From Promethearchaeota archaeon (lineage in GTDB: Archaea; Asgardarchaeota; Thorarchaeia; Thorarchaeales; Thorarchaeaceae): a stretch of DNA of 34,735 nucleotides. The stretch lies in assembly GCA_048939905.1 (NCBI GenBank), contig JBHLPB010000001.1, positions 1 to 34,735 on the forward strand. The letters are read 5' to 3'. The notes under the pieces are model-generated. The model was given only the letters and a program-made list of their open reading frames with translations, did not search any database and was not told the DNA's origin. This document shows positions 1-34,735 of this stretch, piece by piece (positions within the stretch are counted from its first letter, which is position 1; the number at the start of each line of letters is the position of its first letter). Position numbers and translations under genes: made by a program.

Positions 1-8120: not shown

Positions 8121-9437
8121 ATGAAGAAAGTGCTTTGTTTGGGTGCAGGTCTGGTTGCCCGTCCCTATGTACAATACCTTACTGACCACGGCTTTCATGT
8201 GAAAGTTGCAAGCAGAACCAAGAGCAAGGCAGACCGCCTTGTCGAAGGCTGCAAGAACACTGAAACTGTAGCTTTCAACATAAAGACCGATGACGATCTT
8301 CTTGACAAACTGATTGCGGAAGCTGACTTGGCATGTTCTCTTCTTCCATATACCTTCCATGTAAAAGCAGCAAGAATCGCGATTGAACACGCGACCCCCT
8401 TCTGCACCACATCGTACATCTCACCGGAAATGAAGGAGCTAGACGAGGCGGCTAGATCTGCCGGAATTCCAATCCTCAACGAGTGTGGTGTTGACCCAGG
8501 GATAGATCACATGAGTGCCATGAGAATCATAGACCATGTTCACAATCAAGACGGCAAGATTCGAAGCTTCACATCCTTTACTGGAGGTCTCCCTGCTCCT
8601 GAAGCTAATAACAATCCCTTTGGATACAAACTGTCCTGGAGTCCTAGAGGAGTTCTGTTGGCGGGTCGCAATGACGCTCATTTCCTTCGTGGCGGTAAAG
8701 AAGTCAAAATCCCGGGAGCTGAACTCTTCGACAATTACGAGATAATGGAAGTTCCCGGAATAGGGAAGTTTGAGGGCTATCCTAATCGTGACAGCATGTC
8801 ATTCATCGACACATACGGAATCCATGAAACTGATACCATGTTACGAGGGACCTTTAGGAATCTTGGCTGGTGTGGCACACTCAAGAAGATTGCCGACCTT
8901 GGTCTTCTATCACTCGACGAGCAGAATCTCGGTGGAATGACTTTCGCTGACATGATGTACAATCTAGTCAACGACAGAAAGACAGACCTTCGAAACAGCG
9001 TTTCAAACAAGATCGGACTCAAGAGCGATGATCCCATAATCTCACGGTTCGAGTGGCTTGGACTCTTCAGCAACCAACAGGTCCCAGATGGTATCAACAC
9101 ACATCTTGACGCACTCTGTAATCTGTTCGAACAGAAACTGCAGTATGCTCCTGGTGAGAGGGACATGATAGTGATGCATCACGAGTTCATAGCCGAATAC
9201 CCAGACAGGAAAGAGAAAATCACATCCACAATGATTGACTTCGGCATACCGAATGGTGATAGTTCGATGTCTAGAACCGTCGCACTGCCAGTAGCCATAG
9301 CAAGCAGAATGATTCTTGATGGATCTATGAAACTCGTTGGAGTACATCGGCCAGTGATGCCAGAGGCGTATGAGCCGATTCTCAACGAGCTGGAGAATCT
9401 AGATATCAAACTGGAGGAACGTGTAACGCCGCTTTGA
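8121..9437 (+). CDS. saccharopine dehydrogenase (L-glutamate-forming-like), SDH half of eukaryotic AASS
   Basis: Rossmann N-terminus MKKVLCLGAGLVARP. Also LLPYTFH, ECGVDPGIDHMSAM, GGLPAPEANNNPFGYKLSWSPRGVL, EGYPNRDS, MLRGTFRNLGW, RDMIVMHHEF, TVALPVAIASRMILDG. ATG 8121 preferred; the track start GTG 8100 would overlap the LKR stop by 4 nt. Confidence 0.85.
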   Translation: MKKVLCLGAGLVARPYVQYLTDHGFHVKVASRTKSKADRLVEGCKNTETVAFNIKTDDDLLDKLIAEADLACSLLPYTFHVKAARIAIEHATPFCTTSYISPEMKELDEAARSAGIPILNECGVDPGIDHMSAMRIIDHVHNQDGKIRSFTSFTGGLPAPEANNNPFGYKLSWSPRGVLLAGRNDAHFLRGGKEVKIPGAELFDNYEIMEVPGIGKFEGYPNRDSMSFIDTYGIHETDTMLRGTFRNLGWCGTLKKIADLGLLSLDEQNLGGMTFADMMYNLVNDRKTDLRNSVSNKIGLKSDDPIISRFEWLGLFSNQQVPDGINTHLDALCNLFEQKLQYAPGERDMIVMHHEFIAEYPDRKEKITSTMIDFGIPNGDSSMSRTVALPVAIASRMILDGSMKLVGVHRPVMPEAYEPILNELENLDIKLEERVTPL

Positions 9438-9476
9438 TTTGATAGACCAGACTGTTTCATATGAGCGGTGCTGAGC

Positions 9477-10151
9477 CTACTTCCCCACATGCAATTGAAT
9501 GGAAGCAAGAATCTCCTCTGCCCGCTCAGCTTCTTTCTGGACGTCCGGCACCTCTGTCTTGAGTCGATATGTGTACCCCGAGCGATTCCCATATCTCTCA
9601 AGGTGTCCCTTGCCGCCATTCCACATTCGAGCTAAGTAGGTAGAAGCAGTGCTCTTTGGCAAATCATCGTTGAATGTAGCTTGATAGATCTCAGCAACAT
9701 CCAAGGATGAGAACTTGCCATGCTTGAAAGAGGCATAGATCACTATGTGCATCTTCTCGTAGCTACTCATAGACTCGTAGCTGATTTCTTCAATCTCTGT
9801 ATCGACAACCTCTTCCCTTTCTGGTGCAAATGAATACCCTGTACTAGTTTCCAAGAAGACTTTGAACTTCTCAAACATCTCTTCAATGCTGCCGCCCTCT
9901 ACTTGGAAACTAGACTCTTCTCTCTTTGATTCGTCACGTACCACGATTCTAAAGTCAAATGGTTCTTCAGTGAGTGCAAGGATCCTCCGAAACCTAGTCA
10001 ATGCCTCATCGGGTTTGACATACTTGCACTGAAAGACTTCTCTTAGCCCAGGGCCGGAGTTATACGTGAACTCGTAGAGATACCCCGTTCTTTCCTCGGC
10101 TTTCAAAGTCTTCACCTCGACTCTATTTGACATCCATTGAAACTTTTGCAT
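9477..10151 (-). CDS. hypothetical protein with C-terminal winged-helix (MarR/ArsR-like) DNA-binding domain
   Basis: The ORF is open to 10304, but its first 51 codons are Cys/hydrophobic-rich and look non-coding. ATG at 10151 (MQKFQWMSNRVEV) or 10133 is preferred. wHTH-like C-terminus FSSLDVAEIYQATF..PKSTASTYLARMWNGGKGHLERYGNRSGYTYRL. Confidence 0.5.
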   Translation of the reverse strand: MQKFQWMSNRVEVKTLKAEERTGYLYEFTYNSGPGLREVFQCKYVKPDEALTRFRRILALTEEPFDFRIVVRDESKREESSFQVEGGSIEEMFEKFKVFLETSTGYSFAPEREEVVDTEIEEISYESMSSYEKMHIVIYASFKHGKFSSLDVAEIYQATFNDDLPKSTASTYLARMWNGGKGHLERYGNRSGYTYRLKTEVPDVQKEAERAEEILASIQLHVGK

Positions 10152-10430
10152 AAGACTGTGTTCACAACAGCCTATCAGATTTCGGCAAATAAGTGTGAGT
10201 ATGTGAATTGCCAATACCAAGATAACAGCTACATAATGCGTCTGTGGGCATTCAGAACACGTCCTATATGGGAAGAGTGTGCTGGCAGCTTGTGAGCACC
10301 CCAAACTCCAAACAAAGGCCTATTAGCGCTTAAAATCGAAAAAAGAGGGCATTCTCCATTTCTTCTGCTATTCACTAGACTATATAATTTGTGAACAGCT
10401 CAAAGAGTATTTCATACCTCTTGTTATCCC

Positions 10431-10452
10431 GTTCCACTGGAAACCAAGGGGT
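10431..10452 (+). promoter_or_regulatory. origin recognition box-like element ORB3
   Basis: GTTCCACTGGAAACCAAGGGGT; 20/22 identical to the minus-strand reading of ORB1. Lies in the ~460-bp non-coding region upstream of the wHTH gene. Confidence 0.55.
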
Positions 10453-10613
10453 AGCTTCATTCACATCATAATAGACCTTTATGAGCCCTTCTTAGTCTGC
10501 ATACGGTGATTTGGGGTCTTTTCTGTAGGGACTATTCACAGAAAGGGCGCCATTCACAGAGAAGGACTGTGAAATGTTGTAAATGCCGTGAATCTGTTGA
10601 CCTAATTTCAGGA

Positions 10614-11624
10614 CTAGATGACTGGTACTAAGTAGTCCGAGTAGTCCTCCCCAAGCACGAGTTGGTAGAAGCTCTCTTCCTTGACAACGTTACGTACTAG
10701 TTCAAGCCGTCCTCTCGCCTCAACGCGCTCGTTATTTTGGACATGCTCAGCGAAACGGCCACGATAGCTGACAAGTCTAGAAAGACCTGGCAGCTCTTCA
10801 CATCGAACAAGATACTTACATGGAGTGAATATCGAATCAGAATCGTCAGTCACGACACACCTCACAACCCGTGTGCCTTCGCATTCAAATGTGAAATCAT
10901 CGTAGCTGTGCCCTATCTCACTTGGTAGCTTGACTGCCCTGACAAAGAAATCAACTGATTCATACAACCCTTGTAGAGATTTCCCAGCTTCTATCTCCTG
11001 CAATACGGATCTCCATTTACTGTGTGCCTTCCATCTGAAGTCCAGGTGTTTCTCAAGACTTTCGCCATGATAGCGTTCGATTCCAGGGAGAGAACCATCT
11101 TTCAGTGCAGAATGAACTCTCTTTGCTGGACGCAATCCATACACAACAAGGTCAATGTCCGATTGAGAGGTACCGAGTCCAACAAGCTGAGAACCTGTGA
11201 GCCCAATCTCTGACCACCCTATGCCTGCCTTGTCAACTATGCTCTGAGCAAGAAGCCGAGATGCTCCTTCAAGAGTCGTCACGTGCGATCCCATGTCACG
11301 AAGCTGGCGTAGTCCGTCAATAGGACTTAGCACATAGGATATACAATCATTTGGAACGGCTTGGAGAACCCTACCACACTTCTCATCATGCCAAAGATAC
11401 TGTGGGTGTTTCTCACGAAGGTACTTCTCGCGTTTATCAAGATTGTATACTTTCGAGAATCGTAGTCCATCCCTTGATTGGCGGTTTCCACTCTCATCTG
11501 GAATGTATCTCAGATAGGCAATCAGTCGGTCTACTGGCTGAATGACCCCTTTCACTTCAAAAACAAGACCCTCATTGGTCATAACGAAGTAGCCCTCAAT
11601 AGGTTGGGAAGTCAGAGAGTTCAC
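10614..11624 (-). CDS. predicted nucleotidyltransferase (Pol-beta superfamily) with C-terminal OB-like domain
   Basis: 336 aa. NTase signature G-S-x10-D-x-D in GLTGSQLVGLGTSQSDIDLVVYG. The C-terminal beta-rich segment (RVVRCVVTDD...RVEARGRLELV) looks OB-like. The track start is GTG 11624; ATG 11582 (MTNEGLVFEVKG) is an alternative. Confidence 0.55.
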   Translation of the reverse strand: MNSLTSQPIEGYFVMTNEGLVFEVKGVIQPVDRLIAYLRYIPDESGNRQSRDGLRFSKVYNLDKREKYLREKHPQYLWHDEKCGRVLQAVPNDCISYVLSPIDGLRQLRDMGSHVTTLEGASRLLAQSIVDKAGIGWSEIGLTGSQLVGLGTSQSDIDLVVYGLRPAKRVHSALKDGSLPGIERYHGESLEKHLDFRWKAHSKWRSVLQEIEAGKSLQGLYESVDFFVRAVKLPSEIGHSYDDFTFECEGTRVVRCVVTDDSDSIFTPCKYLVRCEELPGLSRLVSYRGRFAEHVQNNERVEARGRLELVRNVVKEESFYQLVLGEDYSDYLVPVI

Positions 11625-11680
11625 AAGAATACAGGCACAAGGCCAACAATTAAAGAGACCCCCTCGAATACCATTGCACT

Positions 11681-12895
11681 ATGAGTGCCACATTGAAAGT
11701 GAAGCCTGATTTCAGCATCTTCGAGACCGAACCTGACCTTGCATACTTTGACTCCGCAAGTACATGTCTAGTCCCAAAGGTTGCGGTCGATGCAACCACT
11801 GAGTTTCTCAAGAGCACAGTAGCATCAGCCCGAAGAGGTGCCCATCATCTGACAGTGAAGGCAAGCAGTATGGTTGAAGACGTCCGCAATTCGCTCGCTG
11901 ACTATTTTCAGACTGACAGATCACAGGTTTCCTTCCAGAAGTCCATTCCCTCGGCAGTCGCTTCACTGGCCTATGGTCTTGACTGGAGTGCCTCCAAACG
12001 AGATAAGTTGGTCATCGCTCAGAGCGAAGAGCATTCTGTGATGGTCGCACTTCTCAGAGCGGCCCAAGTTCTGAAACTTGAAGTGCAGTTGGTTCCGGTC
12101 AATCAGGAAGGAGTTTTAGATTTCGCCGCACTTGAAGAGGCTGTGGACGACAAGACTGGAATTGTAGCTGCCAATCATGTAGCCATAGGACTCGGAACAC
12201 GAAACCCCGTTCAGAAGATTGCCGACATATCACATAACGAAGGTGCCTTGTTACTCACAGATGCAACTCAGTCAGTTGGAGTTTCAGAGGTGATACCTGC
12301 GGATCTTGGGGCCGATGTTGTTCTCTGTTCAGCCAACGTAGGACTTCTAGCACCACCCGGTCTTGCTATCCAGTGGGTTTCTGATTCGATAGGAGAAACT
12401 CATCAGCCAGGAATACTCGGAGGCTCCGCGGTCGCAAATGTCATGCTTGGGTCTTTCGAGATTGCTCTCCAGCCGGACAAGTTTGAGTCGGGAATATTGA
12501 ATGTGCCCGCAATTGCCGGTCTTGGTGCATCGTTAGAGTATCTCAGAAGTCTAAAATCTCGAAATCTCATTGAGCACATGAATCACATCTCACACCACCT
12601 AGTAAATCGTCTGAGCGAAATAGAGAGTCTGACTGTTTACGGTAATCTAGACAGTTCAAACACAATCTTGGGATTCAACGTCGGCGCAGAGGATGGTATG
12701 AATTGTCATGAGGTTGCCCTATTCCTAGATGAATTGAACATCGCGGTAAGGAGCGGGCTTGTATGCGCTCATCCACTTGTCAAGCCGCTATCTAAGGAAG
12801 GCCTCATTCAGGTGTCTCTTCATGTCTACAACTCAACTGAAGATATAGACCGGCTTGCAGACTCACTTCGGACTATCATTAGAGAGCTTCTATGA
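11681..12895 (+). CDS. class V aminotransferase / SufS-CsdA-like cysteine desulfurase homolog lacking the PLP-binding lysine
   Basis: 404 aa. Collinear with SufS: AYFDSAST, TDATQSVG (DGAQ motif), FESGILN, AVRSGLVCAHPL (catalytic Cys loop kept). The S-G-H-K Schiff-base motif reads S-A-N-V at nt 12329-12340. Confidence 0.8.
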   Translation: MSATLKVKPDFSIFETEPDLAYFDSASTCLVPKVAVDATTEFLKSTVASARRGAHHLTVKASSMVEDVRNSLADYFQTDRSQVSFQKSIPSAVASLAYGLDWSASKRDKLVIAQSEEHSVMVALLRAAQVLKLEVQLVPVNQEGVLDFAALEEAVDDKTGIVAANHVAIGLGTRNPVQKIADISHNEGALLLTDATQSVGVSEVIPADLGADVVLCSANVGLLAPPGLAIQWVSDSIGETHQPGILGGSAVANVMLGSFEIALQPDKFESGILNVPAIAGLGASLEYLRSLKSRNLIEHMNHISHHLVNRLSEIESLTVYGNLDSSNTILGFNVGAEDGMNCHEVALFLDELNIAVRSGLVCAHPLVKPLSKEGLIQVSLHVYNSTEDIDRLADSLRTIIRELL

Positions 12896-12898
12896 GTA

Positions 12899-13156
12899 CT
12901 AGCCCATTACGAAGGCAGGAGGATATGTCACAAAGTACTGGACAATGATGGCAAGAAGCACTCCACTCAAGACCAATCCCTTACCTCTCTTTGAATTAAC
13001 CTCAGTGAACCAAAGGATGGCTCCAATGAGGACCACAATTGCCGCAGACACTCTTCCAATGAATATCAGAAACTCCCAAATCTCAGCGAAATATGCCGCT
13101 ATGAGATTTGCGAAGTCTGCTAGGGGACCAAGAAGAACCAACCTCATTGGTTTCAC
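12899..13156 (-). CDS. small two-helix membrane protein (helix - basic loop - helix hairpin)
   Basis: 82-85 aa (GTG 13156 or ATG 13147). Two long hydrophobic helices separated by the loop TEVNSKRGKG. No enzymatic motifs. Confidence 0.45.
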   Translation of the reverse strand: MKPMRLVLLGPLADFANLIAAYFAEIWEFLIFIGRVSAAIVVLIGAILWFTEVNSKRGKGLVLSGVLLAIIVQYFVTYPPAFVMG

Positions 13157-13193
13157 ACAATAATAGTAACTTCCAGGTTCAGATTTAAAGTCC

Positions 13194-15017
13194 CTATAGA
13201 ACCGTGACCGATTTCGCTAGATTGCGCGGCTTGTCAGGATCGAAGCCCTTCCTTCGTGCCATATAATAACTGAATAACTGTAGCGGTATCACATAAGGTA
13301 TAGTTGAGAATTCAGGTTCAACCCCCTCAGGGATAGTGAACCAATGATTGGAGAACCCTTTGAGTTCTTCATCATCTCTTGCAATTACAGAGATGATTGA
13401 CGCCCCACGGGCTTTCATCTCCATTATATTGCCAATTATCCTGCTTCTAGTTTCATCCCTAGGTACCACGAAAATCACAGGATAATCGTCATGCACAAGG
13501 GCTATGGGTCCATGCTTTGACTGTCCTGCAGAATAGGCCTCAGCATGGTTGTAGGATATCTCCTTCAGCTTGAGGGCGCCCTCTTCAGCAGTGGCTTGGG
13601 ACACACCTCTACCCAAGAAGAGTAGACTTGGCTTATCATAAAGGAGTCCTGCCAAACGCCTAGCCCTCTCTTCATTCCTAGAGATGACCTCGGACACAAC
13701 CTCCGGCAGTCCACTAAGAAACTGTCGTTTCTTCTCAAGCACCTTATTGTCTACAAAACCAGTACGTTCGCCAAGTGCCAGTGCCAACTGAGCGAGCGTA
13801 GTCAATTGTACCATGAATGTCTTGGTGGCAGCAACCCCTATCTCCGGCCCTGCTTGAGTGAAGATTGTATGGTCTGCCATGCGTGTGATGGAGCTGCCTA
13901 TGACATTCGTAATAGCTACTACCTTTACACCAAACGATTTCGCATGCTTCACCGCCATTATTGTGTCGGTAGTTTCTCCAGACTGTGTGATTGCAATCAC
14001 AAGGTCGTCCTTGGATAGTGAATTGTAGACAGTGTCCGGAAAGTCACTTGCAAGCTCAAAACTGGGGAGGACGCCCGCAAGTGACGCGAACATATGCCTC
14101 CCTGCCATTGCGGCATGACCAGATGTGCCCATGGCTAGAAAGTAGACATTTCTCGCTGTATCGATGAACTTGGCTGCTTTCTGAATGATTTCTGGTCGAA
14201 TTCTAAGAGTGTTTCTAATTGCTTCCGGCTGTTCGTGTATCTCCTTCAGCATGAAATGTGGGAAACCACCTTTCTGGGCTTGATCCGCAGTCCAGCTAAT
14301 CTTGATGGTTTCTCTCTCTACCTCTGACCCATCAGATAGCTTTCGAATCTCTGCTCTCTCAGCGGTCAAGGTCGCCACTTCACCATCCAGAAGCAGAATC
14401 ATGTCATTAGTCATCGGCAAGAATGCCGGGATGTCTGAAGATACGTAGGTAGCTCCTTCTCTTCGTCCAATCACAAGTGGATTGCCATCACGCGTGCATA
14501 CAATCTTGCCATCGTCTTTCGATGTCATAGCGACTATTGCATAGGTTCCTTCAATCCGACGGGTGACCTCTTTGATAGCATCATCAAGGTTTAACCCCTC
14601 AGAAACATAGTCCTCAATCATGTGAGGAATCACTTCGGTGTCCGTTTCTGAGCTGAACTCATGTCCTTTTGATGTCAGCTCCCTTCTGAGTTCGAGAAAG
14701 TTGTCAATTACCCCATTATGAACTACTGCAATCTCGTTCTTGCAGTCAAAATGCGGATGTGCATTATACATGGAAGGTATTCCATGAGTGGCCCAACGGG
14801 TGTGTCCAATCCCTATGCAGCCGGGAATCTCATCGAGGTTGAGTTTCTTGTGTACTTCTTCGATCTTTCCCTTGTCCTTCTTCATGTGGAGTTGACCATT
14901 GGATATGGTTGTTACACCAACTGAGTCGTAACCTCGATACTCTAGTCTCTTGAGTGCTTGATGGAGAAATGGTGCAACTTGACCACGTTTCTGAACAACG
15001 CCGATGATTCCACACAT
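13194..15017 (-). CDS. glmS: glutamine--fructose-6-phosphate aminotransferase (isomerizing)
   Basis: 607 aa. N-terminal nucleophile MCGIIG. GHTRWATHG, two SIS domains (GTSGHAA, ITQSGETTDT). C-terminal NLAKSVTV. Confidence 0.95.
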   Translation of the reverse strand: MCGIIGVVQKRGQVAPFLHQALKRLEYRGYDSVGVTTISNGQLHMKKDKGKIEEVHKKLNLDEIPGCIGIGHTRWATHGIPSMYNAHPHFDCKNEIAVVHNGVIDNFLELRRELTSKGHEFSSETDTEVIPHMIEDYVSEGLNLDDAIKEVTRRIEGTYAIVAMTSKDDGKIVCTRDGNPLVIGRREGATYVSSDIPAFLPMTNDMILLLDGEVATLTAERAEIRKLSDGSEVERETIKISWTADQAQKGGFPHFMLKEIHEQPEAIRNTLRIRPEIIQKAAKFIDTARNVYFLAMGTSGHAAMAGRHMFASLAGVLPSFELASDFPDTVYNSLSKDDLVIAITQSGETTDTIMAVKHAKSFGVKVVAITNVIGSSITRMADHTIFTQAGPEIGVAATKTFMVQLTTLAQLALALGERTGFVDNKVLEKKRQFLSGLPEVVSEVISRNEERARRLAGLLYDKPSLLFLGRGVSQATAEEGALKLKEISYNHAEAYSAGQSKHGPIALVHDDYPVIFVVPRDETRSRIIGNIMEMKARGASIISVIARDDEELKGFSNHWFTIPEGVEPEFSTIPYVIPLQLFSYYMARRKGFDPDKPRNLAKSVTVL

Positions 15018-15104
15018 GTATTCTAAGGACTCCTAGCTCTACAAATAGGTAAGCCACATCTGGAAGAATTCACAAAAAGGGTTTTGTGTTCAGTCAGGAC
15101 CGTC

Positions 15105-15416
15105 CTAGCCCGTAAGTTCAATCTCGATATAGACAGAATCTGGAATCCGCACCCGCATTATCTGCCTAATCGCTCTCTCATCTGCATCGATGTCAATAAG
15201 TCGCTTGTGAACTCGCATCTCCCATTTGTCCCAAGACTCAGAACCCTGTCCGCATGGAGTCTTTCGTGTGGGAATGACCATTCTTCTTGTAGGTAGAGGT
15301 ATCGGACCAGACATACGGACTCCTGTCTTGCGGGTGATACGCCTGATTTGAGTACAAACACCATCAAGGTGTTCGGTGCTTGTGCTTGACAGTCTAATCC
15401 GTGCTTTCTGAGTCAT
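15105..15416 (-). CDS. rps10: 30S ribosomal protein uS10
   Basis: [18 protein letters not shown]...GPIPLPT...HKRLIDI is the uS10 pattern. ATG 15416 is preferred over the in-frame GTG at 15428. A TATA-like ATAAAAAG (plus-strand reading) lies at 15469-15476 upstream. Confidence 0.9.
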
Positions 15417-15556
15417 AACCAGGTCCACTCCATAGGTAGGCTGGACATCGCAACGGAATTAGATTCGGATAAAAAGGTTGTCTTATGTGTTGACCTGAGA
15501 AGTCCTATCTATACCAACGGCAATGTCCATAAGGCCGTACAATACAACGCGAACGC

Positions 15557-16360
15557 GTGTCAGACTTGAATAATCTCGTGATTGTGAAACTGGGAGGATC
15601 AGTCATAACTCACAAGGAATCTTCTCCACCAACAGTTAACAAGGACAACGTATATCGCATCGCTCGTGAACTGCGAACCCACGATGGTGAGCTTATTGTT
15701 GTACTTGGGGGGGGCGCTCACGGCCACCAAGCGGCTCACAAGTATGGTTTCGGAAAGAAATCAACAATTCGAGAAGTTCTGTTAGAAGGAGTTTCTCCAA
15801 TCCGTCATAGCATGACAGTTCTCTCTCTTGAGATTGAACAGATCCTAAACCGTGAAGGCGTCCGAGCGGTCGTACTCCCTCCATTCACCATGGTGACACT
15901 GCAAGACCGGAAGATTGCGGATTTCCCAACCGAGATGATTCAGAGAACCCTTGACTCAGGGCTGGTTGCAGTAACACACGGTGATGTCTGCTTCGACAAC
16001 ATACTTGGTGCTTCAATTCTAAGCGGAGACACAATCGCAGTGTATCTTGCAAAGGAAATGAAGGCAAGAGCACTCTATATTGGAACCGATGTGGATGGAG
16101 TCCTTGAGGATGACCCCCGAGTCAATCCGAAGGCCAAACATATCGAAGTCATTGACACTTCTAGATGGAATGCGATCATAGCAAAGACCGGGCCTTCATC
16201 GGCTACTGATGTGACTGGGGGAATGAAGAAGAAGCTCAATGAGATTTCCACGCTGGTTGAACTAGATATCGACATTGCTATCTTCAACCTCGGTGTTTCC
16301 AATCGTCTCTCATCATTACTCTCTGGAGCTTCCACAGTATGTACGAGAATCCAGATTTAG
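15557..16360 (+). CDS. isopentenyl phosphate kinase (amino-acid-kinase fold, archaeal mevalonate pathway)
   Basis: 267 aa with GTG start. VKLGGSVIT, LGGGAHGH, THGDV, SGDTIAVYLAKEMKA, GTDVDGVL, DVTGGMKKK. Collinear with the M. jannaschii IPK as I recall it. Confidence 0.85.
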   Translation: MSDLNNLVIVKLGGSVITHKESSPPTVNKDNVYRIARELRTHDGELIVVLGGGAHGHQAAHKYGFGKKSTIREVLLEGVSPIRHSMTVLSLEIEQILNREGVRAVVLPPFTMVTLQDRKIADFPTEMIQRTLDSGLVAVTHGDVCFDNILGASILSGDTIAVYLAKEMKARALYIGTDVDGVLEDDPRVNPKAKHIEVIDTSRWNAIIAKTGPSSATDVTGGMKKKLNEISTLVELDIDIAIFNLGVSNRLSSLLSGASTVCTRIQI

Positions 16361-16400
16361 ACCCAGAAAGCCCGCTTCGATTCTTGTTCCCGATAGTCTA

Positions 16401-19400
16401 CTAACCAGTGGCGGCTGTGACGGAGAGGTATTCCGAGAAGTCATAGAGTTTGACGTTCTCTGGCATCACCATATCTTCCTCCAAGTATTCCGCAGCAGTC
16501 AACACACCGATTATTCGGGTTGACTTGCATGTTCTGCATGCCACCTCGCTATGAATATGGAGCAGGGTATTCAGCTGTTGTTGGTTTGGGAATATAACAT
16601 ACGAAACATCATTGTAGCACAGATCAAAGTATCCGTGACTCCGTTCGACTTCATTTCCTTGTCTACTAAGATCCTTCTCTAGAGCACCTATGACTGAATC
16701 CTTGAACTCTTTCAACATGGCAGAATTGACAATCCAAAGCCCTTCATGGAGTTTCACAAATCTAGGCTTCTCACCTACACGAAGAGCTATGAGGACCTCA
16801 TCGGCCAGCAATTCTGTCAGTGCGCGTTTCCCTTCTTCAACACCGAGTGGAGTTGAGTTCCCCTTGACGGACTGCATTGCAGTTGTTTCAATGAACTCCA
16901 ACAGGACGTCCCACTGTATCTTGCCATCTGACAAATCAACAAAATCTTGGATTAGCTGAAACCACAGACGCATCTGAATAGCACGATTCGTTGCTGATCC
17001 AATATCATGCATCGCTCCAATCAAACCTACCTGTTCAGCCTTGGGAATGTCATCGCCGAGTTTTGCCTGTTCAGATGATGCGGTCGATTCAGTACCTGAT
17101 AGCACCCGCGGAAACAGATTTTCAATCATTGTGTCCAGTGAGCTCGGAAAGGCCGATATGACTGTCACGGGATTGAAGTCCTCCGACCCACTCATTATCT
17201 CCCTCAGCTTCGCAGCTACCACACTTCCTCTCACAATCAGTATAAGCTCAGCTACATTGTTACCTAGGCTTGTCATATATTCGCGAGTCTTGTCAAGCAT
17301 TAATCCCATAGATGATGCTTTCACGTGTTCTGGCAATATCAGAATCGCTTTGTCTTCAATCAGAATCCCAGATCCATCATCTATGTCTTCCTCTCGACTG
17401 ATTCCGAAAAGCTCCAGTTTGTCCATGATATAGCCAGCAATTGCATCTCTTACTGCCCGCAGGCCCCGACCTGGTAATGTGAACACAAAACCTCCGGGAA
17501 CTAGGGAAAGGGCTTCTCTATCAACAGTTCCCAAGGACACCAGATCTCGAATAACCTCATGGATATCTTCTTCTTCCATTCTAGAATCAATCGACCCCAG
17601 AAGCCCTTGTATCTCAATTTGGGTGGCAGAGTCTCTTGATGCAAGAAACGCTACGACATGCGACCCTAGTTCTCCCAATCTGTCAAAGACTGAACTTGCA
17701 TCCCCCTCCGAATCTGCTTCTTCCGATACAACAACAGCCGTATCTTCATAATGTGGTCGTTCCGGCAAGTCAAGTGACTCTCTAGTCAGTGCCTTCTTGC
17801 GTGATTCTGGAGCAAAGGGCCAAGTAGCTAGTTCAAAGGTTTCAATGCCAGGCATGACGATAAGCGCTCTCCCACGCTTCATTGTTCTCAGATACTTCTC
17901 CTGACTATTGTCGAGGGACATGAATCTCGCACCCACGATGCTATCATATGGGAGACGAAATGTCACCTTTGTAGCAGTATTCGCAAGTATGTTGGAAGAA
18001 ACGTTGGGTCTTGTCGAAACAACTATGACTCCCTGCCCAGTTGCTCTCTGAAGCATAACCATTGACTCACCTGTAGTCACATCTGCGGCAGAATGTCTAG
18101 CATAGCTCTCTGGTACAAGATTGCTGGCTTCTTCGAGAACAACCACATGATGGAGACCATCTCTGATGCCTCTTTGAAGTGCGTAGTCGAAGATACGCTT
18201 TGCAATCAAGTTATACAACAGTCTAGCGGCCTCCATGCCGCCTGTTCTTGCAACATGCTGAAGATCAAGAATCACACGCTTGTTCATCAACTCGGAGATC
18301 TTCACTGCATTGGGCCCACCGCCAAGAATCGAACCAAGTGGCTCTCGTGAGAGTATCTCCAGACGATTCGTTACTGCATCACGAGTCATTCCACCAATTC
18401 GATCCTTGCCTGCTAAATCATAGATTGCATCAAGGAGGCTCTGAACCGAGTTTCCTTTCTCCTGCTCCTCTGCAACTCTAAGAACTGCGTTTCGCAAGAG
18501 CTTCTCCATTGCCGGGGATAGTTCTGAGGTGGTTCCTCTCTCAGTAAGCACTTCTCTTAGTATCGCAAATGTCGTATGTGCGTGCCTCTTGAGAGAGTCG
18601 ACCTCGGAATCCATGAAGTCCATCACAAACGATGAGTCGATCCCAGGCCGTAGTACAAGTATCTCTCCATCACATGCGTCCAAGAGGTCTACATAGTCAG
18701 ATCCCTTGATATCAAACACCCACCAAGGTGTCTTTGACTTCCTGCTCAATTCTGCCATAAGGTGTTTGACGAGAGTTGTCTTTCCAGTACCTGTTGCTCC
18801 AAGGACAGCTACATGTTCTCGCAGCCATTCCGTCCTGAGTCCGACAATGTTCAAACGACGCCCACCAAAGACAGCCTGGCCAATCTTCAACTCATTGTCT
18901 ACTAATTCCTTGGCAGGTACTGGGAAGTCGGGAATTTGAGAAGCAGCTATCACAGGCAACTGCTGAACGGGCGTATTCACAAAGGCGACCAACCTACTAA
19001 CATGAATTCTCTGTCGTGTCATGTGCCGACGCAGAAGCATTCGCAAGGCAGTCTTCTTTCTAATTGCCTTTTTCTTCAACCGAATGTTGTCACCGTCACC
19101 CCATATTGAGTGAACTAGTCCGGTAACCCGTTCCTGAATCTCTTGCATGCGTACTGAGGCATCAGACTTCATCAATATGTGGACAGTCGTGTCAAACCAG
19201 CCGGCACTGCTTTGAATCTCTTCATAATGACGTACGAGCTTCCTCTTCCTAGATTGATCAGCTAGTGAGTCCTCTTTCCGTTTCTCTTTCTCACGAATCG
19301 TGCTCCACTGTCTTTCCATTCTCCTCTGCTCTCTTCCTGGCTTTGCTTTCGAGAAAACACAGGAGAAGACCACGTCGCATCCCTGTTTCAATGCTGTAGA

Positions 19401-20174
19401 GATGAATGTACCCACTTGGGAACTCTCTGCCAAGGGCAGAACACGTGGTTCTCCTGTGAGTACCATCAAGCCGTTTCTATCCGTTTCAAAAGAAAGGCCA
19501 GAATCGCCGTCGAACTCGGCATCAATCAGTCTTAGTGACGCTTCTCTGAGGTCCTCACCTTTAAGCTGATGTAGTTCGATGTTATTCAAGGAGGCTAACA
19601 GAATTGCCTCCGTCCGGGTTGCTTCTCTCTTCAACAACTCAGCAATCTCATCTAGAGCCCTTCCCGATGCAGTAATGAAGATACGCAGATAGGGTTCACC
19701 ATTCAAGACGCCCACCTCGTACGTCATATTCACACGTCCATCCATCCCGGCACGCAGTGCAAGCAGGAAACCCGCATCGTATTCTGGACGTTCACTCTCT
19801 CCGATACGGACAGAGCCCGGAACAGATGTGATGTCAAGGCAACACACAGCAACCACGTGCTGATGTAGTCGCAGAACGAGTAAATCGTTGACAATTTCCA
19901 TTAGAGTCTGTTCTGAGAGCAATCTCTGTGTCAGCACGAAGCACCCCGTGGACAGAGGCACTCCACAAACAAAGATCTCCACTATAGACCTGAATGGAAT
20001 CGACACTGAATTCACGAAACCTGCCAGAGGGAGTACATACACAAGAAGGAGATAGAGTGCACAGCACACAGTCCCCAGAATCCAAGTCAATTCTATTCCA
20101 CGCCATAGCCTCGGATGGATTTCCCAATGTGCTTCTTCTCTCATGTCTTCCCTATGCAGATTCTCACTAGACAT
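16401..20174 (-). CDS. giant (1257 aa) membrane-anchored HerA/FtsK-superfamily (DUF87-like) P-loop ATPase with long uncharacterised N- and C-terminal regions
   Basis: ATG start. 2-3 TM helices at aa ~27-82, then ~350 aa of unknown fold with a K/R-rich stretch. HerA-type core: NIVGLRTEWLREHVAVLGATGTGKTT (Walker A, nt 18781-18800), HHVVVLEEAS (Walker B, ~nt 18123-18152), VIVVSTRPNVSSNILANTATKVTFRL (Arg-finger region). The ~470-aa C-terminal extension contains a wHTH-like segment (QIEIQGLL...VIRDLVSLGTVDRE). Confidence 0.8.
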   Translation of the reverse strand: MSSENLHREDMREEAHWEIHPRLWRGIELTWILGTVCCALYLLLVYVLPLAGFVNSVSIPFRSIVEIFVCGVPLSTGCFVLTQRLLSEQTLMEIVNDLLVLRLHQHVVAVCCLDITSVPGSVRIGESERPEYDAGFLLALRAGMDGRVNMTYEVGVLNGEPYLRIFITASGRALDEIAELLKREATRTEAILLASLNNIELHQLKGEDLREASLRLIDAEFDGDSGLSFETDRNGLMVLTGEPRVLPLAESSQVGTFISTALKQGCDVVFSCVFSKAKPGREQRRMERQWSTIREKEKRKEDSLADQSRKRKLVRHYEEIQSSAGWFDTTVHILMKSDASVRMQEIQERVTGLVHSIWGDGDNIRLKKKAIRKKTALRMLLRRHMTRQRIHVSRLVAFVNTPVQQLPVIAASQIPDFPVPAKELVDNELKIGQAVFGGRRLNIVGLRTEWLREHVAVLGATGTGKTTLVKHLMAELSRKSKTPWWVFDIKGSDYVDLLDACDGEILVLRPGIDSSFVMDFMDSEVDSLKRHAHTTFAILREVLTERGTTSELSPAMEKLLRNAVLRVAEEQEKGNSVQSLLDAIYDLAGKDRIGGMTRDAVTNRLEILSREPLGSILGGGPNAVKISELMNKRVILDLQHVARTGGMEAARLLYNLIAKRIFDYALQRGIRDGLHHVVVLEEASNLVPESYARHSAADVTTGESMVMLQRATGQGVIVVSTRPNVSSNILANTATKVTFRLPYDSIVGARFMSLDNSQEKYLRTMKRGRALIVMPGIETFELATWPFAPESRKKALTRESLDLPERPHYEDTAVVVSEEADSEGDASSVFDRLGELGSHVVAFLASRDSATQIEIQGLLGSIDSRMEEEDIHEVIRDLVSLGTVDREALSLVPGGFVFTLPGRGLRAVRDAIAGYIMDKLELFGISREEDIDDGSGILIEDKAILILPEHVKASSMGLMLDKTREYMTSLGNNVAELILIVRGSVVAAKLREIMSGSEDFNPVTVISAFPSSLDTMIENLFPRVLSGTESTASSEQAKLGDDIPKAEQVGLIGAMHDIGSATNRAIQMRLWFQLIQDFVDLSDGKIQWDVLLEFIETTAMQSVKGNSTPLGVEEGKRALTELLADEVLIALRVGEKPRFVKLHEGLWIVNSAMLKEFKDSVIGALEKDLSRQGNEVERSHGYFDLCYNDVSYVIFPNQQQLNTLLHIHSEVACRTCKSTRIIGVLTAAEYLEEDMVMPENVKLYDFSEYLSVTAATG

Positions 20175-20384
20175 TCATCATCACCACATACGAGGGCAAG
20201 GCATGGAGCATTTCCTCTCAATCATACGTCCAGCTACTCGTGTTCCTTGTTGACATATGAACTCCCCCCGTTATCCACCAATGCTCAAACTGACTAAATG
20301 TGGGCTTCTGCATCTGTAGGAGATTAAAAACCAATGAGTGGACTCATGAACAAACCAGAGACCCAATCTTACTGCCCCGTGAGT

Positions 20385-20404
20385 CCGTAATCTGGTAATT
20401 ACGG
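20385..20404 (+). promoter_or_regulatory. inverted repeat CCGTAAT-n6-ATTACGG 3 nt upstream of the surface-protein start codon
   Basis: Perfect 7-bp arms with a 6-nt spacer, ending 3 nt before ATG 20408. Could be an mRNA hairpin or an operator. Sequence observation only. Confidence 0.3.
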
Positions 20405-20407
20405 TCC

Positions 20408-22405
20408 ATGATGCCCAGCAAGATCATCGAGGTGTTACCCCTGAGGAGGCCTACTCTAGCTGTAATCCTTGTAATTGCGCTGTCAATTGTCTTCTCACTG
20501 ACAAATGCAGAGGATGCAATTGCAGAGGAGGATTCCATTGTACTAAGAGGGAGTCTAGTACCTATCGGTGCAAGACTTCTTCAGAATGGCTCTTACGGAG
20601 AGCCTGTAAGTGGGCAGCGTTTGGATTTCTACGATTGTCTGCTTAACTCGTTCATAGGCTCTTCATTGACAGACAACGATGGCCGCGTCTTGATATACTG
20701 GAATCTCACTTTCAATCACCCACTTGGTCCTACCCTTCTCAATGTGACTTTCCAAGGCAACGATACACTCTCTCTTGCTCCATCGTGTCAGTGGACAACC
20801 GTGACAGTTGTGTCAGCAACGCACATAGACTTAGAATACACCCAACAAATCTACCACCCTGGAGACCAAATCCCAATCTTGGTCGAACTTTTCGATGACC
20901 AACGCGAAGCTATCGCGAACGGATTGATAGCCATCTATCATGATGATGTTCTACTTGCTGCAGACCACACAAATGAAACTGGTCAAGTCATATTCAACAT
21001 AGGCTGTAACACATCTTGGTGCTCTCTAGGCAACAACGAAATCAAAGTGGTCTATGAACCAGCTACGTCGAAACATCACAACAGATCTGAGCATTTCATT
21101 ATGGTTGAAGTACAACAGATTCTAACATCAATCGGATTGCAGGATATGAATGGGACCCAGCTCCAGCTAGACGAGTTCCTATGGTTGAAGTTGAATGTGA
21201 GTGCTGAGGGTGAGGGCCTTCCTAATGCCAATCTGAGTGTTCTCATGGATGAGAACTTCCTTTCCAGTACCACAACTAGTCCATTCGGAGTGACTGAGCA
21301 ACTAGTGCACATTGATTACTTGTCGGGCTTAGGTCCGCATAGAGTAAGAATAGAGTATGGTGGCACAGAGCGTTATACGGCCGCTTATCTTGAAGTAGAC
21401 ATTGTAGTGAAAAGCCCAGCCATGGTTTCCATGATGTTGCCAGACTACACAATCCTTGGAGATGAATCTCAGATACAGCTGGAGGTTCACGATTCACTTG
21501 GTAGACCAATCCCAGGAGTCCACATCGCTATCCATGATGAATCCACGAATGAAACAATTAGCATTCCTGTACCGCTCGGATACACGAACACCGAATTCCA
21601 GTATGTCTTCACAGGCCCAACAGGTATCAGAAATCTAATGGCCACAGTATCAGGGAATCCTTATCTCACAAATACAACCCAACTACTTCCTGTGACTGTT
21701 TGGCTTAAGCCAATCATTTCGATTATCGAAACCAACATTCACGGCTATGCGTCCCCCGGACAAGGACTCTCATTTCGTGTCCAGCTGAACTCGAGCGCAA
21801 GTTGCCTTCCGAATCGACTTATCGAGGCCTGGATAAACGACACAGTTCTACCATCTAGAATCACTGATTCACACGGATTTGCGAACGTAACACTATTCGC
21901 CCCTGAAATCCAAGGTCGGTATGTTCTACTTCTGAAGATAAACGGCAGTTTGCCCTCCTATGAACTTTCATCAGTTCTTGAATATGCTCTCGTTGTGAGC
22001 AGAGTAATGCCTGTGCAGGTTGACCTGATACACTACATAGTCAGTCCGGAACTCAGAGAAGTCCGGGTCTATCTCATGATAAGATGTCTGAATGGCACAG
22101 TATTGGATGGAGTGACACTAAACTACGAATGGCTAGCCATCAGCGGATTCACAGTTGCCACGCAATCCGGTATAGCAGAACTCATTCTTCCCATGCCCCC
22201 AAGTGCGGGTGTCTATAGGTTATACCATTACACAGACGGCACGCAGTACCTTCATCCATCTTCGGGACACACTCTTATCGTGGTGTCTGAAGCAGAATTC
22301 CAAGCGGCACAAGGCATTGGAATACCAGGTCTGGTACTGACTCTCTGTGTTTCAGTCGGTCTTGTCGGCATTCCAGCACTATATCGGAAACACCTGATAA
22401 GCTAG
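20408..22405 (+). CDS. large secreted/anchored surface protein with Ig-like beta-repeat modules, heavily N-glycosylation-sequon-rich
   Basis: 665 aa. N-terminal signal/anchor (PTLAVILVIALSIVFSL). Repeated ~90-100-aa beta-rich modules. I count about 17 N-x-S/T sequons. C-terminus IPGLVLTLCVSVGLVGIPALYRKH is a PGF-CTERM-like tripartite anchor (P-G-L, helix, basic). Confidence 0.7.
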   Translation: MMPSKIIEVLPLRRPTLAVILVIALSIVFSLTNAEDAIAEEDSIVLRGSLVPIGARLLQNGSYGEPVSGQRLDFYDCLLNSFIGSSLTDNDGRVLIYWNLTFNHPLGPTLLNVTFQGNDTLSLAPSCQWTTVTVVSATHIDLEYTQQIYHPGDQIPILVELFDDQREAIANGLIAIYHDDVLLAADHTNETGQVIFNIGCNTSWCSLGNNEIKVVYEPATSKHHNRSEHFIMVEVQQILTSIGLQDMNGTQLQLDEFLWLKLNVSAEGEGLPNANLSVLMDENFLSSTTTSPFGVTEQLVHIDYLSGLGPHRVRIEYGGTERYTAAYLEVDIVVKSPAMVSMMLPDYTILGDESQIQLEVHDSLGRPIPGVHIAIHDESTNETISIPVPLGYTNTEFQYVFTGPTGIRNLMATVSGNPYLTNTTQLLPVTVWLKPIISIIETNIHGYASPGQGLSFRVQLNSSASCLPNRLIEAWINDTVLPSRITDSHGFANVTLFAPEIQGRYVLLLKINGSLPSYELSSVLEYALVVSRVMPVQVDLIHYIVSPELREVRVYLMIRCLNGTVLDGVTLNYEWLAISGFTVATQSGIAELILPMPPSAGVYRLYHYTDGTQYLHPSSGHTLIVVSEAEFQAAQGIGIPGLVLTLCVSVGLVGIPALYRKHLIS

Positions 22406-22416
22406 AGAAGTGAATC

Positions 22417-22527
22417 TGGTGCTCCGGCCGGGATTTGAACCCGGGTCGGGGGATCGAGAGTCCCCCATGCTGGGCCGGACTACACACGGCTACATCACGA
22501 TGATTCTCATGACATATCTACCGGAGC
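22417..22527 (-). tRNA. tRNA-Glu (anticodon CUC), CCA-encoded, with a ~30-35-nt insertion (non-canonical intron candidate) between acceptor stem and D-arm
   Basis: Minus strand reads GCTCCGG-[TAGATATGTCATGAGAATCATCGTGATGTAGCC]-GTGTGTAGTCCGGCCCAGCAT-G-GGGGA-CTCTCGA-TCCCC-CGAC-CCGGG-TTCAAAT-CCCGG-CCGGAGC-A-CCA. Apart from the insertion it matches the archaeal tRNA-Glu body. A second GCTCCGG at 22542-22548 is an alternative 5' end. Confidence 0.8.
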
Positions 22528-22631
22528 TAATGGGAACCAGTCCGGAGCGGGAGTGCTCCCTCAAGACTACAAATAAGGCTTTCCTAAGGACGGCCTTTCT
22601 CAGGCAGTAGACCGGTCATAATCGAATGGCA

Positions 22632-22832
22632 CTAGGGAAACAGATTGGTGAAACTACTCCAACTGTCCTCCAGTAGCTGTAGAAGACTTCCTATGATGTC
22701 TTGTGCCCAACCAGTAGCCTGAAGGATAACTGCGATGACTATAGACACAGTGACCACTGCAAGACCCAAGAGGAGACTCTCTTCCACCAAAGGGCCACCT
22801 GATTCGTCTGCGATGAGGTCTCTCTCGTTCAT
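22632..22832 (-). CDS. Flp/Fap-like type IV prepilin (class III signal peptide)
   Basis: 66 aa from ATG 22832 (the track ORF starts at TTG 22862). MNERDLIADESGG|PLVEESLLLGLAVVTVSIVIAVI parallels the Flp leader ...FLKDESG|ATAIEYGLI..., with Gly at the cleavage site, Glu at mature +5, then a hydrophobic helix. Lies 39 nt downstream of the secretion ATPase. Confidence 0.55.
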   Translation of the reverse strand: MNERDLIADESGGPLVEESLLLGLAVVTVSIVIAVILQATGWAQDIIGSLLQLLEDSWSSFTNLFP

Positions 22833-22901
22833 TGACAGTCGCTCCTGAACTGAAATCCCCAAAACCGTATTTTAAGTGCCCCAAAAAACTGGGACACAGA
22901 C

Positions 22902-24599
22902 CTACATTCCCAGGGACAGCATTGGGTGGCCTTCTCCCCATAAACGGTCACTCAAGGAGGGGCTGGGACCTGCATATGACGAGCTCCTCTCGTGTTCTAG
23001 ACACGTTAGAATTGCCTCATAAGCAGGAACATGACTTTCAAGTCCTATCCGATGTGCATGAAACATGAACGCACCATCCTGCGCCCATCTGACAGATTCA
23101 GGGTTTCGCCAATCGTATAGCGTATTGAGGCCAGAGAACACAAGGAACCCATCGACAACTTCTTTCCGGATCTCAACAATCTGGTTCACTCGCCGATATG
23201 ACTTGCCGGGTATCGGTCTTTCCATTGTGACAATCAAATCTATCAGAGCCACATTTGTCTTCTCTATCCCGTGTCCTGAAGTCCATCGAGCCACGAGGCT
23301 TGCTGCAGAATCACTGTGACATGTCTGCATTACCCTAAGTCCGGCTGCGATAGCTTGGAAGAGTGCTTCACTGTGTTCAGCTGTCTGTATCTCACCGAGA
23401 ACGAGATAGTCAGGGGATCGATGAAGGCTCTTGACTATCTCCGACGTCTTGTCAAACCTGTTGCTAATCTCATCTACGGGGTCGACCCGAATTCGGACTT
23501 GGTGGTGATTTGAGAAGACTCTACTCTCAATCGCATCTTCGATGTATATCTTCCTCCACATTGATGGCGTACTCATATCTAGGGCGTTTAGCAAGGTCGT
23601 CTTTCCTGTACCTGGACCTCCCGTTATGGTTATGTTAAATCTGGAACCGACAGCTAACGCCAAGGCCGCGGCAGCTTTCAACCCAAGCGTTCCATTTAGT
23701 ACAAGATTCATGATCGAGAATGGGGTTTCCTTCGCTCGCCGAATCTCCAGATGCACACCGTCGGGACTTAGTGGCGGCGTACTGATAGCTAGACGCAAAG
23801 CTACGTCGTAGAGTCGGAGATTGGTCTTGAGTGAAGGATTCCTTCTGTCCAGATGTAGGTTGCTTTCAGCTCTTACCAGGGTGGCCAGACGCGCGACGTC
23901 GTTCTTGTCTATGACAATATCAGAAGAACATCTCCCGAAACGCTGATGGTCAAAATAGACTGGAACTCCAGGTCGGTCCACATAGACCTCCTCCACTCCA
24001 TCATCCAACAGAATCGGAAGAAACCGTCCTAACACCGATGTCCGACCAGCTACGACGTTCGCTATTCTCTCTCGCGTAGTTTCGCTTATTTCTGGTAATG
24101 TCTGTACAATTCTAGCTGAAACACACTCAGATACATGCTGAAGTCTTTCTGACAGCTCCATTCTGACACTTGGCATGCCCTCTGTGAGTTTCTGTAGATC
24201 ATCACTGAGCCTGTCCAGCAGTCCAAATTCAAGGGGGCTTCTTACCAAAGGGTGAGTTCTATGGAGGATGCCACTCTCACCAATCCTGTCAAAGAAGAGA
24301 GAGAGATAGGGGCCAATGGTGTAGACATCCATGAGCTTGAGATGCGAATCAAGCAGCTGAGCGTAATCATAGATGAAGACTGTTTCCCAATCGTTTCCTT
24401 TCCATGGTGGCCCAACCGGAACCTGCTCTTCAAGACCCCCCACATGAACCAAGTTCTTTTCTGGCTCTAGCATCACGGCCTTGGACTGATTATCATTCGT
24501 AAGAGAGGCAAGTCTGGAGCATGTGGACAACGAGGAGTCTAGACACTCCTTGCACCTTTCTTCCGGGCATCTGAAAACAACCACGTCACATCTCGACAT
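22902..24599 (-). CDS. type II/IV secretion-system ATPase (PilB/FlaI/TadA/VirB11 family) with N-terminal Cys-rich extension
   Basis: 565 aa with ATG start. EVYVDRPG, GVHLEIRR, Walker A ITITGGPGTGKTTLLNAL, Walker B/Asp box KIYIEDAIE, RSPDYLVLGEIQT, His box GLRVMQTCHS. N-terminus has C-x7-C-x4-C-x2-C. Confidence 0.85.
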   Translation of the reverse strand: MSRCDVVVFRCPEERCKECLDSSLSTCSRLASLTNDNQSKAVMLEPEKNLVHVGGLEEQVPVGPPWKGNDWETVFIYDYAQLLDSHLKLMDVYTIGPYLSLFFDRIGESGILHRTHPLVRSPLEFGLLDRLSDDLQKLTEGMPSVRMELSERLQHVSECVSARIVQTLPEISETTRERIANVVAGRTSVLGRFLPILLDDGVEEVYVDRPGVPVYFDHQRFGRCSSDIVIDKNDVARLATLVRAESNLHLDRRNPSLKTNLRLYDVALRLAISTPPLSPDGVHLEIRRAKETPFSIMNLVLNGTLGLKAAAALALAVGSRFNITITGGPGTGKTTLLNALDMSTPSMWRKIYIEDAIESRVFSNHHQVRIRVDPVDEISNRFDKTSEIVKSLHRSPDYLVLGEIQTAEHSEALFQAIAAGLRVMQTCHSDSAASLVARWTSGHGIEKTNVALIDLIVTMERPIPGKSYRRVNQIVEIRKEVVDGFLVFSGLNTLYDWRNPESVRWAQDGAFMFHAHRIGLESHVPAYEAILTCLEHERSSSYAGPSPSLSDRLWGEGHPMLSLGM

Positions 24600-24650
24600 T
24601 TTCTCTCAGCTCAGACAGATGACACATAGTGGGTCAGTCAAGAACTATAC

Positions 24651-25691
24651 CTAAGTATGCTCAGTGAGTACAACAATCTCCCTCTTCATCATCCCAAAGT
24701 GATCACGGATACTGTACTCCGCTACCTTCGTCGCATCGGATGTAAGCTTCTGAGTGAGTACTGAGCGTTTTCCGTGCTCATCTGCAATCAATCGGTCACT
24801 AGCATAAGCCGCAGAAACTGTGAATATGAATGGATTCCGACCGCCTCTTCTCGAGGCCGGTATGATTCCAAGAATCTCAAGCATCTTGTCCCTTAGTGCG
24901 TTCTCATAGGTTCTCAAGTCCCAACCCCGAGCCCGTATCTTTCTTACGACTTTGTCGCTATTCATCAACATCGAGAGAACTCTTGGTACATAGTCCTCCG
25001 GACGACGAATCTGAGGAGCAATGCCTGTCAGTGATTTGAGCTTCAATGCTTCTCTGACTATAGCTCTGACATTCACCCGATGGCCGCACTTCTCGAATGT
25101 ACTAGCTATCTCATCCAGCGTTATCGGTGCACCATCTTTGTACTCACGAACAGCCATAAGCAGACATACTGCAATGAGTAGGATGTTGTTCGTAATCTTA
25201 GTGGACGCTTCCGTGACTATCTTCTTGTAGAGGTATGCAGTACGATCACGCACTTGTTCACTCAACATCAACAACTTCGAAACATGATTGAGCGTTCGGA
25301 GAGCCCTGTATTTTGCCTCGTTTCTACCTATTCTTATTCGTGTACTATAGACCGCTTTTAGACGCTTGAATCTCTTTTGCGATCTCGCTGATAGAGTCTG
25401 CCCCTGTGCATCCTGAAAGTACTTCTCTTTGTGAAAACCAATGTAGCTTCCAAGTCCATCCACGATGTGCATCCGATTACCCAAGGAAACATAGACAGTT
25501 GCATCAGGCTTGTCACTGTGCCGTTCCTCGCCCATTTGATAAGTGGGCAGGACATACTCTCTGGAAATGGCCAGTCCGCACTCTGCACAGACTATGTACC
25601 CCTGGTTCACCACTAGCAGTCCTGAACAGTCAGGACAAGACCACGATGAGCTCTGAATAGCCTCGAATGTTTCATCAATCAAAGACCACAC
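24651..25691 (-). CDS. tfb: transcription initiation factor B (TFIIB-like), divergent paralog
   Basis: 346 aa with GTG start. N-terminal Zn ribbon CPDCSG...CAECG followed by two cyclin-like helical repeats (AKYRALRTLNHVSKLL...; PEDYVPRVLSML...). Ends 51 nt upstream of the ATPase gene on the same strand. Confidence 0.8.
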   Translation of the reverse strand: MWSLIDETFEAIQSSSWSCPDCSGLLVVNQGYIVCAECGLAISREYVLPTYQMGEERHSDKPDATVYVSLGNRMHIVDGLGSYIGFHKEKYFQDAQGQTLSARSQKRFKRLKAVYSTRIRIGRNEAKYRALRTLNHVSKLLMLSEQVRDRTAYLYKKIVTEASTKITNNILLIAVCLLMAVREYKDGAPITLDEIASTFEKCGHRVNVRAIVREALKLKSLTGIAPQIRRPEDYVPRVLSMLMNSDKVVRKIRARGWDLRTYENALRDKMLEILGIIPASRRGGRNPFIFTVSAAYASDRLIADEHGKRSVLTQKLTSDATKVAEYSIRDHFGMMKREIVVLTEHT

Positions 25692-25744
25692 CCAAAGACA
25701 ACGTGCACATTATCGCTAACTAGATTTCAGGCAGGTGCCAGTAC

Positions 25745-25758
25745 GTTTCCTAGGAAAC
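25745..25758. promoter_or_regulatory. perfect 14-bp palindrome GTTTCCTAGGAAAC in the tfb / membrane-protein divergent intergenic region
   Basis: Self-complementary 14-mer, 54 nt upstream of the tfb start. A second inverted repeat, GTCACCG-n8-CGGTGAC, lies at 25828-25849. Confidence 0.35.
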
Positions 25759-25927
25759 AATGTTCGCTGAAATGGACTCTTGATATCTCACAGTCGACGA
25801 TTCTGGCCCTGACTGACAGAAAGAGGGGTCACCGTAACTATTCGGTGACAATCACTGGAGATGACCAATCCTACCCTCTTAGGTTACGATTTTAAGTATG
25901 AGATGAAGGAAACAGACCGATACTACC

Positions 25928-26899
25928 ATGAACAAATACGCGATTGCTTTGATTGTCCTTGCCTGCGTGACTTCTATGGTAAGATTCGGTCACGTCTATC
26001 CTGATAGCTATGCCTATCTCAGCTATATCGACTATTTCGATGGTATCGGAAGTCTCGAAGACGTTTCTACTCCCTTCGCACTAAGACCTGTAATGCCCGT
26101 GGTGGTGTCACTACTAAATGGAGTACTGGACTCTTTCCTAATACTCTCTACTCTGAATCTTGGTTTCGTGTGCCTAATCAGTCTTGGAATGTTCAGGTAC
26201 GTGAAGAACTACCACCTAGATGAAAGGTCGGCCTTTTTGGCAGCGGCCATTTGCACCGTGTCATTCCCAGTTGCTTACTATGGTGCTGTGCCCCTAGTAG
26301 ACGCACTCGCCGTTCTCATAATGCTGCTGGTTGTCATAGGACAAATCGAAGGGAAGAGTGACTGGTTTGCTATGACCTTGCTTCTTTTTGGAGTCATTGT
26401 GAAGGAAGTGGTTCTTTTCATAGGGCTGTACTATGTGCTGAGGGAAATTGACGATTCAAGATTGGAGTCTGACCTTAAGACGGCTTTCTTGGTAGGAGTC
26501 AAGAAACTCTGGATAGTCGTACCAGCTTCGACACTTCACCTGGCCCTCAGGTTTCTGATATTTGGTGGGCTGGCAAATTCGCTTCATTTCCATCTTGGCA
26601 TCTTTGAATCATCATTGAGATTGATTCAGGTTGCAGGAGGTATAGGAATAACGTTTGTTCTGCCGATGACGATCCTCCTGATTACATTCAGAAGAGAGAA
26701 ATGCCAATCTTGGGGAACAGCAAAGAGGGACGCTCTGCTAGGATTCGTATCACTACTTCCCTTGGCCCTTCTGGGTCTGTTCTTCGCCTATTTCGATGCA
26801 CGATTCATATGGCCTCTCTATCTTCCACTGATACCAACAGTCGGCTGTTCAATCAGTATCCTGACTGGTTTGACCAGTCAGGATGAACCTATCATATAA
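25928..26899 (+). CDS. polytopic membrane protein (~9-10 TM), possibly GT-C-type glycosyltransferase-like
   Basis: 323 aa with ATG start, hydrophobic throughout. The first extracytoplasmic loop YPDSYAYLSYIDYFDG...PFALRPVMPVVV resembles the acidic D-x-Y loop plus Pro-rich TM2 entry of GT-C enzymes. The function call is weak. Confidence 0.6.
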   Translation: MNKYAIALIVLACVTSMVRFGHVYPDSYAYLSYIDYFDGIGSLEDVSTPFALRPVMPVVVSLLNGVLDSFLILSTLNLGFVCLISLGMFRYVKNYHLDERSAFLAAAICTVSFPVAYYGAVPLVDALAVLIMLLVVIGQIEGKSDWFAMTLLLFGVIVKEVVLFIGLYYVLREIDDSRLESDLKTAFLVGVKKLWIVVPASTLHLALRFLIFGGLANSLHFHLGIFESSLRLIQVAGGIGITFVLPMTILLITFRREKCQSWGTAKRDALLGFVSLLPLALLGLFFAYFDARFIWPLYLPLIPTVGCSISILTGLTSQDEPII

Positions 26900-27257
26900 T
26901 CGCTAGAAGGAACTTATCCGAGTCGAATGTCTTCCTCTGAGATGCGGCTGGCTTGCTGATTGTAAGAACCAGTCTTAGGCCTCCAATCGCACCAACGACT
27001 TCCAGACCCGCATCCTCCTTGATGCGGAATACCTTTCCTTCCGCATACAGCTTCGCATTTGGGCCTCTTGTAATTGGCTTGGAGTCTATCACTATGGTGA
27101 CTTCATCCTTGGGACTCATTGTGTCACAAAGGACTTCTGGAAGCTCCAAAACTACTCTGGCCCCCTCCTCCTTGCTGACCATGTTCAAGACTTTCAGTTT
27201 CCTAGTTTCAGTGTCCTCAATGGACTCGATTATGGTATTCTTTAGCCTGACCACCAT
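26892..27257 (-). CDS. rpo8: RNA polymerase subunit Rpo8 (Rpb8/RpoG-like), tentative
   Basis: 121 aa from ATG 27257; the ORF is open to 27374, but that start would overlap the neighbouring gene. By-eye collinearity with yeast Rpb8: VVLELPEVL..DEVTIVIDS vs LTLDINVELFPV..DSLTVTIAS; LYAEGKVFRI..EVVGAIGGLRLVL...DKFLLAI vs VMYGTAYKFEE..AVYYSFGGLLMRL...NAYLLIR. Confidence 0.45.
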   Translation of the reverse strand: MVVRLKNTIIESIEDTETRKLKVLNMVSKEEGARVVLELPEVLCDTMSPKDEVTIVIDSKPITRGPNAKLYAEGKVFRIKEDAGLEVVGAIGGLRLVLTISKPAASQRKTFDSDKFLLAII

Positions 27258-27329
27258 AGTACTCAGACGCTCCAATTCCTCAGAAGCAGAGGGCAGTCGG
27301 TCTTGAATTAAAGTTGTCGCTATAATCAT

Positions 27330-29426
27330 GTGGCGTTTTTTAGGGAATACAAGCACCAAGTTGCGGTGGGCCACTTGGAGAAAAGACCGCTGATTGCACT
27401 CATTGCCTCGGTTTCTGTTCTACTGTGCCTAGTCACACCCGTATGCGCATACTATTTCGAGTTTGACTACTTCGAACCGGACAAGCTAGTGTATGAGGTC
27501 GGAGAAACAATCAATATGGTCGCTAGGTTGACAGCAGATTTCAGCTCTCAAGGATGGTGCTACGTTTCCTTTGCTGTTACAACCGATCAAGGTCCAGTGT
27601 CTGACGATAGCTACTTCATTCCTTCATCCACCGAAGCGCAGTTCTTCAACTCATCCTACACAATAGTACCTGAGGACACCTCTCCTGGTCCTGGAGGCAC
27701 AGAGGCATACGTCATATTCACTGTTGAAATATATGACTCATACTCGCAGGGAAACGGCGATACGGTCCAGATAAACATCACAAGAGGATCTCTAGAAGTG
27801 AGTTCACTTTCACCGTTAAGCTTAGAATCCGGTGATAATACGACTCTGGTCTTCAAGATCGCCTCTACACATAATGACACTATTACATACGCGGATTCAC
27901 CCGTAACAGTTACACTACTCGATTCCTTCATGGTTCAGCTGTTCCAGGAACAGACCACAACCTCTTCAGATGGTATGGTTGATTTCAACTGGAATTCTTC
28001 AATGACACCTCCAGGGGATTACACCCTAGCGCTATCAAGCAATGGAACCGAGGATTTTCTTCCCTTCTCAGAGTCATTTCCGGTCACGGTGACACAACCT
28101 TCTTCCAACCTGACAGTGGTTGCCGCGCCGGTTTCGGTACATTGTCAGACTCCAGACGGGGCTCAAGTGGAATTCGTTGACATTTCTGCAGAGCAGCGAA
28201 ATAGAGAAGGAGTACCCATAACCGATAGCACAATCCTGTGGGAAACTGCTTTCTCGGCAGGTACCATGATTCACATCGGAAGTGGAATCTATCATGTATC
28301 CATCCCATTTGAAACAGAACCTGGACTTTCTCATGTCAACCTCACTGCAAACAATCCCCTGTACATGACCGAGTATGAAGGCATTGCAATCCAAGTCCTA
28401 CCTCGGCCTGTACAAATTACGTCAACAGAATCGGGCTGGGATGCACAACGTGGAGGTAACGTATCCATTGCTTTGGATGTGAATTCCGAGTGGTTACTCA
28501 ACCAGTCTATTCCGATACTGCTCAGAGATTCAGAAGGACAACTCGACACGTACACTTCAGTCAATGCCAACACACAGTCTGAGATTCTCCTCAGTATTGA
28601 GCAAGGCGCTTCTCTTGGTCTACACACAGTTACAGTTGAGATTGAAGACACGTCGTATCAGCCTACGGAACCCTCCAGTTTCGAGGTGTTTGTATACGGC
28701 ACAATCAGTGTCCAAATGGATATGGCGGTGGCGTATTATGCAGAAGAACTCGGCATAGCCCTGAATATAACAGATGACAACAGTCAGTCTGTGATCATGA
28801 CCAACCTCAGTCTATGGGTTGATAATCTGACGGTTCCTGTAGCCTATGTCGAGAACGTAGGCGTCTTATCTCCTGTGGAAGTCCTCCTGCCAAGTTCGGT
28901 TTCTCCAGGCTTGCATGACATGGTAGTGGATGTGGAGAGTACTTGGTGTGGAAGGGCCAATATATCAGTGCCAGTAGTGGTCTGGATGCGCACCAGCATT
29001 CTCGTCGTTGTGGGAGATGACTATGAGTCGCCGCAGATGTTAGAATCCAACCAACTCCCGTCGAATATTCAGACAGAACCAGTGATTCTCTCGACGATTT
29101 CCCTTGGTTCTATCATCCGTCCGCCTCCAATCTTAGTCAGCGATACAACATCCACCAAATTACCCACGGCCCGCGAAACTTCCCGAGAGAGCTGGCCCAG
29201 ACTCAGTTCAGGTACCAGCAAAGACTCGACGGACCCCGCGAACTCTGCCAGCTCAGCATCAGGGAAAGGCCAGAGCGTTCTCAACCTGAGGGACCTGATT
29301 TTCACAGAACTGTTTGTCATGACTTCCTCAACGGACCTGGACGTACACCCGTACGAAACGACTCCCCAATCTGCTGATTCCGGTCCAGACACCACTACGT
29401 CAGTCAGGAGCTCTCGTTCATTCTGA
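27330..29426 (+). CDS. large secreted surface protein with Ig-like beta-repeat modules, sequon-rich; 3' ~358 nt overlaps korA antisense
   Basis: 698 aa from GTG 27330. TTG 27375 gives a cleaner signal peptide, MEKRPLIALIASVSVLLCLVTPVCA|YY. I count about 14 N-x-S/T sequons. No C-terminal TM anchor. The last ~120 codons are S/T/P-rich and lie antisense to korA. Confidence 0.65.
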   Translation: MAFFREYKHQVAVGHLEKRPLIALIASVSVLLCLVTPVCAYYFEFDYFEPDKLVYEVGETINMVARLTADFSSQGWCYVSFAVTTDQGPVSDDSYFIPSSTEAQFFNSSYTIVPEDTSPGPGGTEAYVIFTVEIYDSYSQGNGDTVQINITRGSLEVSSLSPLSLESGDNTTLVFKIASTHNDTITYADSPVTVTLLDSFMVQLFQEQTTTSSDGMVDFNWNSSMTPPGDYTLALSSNGTEDFLPFSESFPVTVTQPSSNLTVVAAPVSVHCQTPDGAQVEFVDISAEQRNREGVPITDSTILWETAFSAGTMIHIGSGIYHVSIPFETEPGLSHVNLTANNPLYMTEYEGIAIQVLPRPVQITSTESGWDAQRGGNVSIALDVNSEWLLNQSIPILLRDSEGQLDTYTSVNANTQSEILLSIEQGASLGLHTVTVEIEDTSYQPTEPSSFEVFVYGTISVQMDMAVAYYAEELGIALNITDDNSQSVIMTNLSLWVDNLTVPVAYVENVGVLSPVEVLLPSSVSPGLHDMVVDVESTWCGRANISVPVVVWMRTSILVVVGDDYESPQMLESNQLPSNIQTEPVILSTISLGSIIRPPPILVSDTTSTKLPTARETSRESWPRLSSGTSKDSTDPANSASSASGKGQSVLNLRDLIFTELFVMTSSTDLDVHPYETTPQSADSGPDTTTSVRSSRSF

Positions 29427-30196
29427 ACTTTCCCAGTGATCCTGCGAATCAGGTTGCTGTGAGTTTCAGAATCAGCGGTTTTCCTGAAACCCAATTCGTC
29501 GTGCGTTGATCCAGTGACCAACAAGTCATGTCCATCGCCGAACCGAGGCATTATTGATACTCCGTTGTCAGTCCCACCGTAAGGCGGCTCTCCGCTTCTG
29601 GCGAAGCGACGCTTCACTCTGACATCCCGGTCAGAGTCTATCATGACTTTCTCACGGGAGTGTGCCACGACCTCATCTGACAACAATATCACTGGATGTC
29701 TCAGCTTCTCTGACAAGAAGAATGCACGCAATGTTAGCTCGTAGGTTTCTTGTGCTGAACAAGGTGCCAGCACTACACTCTCGTGATCCCCATGTGTTCC
29801 CCATCCGGCCTGCATGAAATCTCCCTGAGCTACCTTTGTGGCTTGTCCAGTACTAGGGCCCGCTCTTTGTACATTGACAATTACGCATGGGGTTTCAGTC
29901 ATTATTGCATATCCGATGTTTTCCTGCATAAGACTGAAGCCTGGCCCAGAAGTTGCCGTCATTGAGAGTGCTCCTCCCCACGAAGCACCGATGACCGCAG
30001 AGATTGCTGCTATCTCATCTTCCATCTGTAGATAGGTCCCTCCAACCTGTGGAAGACGAGAGGCCATGATCTCTGCAATCTCAGAGGCCGGCGTGATTGG
30101 ATATCCAGCGAAGAATGTACAACCTGCCGCAATTGCAGCTTCCGCACATGCCTGATTTCCCTGCCAGAAGTCTGTTCTTGCGCCTTTAGGGGACAT
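29069..30196 (-). CDS. korA: 2-oxoacid:ferredoxin oxidoreductase, alpha subunit (Kor/Por/Vor type)
   Basis: 375 aa from ATG 30196 (GTG at 30199 is in frame). GNQACAEAAIAAGCTFFAGYPITPASEI, MEDEIAAISAVIGASWGG, TATSGPGFSLMQE, VNVQRAGPSTG. No beta-subunit gene follows. Confidence 0.85.
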   Translation of the reverse strand: MSPKGARTDFWQGNQACAEAAIAAGCTFFAGYPITPASEIAEIMASRLPQVGGTYLQMEDEIAAISAVIGASWGGALSMTATSGPGFSLMQENIGYAIMTETPCVIVNVQRAGPSTGQATKVAQGDFMQAGWGTHGDHESVVLAPCSAQETYELTLRAFFLSEKLRHPVILLSDEVVAHSREKVMIDSDRDVRVKRRFARSGEPPYGGTDNGVSIMPRFGDGHDLLVTGSTHDELGFRKTADSETHSNLIRRITGKVQNERELLTDVVVSGPESADWGVVSYGCTSRSVEEVMTNSSVKIRSLRLRTLWPFPDAELAEFAGSVESLLVPELSLGQLSREVSRAVGNLVDVVSLTKIGGGRMIEPREIVERITGSV

Positions 30197-30298
30197 CACT
30201 AAACATCTCTCTAGGGAATGCGCGGTGTCCCAAGTTCAAGATAAGGATTGACATTCGACACCACCTAACTATCATTCTGTGGAAGAGAGTAACGATAC

Positions 30299-30307
30299 TC
30301 TTTTATC
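30299..30307 (+). promoter_or_regulatory. TATA-box-like element (CTTTTATCA) for tRNA-Gly
   Basis: Centred about 28 nt upstream of the tRNA 5' end at 30331, the usual archaeal TATA-to-TSS spacing. An oligo-T (TTTT, 30410-30413) follows the tRNA 3' end. Confidence 0.4.
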
Positions 30308-30330
30308 ACGACATCCGTGTGAGGTGTCCG

Positions 30331-30407
30331 GCGACTGTAGTCTAGCTTGGTTAGGACGGAAGCCTCCCAAGCTTCCAACCCGGGTTCAAGTCCCGGCAGT
30401 CGCACCA
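30331..30407 (+). tRNA. tRNA-Gly (anticodon CCC), CCA-encoded, no intron
   Basis: GCGACTG-TA-GTCT-AGCTTGGTTA-GGAC-G-GAAGC-CTCCCAA-GCTTC-CAAC-CCGGG-TTCAAGT-CCCGG-CAGTCGC-A-CCA. All four stems pair; T33 and A37 flank anticodon CCC. Confidence 0.92.
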
Positions 30408-30629
30408 CGTTTTCAGTGAAACTTAAGGCCGAAGCCATGTTATAGACCAGCGGCGAGTGATGACTAACATGACCCCAATGAGTCCAATCGGACGATGATA
30501 TGGATCTTGAGTTAAGAACTCGCCACTATTACTTTCGGCAACCTCCCCTGTCAATGTACTTTTAATCGAACACTCCACGCAACTCTTTTAAGGTTCGCGG
30601 ACCCAGCTATCGTTGGGCTGTGATGACTC

Positions 30630-31850
30630 GTGACTCACGACTACATTGAAGACGAACTGAGTCGGCAAAGTGTATTCAAGTCTGAACAGCTACTGTCCAT
30701 AGACTATGTACCTGAGAAACTACCACATCGAGAATCCGAGCTGAAAGTCCTCGCACAGAGTTTCAAGACACTCATTACGTCTCCTGGTCGTACGAGTCAG
30801 AAGTTCATAATCGAGGGGCCCGTTGGAACCGGGAAGACTGCTGTCACCAAGCGCTTTGCGGAACAGATGATTCACGCCGCTGAGCGGCGTGGCATAAGAC
30901 TACATAAGCTCCACATCAATTGCCGTGTAAGTAAGAGCGCATACCTAGTCTACCTGAGGATACTCAGGGAGTTCAAACCAAGGTTTCCTCGTCGAGGGCA
31001 CTCACCAGAAGAACTCCTTCAAATGATTGTTGAAGTCCTAGACGAAGAAGACCGCTATCTCCTATTGATGCTTGACGAGCTTGACTACTTTATCCGTCAA
31101 CGTGGTGCCGACATACTATACGATCTCACTAGACTCATGGACGACCGATTGAACGCTCCACAACGTCTCTCAATGATTGGTATTGGACGAAAAATCCCTT
31201 TGAGCGAAGACATACTGGACTCAAGCACACTTAGCACACTTCAGCGCAACATAGTTCGTTTTGAGCAATATAGCTCCGAAGCACTCTACGATATTCTGAA
31301 AGAACGGTCAGACATGGCATTTAGAGAGAACGCAGTCATGGATGAAACACTTCAGCTGATTTGCGATATCGCTTCAGACCGGGGAGACGCTCGTTACGCG
31401 ATTGAGCTTCTATGGAGAGCGGGAAAACAAGCTGACAGTACAGATTCCAGAAAGGTGATTCCAGACTACGCAAGAAAGGCCAAAGCAGACACTCATCCAG
31501 AGCTAAGAAAGGAGATATTCACGACCCTGCCGAAACAGAATAGTCTTCTTCTACTAGCGGCTGCACGCCAGCTGAAGGAGAATCGAGGCGCCTACATTAC
31601 GATGGGCGAACTGGAGGAGATGTACCAGTCCGTATGCGAGGAGTACAATGAGGAACCACGAGCTCACACCCAAGTCTGGGAATGGGTTCAGGACTTGAAT
31701 TCTCATGGATTGGTTGACACAAAACGATCAGGGGTCGGTCAGAGAGGCCAAACAACACTCATAGGCTTGTCAGATGTGCCTGCGGAATTGCTGGAACACT
31801 ACTTACTGGAGCTGCTCGGGAAACAGGAGGTTTCTGACAATTACCAGTAA
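30630..31850 (+). CDS. orc1: ORC1-type DNA replication initiator Orc1/Cdc6
   Basis: 406 aa with GTG start. LSIDYVPEKLPHRESEL, Walker A IIEGPVGTGKTAV, Walker B LLMLDELDY, sensor regions, GDARYAIELL, C-terminal winged helix (YITMGELEEMY...GLVDTKRSGVGQRGQTT). Confidence 0.9.
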   Translation: MTHDYIEDELSRQSVFKSEQLLSIDYVPEKLPHRESELKVLAQSFKTLITSPGRTSQKFIIEGPVGTGKTAVTKRFAEQMIHAAERRGIRLHKLHINCRVSKSAYLVYLRILREFKPRFPRRGHSPEELLQMIVEVLDEEDRYLLLMLDELDYFIRQRGADILYDLTRLMDDRLNAPQRLSMIGIGRKIPLSEDILDSSTLSTLQRNIVRFEQYSSEALYDILKERSDMAFRENAVMDETLQLICDIASDRGDARYAIELLWRAGKQADSTDSRKVIPDYARKAKADTHPELRKEIFTTLPKQNSLLLLAAARQLKENRGAYITMGELEEMYQSVCEEYNEEPRAHTQVWEWVQDLNSHGLVDTKRSGVGQRGQTTLIGLSDVPAELLEHYLLELLGKQEVSDNYQ

Positions 31851-32130
31851 CTCTGAAAATCCGTCGCGTGTATCCATTGAGGAGATATTCTCGTCAAGGG
31901 GCAGAATCAAGATTCTGAAAGAGCTAGCCACCTCCAGCGAGTTGAACATATCGGAACTCTGCAGGAGGGTTTCATTAAACCATAGCTCAACCAAATCGCA
32001 TCTTGAGGTGCTAATTACGTCGGGTCTTGTTGAAGAGAAGATGTTCGGAAGAATCAAGATCTATCGGTATCGTATTGAAGACCATCGGGCTCGGGCACTT
32101 AGGAACCTGTTCGGTCTATGGCAGTCATAA
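31774..32130 (+). CDS. small ArsR-like winged-helix transcriptional regulator
   Basis: Core EEIFSSRGRIKILKELATSSELNISELCRRVSLNHSSTKSHLEVLITSGLVEEKMFGRIKIYRY is a textbook ArsR/SmtB wHTH. The only in-frame ATG (31774) overlaps the orc1 3' end by 77 nt, so the true start is uncertain. Confidence 0.6.
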   Translation: MCLRNCWNTTYWSCSGNRRFLTITSNSENPSRVSIEEIFSSRGRIKILKELATSSELNISELCRRVSLNHSSTKSHLEVLITSGLVEEKMFGRIKIYRYRIEDHRARALRNLFGLWQS

Positions 32131-32146
32131 TGGAGAGGTCGCGTGT

Positions 32147-32977
32147 TTGACTTCCTATGTTGCCCGCGTGTGCTATCTTGGAGGGAGATACCATGGATCA
32201 CAGTATCAGCCAGGACTTAACACCATACAGAGTGAACTGATTGAGGCCGTGAACAAGTGGAGCGGGCATTCTCATTCTACTCAGACAATTCAACTCGCAG
32301 GAAGGACGGATCGGGGTGTCCACAGCATAGGTCAGATTGTCCAAATCGTCACTGAGAAGAGCCTGGACATAGATAGAATCAACAGACACCTCCCATGGGA
32401 CATCACACTCTGGGCGTATGCACCAGCCCCAATTAACTTCCGACCACGATTCGATGCGCTCATGCGCCATTACAGATACTACTTTGATACCGCCTTGTCG
32501 ACCCTTGATATACCACCCATGCGTCGCTCATTGCAGCTCATCCTAGGTTCTCATAACTTTCACCAACTCGCAAAACCAGATGGAAACCGGCCAACTACAG
32601 CAACAATTCTCAATGCATGCTTGATTGAACACAATGGGACACTCGTGTTAGACCTATTCGGAACCAATTTCCTGTGGAAACTCGTACGAAAGACGGTGTC
32701 CTTACTGCAGGAGATTGGAGAAGGGAAATCGAGCCCTTCTCTTACAGCTGATATCCTCTCGGGACAAAGTGCGATTCCTAGTGGGATTAGACCAGCACCA
32801 CCTGAGAACCTTGTGCTGGTGGAAACTGTCGTTTCATTGCGGATGAAACCCAGTGAATTTGCCATAAAGAGAATCCACAAGCATATTGGTGACCATCTGA
32901 GATTCCTTGACAGGTTCAAGCTGACGCTTGCAGCTGTCAACAACGACTATCTCTCTAGTCTAAGAGACTTCCCTTGA
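32147..32977 (+). CDS. truA: tRNA pseudouridine(38-40) synthase TruA/Pus1-like
   Basis: RVCYLGGRYHGSQYQPG and the catalytic-Asp motif LAGRTDRGVHSIGQIV. TTG 32147 (giving MTSYVARVCYLGG) is the preferred start. The track ORF from 32027 would overlap the ArsR-like gene. Confidence 0.8.
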   Translation: MTSYVARVCYLGGRYHGSQYQPGLNTIQSELIEAVNKWSGHSHSTQTIQLAGRTDRGVHSIGQIVQIVTEKSLDIDRINRHLPWDITLWAYAPAPINFRPRFDALMRHYRYYFDTALSTLDIPPMRRSLQLILGSHNFHQLAKPDGNRPTTATILNACLIEHNGTLVLDLFGTNFLWKLVRKTVSLLQEIGEGKSSPSLTADILSGQSAIPSGIRPAPPENLVLVETVVSLRMKPSEFAIKRIHKHIGDHLRFLDRFKLTLAAVNNDYLSSLRDFP

Positions 32978-34157
32978 CCCCAAGCCAATTGGAGAAGGTC
33001 TTTCTTAATCCTGGGCTGCGCCTGACAATCTCGGCCATAGCGTTCCCGTATGTACGAATAGCTCTATCCCTTGAAACCATTGCGACTGTTGATAAGGCTG
33101 CGAGGAGGTCCTTCTGCTTATCGCGTGTCCTCTTACCCTGCCACATCAGCAGTGGCCATGCCGGTCTAGAGTACTGAACATTCCGGTAGGGCGTATCTGT
33201 TCTGCTTGTAGCAATCCCGGCGGACAAGAAGTCATAGACATATGCGAGCAGCTTCCAGTTCTGCCCTCTAATGATTCTTCCCAAGGACAGGTCTGCCAAG
33301 GAGAGAAACTCCAATCCAAGCTCCAGCTCTCTTGGAGTCAATAAGTGGAGTTGAACGTTCTCTTCAAGCCACAGCAACAGCTCTCTGTGATCCACATCCA
33401 ACTCAGAAATTACTTGTCTGGCCGCACTAGGGTCTGTTGTCATGAAGAGGCGACGGAAGACCTCTTCTACATCACGCCGAATGTCTCTGGATGACAGTAT
33501 TTCTTCCGGTAGATGCTCTCCTATCAAGACAGTTTCAAGGTCTGAGATCGCTGCACGAAGGTCACCACCAGACTGTTCCACAATCTCCTCCATTTTGTCC
33601 TCGGCCAACTCAGCTCCCTGTGTGGCCACAATCTTTCTCAACACATCTAGCATATGCTTAGGTTCAATAGAGCCAAAGGTGAACACCTTGCATCTCTTGA
33701 CCAAGCTGCGTAGACGTGGACTATGAGGGTCATTTGCAGTCATTACAATTGGGTGGCCAGTTTCATCTATAATCTTCAGGATAGCATTGACTCCGCCCCT
33801 GTCACTGGTACCTGACAGACCATCAACCTCATCCAAAAGGATAATTCGAAGGCGTCCATTCAGTGTCTGCTGAGTTGCCGCTTTCCATACATGATTCTCT
33901 ATGACGCCCTTGTTTCGCTTGTCACTGGAGTTGAATTCCACGAGCTCGAGATCGTAGTCCCGGGAGAGAGCACCGATGGATGCTGTCTTTCCAACTCCAG
34001 GCGGACCAATCAATAATACTGCCTTGACACTAGGCGTTCCTTTGACCCAAGACTCTATCCAATCTCTGAGCCCCTTGACTGATGCTGTGTTACCAACCAC
34101 CTCTTTCAGAGACTCTGGCCTATACCTCTCCGGCCAAGGAAGATTGTCATTCCTCAT
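32955..34157 (-). CDS. rfcL: replication factor C, large subunit
   Basis: 400 aa. PWPERYRPESLKEVVGN, Walker A LLIGPPGVGKTA, DEVD-type Walker B ILLDEVDGL, SRC-like region. ATGA overlap with the upstream rfcS stop. Confidence 0.9.
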   Translation of the reverse strand: MRNDNLPWPERYRPESLKEVVGNTASVKGLRDWIESWVKGTPSVKAVLLIGPPGVGKTASIGALSRDYDLELVEFNSSDKRNKGVIENHVWKAATQQTLNGRLRIILLDEVDGLSGTSDRGGVNAILKIIDETGHPIVMTANDPHSPRLRSLVKRCKVFTFGSIEPKHMLDVLRKIVATQGAELAEDKMEEIVEQSGGDLRAAISDLETVLIGEHLPEEILSSRDIRRDVEEVFRRLFMTTDPSAARQVISELDVDHRELLLWLEENVQLHLLTPRELELGLEFLSLADLSLGRIIRGQNWKLLAYVYDFLSAGIATSRTDTPYRNVQYSRPAWPLLMWQGKRTRDKQKDLLAALSTVAMVSRDRAIRTYGNAMAEIVRRSPGLRKTFSNWLGVKGSLLD

Positions 34158-34735
34158 AGCTGACTCTGCTCCAGTCCGATATATGCTAGAAGTGCGGATA
34201 TCTGAATCTCACCACTAGCTCCCTCTCCTATTCGGAATTCAACCTCCGCAGTCTTTTCTAGAATCGCCATCTTTTCTGACACTGAAATCTCCATTCGCAG
34301 CACCTCTCGGTGCATCTGTCTGGCCAGATCTACCGGAGAAACTCCTTGTTGATAGATCAAGCTTCTGAGCGTTTCAAGTGACGTTTCATAGTTTCCTTCA
34401 TTTGCAAGGTCCAACATGTCTCTGATTGCCTTTGGATTAGCTTTTCCTGCTATGGCGTAAACCACTGTTTCCGTAACCTTATCTCCGGTCGAAGAGGCCG
34501 CCTGCAGGAGATTGATTGCAGCTCTCATATCCCCTTCTGCAAGATACAGGATGGCATCCTTTCCGGTTGCATCAAGAGCTACCTTCTCTTTCTTTGCAAT
34601 GAACTGGACCCTTCCCCCGATTGCATCACTGTCCAGACGCGGAAACCTGAATATTGCACACCTTGACTGGATTGGAGGAATGATTCTACTGGAATAGTTG
34701 CAGATCAGAATCATTCTACAGGACGCTGCATATGA
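34154..34735 (-). CDS. rfcS: replication factor C, small subunit, C-terminal ~190 aa (5' end outside window)
   Basis: The frame stays open to the window end (SYAASCR precedes the listed Met). ILICNYSSRIIPPIQSRCAIFRF is the RFC small-subunit sensor-1/SRC region; the helical lid and collar domains follow. Confidence 0.9.
   Translation of the reverse strand, partial: SYAASCRMILICNYSSRIIPPIQSRCAIFRFPRLDSDAIGGRVQFIAKKEKVALDATGKDAILYLAEGDMRAAINLLQAASSTGDKVTETVVYAIAGKANPKAIRDMLDLANEGNYETSLETLRSLIYQQGVSPVDLARQMHREVLRMEISVSEKMAILEKTAEVEFRIGEGASGEIQISALLAYIGLEQSQL

What the first reader, a model, noticed from the sequence alone, without database searches (positions are those of the whole stretch)
16401..20174. 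1257-aa membrane-anchored HerA/FtsK-superfamily ATPase with about 800 aa of unassigned sequence
The central ~350 aa are a clear HerA/DUF87-type P-loop module (LREHVAVLGATGTGKTT, HHVVVLEEAS, VSTRPNVSSNILANTATKVTFRL). The architecture is unusual: 2-3 N-terminal TM helices, then ~350 aa of unknown fold with a highly basic stretch (REQRRMERQW..EKEKRKEDSLADQSRKRK). The C-terminal ~470 aa include a winged-helix-like segment and two further globular regions. TM helices followed by an FtsK/HerA ATPase is the topology of VirD4/TraG coupling proteins and of the large TraG-like proteins of crenarchaeal conjugative plasmids. HerA-like ATPases also power NurA-type and defence-type systems. The gene is divergently paired with a 665-aa surface protein and sits next to a tRNA gene. 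It is a good candidate core motor of an undescribed DNA or protein translocation or defence module.
Basis: partly seen in the sequence, partly recalled or inferred. Interest (0 to 1): 0.7.

Follow-up and report, generated by a model that had tools for sequence, protein, structure and literature searches.

The report
Membrane-anchored VirB4-like ATPase of Asgard archaea

Summary
The ORF (16401-20174, minus strand, 1257 aa) is real. It has two N-terminal TM helices and an intact HerA/DUF87-type P-loop domain. The "unassigned" N-terminal 345 aa fold with good confidence (pLDDT 83.5). By Foldseek they match only the N-terminal domain of TrwK/VirB4 of the R388 type IV secretion system (14 hits, E 7e-8 to 1e-6; next hit E 1e-3). 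The architecture is therefore TM hairpin, complete VirB4-type NTD, HerA-clade ATPase, then a lineage-specific C-terminus of two winged-helix modules, each followed by a small alpha/beta domain. This is the CedB/CedD/VirB4 type, not the VirD4/TraG type. The gene is a syntenic chromosomal core gene in about 60 Thorarchaeota species. Relatives at 25-30% identity occur in Hel-, Loki-, Baldr-, Ran- and Hodarchaeia. Across these classes it repeatedly sits near a small pilin-like protein. Several lineages add Ig-like surface proteins, a type-IV-pilus-class ATPase, a divergent TFIIB paralog and, in Thorarchaeota, an Rpo8-like gene. That block resembles the enigmatic "subclade 4D" system of Thermoproteales. 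The best reading is the motor of a domesticated T4SS-like (Ced/Ted-like) envelope machine. The substrate, DNA or pilin, is not established. Defence and mobile-element readings are not supported. It is a new variant of a known kind.

The parts
16401..20174 (-). VirB4-like membrane ATPase gene, 1257 aa plus stop
   Evidence: ORF. 100%/90%/86% homologues annotated only as 'ATP-binding protein' in Promethearchaeota/Thorarchaeota MAGs.
19929..20096 (-). Two N-terminal TM helices (residues about 27-50 and 63-82): a membrane hairpin with an inferred N-in/C-in topology. It is possibly VirB3-like.
   Evidence: Hydropathy peaks of 2.49 and 1.89. N-terminal TM segments are present in most distant relatives. 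The VirB3 analogy is inference only.
18885..19919 (-). VirB4-type N-terminal domain (residues 86-430). It includes the basic helical hairpin at about 280-320.
   Evidence: AF2 model: pLDDT 83.5, pTM 0.81. Foldseek against PDB: top 14 hits are all TrwK/VirB4 (7o42, 7o41, 8rtd, 8rtb, 7o43), E 6.6e-8 to 1e-6, TMq 0.49-0.55, about 390 aligned columns; the next hit is E 1.2e-3.
17820..18884 (-). HerA-clade P-loop ATPase domain (residues about 431-785). Walker A 459-466, Walker B 675-684 (LEEA), TRP motif 721-723.
   Evidence: Pfam DUF87 E 1.5e-14. Best NCBIfam hits are CedD, HerA_antiphage and VirB4, all far below cutoff. The family profile hits PDB HerA 8wiv at 2.9e-5 and no VirB4. The motifs are invariant between the Thor and Hel branches.
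17100..17696 (-). C-terminal module 1 (residues 827-1025): winged helix plus a small alpha/beta domain
   Evidence: AF2 model with pLDDT about 80-90 in this part. Foldseek gives only weak winged-helix matches: Pol III subunit 8iue_P at 3.4e-4, MarR, PadR, HxlR.
16404..16997 (-). C-terminal module 2 (residues 1060-1257): winged helix plus an alpha/beta domain with invariant H1180, C1186, C1213, C1216 (possible Zn site)
   Evidence: Model. Invariant columns in the 24-sequence alignment. No significant fold or sequence match.
20408..22405 (+). Divergently transcribed 665-aa surface protein: signal/TM, Ig-like/CarboxypepD_reg-like repeats rich in N-glycosylation sequons, and a C-terminal TM anchor
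   Evidence: Conserved upstream of the ATPase gene in all Thor loci. A homologue (E 2e-29) lies 7-8 kb from the VirB4-like gene in Baldr-type loci L092/L097.
22632..22832 (-). Small pilin-like membrane protein (about 66 aa from the ATG): short charged leader, then GG|PLVEES plus a hydrophobic helix plus an amphipathic helix
   Evidence: The core is nearly invariant in 54 sequences. It has relatives near VirB4-like genes in Hel (L007, L071, L074) and Loki (L098, 0.5 kb upstream). The Hel form has a weak Pfam Flp1_like hit, E 0.047.
22902..24599 (-). Type-IV-pilus-class secretion ATPase (565 aa) with an N-terminal C-x4-C-x2-C-x7-8-C motif
   Evidence: Pfam T2SSE 7.8e-22. Best PDB hits: A. fulgidus GspE2 2oap at 1.2e-26, FlaI, CpaF; VirB11 only 28 bits. 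NCBIfam TadA family. The Cys motif is conserved.
24651..25691 (-). Divergent TFIIB/TFB paralog (346 aa): Zn ribbon plus one recognisable cyclin repeat
   Evidence: Pfam TFIIB repeat 2.9e-6, Zn_Ribbon_TF 0.006. NCBIfam TFIIB 60 bits against a cutoff of 384. 43% identical to the gene directly upstream of the Helarchaeota VirB4-like gene.
26892..27374 (-). Rpo8/RpbG-like small protein, upstream of the TFIIB paralog
   Evidence: Weak Pfam RNA_pol_RpbG hit, E 0.029. Conserved in position in Thor loci.
27330..29426 (+). Second Ig/MG2-like surface protein (698 aa)
   Evidence: Homologous (E 3e-11) to the Helarchaeota surface protein that precedes a VirB4-like gene in L074.
22417..22527 (-). tRNA-Glu(CUC) with a non-canonical intron of about 35 nt near the D-arm
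   Evidence: Rfam partial match, 30.7 bits. Manual reading of acceptor, T-arm, CCA and anticodon. Conserved in Thor loci.

Best explanation
The gene encodes the cytoplasmic-membrane motor of a chromosomally fixed machine derived from a type IV secretion system. It is comparable to the crenarchaeal Ced/Ted DNA-exchange systems.

Shown: a two-helix membrane hairpin tethers a complete VirB4-type N-terminal domain and a catalytically intact HerA-clade P-loop ATPase to the inner face of the membrane.

Inferred from the FtsK/HerA/VirB4 superfamily: the protein forms hexamers (or a hexamer of dimers) under a membrane channel and converts ATP hydrolysis into translocation.

Inferred from recurring gene neighbourhood in at least three Asgard classes: it works with the small pilin-like protein. 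It would extract or load this protein into a short conduit or pilus, as VirB4 does with VirB2. It also works with large Ig-like surface proteins.

In Thor- and Helarchaeia it is further coupled to a T4P-class ATPase and a TFIIB paralog. The T4P-class ATPase may mediate contact or adhesion, as Ups pili do for Ced. The TFIIB paralog may be a regulator, as TFB3 is for Ups/Ced.

The Thor-specific C-terminal pair of winged-helix modules is proposed to bind the nucleic-acid substrate or a partner, by analogy with the FtsK gamma domain.

The most likely cargo is DNA exchanged between cells. This last step is the least secure.
For: Architecture:
- TM hairpin.
- The N-domain model is confident and matches only VirB4/TrwK.
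- DUF87 ATPase with invariant Walker A, Walker B and the TRP motif.
- The best family-level sequence hits are CedD, HerA and VirB4.
- CedB/CedD show the same combination: TM, VirB4-like NTD and HerA-clade ATPase (PMC11868833).

Conservation and distribution:
- The whole length is conserved in more than 118 homologues.
- About 60 Thorarchaeota species carry it in fixed chromosomal synteny.
- The broader family carries Hel-, Loki-, Baldr-, Ran-, Hod- and Asgardarchaeia labels and mostly has N-terminal TM segments.

Linkage beyond plain synteny:
- The block Rpo8-TFIIB-T2SSE-small protein has been moved or inverted in L032, L054 and L052, yet stays within 4-7 kb.
- In Helarchaeota the TFIIB paralog (43% identical) lies directly upstream of the VirB4-like gene in three loci, with T2SSE 5-12 kb away.
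- The small-protein family is adjacent in Loki L098 and within about 2-2.5 kb in Hel L007, L071 and L074.
- Surface-protein homologues are adjacent or nearby in L074, L092, L097 and L099.
- Small 2-TM genes sit immediately upstream of VirB4-like genes in L074 and L092, as virB3 does.

C-terminus: two winged helices.
Against: - No VirB6/CedA-like polytopic channel protein was found in the conserved part of the locus. The 323-aa polytopic protein at 25928-26899 occurs only in close relatives.
- The small protein has a class-III/Flp-like leader with only one strongly hydrophobic helix, whereas VirB2/CedA1-type pilins are described with two transmembrane segments (PMC9905601). It may therefore belong to the T4P-class ATPase instead.
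- Sequence membership of VirB4, CedB and CedD fails by a wide margin.
- The ATPase domain is closer to HerA than to VirB4 by sequence.
- The C-terminal domains have no significant match, so DNA binding is conjecture.
- There is no relaxase, NurA, Rad50 or other DNA-processing gene in the locus.
- There are no expression or functional data of any kind.
Confidence: 0.45

Rival explanations
1. It is an accessory or second motor of a repurposed type-IV-filament machine, the Asgard version of the Thermoproteales 'subclade 4D' system. Together with the T4P-class ATPase it would assemble, anchor or secrete the small class-III-signal protein and the Ig-like surface proteins. The cargo would be protein, not DNA.
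For: - The small protein has a G|PxVEE class-III/Flp-like leader.
- The Hel form weakly matches Pfam Flp1_like.
- The adjacent ATPase is of the FlaI/CpaF/GspE2 type.
- T2SSF-like platform proteins lie near VirB4-like genes in L070, L092, L097 and L008.
- The Thor block matches the published 4D description: Rpo8, TFIIB paralog, and an ATPase with an N-terminal Cys domain (PMC4858521).
- Surface proteins are the most constant large neighbours.
Against: - No known type IV filament system uses a VirB4-type ATPase.
- The 4D system was described as lacking pilins and secreted proteins.
- In Loki L098 and in the Baldr-type loci no T2SSE ATPase lies within 10 kb of the VirB4-like gene.
- This reading does not explain the double winged-helix C-terminus.
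Confidence: 0.27
2. It is an FtsK-like chromosome translocase. A membrane-anchored pump ATPase with C-terminal winged helices would clear or segregate chromosomal DNA at division, or across the protrusions and contacts typical of Asgard cells.
For: - The domain order (TM, linker domain, FtsK/HerA-superfamily motor, winged helix) mirrors FtsK/SpoIIIE.
- It is a single conserved core chromosomal gene.
- It lies about 10-14 kb from Orc1/Cdc6 and RFC genes here. Cdc6-like genes flank relatives in L008 and L098.
Against: - The N-domain is VirB4-type, not an FtsK linker.
- The Pfam FtsK_SpoIIIE match is 16 bits and covers the P-loop only.
- The neighbours are envelope and surface genes, not division genes.
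- The winged-helix C-terminus is not detectably conserved outside Thorarchaeia.
Confidence: 0.12
3. It is a HerA-type anti-virus defence ATPase, or part of an integrated conjugative element.
For: - HerA-clade ATPase domain.
- PADLOC HerA/mad8 models hit the ATPase core, 31-47 bits.
- A tRNA gene is nearby.
Against: - There is no effector partner (Sir2, DUF4297, nuclease), no integrase and no relaxase.
- Base composition is uniform.
- The position is fixed between IPK/S10/GlmS and the Rpo8/TFIIB block in about 50 species.
- The tRNA is intact and conserved in place.
Confidence: 0.05

Closest known systems
VirB4 (TrwK of plasmid R388; PDB 7o41/7o42/8rtd), the conserved ATPase of type IV secretion/conjugation systems
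   Same: - The N-terminal domain fold matches along the whole 345-residue query: Foldseek E about 1e-7, TMq about 0.53.
- It is followed by a FtsK/HerA-superfamily ATPase.
- The Walker A motif sits about 430-460 residues into the protein, as in VirB4.
- The membrane association and small TM genes or segments immediately N-terminal recall VirB3-VirB4.
   Different: - Only 8-10% sequence identity in the NTD.
- It fails TIGR00929 (28 bits against a cutoff of 643).
- The ATPase domain is closer to HerA by sequence.
- It has its own two TM helices and a 470-aa C-terminal extension with two winged helices.
- It is chromosomal and vertically inherited, not plasmid-borne.
- No VirB6, VirB8, VirB10, VirD4 or relaxase partners were seen.
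CedB / CedD of the Sulfolobales Ced DNA-import system, and TedB of Thermoproteales
   Same: - TM segment(s), VirB4-like NTD and HerA-clade ATPase (PMC11868833).
- Chromosomal, 'domesticated' T4SS derivative (PMC9905601).
- CedD is the best NCBIfam hit.
- There is a system-level parallel: a T4P-class ATPase (UpsE-like), a pilin-like protein, a TFB paralog (TFB3-like), and Orc1/Cdc6 genes nearby.
   Different: - The CedD score is 38.8 bits against a cutoff of 600, and it covers the Walker A region only.
- CedB and CedD each carry only part of the VirB4 NTD, whereas this protein carries the whole fold.
- It is twice as long, with a winged-helix C-terminus.
- No CedA/VirB6-like partner was found.
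- The lineage is different (Asgard).
- The regulatory parallels are untested.
'Subclade 4D' T4P-like system of Pyrobaculum/Thermoproteus (Makarova et al. 2016, PMC4858521). This concerns the neighbouring genes, not the ATPase itself.
   Same: - An operon-like block of an Rpo8/RPB8 gene, a TFIIB homologue with a Zn finger and one recognisable cyclin repeat, and a secretion ATPase with an extra N-terminal Cys-rich domain.
- Function unknown.
   Different: - Direct homology to arCOG05558/05559 was not tested.
- The published system has a 4-5-TM protein and no pilin or secreted proteins. Here there is a one-TM pilin-like protein, surface proteins and a VirB4-like ATPase.
- A 2026 survey reports that type IV filament systems are rare in Asgard archaea (10.64898/2026.04.22.720090).
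HerA (archaeal DSB-repair helicase) and FtsK/SpoIIIE
   Same: - The same ATPase superfamily.
- A DUF87 match.
- FtsK-like order of TM, motor and winged helix.
   Different: - No HAS-barrel N-domain and no NurA/Mre11/Rad50 neighbours.
- The HerA equivalog models score 14-17 bits against cutoffs of 800-970.
- The FtsK Pfam model scores below its cutoff.

Membership tests
VirB4 family (T4SS ATPase) | VirB4-type N-terminal domain fold preceding the ATPase | tested here: met
   AF2 model pLDDT 83.5. Foldseek top 14 hits are all TrwK/VirB4, E 6.6e-8 to 1e-6, with the whole query aligned.
VirB4 family (T4SS ATPase) | FtsK/HerA-superfamily ATPase with intact Walker A and B | tested here: met
   GATGTGKT at 459-466, VVVLEEA at 677-683 and TRP at 721-723 are invariant in the Thor+Hel alignment. 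DUF87 E 1.5e-14.
VirB4 family (T4SS ATPase) | Sequence membership (TIGR00929 VirB4_CagE / Pfam CagE_TrbE_VirB) | tested here: not met
   TIGR00929 scores 28 bits against a cutoff of 643. There is no CagE_TrbE_VirB hit. The family profile finds no VirB4 chain in PDB at E<=0.1.
VirB4 family (T4SS ATPase) | Encoded with VirB2-like pilin, VirB3 and VirB6-like channel | tested here: inconclusive
   A small pilin-like gene is recurrently adjacent, and small 2-TM genes lie directly upstream in L074/L092. No conserved VirB6/CedA-like polytopic protein was found within +/-10 kb. The rest of the genome was not searched.
CedB / CedD (Ced DNA import) | Equivalog-level sequence similarity | tested here: not met
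   CedD 38.8 bits (cutoff 600); CedB 15.7 bits (cutoff 700).
CedB / CedD (Ced DNA import) | TM + VirB4-like NTD + HerA-clade ATPase architecture | tested here: met
   The difference is that the NTD here is complete, whereas CedB and CedD each hold a part of it (PMC11868833).
CedB / CedD (Ced DNA import) | DNA-damage-induced expression and requirement for DNA import | not testable with these tools
   No expression or genetic data are available.
HerA DSB-repair helicase | N-terminal HAS-barrel; operon with NurA/Mre11/Rad50 | tested here: not met
   The N-domain matches VirB4, not HerA structures. HerA equivalogs score 14-17 bits against cutoffs of 800-970. No NurA/Mre11/Rad50 genes are in the window.
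FtsK/SpoIIIE | FtsK_SpoIIIE motor domain; gamma winged helix | tested here: not met
   PF01580 scores 16.1 bits against a cutoff of 24 and covers the P-loop only. Winged helices are present, but they are not identifiable as an FtsK gamma domain.
   PF10412 scores 19.5 bits against a cutoff of 20.5, over residues 449-492 only. The region after the TM helices is a VirB4 NTD.
HerA-based anti-phage systems (PADLOC) | Full-length HerA model match plus a cognate effector gene | tested here: not met
   Only partial ATPase-core hits of <=47 bits; neighbours give no defence hits. The genomic position is that of a core gene.
Subclade 4D T4P-like system (neighbouring genes) | Secretion ATPase with N-terminal Cys domain + TFIIB homologue + RPB8 in one block | tested here: met
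   compared with the description in PMC4858521. The Rpo8 assignment rests on a weak hit (E 0.029).
Subclade 4D T4P-like system (neighbouring genes) | Orthology to arCOG05558/arCOG05559; 4-5-TM partner; no pilins | not tested
Here a pilin-like protein is present.

The most novel reading that the evidence does not exclude
Asgard archaea ancestrally carry a chromosomal, vertically inherited T4SS-derived machine. Its parts would be the VirB4-like motor, a pilin-like protein and Ig-like surface proteins. It would be wired to a T4P-class ATPase, a TFIIB paralog/Rpo8 module and, in some lineages, a Roadblock-small-GTPase module. The machine would mediate cell-cell DNA (or macromolecule) exchange through contacts or protrusions. 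That would be a dedicated inter-cellular transfer apparatus in the lineage that gave rise to eukaryotes, with the Thor-specific double winged-helix C-terminus acting as the DNA-handling adaptor.
Probability: 0.2. Interest if true: 0.85.

Novelty: new variant of a known kind. Interest (0 to 1): 0.62.

Why it matters
VirB4-type ATPases are the signature of conjugation and T4SS machines. In archaea they are known from conjugative plasmids and from the crenarchaeal Ced/Ted DNA-exchange systems. The paper library searched here contained no description of such a protein in Asgard archaea, and a 2026 survey finds type-IV-filament systems almost absent there.

This is a core, Asgard-wide family of membrane-anchored VirB4-like motors with conserved envelope partners. 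It would give a concrete, testable candidate for how these syntrophic, protrusion-forming cells exchange DNA or build contact structures. That question bears on gene flow and partner interaction during eukaryogenesis.

The work also links the long-unexplained 'subclade 4D' block (secretion ATPase, TFIIB, RPB8) to a second motor protein and extends it beyond Thermoproteales.

Tried and rejected
- Defence system: PADLOC gave only generic ATPase-core hits and no effector. Rejected.
- Mobile element or conjugative island: base composition is uniform, there is no integrase or relaxase, the synteny is fixed across about 50 species, and the nearby tRNA is intact and conserved. Rejected.
- VirD4/TraG coupling protein: only a sub-threshold P-loop match, and the N-domain is VirB4-type. 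Rejected.
- Internal duplication of the C-terminus, and homology between Thor and Hel C-termini: hhalign probabilities of 1.3% and 0.5%. Not supported, although the predicted secondary-structure order (winged helix, then alpha/beta) repeats.
- The separate 332-aa double winged-helix neighbour in L092 as a split version of the Thor C-terminus: hhalign probability 1%. Not supported.
- Fold identification of the C-terminus: PDB and BFVD searches returned only weak winged-helix matches.
- The Thermoproteota 'ATPase-only' relatives (L076-L084) as CedB/CedD: NCBIfam shows unclassified HerA-clade proteins, so no Ced link can be drawn from them.
- The 323-aa polytopic protein (25928-26899) as a VirB6/CedA or prepilin-peptidase candidate: no Pfam hit, and it is present only in close relatives. 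Left unassigned.
- A profile search with 20 distant relatives returned only 9 proteins.
- A metagenome scan with the Loki homologue found nothing.
- ARAGORN, with and without intron mode, missed the tRNA-Glu.

Full report
**Observation.** The window carries an uninterrupted 1257-codon ORF at 16401-20174 on the minus strand. Hydropathy analysis gives two strong N-terminal hydrophobic helices, at about residues 27-50 and 63-82. Pfam places a HerA-central/DUF87 domain at 431-611 (E 1.5e-14). All other P-loop families match only around the Walker A motif. The gene is divergent from a 665-aa protein with an N-terminal signal/TM and a C-terminal TM anchor. ARAGORN finds only tRNA-Gly(CCC) at 30331-30407. 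An intron-containing tRNA-Glu(CUC) lies at about 22417-22527 on the minus strand, just beyond the surface-protein gene.

**Organism and reality of the gene.** A near-identical protein, listed at 100% identity but differing at one residue, is annotated only as 'ATP-binding protein' in a Promethearchaeota MAG. All of the 120 best database hits listed are long (980-1292 aa) proteins at 52-90% identity, from Thorarchaeota or Promethearchaeota MAGs wherever a source names the organism. An alignment of 118 members shows conservation along the entire length. Variable linkers occur only at 211-240, 781-830 and 1021-1050. This is a real, selected, multi-domain protein.

**The N-terminal 'unknown' region is a VirB4 N-terminal domain.** Residues 86-430 were modelled with a 30-sequence alignment (Thor plus Helarchaeota relatives). 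The model has pLDDT 83.5 and pTM 0.81. Foldseek against the PDB returned 14 hits at E <= 0.001, and all are TrwK/VirB4 chains of the R388 type IV secretion system (7o42, 7o41, 7o43, 8rtb, 8rtd). They have E 6.6e-8 to 1e-6, TM-score 0.49-0.55 normalised to the query, and about 390 aligned columns, which covers the whole query. The next hit, an unrelated oxidase, is at E 1.2e-3.

**The ATPase is HerA-clade by sequence.**
- The best NCBIfam hits are CedD (38.8 bits), anti-phage HerA (32.7) and VirB4 (28), all far below their cutoffs.
- A Thor+Hel family profile finds HerA chains in PDB (8wiv, 2.9e-5) and no VirB4.
- The combination of TM segment, VirB4-like NTD and HerA-clade ATPase is the one reported for CedB and CedD of the Sulfolobales DNA-import system. 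In those proteins each paralog carries only part of the VirB4 NTD (PMC11868833).

**C-terminus.** Residues 815-1257 were modelled with 24 sequences, giving pLDDT 76 and pTM 0.46. The model shows these parts:
- a winged helix (827-921);
- a small alpha/beta domain (935-1025);
- a disordered linker;
- a second winged helix (1060-1171);
- a final alpha/beta domain (1176-1257) with invariant H1180, C1186, C1213 and C1216.

Foldseek against PDB and BFVD found only weak winged-helix matches: Pol III subunits, MarR, PadR, HxlR. Profile comparisons gave no significant result for an internal duplication, for homology with the equally long Helarchaeota C-termini, or for homology with a separate double winged-helix neighbour in another lineage. 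This part remains functionally unassigned. 'Two winged helices' is all that can be said.

**Distribution.** An exhaustive HMMER search of 1.84 billion cluster representatives with residues 86-1257 found nine full-length representatives at >= 42% identity. It then found a large set (355 at E <= 1e-10) of 25-32% identical proteins of 740-1440 aa that match only the N-domain plus ATPase. Most of these have N-terminal TM segments. The members that carry source names are from Helarchaeota, Lokiarchaeota, Baldrarchaeia, Ranarchaeia, Hodarchaeota and 'Asgardarchaeia'. A scan of GTDB species genomes returned about 60 Thorarchaeota-type loci with full-length matches (42-89%), then Helarchaeota relatives at 25-26%. 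The remaining archaeal matches (Ignisphaera, Sulfolobales and others) are ATPase-only. They proved to be unclassified HerA-clade proteins of about 470 aa, not CedB/CedD. The TM, VirB4-NTD and ATPase core is therefore an Asgard-wide family. The double winged-helix C-terminus is specific to the Thor branch as far as sequence can tell.

**Genomic context.** In about 50 Thor loci the order is:
1. POR;
2. Ig/MG2-like surface protein;
3. Rpo8-like gene;
4. TFIIB paralog;
5. T4P-class ATPase;
6. small pilin-like protein;
7. tRNA-Glu;
8. 665-aa surface protein (divergent);
9. VirB4-like gene;
10. isopentenyl-phosphate kinase;
11. ribosomal protein S10;
12. GlmS.

Base composition is uniform. There is no integrase, relaxase, nuclease or known defence partner. 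This is a core chromosomal position, which argues against a mobile element or a defence island.

Plain synteny among close relatives proves little, so more distant and rearranged cases were examined:
- In L032, L054 and L052 the Rpo8-TFIIB-ATPase-small-protein block has moved or inverted, yet it remains within 4-7 kb.
- In Helarchaeota, where S10/GlmS/IPK synteny is absent, a TFIIB paralog 43% identical to the Thor one lies directly upstream of the VirB4-like gene in L007, L070 and L071. A T4P-class ATPase (35% identical) lies 5-12 kb away, and the small-protein family is within about 2.3 kb in L007 and L071.
- In L074 a surface protein and a 120-aa hydrophobic protein directly precede a paralogous VirB4-like gene, and the small-protein family lies about 1.9 kb downstream of it.
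- In a Lokiarchaeota contig the small-protein family lies 0.5 kb upstream of the VirB4-like gene.
- In Baldr-type metagenomic loci a homologue of the 665-aa surface protein (E 2e-29) and a T2SSF-like platform protein lie 7-8 kb upstream. A 71-aa two-TM gene lies immediately upstream.

The small pilin-like protein and the Ig-like surface proteins are the most consistent partners. The TFIIB paralog and the T4P-class ATPase are partners in Thor and Hel.

**The partners.**
- *Small protein.* It is nearly invariant in its core ('GGPLVEESLLLGLAVVTVSIVIAVILQATGWAQ'). A short charged leader ends in G-G/S and is followed by PxVEE and a hydrophobic helix. This is the pattern of class III (type IV pilin/Flp) signal peptides, with Glu at +4/+5. 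Only the Hel form weakly matches Pfam Flp1_like (E 0.047).
- *565-aa ATPase.* It belongs to the FlaI/CpaF/GspE2 class: 2oap at 1.2e-26, with VirB11 only 28 bits. It has a conserved N-terminal C-x4-C-x2-C-x7-8-C motif.
- *Surrounding block.* Together with the Zn-ribbon/one-cyclin TFIIB paralog and the weakly recognisable Rpo8/RpbG gene, this reproduces the description of the unexplained 'subclade 4D' T4P-like system of Pyrobaculum/Thermoproteus. That system is a secretion ATPase with an extra Cys-rich N-domain, a TFIIB homologue and RPB8 in one operon (PMC4858521; 10.64898/2026.04.22.720090).

**How it most likely works.**
- Shown: membrane hairpin, VirB4-type NTD, intact ATPase motifs, two winged helices, and recurrent neighbours.
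- Inferred from the superfamily: ring oligomers at the inner face of the membrane that couple ATP hydrolysis to translocation.
- Inferred from context: cooperation with the small pilin-like protein and the surface proteins in an envelope machine. The nearest functional analogy is the Ced/Ted plus Ups arrangement of Crenarchaeota, which combines a VirB4-like motor, a pilin, a T4P for cell contact and a TFB paralog as activator.
- Cargo: I favour DNA as cargo, with the winged helices as the DNA- or partner-binding adaptor. Confidence is moderate (0.45 for the whole model).
- Main rival (0.27): the protein is a second motor of a repurposed type-IV-filament machine handling the small class-III-signal protein and the surface proteins.
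- Other rivals: an FtsK-like chromosomal translocase (0.12) fits the domain order and the nearby Orc1/Cdc6 and RFC genes, but not the VirB4 NTD or the envelope neighbours. Defence or mobile-element readings are disfavoured (0.05).

**Comparison with known families.** It works like, and is built like, VirB4/CedB/CedD. It fails every curated sequence threshold for VirB4, CedB, CedD, HerA and FtsK. No VirB6-like partner was found nearby. It differs from all described members in three ways: it combines its own TM hairpin with a complete VirB4 NTD, it has a HerA-clade ATPase, and it has a 470-aa double winged-helix extension. I therefore file it as a new variant of a known kind, the VirB4-type T4SS-derived ATPases, and not as a member of any named family.

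**Novelty and significance.** Full-text searches found no paper describing VirB4-like, Ced-like or HerA-type membrane ATPases in Asgard archaea. Database names are generic ('ATP-binding protein', 'DUF87 domain-containing protein'). A core, Asgard-wide T4SS-derived motor with conserved envelope partners would be a concrete handle on inter-cellular exchange or contact structures in the archaeal relatives of eukaryotes. It also ties the unexplained 4D block to a second motor.

**Limits.**
- There is no experimental evidence.
- The full-length protein exceeded the modelling limit, so inter-domain geometry and oligomerisation are untested.
- The C-terminal function, the class of the small protein (T4P-type or VirB2-type) and the cargo remain open.

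Noticed in passing
window 22417-22527 (-): tRNA-Glu(CUC) with a non-canonical insert of about 35 nt after the 5' acceptor strand (GCTCCGG TAG ... GTGTAGTCCGG...). ARAGORN misses it even in intron mode, and Rfam aligns only model positions 10-63. The 3' exon is 94-100% conserved at the same place in about 50 Thorarchaeota loci. A second GCTCCGG copy lies 21 nt upstream.
   Followed up: partly
window 22902-27374 (-): A block of an Rpo8/RpbG-like gene, a divergent TFIIB paralog, and a T4P-class ATPase with an N-terminal Cys motif. It mirrors the unexplained 'subclade 4D' system described only for Pyrobaculum/Thermoproteus. A recent survey states that type IV filament systems are nearly absent from Asgard archaea.
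   Followed up: partly
window 22632-22832 (-); L007 16498-16686; L098 about 9327-9506: A small protein of about 62-66 aa with an almost invariant core (GGPLVEESLLLGLAVVTVSIVIAVILQATGWAQ) and a class-III/Flp-like leader. It is conserved from Thor to Hel and Loki, always near the VirB4-like gene. Gene callers appear to annotate it inconsistently (67-69 aa).
   Followed up: partly
window 30630-31850 (+) and 32955-34157 (-); L008 12954-14511; L098 1688-3877: Orc1/Cdc6 and RFC-like AAA+ genes lie 10-14 kb from the VirB4-like gene. Cdc6-like plus HTH_5 genes also flank VirB4-like genes in two other Asgard lineages. This could be ancestral origin-proximal synteny or a regulatory link (compare Orc1-2 in the Sulfolobus DNA-damage response). 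It was not resolved.
   Followed up: no
L007 17565-21915; L071 9677-14074; L099 2009-6355; edges of L017, L045, L052: A module of a Roadblock/LC7 protein, a 300-aa protein, an Arf/Ras-like small GTPase and a surface protein of about 600 aa recurs near VirB4-like genes in Helarchaeota-type loci. It also appears next to the Thor locus in some genomes. It recalls MglA/MglB-type control of pili.
   Followed up: partly
window 16404-16650 (residues 1176-1257 of the ATPase): Invariant H1180, C1186, C1213, C1216 and an FPNQQQ motif in the last alpha/beta domain suggest a zinc site. The fold has no significant match in PDB or BFVD.
   Followed up: partly
window 25928-26899 (+): A 323-aa polytopic membrane protein (about 8-9 TM helices) without any Pfam match. 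It is present only in the closest relatives (L010-L012) and is inserted between the TFIIB paralog and the Rpo8-like gene.
   Followed up: partly
window 18129-18149 (Walker B, residues 676-682): The Walker B motif reads hhhhLEEA in Thor and E-D-A-Q in Hel. The usual first Asp is replaced by Glu throughout the family, and E681 is invariant.
   Followed up: no
L045/L049, L033/L051, L022/L059, L014/L057, L062/L065: Five MAGs carry two copies of the gene, at 52-59% identity to the query, with the second copy on a 2.8-5 kb contig and with the surface-protein gene upstream in four of the five. This more likely reflects co-binned strains than true paralogy.
   Followed up: no
L076-L084: Thermoproteota (Ignisphaera, Sulfolobales, Acidilobaceae, Desulfurococcaceae) encode HerA-clade ATPases of about 470 aa. 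They reach no NCBIfam cutoff (HerA, CedD) and are the nearest non-Asgard sequence relatives of the ATPase domain found by the pattern scan.
   Followed up: partly

Follow-up and report, generated by a model that had tools for sequence, protein, structure and literature searches.

A Thorarchaeaceae locus in which a subclade 4D-like, putative type IV filament module adjoins a giant membrane ATPase–surface glycoprotein pair

Genes and features of the locus

The window analyzed here is a stretch of 34,735 nt from the genome of a Promethearchaeota archaeon of the family Thorarchaeaceae (GCA_048939905.1, contig JBHLPB010000001.1), in which an earlier note had proposed a single undescribed filament or translocation system at positions 16401–29426. 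Conserved ORFs are present for every gene listed in that note, and the 13 kb is a composite of two envelope modules lying side by side, not one new secretion island: (i) module A is a co-directional string of Rpo8, a divergent TFB paralog, a type IV filament ATPase, a 66-aa mini-pilin, and tRNA-Glu, in that order; and (ii) module B consists of a 1257-aa ATPase with two transmembrane (TM) segments and a divergently transcribed Ig-repeat surface glycoprotein.

The 565-aa filament ATPase of module A (22902–24599, minus strand) is a member of the T2SSE/VirB11 superfamily (Pfam T2SSE, 78 bits), consistent with its previous assignment to PilB/VirB11, and its closest structures are the archaeal GspE of A. 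fulgidus (2OAP, 1e-26) followed by FlaI and CpaF (1e-16). Its Walker A motif (GGPGTGKT) and its Walker B and His boxes are intact, and it is the top T2SSE match in every Thorarchaeaceae genome checked. An N-terminal cysteine cluster (C11, C16, C19, C27) is kept across Thorarchaeaceae, and CxxC...CxxC N-domains are found in other Asgard orthologs as well.

The 66-aa protein (22632–22832, minus strand) contains a variable charged leader and an invariant G/GPLVEE sequence, followed by a single hydrophobic helix and then a short amphipathic tail. From this pattern of leader and mature-part conservation we predict a Flp-like prepilin, as the earlier note had done, and cleavage at G|GPLVEE, with a glutamate at position +5. 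The mature part is 64–98% identical over nine genera, while the leader varies. None of the 508+ members of this family contains a Pfam domain, and the mini-pilin matches neither the Pfam Flp nor the class III signal models. The preceding segment (22833–22901, minus strand), with a G-rich BRE-like element, the TATA box TTAAAATA (22868–22875), and an AGGAG ribosome-binding site, may constitute the mini-pilin's own promoter; the block TTTTGgGGGCAgTTAAAATAC is kept 5' of mini-pilin orthologs over several genera.

The TFB paralog (346 aa; 24651–25691, minus strand), correctly recognized as such before, has a Zn ribbon and a conserved HIVDGLGSYI block; one cyclin repeat is recognizable, and the repeat at the C-terminus (RGGRNPF...AEYSIRDH) is divergent. 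Its family (220–540 bits, versus 46–84 bits for other TFBs) occurs in 100 of the 111 Asgard genomes, usually in single copy, and Thorarchaeaceae genomes encode several canonical TFBs besides it. Rpo8 (121 aa; 26892–27257, minus strand), the true start of which is the methionine at residue 40 of a 160-aa ORF, was confirmed with a profile of 13 orthologs that matches full-length S. pombe Rpb8 (E 3.6e-7) and full-length archaeal Rpo8/RpoG (3.8e-5 and 4.4e-5); in genome G024, it is the sole RpbG-like match. While the earlier note had considered this gene an interruption of the island, it is the conserved upstream neighbor of the TFB paralog and a conserved companion of the TFB–ATPase pair. The 323-aa polytopic membrane protein encoded between TFB and Rpo8 (25928–26899, plus strand) is likewise a real ORF, but one outside any conserved set and in neither module: it has no family match, is present at this site only in the source genome (G000), G004, and G011, and has a paralog (34% identical) elsewhere in the source genome. 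It is a recent lineage-specific insertion in three species. At the 3' end of the string lies tRNA-Glu(CUC) (about 22417–22527, minus strand), for which Rfam gives a partial match (22428–22485). ARAGORN misses this tRNA because of a non-canonical insertion or intron of ~31–36 nt between the 5' strand of the acceptor stem and the D-arm, and calls tRNA-Glu(ctc) once the insertion is removed in silico.

The giant ATPase of module B (16401–20174, minus strand), previously described as of the HerA/VirD4 type, has two hydrophobic N-terminal segments that recall VirB3-VirB4 fusions, a VirB4-like N-domain, a P-loop motor (GATGTGKT; VVVLEEA), and a C-terminal extension of ~430 aa with tandem winged-helix-like domains. 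Among Pfam families, only DUF87/HerA, the central domain, exceeds its threshold (55 bits). Foldseek searches with an AF2 model (pLDDT 69) returned TrwK/VirB4 (E 4e-15), HerA (9e-9), and TrwB/Cagbeta (~1e-5); as the TM-scores are low (0.2–0.3) and the model is of medium confidence, these matches suggest a VirB4-like protein at the level of the fold. The C-terminal model (pLDDT 75) had no significant fold match, the weak ones being mostly winged-helix-containing proteins.

A divergent intergenic region of 233 bp (20175–20407), presumably a promoter region common to both genes, separates the ATPase from the 665-aa glycoprotein (20408–22405, plus strand), a sequon-rich Ig-repeat protein with a Sec-type signal peptide, a C-terminal TM anchor, and a sub-threshold CarboxypepD_reg match. 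Glycoprotein orthologs (26–81% identity) adjoin the ATPase in 17/17 Thorarchaeaceae loci compared. The divergent layout is the same throughout this family, except in the rearranged genome G019, and recurs in genome G025, where the N-terminal 170 aa of the adjoining glycoprotein are 31% identical (E 2e-15). The second secreted, sequon-rich, Ig-like protein (698 aa; 27330–29426, plus strand) is of uncertain affiliation. Its N-terminal ~390 aa are conserved beside Rpo8 in Thorarchaeaceae, its S/T-rich 3' end overlaps the opposite-strand korA by 358 nt, and in G019 its gene remains together with those for TFB and the mini-pilin. Both proteins answer to their previous description as large glycoprotein-like surface proteins, and no similarity between them was detectable (E 0.27).

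Phyletic patterns and linkage of the two modules

The TFB and ATPase families of module A occur together in 98 of the 111 Asgard genomes and are both missing from five. In 84 genomes both are on one contig, at a distance of no more than 5 kb in 60 of these and no more than 15 kb in 83. Orthologous loci of other Asgard families contain adjoining T2SSF genes, which are often split, and a G/SPLVEEGLL mini-pilin, homologs of which adjoin ATPase or platform genes in four such families.

Module B has a different phyletic history, which, together with the Asgard-wide occurrence of module A, argues against a single system. Full-length orthologs of the giant ATPase were identified in all 24 Thorarchaeaceae genomes; relatives were not found in 34 of the 111 Asgard genomes, among them every sampled genome of nine families (f3, f14, and f21 included). 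In other Asgard lineages, relatives are usually single genes amid housekeeping genes such as those for PEP synthase, PGK, and A-ATPase subunits, and the ATPase–glycoprotein pair is limited to Thorarchaeales. Genome G025 (96% complete) has kept this pair and has no ortholog of the 346-aa TFB or of the 565-aa ATPase; conversely, module A is present in the four genomes of family f3, in which no giant-ATPase relative was found.

The idea that these genes stay syntenic in related genomes holds within Thorarchaeaceae, where the gene order is kept over 9+ genera, but not beyond: in every other sampled family, the two ATPase genes are 7–736 kb apart or on separate contigs. Since the flanking housekeeping genes (GlmS, IPK, KorA, Orc1) are equally syntenic in Thorarchaeaceae, gene order in this family alone is no proof of functional linkage. 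The two ATPase genes are, however, 2.7–4.5 kb apart in 24/24 sampled Thorarchaeaceae genomes, and the string giant ATPase–glycoprotein–Rpo8–PilB is still contiguous in the rearranged G019, so there may be some selection for adjacency, i.e., a functional tie, in this family. The explanation we prefer, and regard as reasonably probable, is that two envelope modules, each independent of the other, adjoin in a chromosomal neighborhood that Thorarchaeaceae have inherited vertically. In module B, the giant ATPase would be a hexameric, VirB4/HerA-like translocase with two TM anchors, its winged-helix-like domains may bind nucleic acid, and the C-terminally anchored glycoprotein would be co-regulated with it through the divergent promoter region.

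Module A and type IV filament systems

The TFB–ATPase–pilin–Rpo8 set occurs as a module Asgard-wide and agrees with the gene set published for 'subclade 4D' (or subsystem 4D), an uncharacterized archaeal T4P-like system of Pyrobaculum and Thermoproteus (Thermoproteales) (Makarova, Koonin & Albers 2016, PMC4858521). By gene content and published description, module A is probably the Asgard version of this T4F-like system: both have an ATPase of the secretion type whose small N-domain is Cys-rich, a TFIIB/TFB homolog, which in 4D is part of the operon, and an adjacent RPB8/Rpo8 gene (PMC4858521). However, 4D systems are described as pilin-less and have an unrecognizable platform protein of 4–5 TM segments, while the Asgard module includes a short Flp-like prepilin candidate beside the ATPase and a recognizable T2SSF/TadC platform; the platform gene lies away from the module in Thorarchaeaceae and next to it, in split form, in other Asgard families. 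Moreover, a 2026 PLoS Genet census counted just 17 Asgard genomes with 4D-specific parts, which it described as scattered (PMC13705601), whereas we find the TFB–ATPase linkage to be near-universal (98/111).

The source genome encodes one T2SSF platform (G000:C190), one A24 prepilin peptidase, and one full-length T2SSE ATPase, the first two on other contigs than module A. Like bacterial Tad/Flp (type IVc) and methanogen Epd-like pili, the system combines a TadA/CpaF/FlaI-like ATPase with a platform of the TadB/C type, an A24 peptidase, and a very short pilin that has a single helix and a G|xxxxE motif. Unlike in these pili, the machinery is spread over three loci, the mini-pilin has no match to the Flp_Fap or class III signal models of Pfam, and there are a dedicated TFB paralog, linkage to Rpo8, and an additional Cys-cluster N-domain on the ATPase. 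We propose that the single A24 peptidase would cut the 66-aa prepilin at G|GPLVEE, and that a hexameric ATPase acting on the single TadC/T2SSF platform would assemble the product into a thin Flp/Epd-like filament; the divergent TFB may serve as a dedicated initiation factor or regulator of the set.

Makarova, Koonin and Albers argued, from the linkage to TFIIB and RPB8, that 4D systems may have ceased to be pili (PMC4858521). Applied to module A, this would mean that a membrane motor of T4F origin has taken on a transcription-related role, in which the Cys-rich N-domain, TFB, and Rpo8 cooperate, e.g., through sequestration or activation of a TFB at the membrane, and that the 66-aa protein is a membrane subunit rather than a polymerizing pilin. 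The composite architecture of the locus would be unchanged. We consider this plausible but rather unlikely. The near-universal, usually single-copy TFB family is consistent with it, as are the position of module A among PolD DP2, RpoB, LSm, uL23, and Orc1/Cdc6 genes in other Asgard lineages, a mature mini-pilin whose conservation is unusually high for the subunit of a surface filament, and a platform gene that is not linked to the module here and seems truncated in G004, where a C-terminal fragment alone was found. On the other hand, the complete class III/Flp-type signature (charged variable leader, Gly at −1, Glu at +5) is present in the 66-aa protein, the cognate peptidase and platform are still encoded, and several Asgard families have a canonical contiguous T4F operon (ATPase, split platform, mini-pilin). 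Rpo8, furthermore, is the ordinary RNAP subunit of the genome, so its adjacency to module A may be historical.

The giant ATPase and alternative readings of the locus

Like the VirB4 family of type IV secretion and conjugation (TrwK of R388) and CedB/CedD, the ATPases of the archaeal Ced importer, the giant ATPase is a membrane-associated FtsK-HerA-superfamily motor that follows a large N-domain (PMC11868833, PMC11823120). It differs from them in its ~430-aa C-terminal region, in its conserved partner, the Ig-repeat glycoprotein, in being chromosomal and vertically inherited, and in its scores, which are far below the cut-offs (VirB4, 28 vs 643 bits; CedD, 39 vs 600; CedB, 16 vs 700). With HerA, represented by the HerA-NurA DNA-end-resection helicase and defense-associated HerA, it shares the DUF87/HerA central domain, and HerA hexamers are its second-best structural matches. 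Unlike HerA, it is membrane-anchored and about twice as long, it reaches 17–33 bits with HerA equivalog models that have cut-offs of 800, and no NurA/Mre11/Rad50 genes or defense effector are found near it.

A T4F pilus, a VirB4-like DNA translocase with winged-helix domains, and surface adhesins under a dedicated TFB might also form one integrated cell-contact and DNA-transfer apparatus of Thorarchaeaceae, a reading close to that of the earlier note and drawn by analogy with the Ups pili and Ced importer of Sulfolobales, where TFB3 controls the Ups/Ced genes. This we regard as distinctly unlikely. The constant ATPase spacing that survives the G019 rearrangement, the VirB4-like fold, the fact that CedD gives the top NCBIfam match, albeit a very weak one, and the tandem winged-helix-like C-terminus point in this direction, and Ups T4P with VirB4-like CedB/CedD provide a precedent (PMC11868833, PMC11823120). 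However, the cluster contains no conserved VirB2-, CedA-, or VirB6-like partner, its sole polytopic protein being the three-species insertion; each module occurs without the other (G025 and f3); tight linkage is absent outside one family; and the housekeeping flanks are equally syntenic.

We regard as highly improbable a housekeeping role for module B as an FtsK-like DNA pump in the membrane that serves chromosome segregation or resolution during division and lies beside module A only incidentally. While the ATPase has an FtsK-like build (N-terminal TM anchor, FtsK-HerA-superfamily motor, C-terminal winged-helix-like domains), its relatives elsewhere in Asgard archaea mostly occur as single genes in housekeeping surroundings, and Orc1/Cdc6 is ~10 kb from the locus, its FtsK_SpoIIIE match is below threshold (16 vs 24 bits), the fold search places the FtsK motor far behind VirB4, HerA, and VirD4, relatives were not found in 34 of the 111 Asgard genomes, and the pairing with a surface glycoprotein would be left unexplained.

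Finally, the horizontally acquired island or remnant of an integrated conjugative element that VirB4-like and VirB11-superfamily ATPases near a tRNA gene superficially suggest, a horizontal origin having been raised in the earlier note, is effectively refuted by the conserved chromosomal context. No integrase, relaxase, repeats, plasmid- or phage-type family matches, or defense-system and phage signatures were seen at the locus, the GC content (0.46–0.51 inside, 0.44–0.52 outside) reveals no compositional island, and the position between GlmS/IPK and KorA/Orc1 is constant over 9+ genera.

Gene order in Thorarchaeaceae

The region is made up of two modules and not of the single 13-kb filament or translocation island (16401–29426) that the earlier note had proposed, although its genes had largely been identified correctly. 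For that original finding the value of our analysis is mostly corrective, in that experiments should treat the "13-kb island" as two modules. The contig belongs to a Thorarchaeota (Asgard) MAG, and its proteins have relatives that carry the labels Candidatus Thorarchaeota or Promethearchaeota. Gene order, determined from the ORF listing, family scans and translation, runs from GlmS (13194–15017, minus strand) and isopentenyl phosphate kinase (IPK; 15557–16360, plus strand) into module B, which consists of a DUF87/HerA-type ATPase of 1257 aa whose N-terminus has two hydrophobic segments (16401–20174, minus) and a divergently transcribed, sequon-rich, Ig-like secreted protein of 665 aa with a C-terminal anchor (20408–22405, plus). 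Beyond a tRNA-Glu(CUC) gene (about 22417–22527, minus) lie, all on the minus strand, the module A genes for a 66-aa Flp-like protein (here, the mini-pilin; 22632–22832), a 565-aa T2SSE-family ATPase (22902–24599), a divergent TFB of 346 aa (24651–25691) and the 121-aa Rpo8 (26892–27257). A polytopic membrane protein of 323 aa (25928–26899, plus) is encoded between the last two, and a 698-aa Ig-like secreted protein (27330–29426, plus) overlaps korA (29069–30199, minus), which is followed by tRNA-Gly and then Orc1/Cdc6.

Among the 24 other Thorarchaeaceae genomes first sampled, every one (24/24) has an ortholog of each ATPase, and where the two share a contig they are on the same strand, 2.7–4.5 kb apart. 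When 17 loci in nine genera were searched by tblastn with twelve proteins of the window, the entire block proved collinear. However, the flanking GlmS, IPK, KorA and Orc1/Cdc6 genes are equally collinear, and gene order in Thorarchaeaceae alone is therefore no proof of functional linkage; the earlier note had rightly cautioned that it drew linkage from proximity only. In the sole rearranged genome (G019), the region is broken up, about 5 kb separating two blocks, one carrying the giant ATPase, the 665-aa protein, Rpo8 and the T2SSE ATPase, and the other TFB, the mini-pilin and the 698-aa protein. The polytopic membrane protein, previously counted as part of the system, is confined to the genome of the window (G000), its nearest complete genome CP070658.1 (G004) and one further genome (G011), and has a 34%-identical paralog elsewhere in G000; it is a recent insertion and not a system component. 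As the genomes compared are MAGs, absences in this and the following sections mean "not found in those searched".

Scans of the mini-pilin, the polytopic protein and both surface proteins against Pfam and NCBIfam returned nothing beyond sub-threshold Ig-like matches, and the possibility that the two surface proteins are paralogs was rejected (similarity E 0.27). The 698-aa ORF and the 3' end of korA, which is encoded on the other strand, overlap by 358 nt (29069–29426). This overlap is retained within the genus, and homologs from other genera match over the first ~390 aa only, without overlapping korA.

A TFB-linked secretion ATPase in Asgard archaea

Eukaryotes have their closest known relatives in the Asgard archaea, of whose surface machinery and transcription-factor repertoire very little has, to our knowledge, been characterised. 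In module A, the TFB paralog lies 51 nt upstream of the T2SSE ATPase on the same strand. The ATPase matches Pfam T2SSE with 78 bits (cut-off 24.9) and, in the PDB, GspE, FlaI and CpaF. Its N-terminal cysteine cluster (C11, C16, C19, C27; C-x4-C-x2-C-x7-C) is conserved in Thorarchaeaceae, and orthologs in other Asgard archaea have CxxC...CxxC N-domains. A second T2SSE-like gene in the genome is shorter (~430 aa) and a weaker match. For Rpo8, a profile of 13 orthologs matched S. pombe Rpb8 (E 3.6e-7) and archaeal Rpo8/RpoG (E about 4e-5), in both cases over the full length; in one comparison genome (G024) the ortholog is the sole RpbG-like match. Rpo8 adjoins the module in all Thorarchaeaceae loci compared, and Rpo8-like ORFs from two further Asgard families could be aligned.

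From other Asgard families we fetched the neighbourhoods of twelve best-scoring T2SSE genes. In 8 of the 12, the ATPase has an ortholog of the TFB paralog (27–42% identity, E 1e-30 to 1e-88) no more than about 10 kb away, and in several the two genes adjoin. T2SSF platform genes, often split (~280 + ~230 aa), also stand beside the ATPase in several of these loci. The TFB-family profile separates orthologs (220–540 bits) cleanly from other TFBs (46–84 bits). Thorarchaeaceae have several canonical TFB genes besides, whose cyclin repeats score 55–84 bits on Pfam TFIIB, as against 22–26 for the paralog. Across 111 evenly sampled Asgard genomes (25 families, each genome at least 85% complete), the TFB family was found in 100 and the ATPase family in 104, with both present in 98 and both absent in 5. 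The two are on one contig in 84 genomes, at a distance of at most 5 kb in 60 and at most 15 kb in 83. Near-universal in Asgard archaea, the TFB paralog is almost always tied to a pilus-type ATPase, often beside Rpo8. Among the best 80 matches in a genome-contig scan with the TFB profile, all were labelled as Asgard except one 2.1-kb contig labelled Thermoplasmatota, and the matches listed in protein searches with the TFB and mini-pilin profiles were mainly labelled Thorarchaeota or unnamed.

In five loci from other Asgard families (L058, L063, L064, L061 and L059), the TFB/ATPase module is found among information-processing genes, namely those for an intein-bearing PolD large subunit, RpoB, an LSm-fusion protein, uL23 (recognised by eye from its N-terminus) and Orc1/Cdc6; these surroundings suggest an ancient conserved neighbourhood. 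Several non-Thor Asgard loci (L060, 11558–11953; L061, 12957–13352; L068, 9189–9611; L069, 8377–8751) encode, next to the T4F ATPase, proteins of ~125–140 aa in which an N-terminal "LEK" precedes a hydrophobic segment. These are possibly an additional pilin-like or accessory component; the window showed no counterpart. Upstream of the TFB paralog, non-coding blocks (window 25692–25927; orthologous regions in fetched loci L025–L040) are kept across genera, with GAATAGTTTCGG..CTCTTTCTGTCAGTC about 150 nt and CTGAAATCTAGTTAGG about 20–35 nt upstream of the gene. A perfect palindrome within this interval, GTTTCCTAGGAAAC (25745–25758), was considered as a conserved element and rejected, as it decays outside the closest species.

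The mini-pilin has the features of a prepilin, namely a short charged leader, Gly at -1, Glu at +5 and a hydrophobic helix. The leader varies, and in ...DESG-GPLVEESLLLGLAVV... the sequence is invariant from the Gly onward; past the predicted cleavage site between this Gly and GPLVEESLLLGLAVV it is essentially unchanged across nine genera. The gene has its own conserved BRE/TATA-like promoter block (22833–22901). Small ORFs homologous to the 66-aa protein, with the sequence ...G/SPLVEEGLL..., were found in four of the loci from other Asgard archaea. The family comprises more than 500 proteins; none of the 120 listed (0/120) has a Pfam domain, and few of them are named, nearly always as "hypothetical protein".

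The remaining T4F parts are unlinked to the window, a recognisable T2SSF platform of 508 aa (contig C190 of G000) and a prepilin peptidase (Peptidase_A24) each occurring once per genome. Near the platform gene, tandem paralogs of 184 and 208 aa (L045, 4968–6192) have C-terminal halves that by eye resemble Rpo5/RpoH, each with an extra N-terminal region of ~100 aa. In CP070658.1, the platform is detectable as its C-terminal ~150 residues only (C1:1175761–1176201; 88% identity, in a 222-aa open frame), and ATPase, TFB and mini-pilin are intact. The same genome has a canonical TFB gene about 1.2 kb from the A24 peptidase gene (C1:992468–994491), which may be coincidence.

Like Tad/Flp (type IVc) systems, module A has a prepilin motif in its smallest protein and, elsewhere in the genome, a T2SSF (TadB/TadC) platform and an A24 peptidase. 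It is unlike them in that the mini-pilin matches neither Flp_Fap (PF04964) nor the class III signal family (PF04021) at E<=1, and that the ATPase stays below the curated model of the TadA/CpaF clade, its best NCBIfam match (TIGR03819, TadA family; 100 bits, cut-off 373). The closer counterpart is subsystem 4D, described in Pyrobaculum and Thermoproteus by Makarova, Koonin and Albers in 2016 (PMC4858521), which comprises an ATPase with a small Cys-rich N-domain (arCOG05558), a highly diverged TadC-like membrane protein with 4–5 TM segments (arCOG05557/13890), a TFIIB homolog (arCOG05559) and RPB8, with no pilin, and for which a role in "some transcription-related pathway" was speculated. At the level of gene-set description, module A corresponds to 4D as published, having a T2SSE/VirB11-type secretion ATPase with a small N-terminal Cys domain, a TFIIB homolog in the predicted operon and RPB8/Rpo8 adjacent. 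However, no 4–5 TM TadC-like gene is adjacent in the window, the only platform being the recognisable T2SSF on C190, and a conserved prepilin-like gene follows the ATPase, whereas the 4D locus has no pilin or secreted protein. Module A is of a known, uncharacterised T4F-like kind, and it is a phylum-wide new variant with a recognisable platform and a candidate pilin.

A 2026 census counts only 17 Asgard genomes with 4D-specific components, which it regards as dispersed and not likely to work as a unit (PMC13705601). Our counts indicate that TFB–ATPase linkage in Asgard archaea is much wider and tighter than this census implies, with a pilin candidate besides, and the published view of dispersed Asgard "4D" parts that are unlikely to cooperate probably errs on the pessimistic side. 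The published accounts of 4D report no candidate pilin of the very short kind that accompanies this ATPase.

The giant ATPase and its partner glycoprotein

Module B is a lineage-specific pair of a VirB4/HerA-like membrane translocase and a surface glycoprotein, and is the less understood half of the region. The giant ATPase has an intact Walker A motif (GATGTGKT) and a Walker B-like VVVLEEA. With HerA–NurA systems it shares the DUF87 central domain (PF01935; 55 bits, cut-off 23.2), but it does not score at equivalog level (NF040937; 17 bits, cut-off 800), and its neighbours are IPK and the surface glycoprotein, the NurA/Mre11/Rad50 neighbourhood being absent. It is unlike VirB4/Ced T4SS in falling below every curated model (TIGR00929 VirB4_CagE, 28 bits, cut-off 643; NF041017 CedB, 15.7 bits, cut-off 700; NF053655 CedD, 38.8 bits, cut-off 600), and its sole polytopic neighbour is the three-species insertion; in the 18 loci compared, no conserved neighbour resembled a VirB2/CedA1-like pilin or a VirB6/CedA-like polytopic protein. 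It differs from FtsK/SpoIIIE in its sub-threshold motor domain (PF01580; 16.1 bits, cut-off 24). Searches of PDB sequences gave weak HerA matches only, with single sequence and profile alike. The antiphage HerA model, too, is far below its cut-off on this protein. By sequence, the protein can be placed only loosely in the FtsK-HerA superfamily.

A Foldseek search of the PDB with a medium-confidence AlphaFold2 model of residues 95–1257 (21-sequence alignment, mean pLDDT 69) placed TrwK/VirB4 of the R388 T4SS in the top twelve positions (E 4e-15 to 4e-9), aligned over about 800 columns that cover N-domain and motor; because the TM-scores are low (0.2–0.3 in the VirB4 comparison, 0.2–0.5 over the search), assignment to this clade is tentative. 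These were followed by Sulfolobus HerA (9e-9), defence-associated and Deinococcus HerA, and the VirD4-type TrwB and Cagbeta (~1e-5), with FtsK at rank 41 (E 4e-3). In a second model, limited to the C-terminal 433 residues (pLDDT 75; likewise of medium confidence), two winged-helix-like units flank an alpha/beta domain, and the chain ends in a Cys-containing alpha+beta domain. A fold search of this part against the PDB gave nothing significant, the weak matches being mostly to winged-helix-containing proteins (MarR, HxlR, PadR, RTP, Pol III C82, MukE/F). Family resemblance, together with the winged-helix-like tail of the model, suggests that the cargo may be DNA.

Full-length orthologs of the giant ATPase (1230–1313 aa) are confined to Thorarchaeaceae. 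In a genome of the sister family within the same order (G025, 96% complete), a 941-aa version is divergently paired with a 648-aa glycoprotein, the N-terminus of which is 31% identical to the 665-aa protein, and neither the TFB paralog nor the T2SSE ATPase was found to have an ortholog there. The reverse holds for the four genomes of Asgard family f3 and for six of the seven of family f12: all of these have module A, and a search for relatives of the giant ATPase found none in them. Distant relatives in other Asgard archaea (25–36% identity, mostly in the motor) usually stand alone amid housekeeping genes, such as those for PEP synthase, PGK and the A-ATPase A and B subunits. They are separated from the T2SSE ATPase by 7–736 kb or lie on different contigs. 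One relative, of 1253 aa, is encoded between the A (intein-containing) and B subunits of an A-type ATP synthase (L051, G036 C1:598000–618000; 7056–16080).

Readings of the two modules

For module A we favour a real minimal Flp/Epd-like filament, the expression of which would be coupled to the dedicated TFB. A role of the motor in a transcription-related process, for which it would have been repurposed as first proposed in 2016 (PMC4858521), is a credible if less probable alternative, supported by the near-universality of the TFB paralog in Asgard archaea and by the position of the module among information-processing genes (PolD, RpoB, LSm, Orc1).

Beyond a filament of this kind, the modules of Thorarchaeaceae might together form one TFB-controlled apparatus for cell contact and DNA exchange, composed of the ancient TFB-linked mini-pilus, the VirB4-like winged-helix translocase and the adhesin-like glycoprotein. 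Such an apparatus would be an Asgard analogue, built from different parts, of Ups plus Ced in Sulfolobales, the comparison system for a "pilus plus DNA pump" (PMC11868833, PMC11823120). In its favour, adjacency of the two ATPases is invariant in Thorarchaeaceae and partly survives rearrangement. The modules occur apart in other families, and we regard the combined apparatus as unlikely.

An ICE or other horizontal island was rejected on composition and conserved chromosomal context, the compositional comparison raised in the earlier note giving a GC content of 0.46–0.51 inside the region against 0.44–0.52 in the flanks. Defence-system and viral readings were dropped because PADLOC and PHROGs gave generic P-loop matches only, with no system-level signal.

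The tRNA-Glu(CUC) gene between the modules was missed by ARAGORN on the raw window, and Rfam recovered only part of it. A non-canonical insertion or intron of ~31–36 nt separates its 5' acceptor strand from the D-arm; upon in silico removal of this insertion, ARAGORN called a canonical tRNA-Glu(ctc).

What the first reader, a model, noticed from the sequence alone, without database searches (positions are those of the whole stretch)
22632..25691. Co-directional TFB paralog, PilB/FlaI/VirB11-type ATPase and Flp-like prepilin, with no platform protein or prepilin peptidase
Three minus-strand genes are separated by 51 and 39-69 nt. The first is a divergent TFIIB-like factor. The second is a 565-aa secretion ATPase with a Cys-rich N-terminal extension. 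The third is a 66-aa protein whose leader and N-terminus (LIADESGG|PLVEESLLLGLAVVTVSIVIAVI) mirror bacterial Flp/Tad pilins (DESG|ATAIEYGLI): Gly at the cleavage site, Glu at mature position 5, then a hydrophobic helix. Known type IV filament loci pair the ATPase with a PilC/TadBC/FlaJ platform protein, and none is recognisable here. A basal transcription factor paralog at the head of such a cluster is also unexpected and may be a dedicated regulator. Tad pili are thought to derive from archaeal Epd-like pili, so an archaeal Flp-like pilin plus ATPase minimal set is of evolutionary interest.
Basis: partly seen in the sequence, partly recalled or inferred. Interest (0 to 1): 0.65.

Follow-up and report, generated by a model that had tools for sequence, protein, structure and literature searches.

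The report
TFB-linked Flp-like pilus gene cluster
Three real, strongly conserved genes of a Thorarchaeota (Asgard) chromosome, a transcription-factor-B paralog, a pilus-assembly-type ATPase and a tiny Flp-like membrane protein, belong to a gene cluster shared by most Asgard and TACK archaea, and this copy has lost the membrane 'platform' genes such machines normally need.

Summary
Three co-directional minus-strand genes with 51 and 39/69 nt gaps encode a divergent TFIIB/TFB homologue, a GspE2/FlaI/CpaF-type ATPase with an N-terminal 4-Cys motif, and a 66-aa single-helix protein. No T2SSF platform or A24 peptidase gene lies in the 34.7-kb window.

The conserved unit is rpo8 (RNA polymerase subunit 8) → TFB paralog → ATPase → [two TadB/TadC-like T2SSF proteins] → Flp-like protein → CedD/HerA-like membrane ATPase. 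I found it in Asgard lineages and in Thermoproteota.

The small protein carries a family-wide signature, [KR][GA]|SPL[VIL]EEG[LIM]L, with Glu at +5. JGI names some members 'Flp pilin', but no Pfam pilin model matches.

Thorarchaeota, Baldr-type and Atabey-type loci lack the two platform genes that 67-71 of 80 related loci carry. The 'minimal set' is therefore probably derived, not ancestral.

A TFIIB homologue plus RPB8 next to such an ATPase was already described for Thermoproteales 'subclade 4D' (Makarova 2016), which was reported to have no pilin.

The best reading is a reduced type-IV-filament-like module under a dedicated TFB paralog. It may be coupled to DNA translocation, by analogy with Sulfolobales TFB3, Ups and CedD. 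Function is untested.

The parts
26892..27257 (-). rpo8 (RNA polymerase subunit Rpo8/RpoG), 121 aa from the ATG; the mechanical ORF extends to 27374
   Evidence: A profile of 19 homologues matches S. acidocaldarius Rpo8 (7OK0_G, E=1.9e-12, full length) and S. pombe Rpb8 (1.3e-11). 16 of 19 members hit PF16992. The gene lies directly upstream of the TFB-like gene in L003, L005, L006 and in 15 non-Thor loci.
24651..25691 (-). Divergent TFB/TFIIB paralog: Zn ribbon, a long linker and two cyclin-like repeats. The exact start codon is uncertain.
   Evidence: Pfam TFIIB 2.9e-6. NCBIfam TFIIB 1.6e-16, far below cutoff. Human TFIIB in PDB, E=0.0025, with a weak second-repeat match at residues 284-333. 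The Zn-ribbon cysteines and the GRxP...TQ...IR motif of repeat 2 are conserved in 55 family members. In my hand-written flag list for five Thor loci I rated this protein about 75-80% identical between loci, but I did not compute that figure (sequences).
22902..24599 (-). GspE2/FlaI/TadA-type hexameric assembly ATPase with an N-terminal C-x4-C-x2-C-x7-C motif
   Evidence: Pfam T2SSE 7.8e-22. PDB sequence matches: A. fulgidus GspE2 2OAP 1.2e-26, FlaI 1e-16, CpaF 2e-16, VirB11 only 8e-6. Foldseek on the AF2 model (pLDDT 75.8) gives the same order. The best NCBIfam hit is the TadA family, TIGR03819, 1.1e-28, below cutoff.
22632..22832 (-). 66-aa Flp-like protein: a 12-aa leader (MNERDLIADESG), a predicted cleavage site G12|G13, Glu at +5/+6, a TM helix and a C-terminal amphipathic helix
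   Evidence: The first ten mature residues, GPLVEESLLL, are invariant in 99 of 99 Thor-type database proteins, and position -1 is Gly in all of them. The family motif hits exactly once per locus in 42 distant loci. JGI names several members 'Flp pilus assembly pilin Flp', including P0403 at 89% identity. The AF2 model is one continuous helix, residues 10-64, pLDDT 87. No Pfam, NCBIfam or PDB pilin match was found.
22867..22882 (-). BRE/TATA-like element GGGGCACTTAAAATAC, about 35-50 nt upstream of the small-ORF ATG
   Evidence: Similar elements occur at the same place in L001, L005 and L006: GGGGCACTTAAAATA, GGGGGGCTTAAATAG and GGGGGCTTTAAAAGG. That this is an own promoter is an inference.
16401..20174 (-). 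1257-aa membrane-anchored HerA/FtsK-superfamily ATPase (2 N-terminal TM helices, DUF87 core), a distant relative of CedD
   Evidence: Pfam DUF87 1.5e-14 and TrwB_AAD_bind 5e-4. The best NCBIfam hit is CedD, 4.5e-10. A DUF87 gene is present in all five Thor loci. phmmer finds homologues directly after the Flp-like gene in TACK loci, E 4e-30 to 1e-6, and these match CedD at 1e-73 to 9e-22.
20408..22405 (+). 665-aa Sec-secreted, sequon-rich Ig-like surface protein with a C-terminal TM anchor; a neighbour conserved only in Thorarchaeota, convergent with the small ORF
   Evidence: Orthologues sit at the same position in L001, L003, L005 and L006. TM segments. Only weak Big_1/CarboxypepD_reg matches. 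Membership of the system is inferred from synteny alone.
27330..29426 (+). 698-aa Sec-secreted MG2/Ig-like protein, divergent from rpo8; a neighbour conserved only in Thorarchaeota
   Evidence: Orthologues in L001/L002, L003 and L006. Weak MG2 match. Membership is inferred from synteny alone.

Best explanation
The locus is the Thorarchaeota version of an old, vertically conserved archaeal cluster: rpo8, TFB paralog, TadA/FlaI-type ATPase, [TadB-like, TadC-like platform], Flp-like protein, CedD/HerA-like membrane ATPase. I propose that it works as a type-IV-filament-type membrane machine.

Proposed steps:
- The 66-aa protein is made from its own promoter and inserted into the membrane.
- Its short leader is removed after Gly12 by an A24 prepilin peptidase encoded elsewhere.
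- The mature 54-residue all-helical subunit, with Glu5, is extracted or polymerised by the hexameric ATPase.
- The TFB paralog is the dedicated initiation factor for the module.
- The CedD-like ATPase is a functional partner.

In Thorarchaeota, and in Baldr- and Atabey-type loci, the two T2SSF platform genes are no longer in the locus. The ATPase must then use a platform encoded in trans or another membrane partner.

Shown here: gene identities, the family-wide signature of the small protein, conserved linkage of all components, and presence of T2SSF and A24 genes in homologous loci. Inferred: cleavage, filament formation, the regulatory role of the TFB paralog, and the secondary loss of the platform.
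For: - ATPase: it groups with filament-assembly ATPases (GspE2, FlaI, CpaF) by sequence and by fold, not with VirB11.
- Small protein: the leader is variable and the region from the predicted cleavage site onward is invariant. Position -1 is G/A, -2 is K/R in most members, and Glu sits at +5. The predicted structure is a single long helix. These are the features of class III signal-peptide or Flp-type subunits. JGI annotates some members as Flp pilin.
- Context in 80 related loci: two 4-5-TM proteins lie between the ATPase and the small gene in 67-71 loci, and 10 of 17 tested hit PF00482 T2SSF, best 1.6e-8.
- Peptidase_A24 genes and tandem 130-aa single-TM genes are present in some loci.
- The TFB-like gene stays next to the ATPase through several rearrangements, in 50 of 80 loci.
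- In the rough ATPase tree, the platform-less clades sit among platform-bearing ones.
- Precedent: Sulfolobales TFB3 activates the ups pilus and ced genes (PMC6101594, PMC6101591).
Against: - No platform or peptidase gene lies in the window or in any Thor, Baldr-type or Atabey-type locus. I could not scan whole genomes for trans-encoded copies, and one search was uninformative.
- The small protein matches no Pfam, NCBIfam or PDB pilin model.
- Thor leaders are short and mostly net-negative (median charge -1, against +5 in other lineages), and the window copy has Ser rather than K/R at -2.
- The small protein looks more conserved than the ATPase (73-98% against about 50% identity within Thor), and by inspection so does the TFB paralog. 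Together with the housekeeping chromosomal context next to rpo8, ribosomal genes and cdc6, this is unusual for pili.
- The published view of the related subclade 4D is a repurposed, non-pilus system (PMC4858521; bioRxiv 10.64898/2026.04.22.720090).
Confidence: 0.5

Rival explanations
1. A repurposed, non-filament device tied to transcription. The indivisible unit would be the TFB paralog plus the ATPase, next to rpo8. The ATPase, tethered to the membrane by the small single-pass protein, would control the availability or activity of the TFB paralog. Alternatively the pair would act on RNA polymerase directly. No pilus would be made. This is the direction suggested for subclade 4D by Makarova 2016 and by Sivabalasarma and Albers 2026.
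For: - The TFB-ATPase pair persists where the platform is absent: Thor, Baldr-type L016-L018 and L055, and Atabey/LC30 L010, L015 and L020.
- In Atabeyarchaeum the Flp-like gene is about 6.7 kb away, behind ribosomal genes.
- rpo8 linkage is conserved in Thor, Odin, Baldr and many TACK loci.
- The small protein is very strongly conserved, and the TFB paralog appears so by inspection.
- The cluster sits in a housekeeping chromosomal context.
Against: - Most family members keep a full filament tool-kit: two T2SSF genes and an Flp-like subunit, in some loci also an A24 peptidase and extra pilin-like genes.
- Walker and His-box motifs typical of assembly ATPases are intact.
- There is no direct evidence for any ATPase-TFB contact.
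- rpo8 adjacency could be inherited synteny, since Bathyarchaeia keep the cluster without rpo8.
Confidence: 0.25
2. One reading: a self-sufficient, ancestral-like minimal Flp pilus of ATPase plus pilin that needs no platform protein, with the TFB as an unexpected novel regulator.
For: No platform or peptidase gene was found in five Thor loci or in the 34.7-kb window. The same reduced set recurs in Baldr- and Atabey-type loci.
Against: - 67-71 of 80 related loci have the platform pair, so the reduced state is most simply derived.
- To my knowledge, no characterised type IV filament works without a PilC/TadBC/FlaJ protein.
- TFIIB association was already reported (PMC4858521).
- Whole genomes were not scanned.
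Confidence: 0.1
3. Unrelated neighbours: the small ORF is spurious, or the adjacency is accidental.
For: The small ORF has no database domain. Overlapping alternative ORFs exist.
Against: - 620 database homologues at E<=0.001.
- An invariant mature N-terminus in 99 Thor sequences.
- One motif hit per locus in 42 distant loci, always near the ATPase.
- Synteny conserved across two archaeal superphyla.
Confidence: 0.02

Closest known systems
Archaeal T4P 'subclade/subsystem 4D' of Thermoproteales (Makarova, Koonin, Albers 2016, PMC4858521; Sivabalasarma and Albers 2026 preprint)
   Same: A secretion-type ATPase with an extra small N-terminal Cys-rich domain. A TFIIB homologue in the same predicted operon. 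The RPB8/rpo8 gene adjacent. 4-5-TM membrane proteins suspected to be diverged TadC (present in the relatives of this locus). Function unknown.
   Different: 4D was described only for Pyrobaculum/Thermoproteus and as having no pilin or secreted component. Here the cluster is found across Asgard and many Thermoproteota lineages. It carries a conserved Flp-like small protein and often a CedD-like ATPase. The Thor copy lacks the membrane proteins altogether. Orthology to arCOG05558 and arCOG05559 could not be tested with these tools.
Bacterial Tad/Flp pilus (CpaF/TadA, TadB, TadC, Flp, TadV) and archaeal Epd pili
   Same: A TadA/CpaF-like ATPase. Two separate short T2SSF proteins in the relatives. 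A 55-90-aa subunit with a short leader, Gly/Ala at -1, Glu at +5, Gly at +7 in most lineages, and an all-helical mature part. The gene order ATPase, TadB, TadC in the relatives.
   Different: No match to Pfam Flp_Fap or Class_IIIsignal. EE replaces EY at +5/+6. No TadV, TadZ, secretin or minor pilin in the window. The platform genes are absent in Thor. The link to a TFB paralog, rpo8 and a CedD-like ATPase is not a Tad feature.
Sulfolobales TFB3-Ups-Ced DNA-exchange regulon
   Same: A TFB paralog dedicated to a type IV pilus and to HerA/VirB4-like membrane ATPases. CedD is essential for DNA import (PMC11868833, PMC11823120). By locus tags, tfb3 (saci_0665, SiRe_1717) lies two genes from cedD (saci_0667, SiRe_1715) (PMC5817253, PMC7515695, PMC11823120, PMC11868833). 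This echoes the TFB-like ... CedD-like ends of the cluster described here.
   Different: TFB3 is truncated, with no B-finger and no HTH (PMC6101591). The protein here has a Zn ribbon plus two cyclin-like repeats. Ups pilins and UpsE/F are a different T4P clade encoded elsewhere. The Thor HerA-like protein is only distantly CedD-like (38.8 bits). No DNA-damage or DNA-transfer data exist for Asgard.
A. fulgidus GspE2 (PDB 2OAP) and FlaI (4II7/4IHQ)
   Same: The closest solved structures by sequence and by fold. The N-terminal domain plus RecA-like C-terminal domain architecture is shared.
   Different: Only about 20% identity. The extra N-terminal Cys4 module is not in those structures.

Membership tests
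Type IV filament (TFF) system | PilB/FlaI/TadA-family assembly ATPase | tested here: met
   PF00437 7.8e-22. 2OAP 1.2e-26, FlaI and CpaF about 1e-16. Foldseek gives the same order.
Type IV filament (TFF) system | Polytopic platform protein (PilC/TadB/TadC/FlaJ, T2SSF domain) encoded with the ATPase | tested here: not met
   No T2SSF hit in the window ORFs I scanned. Family-specific HMMs find nothing in the Thor loci. It is present in 67-71 of 80 related loci. Trans-encoded copies were not testable.
Type IV filament (TFF) system | Subunit with a class III signal peptide (short leader, G/A at -1, hydrophobic helix, Glu +5) | tested here: inconclusive
   The motif and architecture are present and conserved across the family. 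No Pfam or PDB pilin match. Thor leaders are acidic. No FlaFind-type predictor was available.
Type IV filament (TFF) system | A24 prepilin peptidase | tested here: not met
   None in the window. Peptidase_A24 was found in related loci L024, L025 (E about 2e-5 to 4e-5, just below cutoff) and L063 (30.1 bits, above cutoff).
Tad/Flp pilus | Flp pilin matching PF04964 / Flp motif G|XXXXEY | tested here: not met
   No PF04964 or PF04021 hit for 18 family members even at E<=10. Glu +5 is kept but +6 is Glu, not Tyr. The JGI name 'Flp pilin' for some members is only an annotation.
Tad/Flp pilus | TadA/CpaF equivalog ATPase | tested here: not met
   TIGR03819 is the best NCBIfam hit, but at 100.5 bits against a cutoff of 373.
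Archaeal T4P subclade 4D | ATPase with an extra N-terminal Cys-rich domain, a TFIIB homologue in the operon and RPB8 adjacent | tested here: met
   against the description in PMC4858521.
Archaeal T4P subclade 4D | Membership of arCOG05558 (ATPase), arCOG05559 (TFIIB) and arCOG05557/13890 (membrane protein) | not testable with these tools
   No arCOG profiles or Pyrobaculum/Thermoproteus sequences were available.
TFB/TFIIB | Zn ribbon plus two cyclin repeats, scoring as TFIIB | tested here: inconclusive
   The ribbon cysteines are conserved. Repeat 1 is found by Pfam. Repeat 2 is seen only as a weak PDB alignment. NCBIfam TFIIB gives 60 bits against a cutoff of 384. It is a homologue but not a canonical TFB.
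Ced system ATPase CedD | TM segment, N-terminal domain and HerA/VirB4-like ATPase, scoring as CedD | tested here: not met
   The window protein scores 38.8 bits against a cutoff of 600, although the architecture is similar. The TACK neighbours score 77-254 bits, which is clearly related but also below cutoff.
RNA polymerase subunit Rpo8/Rpb8 | Full-length similarity to Rpo8/Rpb8 | tested here: met
   A profile against PDB gives 1.9e-12 (7OK0_G) and 1.3e-11 (Rpb8). 16 of 19 members hit PF16992.

The most novel reading that the evidence does not exclude
The cluster is the ancestral, Asgard- and TACK-wide form of the crenarchaeal TFB3/Ups/Ced circuit. In this reading a TFB-paralog-controlled Flp-type pilus is physically coupled to a CedD-type DNA translocase for intercellular DNA exchange or uptake. 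The Sulfolobales tfb3-x-cedD neighbourhood would be its eroded remnant. Thor, Baldr and Atabey lineages would run the ATPase and Flp-like subunit without any canonical T2SSF platform. That would make a pilin-bearing '4D-like' system one of the most conserved surface machines of the lineage from which eukaryotes arose.
Probability: 0.25. Interest if true: 0.85.

Novelty: new variant of a known kind. Interest (0 to 1): 0.62.

Why it matters
Current surveys describe type IV filament systems as scarce or incomplete in Asgard archaea. They describe the TFIIB-linked subclade 4D as a pilin-less curiosity of Pyrobaculum and Thermoproteus. The data here point to a single cluster, vertically conserved across Asgard and Thermoproteota, that does carry a conserved Flp-like subunit and often a CedD-like DNA translocase. 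It is welded to a TFB paralog and sits beside rpo8.

This yields several testable questions:
- How does a basal-factor paralog come to be dedicated to a membrane machine?
- Do Asgard archaea exchange DNA by a Ups/Ced-like route?
- Can a TadA-type ATPase work without a T2SSF platform? The Thor, Baldr and Atabey variants bear on this.

It also gives bacterial Tad/Flp evolution a broader archaeal reference set than Epd pili alone.

Tried and rejected
- Pfam and NCBIfam scans of the small protein and 17 relatives for Flp_Fap or Class_IIIsignal found no hits.
- A profile of the small-protein family against PDB sequences returned only coiled-coil noise.
- Foldseek with its single-helix model returned no matches.
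- I searched the 5.8-billion-protein set with a platform-protein alignment to find Thor-encoded T2SSF proteins. Only 17 close relatives of the first query were returned, so the result is uninformative.
- I looked up the names of 20 ATPase cluster representatives to find a second, platform-linked paralog in Thorarchaeota. None was labelled Thor, which is weak evidence only.
- I tested the 323-aa 9-TM ORF (25928-26899, +) as a candidate platform or peptidase. It has no Pfam hit, no GxGD motif and no match to the platform HMMs, and it is present only in the closest relative. I rejected it as part of the system.
- A VirB11/T4SS reading of the ATPase is rejected: VirB11 scores far below GspE2, FlaI and CpaF.
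- A VirB2/CedA1-like (two-helix hairpin) reading of the small protein is rejected: the model is one continuous helix, and the context is T2SSE, T2SSF and A24.
- A conserved RNA structure upstream of the TFB-like gene is not supported.
- I could not predict the TFB-paralog structure with an alignment, because locus-derived sequences are not accepted by that tool.


Full report
**1. Observation**

The window is a chromosomal stretch of a Thorarchaeota/Sifarchaeia-type Asgard archaeon. Flanking genes encode ribosomal protein S10, Cdc6, RFC, pyruvate/2-oxoacid:ferredoxin oxidoreductase and GlmS. The best protein hits are named Thorarchaeota, Sifarchaeia or Promethearchaeota.

The three minus-strand ORFs are exactly where the finding says:
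- 24651-25691, 346 aa.
- 22902-24599, 565 aa.
- 22632-22862, 76 aa from TTG, or 66 aa from the ATG at 22832.

The gaps are 51 nt and 39/69 nt.

Domain evidence for the three proteins:
- First protein: Pfam gives one TFIIB repeat (2.9e-6) and a weak Zn ribbon. NCBIfam TFIIB aligns residues 13-251 at 60 bits, against a cutoff of 384. Human TFIIB in PDB scores E=0.0025, with a weak second-repeat alignment. It is a genuine but very divergent TFB homologue, not a canonical TFB.
- Second protein: Pfam gives T2SSE at 7.8e-22.
- ATPase N-terminus: it carries a C-x4-C-x2-C-x7-C motif that is invariant in 12 homologues.

None of the ORFs of at least 100 aa that I scanned matches T2SSF or Peptidase_A24.

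**2. The three genes are a conserved unit, and the unit is larger**

Four other Thorarchaeota loci have ATPases only 47-67% identical to the window's. All share this arrangement:
- a large secreted Ig-like protein, divergent;
- then a 120-130-aa protein → TFB-like → ATPase → 66-69-aa ORF;
- then a convergent ~650-aa Ig-like surface protein;
- and a ~1250-aa DUF87/HerA-type membrane ATPase nearby.

The 120-aa protein is RNA polymerase subunit Rpo8. A profile of 19 homologues matches S. acidocaldarius Rpo8 (1.9e-12) and fission-yeast Rpb8 (1.3e-11) over the full length. 16 of 19 members hit PF16992.

In the window, a 323-aa 9-TM ORF on the other strand separates rpo8 from the TFB-like gene. It occurs only in the closest relative and matches nothing, so I do not count it as part of the system.

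**3. The ATPase**

By sequence, the closest solved structures are A. fulgidus GspE2 (2OAP, 1.2e-26), FlaI (1e-16) and CpaF (2e-16). VirB11 scores 8e-6. An AlphaFold2 model (pLDDT 75.8) gives the same ranking by Foldseek. The best NCBIfam family is TadA (TIGR03819), below cutoff. The ATPase therefore belongs with filament-assembly ATPases.

An exhaustive profile search found the Thor family (5 representatives above 490 bits) and then 331 representatives at E<=1e-30. Those I looked up came from Odin-, Borr-, Frey-, Ran-, Loki-, Hod-, Heimdall- and Baldrarchaeia.

A scan of one genome per GTDB species gave 358 loci. The best 80 (L007-L086) cover Asgard lineages plus Bathyarchaeia, Nezhaarchaeales, Methanomethylicia, Culexmicrobium, Thermoprotei and 'Nitrososphaerota'-labelled MAGs.

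**4. Neighbourhoods of those 80 loci**

I searched mechanically called ORFs with HMMs built from the Thor proteins. Counts out of 80:

| Component | Loci | Notes |
|---|---|---|
| TFB-like gene near the ATPase | 50 | Usually immediately upstream; stays nearby through inversions and translocations |
| First 4-5-TM protein after the ATPase | 71 | 10 of 17 tested match PF00482 T2SSF, best 1.6e-8, full domain coverage |
| Second 4-5-TM protein after the ATPase | 67 | Together with the first, a divergent TadB/TadC-like platform pair; fused into one ~505-aa protein in Loki/Hel-type loci |
| Small-ORF homologue | 42 (strict motif) to 50 (iterated HMM) | The strict motif hits exactly once per locus |
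| Rpo8 | 15 | |
| HerA-like ATPase | 17 | In TACK loci, directly after the small gene |

Additional findings:
- The HerA-like proteins in TACK loci match the NCBIfam model for CedD, the DNA-translocating ATPase of the Sulfolobales Ced system. E-values run from 1e-73 to 9e-22, at 77-254 bits against a cutoff of 600.
- Peptidase_A24 genes and four tandem ~130-aa single-TM genes occur in some Bathyarchaeia, Thermoprotei and Loki loci.
- A MinD/ParA-like gene occurs in one Odin locus.

The consensus cluster is therefore rpo8, TFB paralog, TadA-like ATPase, TadB-like, TadC-like, Flp-like, CedD-like.

**5. The small protein**

Across lineages the alignment shows a variable, usually K/R-rich leader. 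It is followed by [KR]-[GA] | S-P-L-[VIL]-E-E-G-[LIM]-L-I-G-L, then a hydrophobic helix and an amphipathic C-terminal helix.

If cleavage follows the G/A, Glu is at +5 and Gly at +7. From memory, this is the pattern of bacterial Flp (G|ATAIEYGLI) and archaeal Epd/class III signal peptides (KG|QxxxELG).

Among 99 Thor-type database sequences:
- position -1 is always Gly;
- position -2 is K/Q/R in 88;
- position -3 is Glu in 92;
- the first ten mature residues, GPLVEESLLL, are invariant;
- the median leader charge is -1, against +5 in other lineages.

The window copy reads DES-G|GPLVEES. The AlphaFold2 model is one continuous helix, residues 10-64, pLDDT 87. JGI annotates several members, including one 89% identical to the window protein, as 'Flp pilus assembly pilin Flp'.

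Against membership: no Pfam Flp_Fap or Class_IIIsignal, NCBIfam or PDB pilin match was obtained for any of 18 members. So 'works like an Flp-type prepilin' is supported by signature, size, fold and context. 'Is a member of Pfam Flp' is not supported.

A BRE/TATA-like element (GGGGCACTTAAAATAC, 22882-22867) lies about 35-50 nt upstream of the ATG in four of five Thor loci. This suggests the gene has its own promoter, as major subunit genes often do.

**6. The missing platform**

The window, the other Thor loci, the Baldr-type loci (L016-L018, L055) and the Atabey/LC30 loci (L010, L015, L020) have no T2SSF gene within 8-10 kb.

In the closed Atabeyarchaeum chromosome, the Flp-like gene lies about 6.7 kb upstream of the TFB-ATPase pair. 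It is separated from the pair by ribosomal protein genes, and again there is no platform.

In a rough neighbour-joining tree of the ATPases, these clades sit among platform-bearing clades. The reduced state is therefore most simply derived.

I could not scan whole genomes. A database search with a platform alignment was too insensitive to be informative. Whether a platform or an A24 peptidase is encoded in trans remains open. This is the main uncertainty about mechanism.

**7. Comparison with the literature**

- Makarova, Koonin and Albers 2016 (PMC4858521) described Thermoproteales subclade 4D. It has an ATPase with an extra N-terminal Cys domain, a 4-5-TM protein 'possibly a highly diverged TadC', a TFIIB homologue in the operon, RPB8 adjacent, and no pilin. 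They suggested a transcription-related function. They also list TFIIB homologues as the commonest regulators in archaeal T4P loci.
- A 2026 preprint (10.64898/2026.04.22.720090) repeats that 4D lacks a pilin and that its TFIIB is specific to Pyrobaculum/Thermoproteus. It states that TFF systems are widespread 'except the Asgardarchaeota', where mostly core components are detected.
- Rpo8 is reported only in Thermoproteota and Asgard, and as absent from Bathyarchaeota (PMC13257274). This fits the rpo8-less Bathyarchaeia loci seen here.

The window is thus best filed as a variant of a known but uncharacterised kind. New here are the phyletic breadth, the conserved Flp-like subunit, the CedD-like partner and the platform-less variants. 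Orthology to the arCOGs of 4D could not be tested.

**8. Functional lead**

In Sulfolobales, the TFB paralog TFB3 activates the ups pilus operon, the ced genes and herA1/cedD after DNA damage (PMC6101594, PMC6101591). CedD is essential for DNA import (PMC11868833, PMC11823120).

By locus tags, tfb3 (saci_0665, SiRe_1717) lies two genes from cedD (saci_0667, SiRe_1715). This mirrors the TFB-like and CedD-like ends of the cluster described here. It makes a TFB-paralog-controlled pilus coupled to DNA translocation a concrete hypothesis. It remains an analogy, for two reasons:
- The Thor HerA-like protein is only distantly CedD-like (38.8 bits).
- TFB3 is truncated, whereas this paralog has a ribbon and two cyclin-like repeats.

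**9. Verdict**

- Best explanation (about 0.5): a reduced type-IV-filament-type module under a dedicated TFB paralog, with the platform lost from the locus.
- Main rival (about 0.25): a repurposed, non-filament TFB-ATPase device, favoured by persistence of the TFB-ATPase pair without a platform and by the housekeeping context.
- Novelty: new variant of a known kind.
- Interest: about 0.6.

**Caveats**
- ORFs were called mechanically.
- Taxon labels are record titles.
- Several HMM matches (T2SSF, A24, CedD, TFIIB) are below curated cutoffs.
- The tree is a midpoint-rooted neighbour-joining tree.
- No expression or protein data exist.

Noticed in passing
window 22400-22530 (-): A probable intron-containing tRNA, about 100 nt downstream of the small ORF. 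The anticodon arm GGGGA-CTCTCGA-TCCCC would give CUC (Glu), and the 3' CCA is encoded. The 5' acceptor strand GCTCCGG is followed by an insert of about 25-33 nt. ARAGORN misses it, and Rfam reports only a partial tRNA hit at 22428-22485 (30.7 bits). Its 5' end and an upstream AAAGCCTTATTTGT box are conserved downstream of the small ORF in all five Thor loci.
   Followed up: partly
window 29069-29426 (both strands): The 698-aa secreted-protein ORF (27330-29426, +) overlaps the convergent POR-alpha gene (29069-30199, -) by 358 nt, so its last ~120 codons are antisense to a conserved enzyme gene. Similar overlaps occur in L001/L002 (355 nt) and L003 (394 nt), but the overlap is only 4 nt in L006.
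   Followed up: no
window 25692-25850 (-), upstream of the TFB-like gene: Conserved sequence blocks (TAGTTTCGG...CTCTTTCTG and CTGAAAnnCAGTTAGG) occur in all five Thor loci within 150 nt upstream of the TFB-like start. RNAalifold finds no convincing structure (-4.2 kcal/mol). They are possibly promoter or operator elements.
   Followed up: partly
window 25928-26899 (+): A 323-aa protein with about 9 TM segments and no family match is inserted between rpo8 and the TFB-like gene. It is present only in the window and its closest relative (L001/L002), and absent from L003, L005 and L006.
   Followed up: partly
L024, L025, L049, L062, L065, L076 (about 4-7 kb in each locus): Bathyarchaeia and Thermoprotei versions carry four tandem ~130-aa single-TM (pilin-like) genes and a larger 1-TM protein on the opposite strand, between the TFB-like gene and the ATPase. 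In L024 and L025 an A24-type peptidase is also present. This contradicts the 'no pilin' picture of 4D-like systems.
   Followed up: partly
L010, L015, L017, L042, L043, L050, L062, L065, L087: The TFB-ATPase pair sits in a conserved housekeeping context in many lineages. In L017, L010 and L087 it lies next to an LSm-like gene (PF14894 in L087) and the ribosomal L3-L4-L23-L2 block. In TACK and Odin loci it lies next to what I read from the sequence as tgtA.
   Followed up: no
L026, L031, L035, L050, L062, L076 (between the TFB-like gene and the ATPase): A further conserved 113-156-aa cytoplasmic protein shares an N-terminal motif (...EIAEAMAxEGxEPxxIKRVLxNLGF...) that looks UBA/RuvA_C-like. One Odin locus also has a MinD/ParA-like ATPase here.
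   Followed up: no
L063-L086 (Loki/Hermod/Hel-type loci): These loci have a ~140-aa single-TM protein directly after the ATPase. In L063 it starts MTNLLEKSLITGFG, with no leader and Glu at position 6, followed by a fused ~505-aa 7-8-TM platform protein. It is possibly a leaderless variant of the subunit.
   Followed up: no
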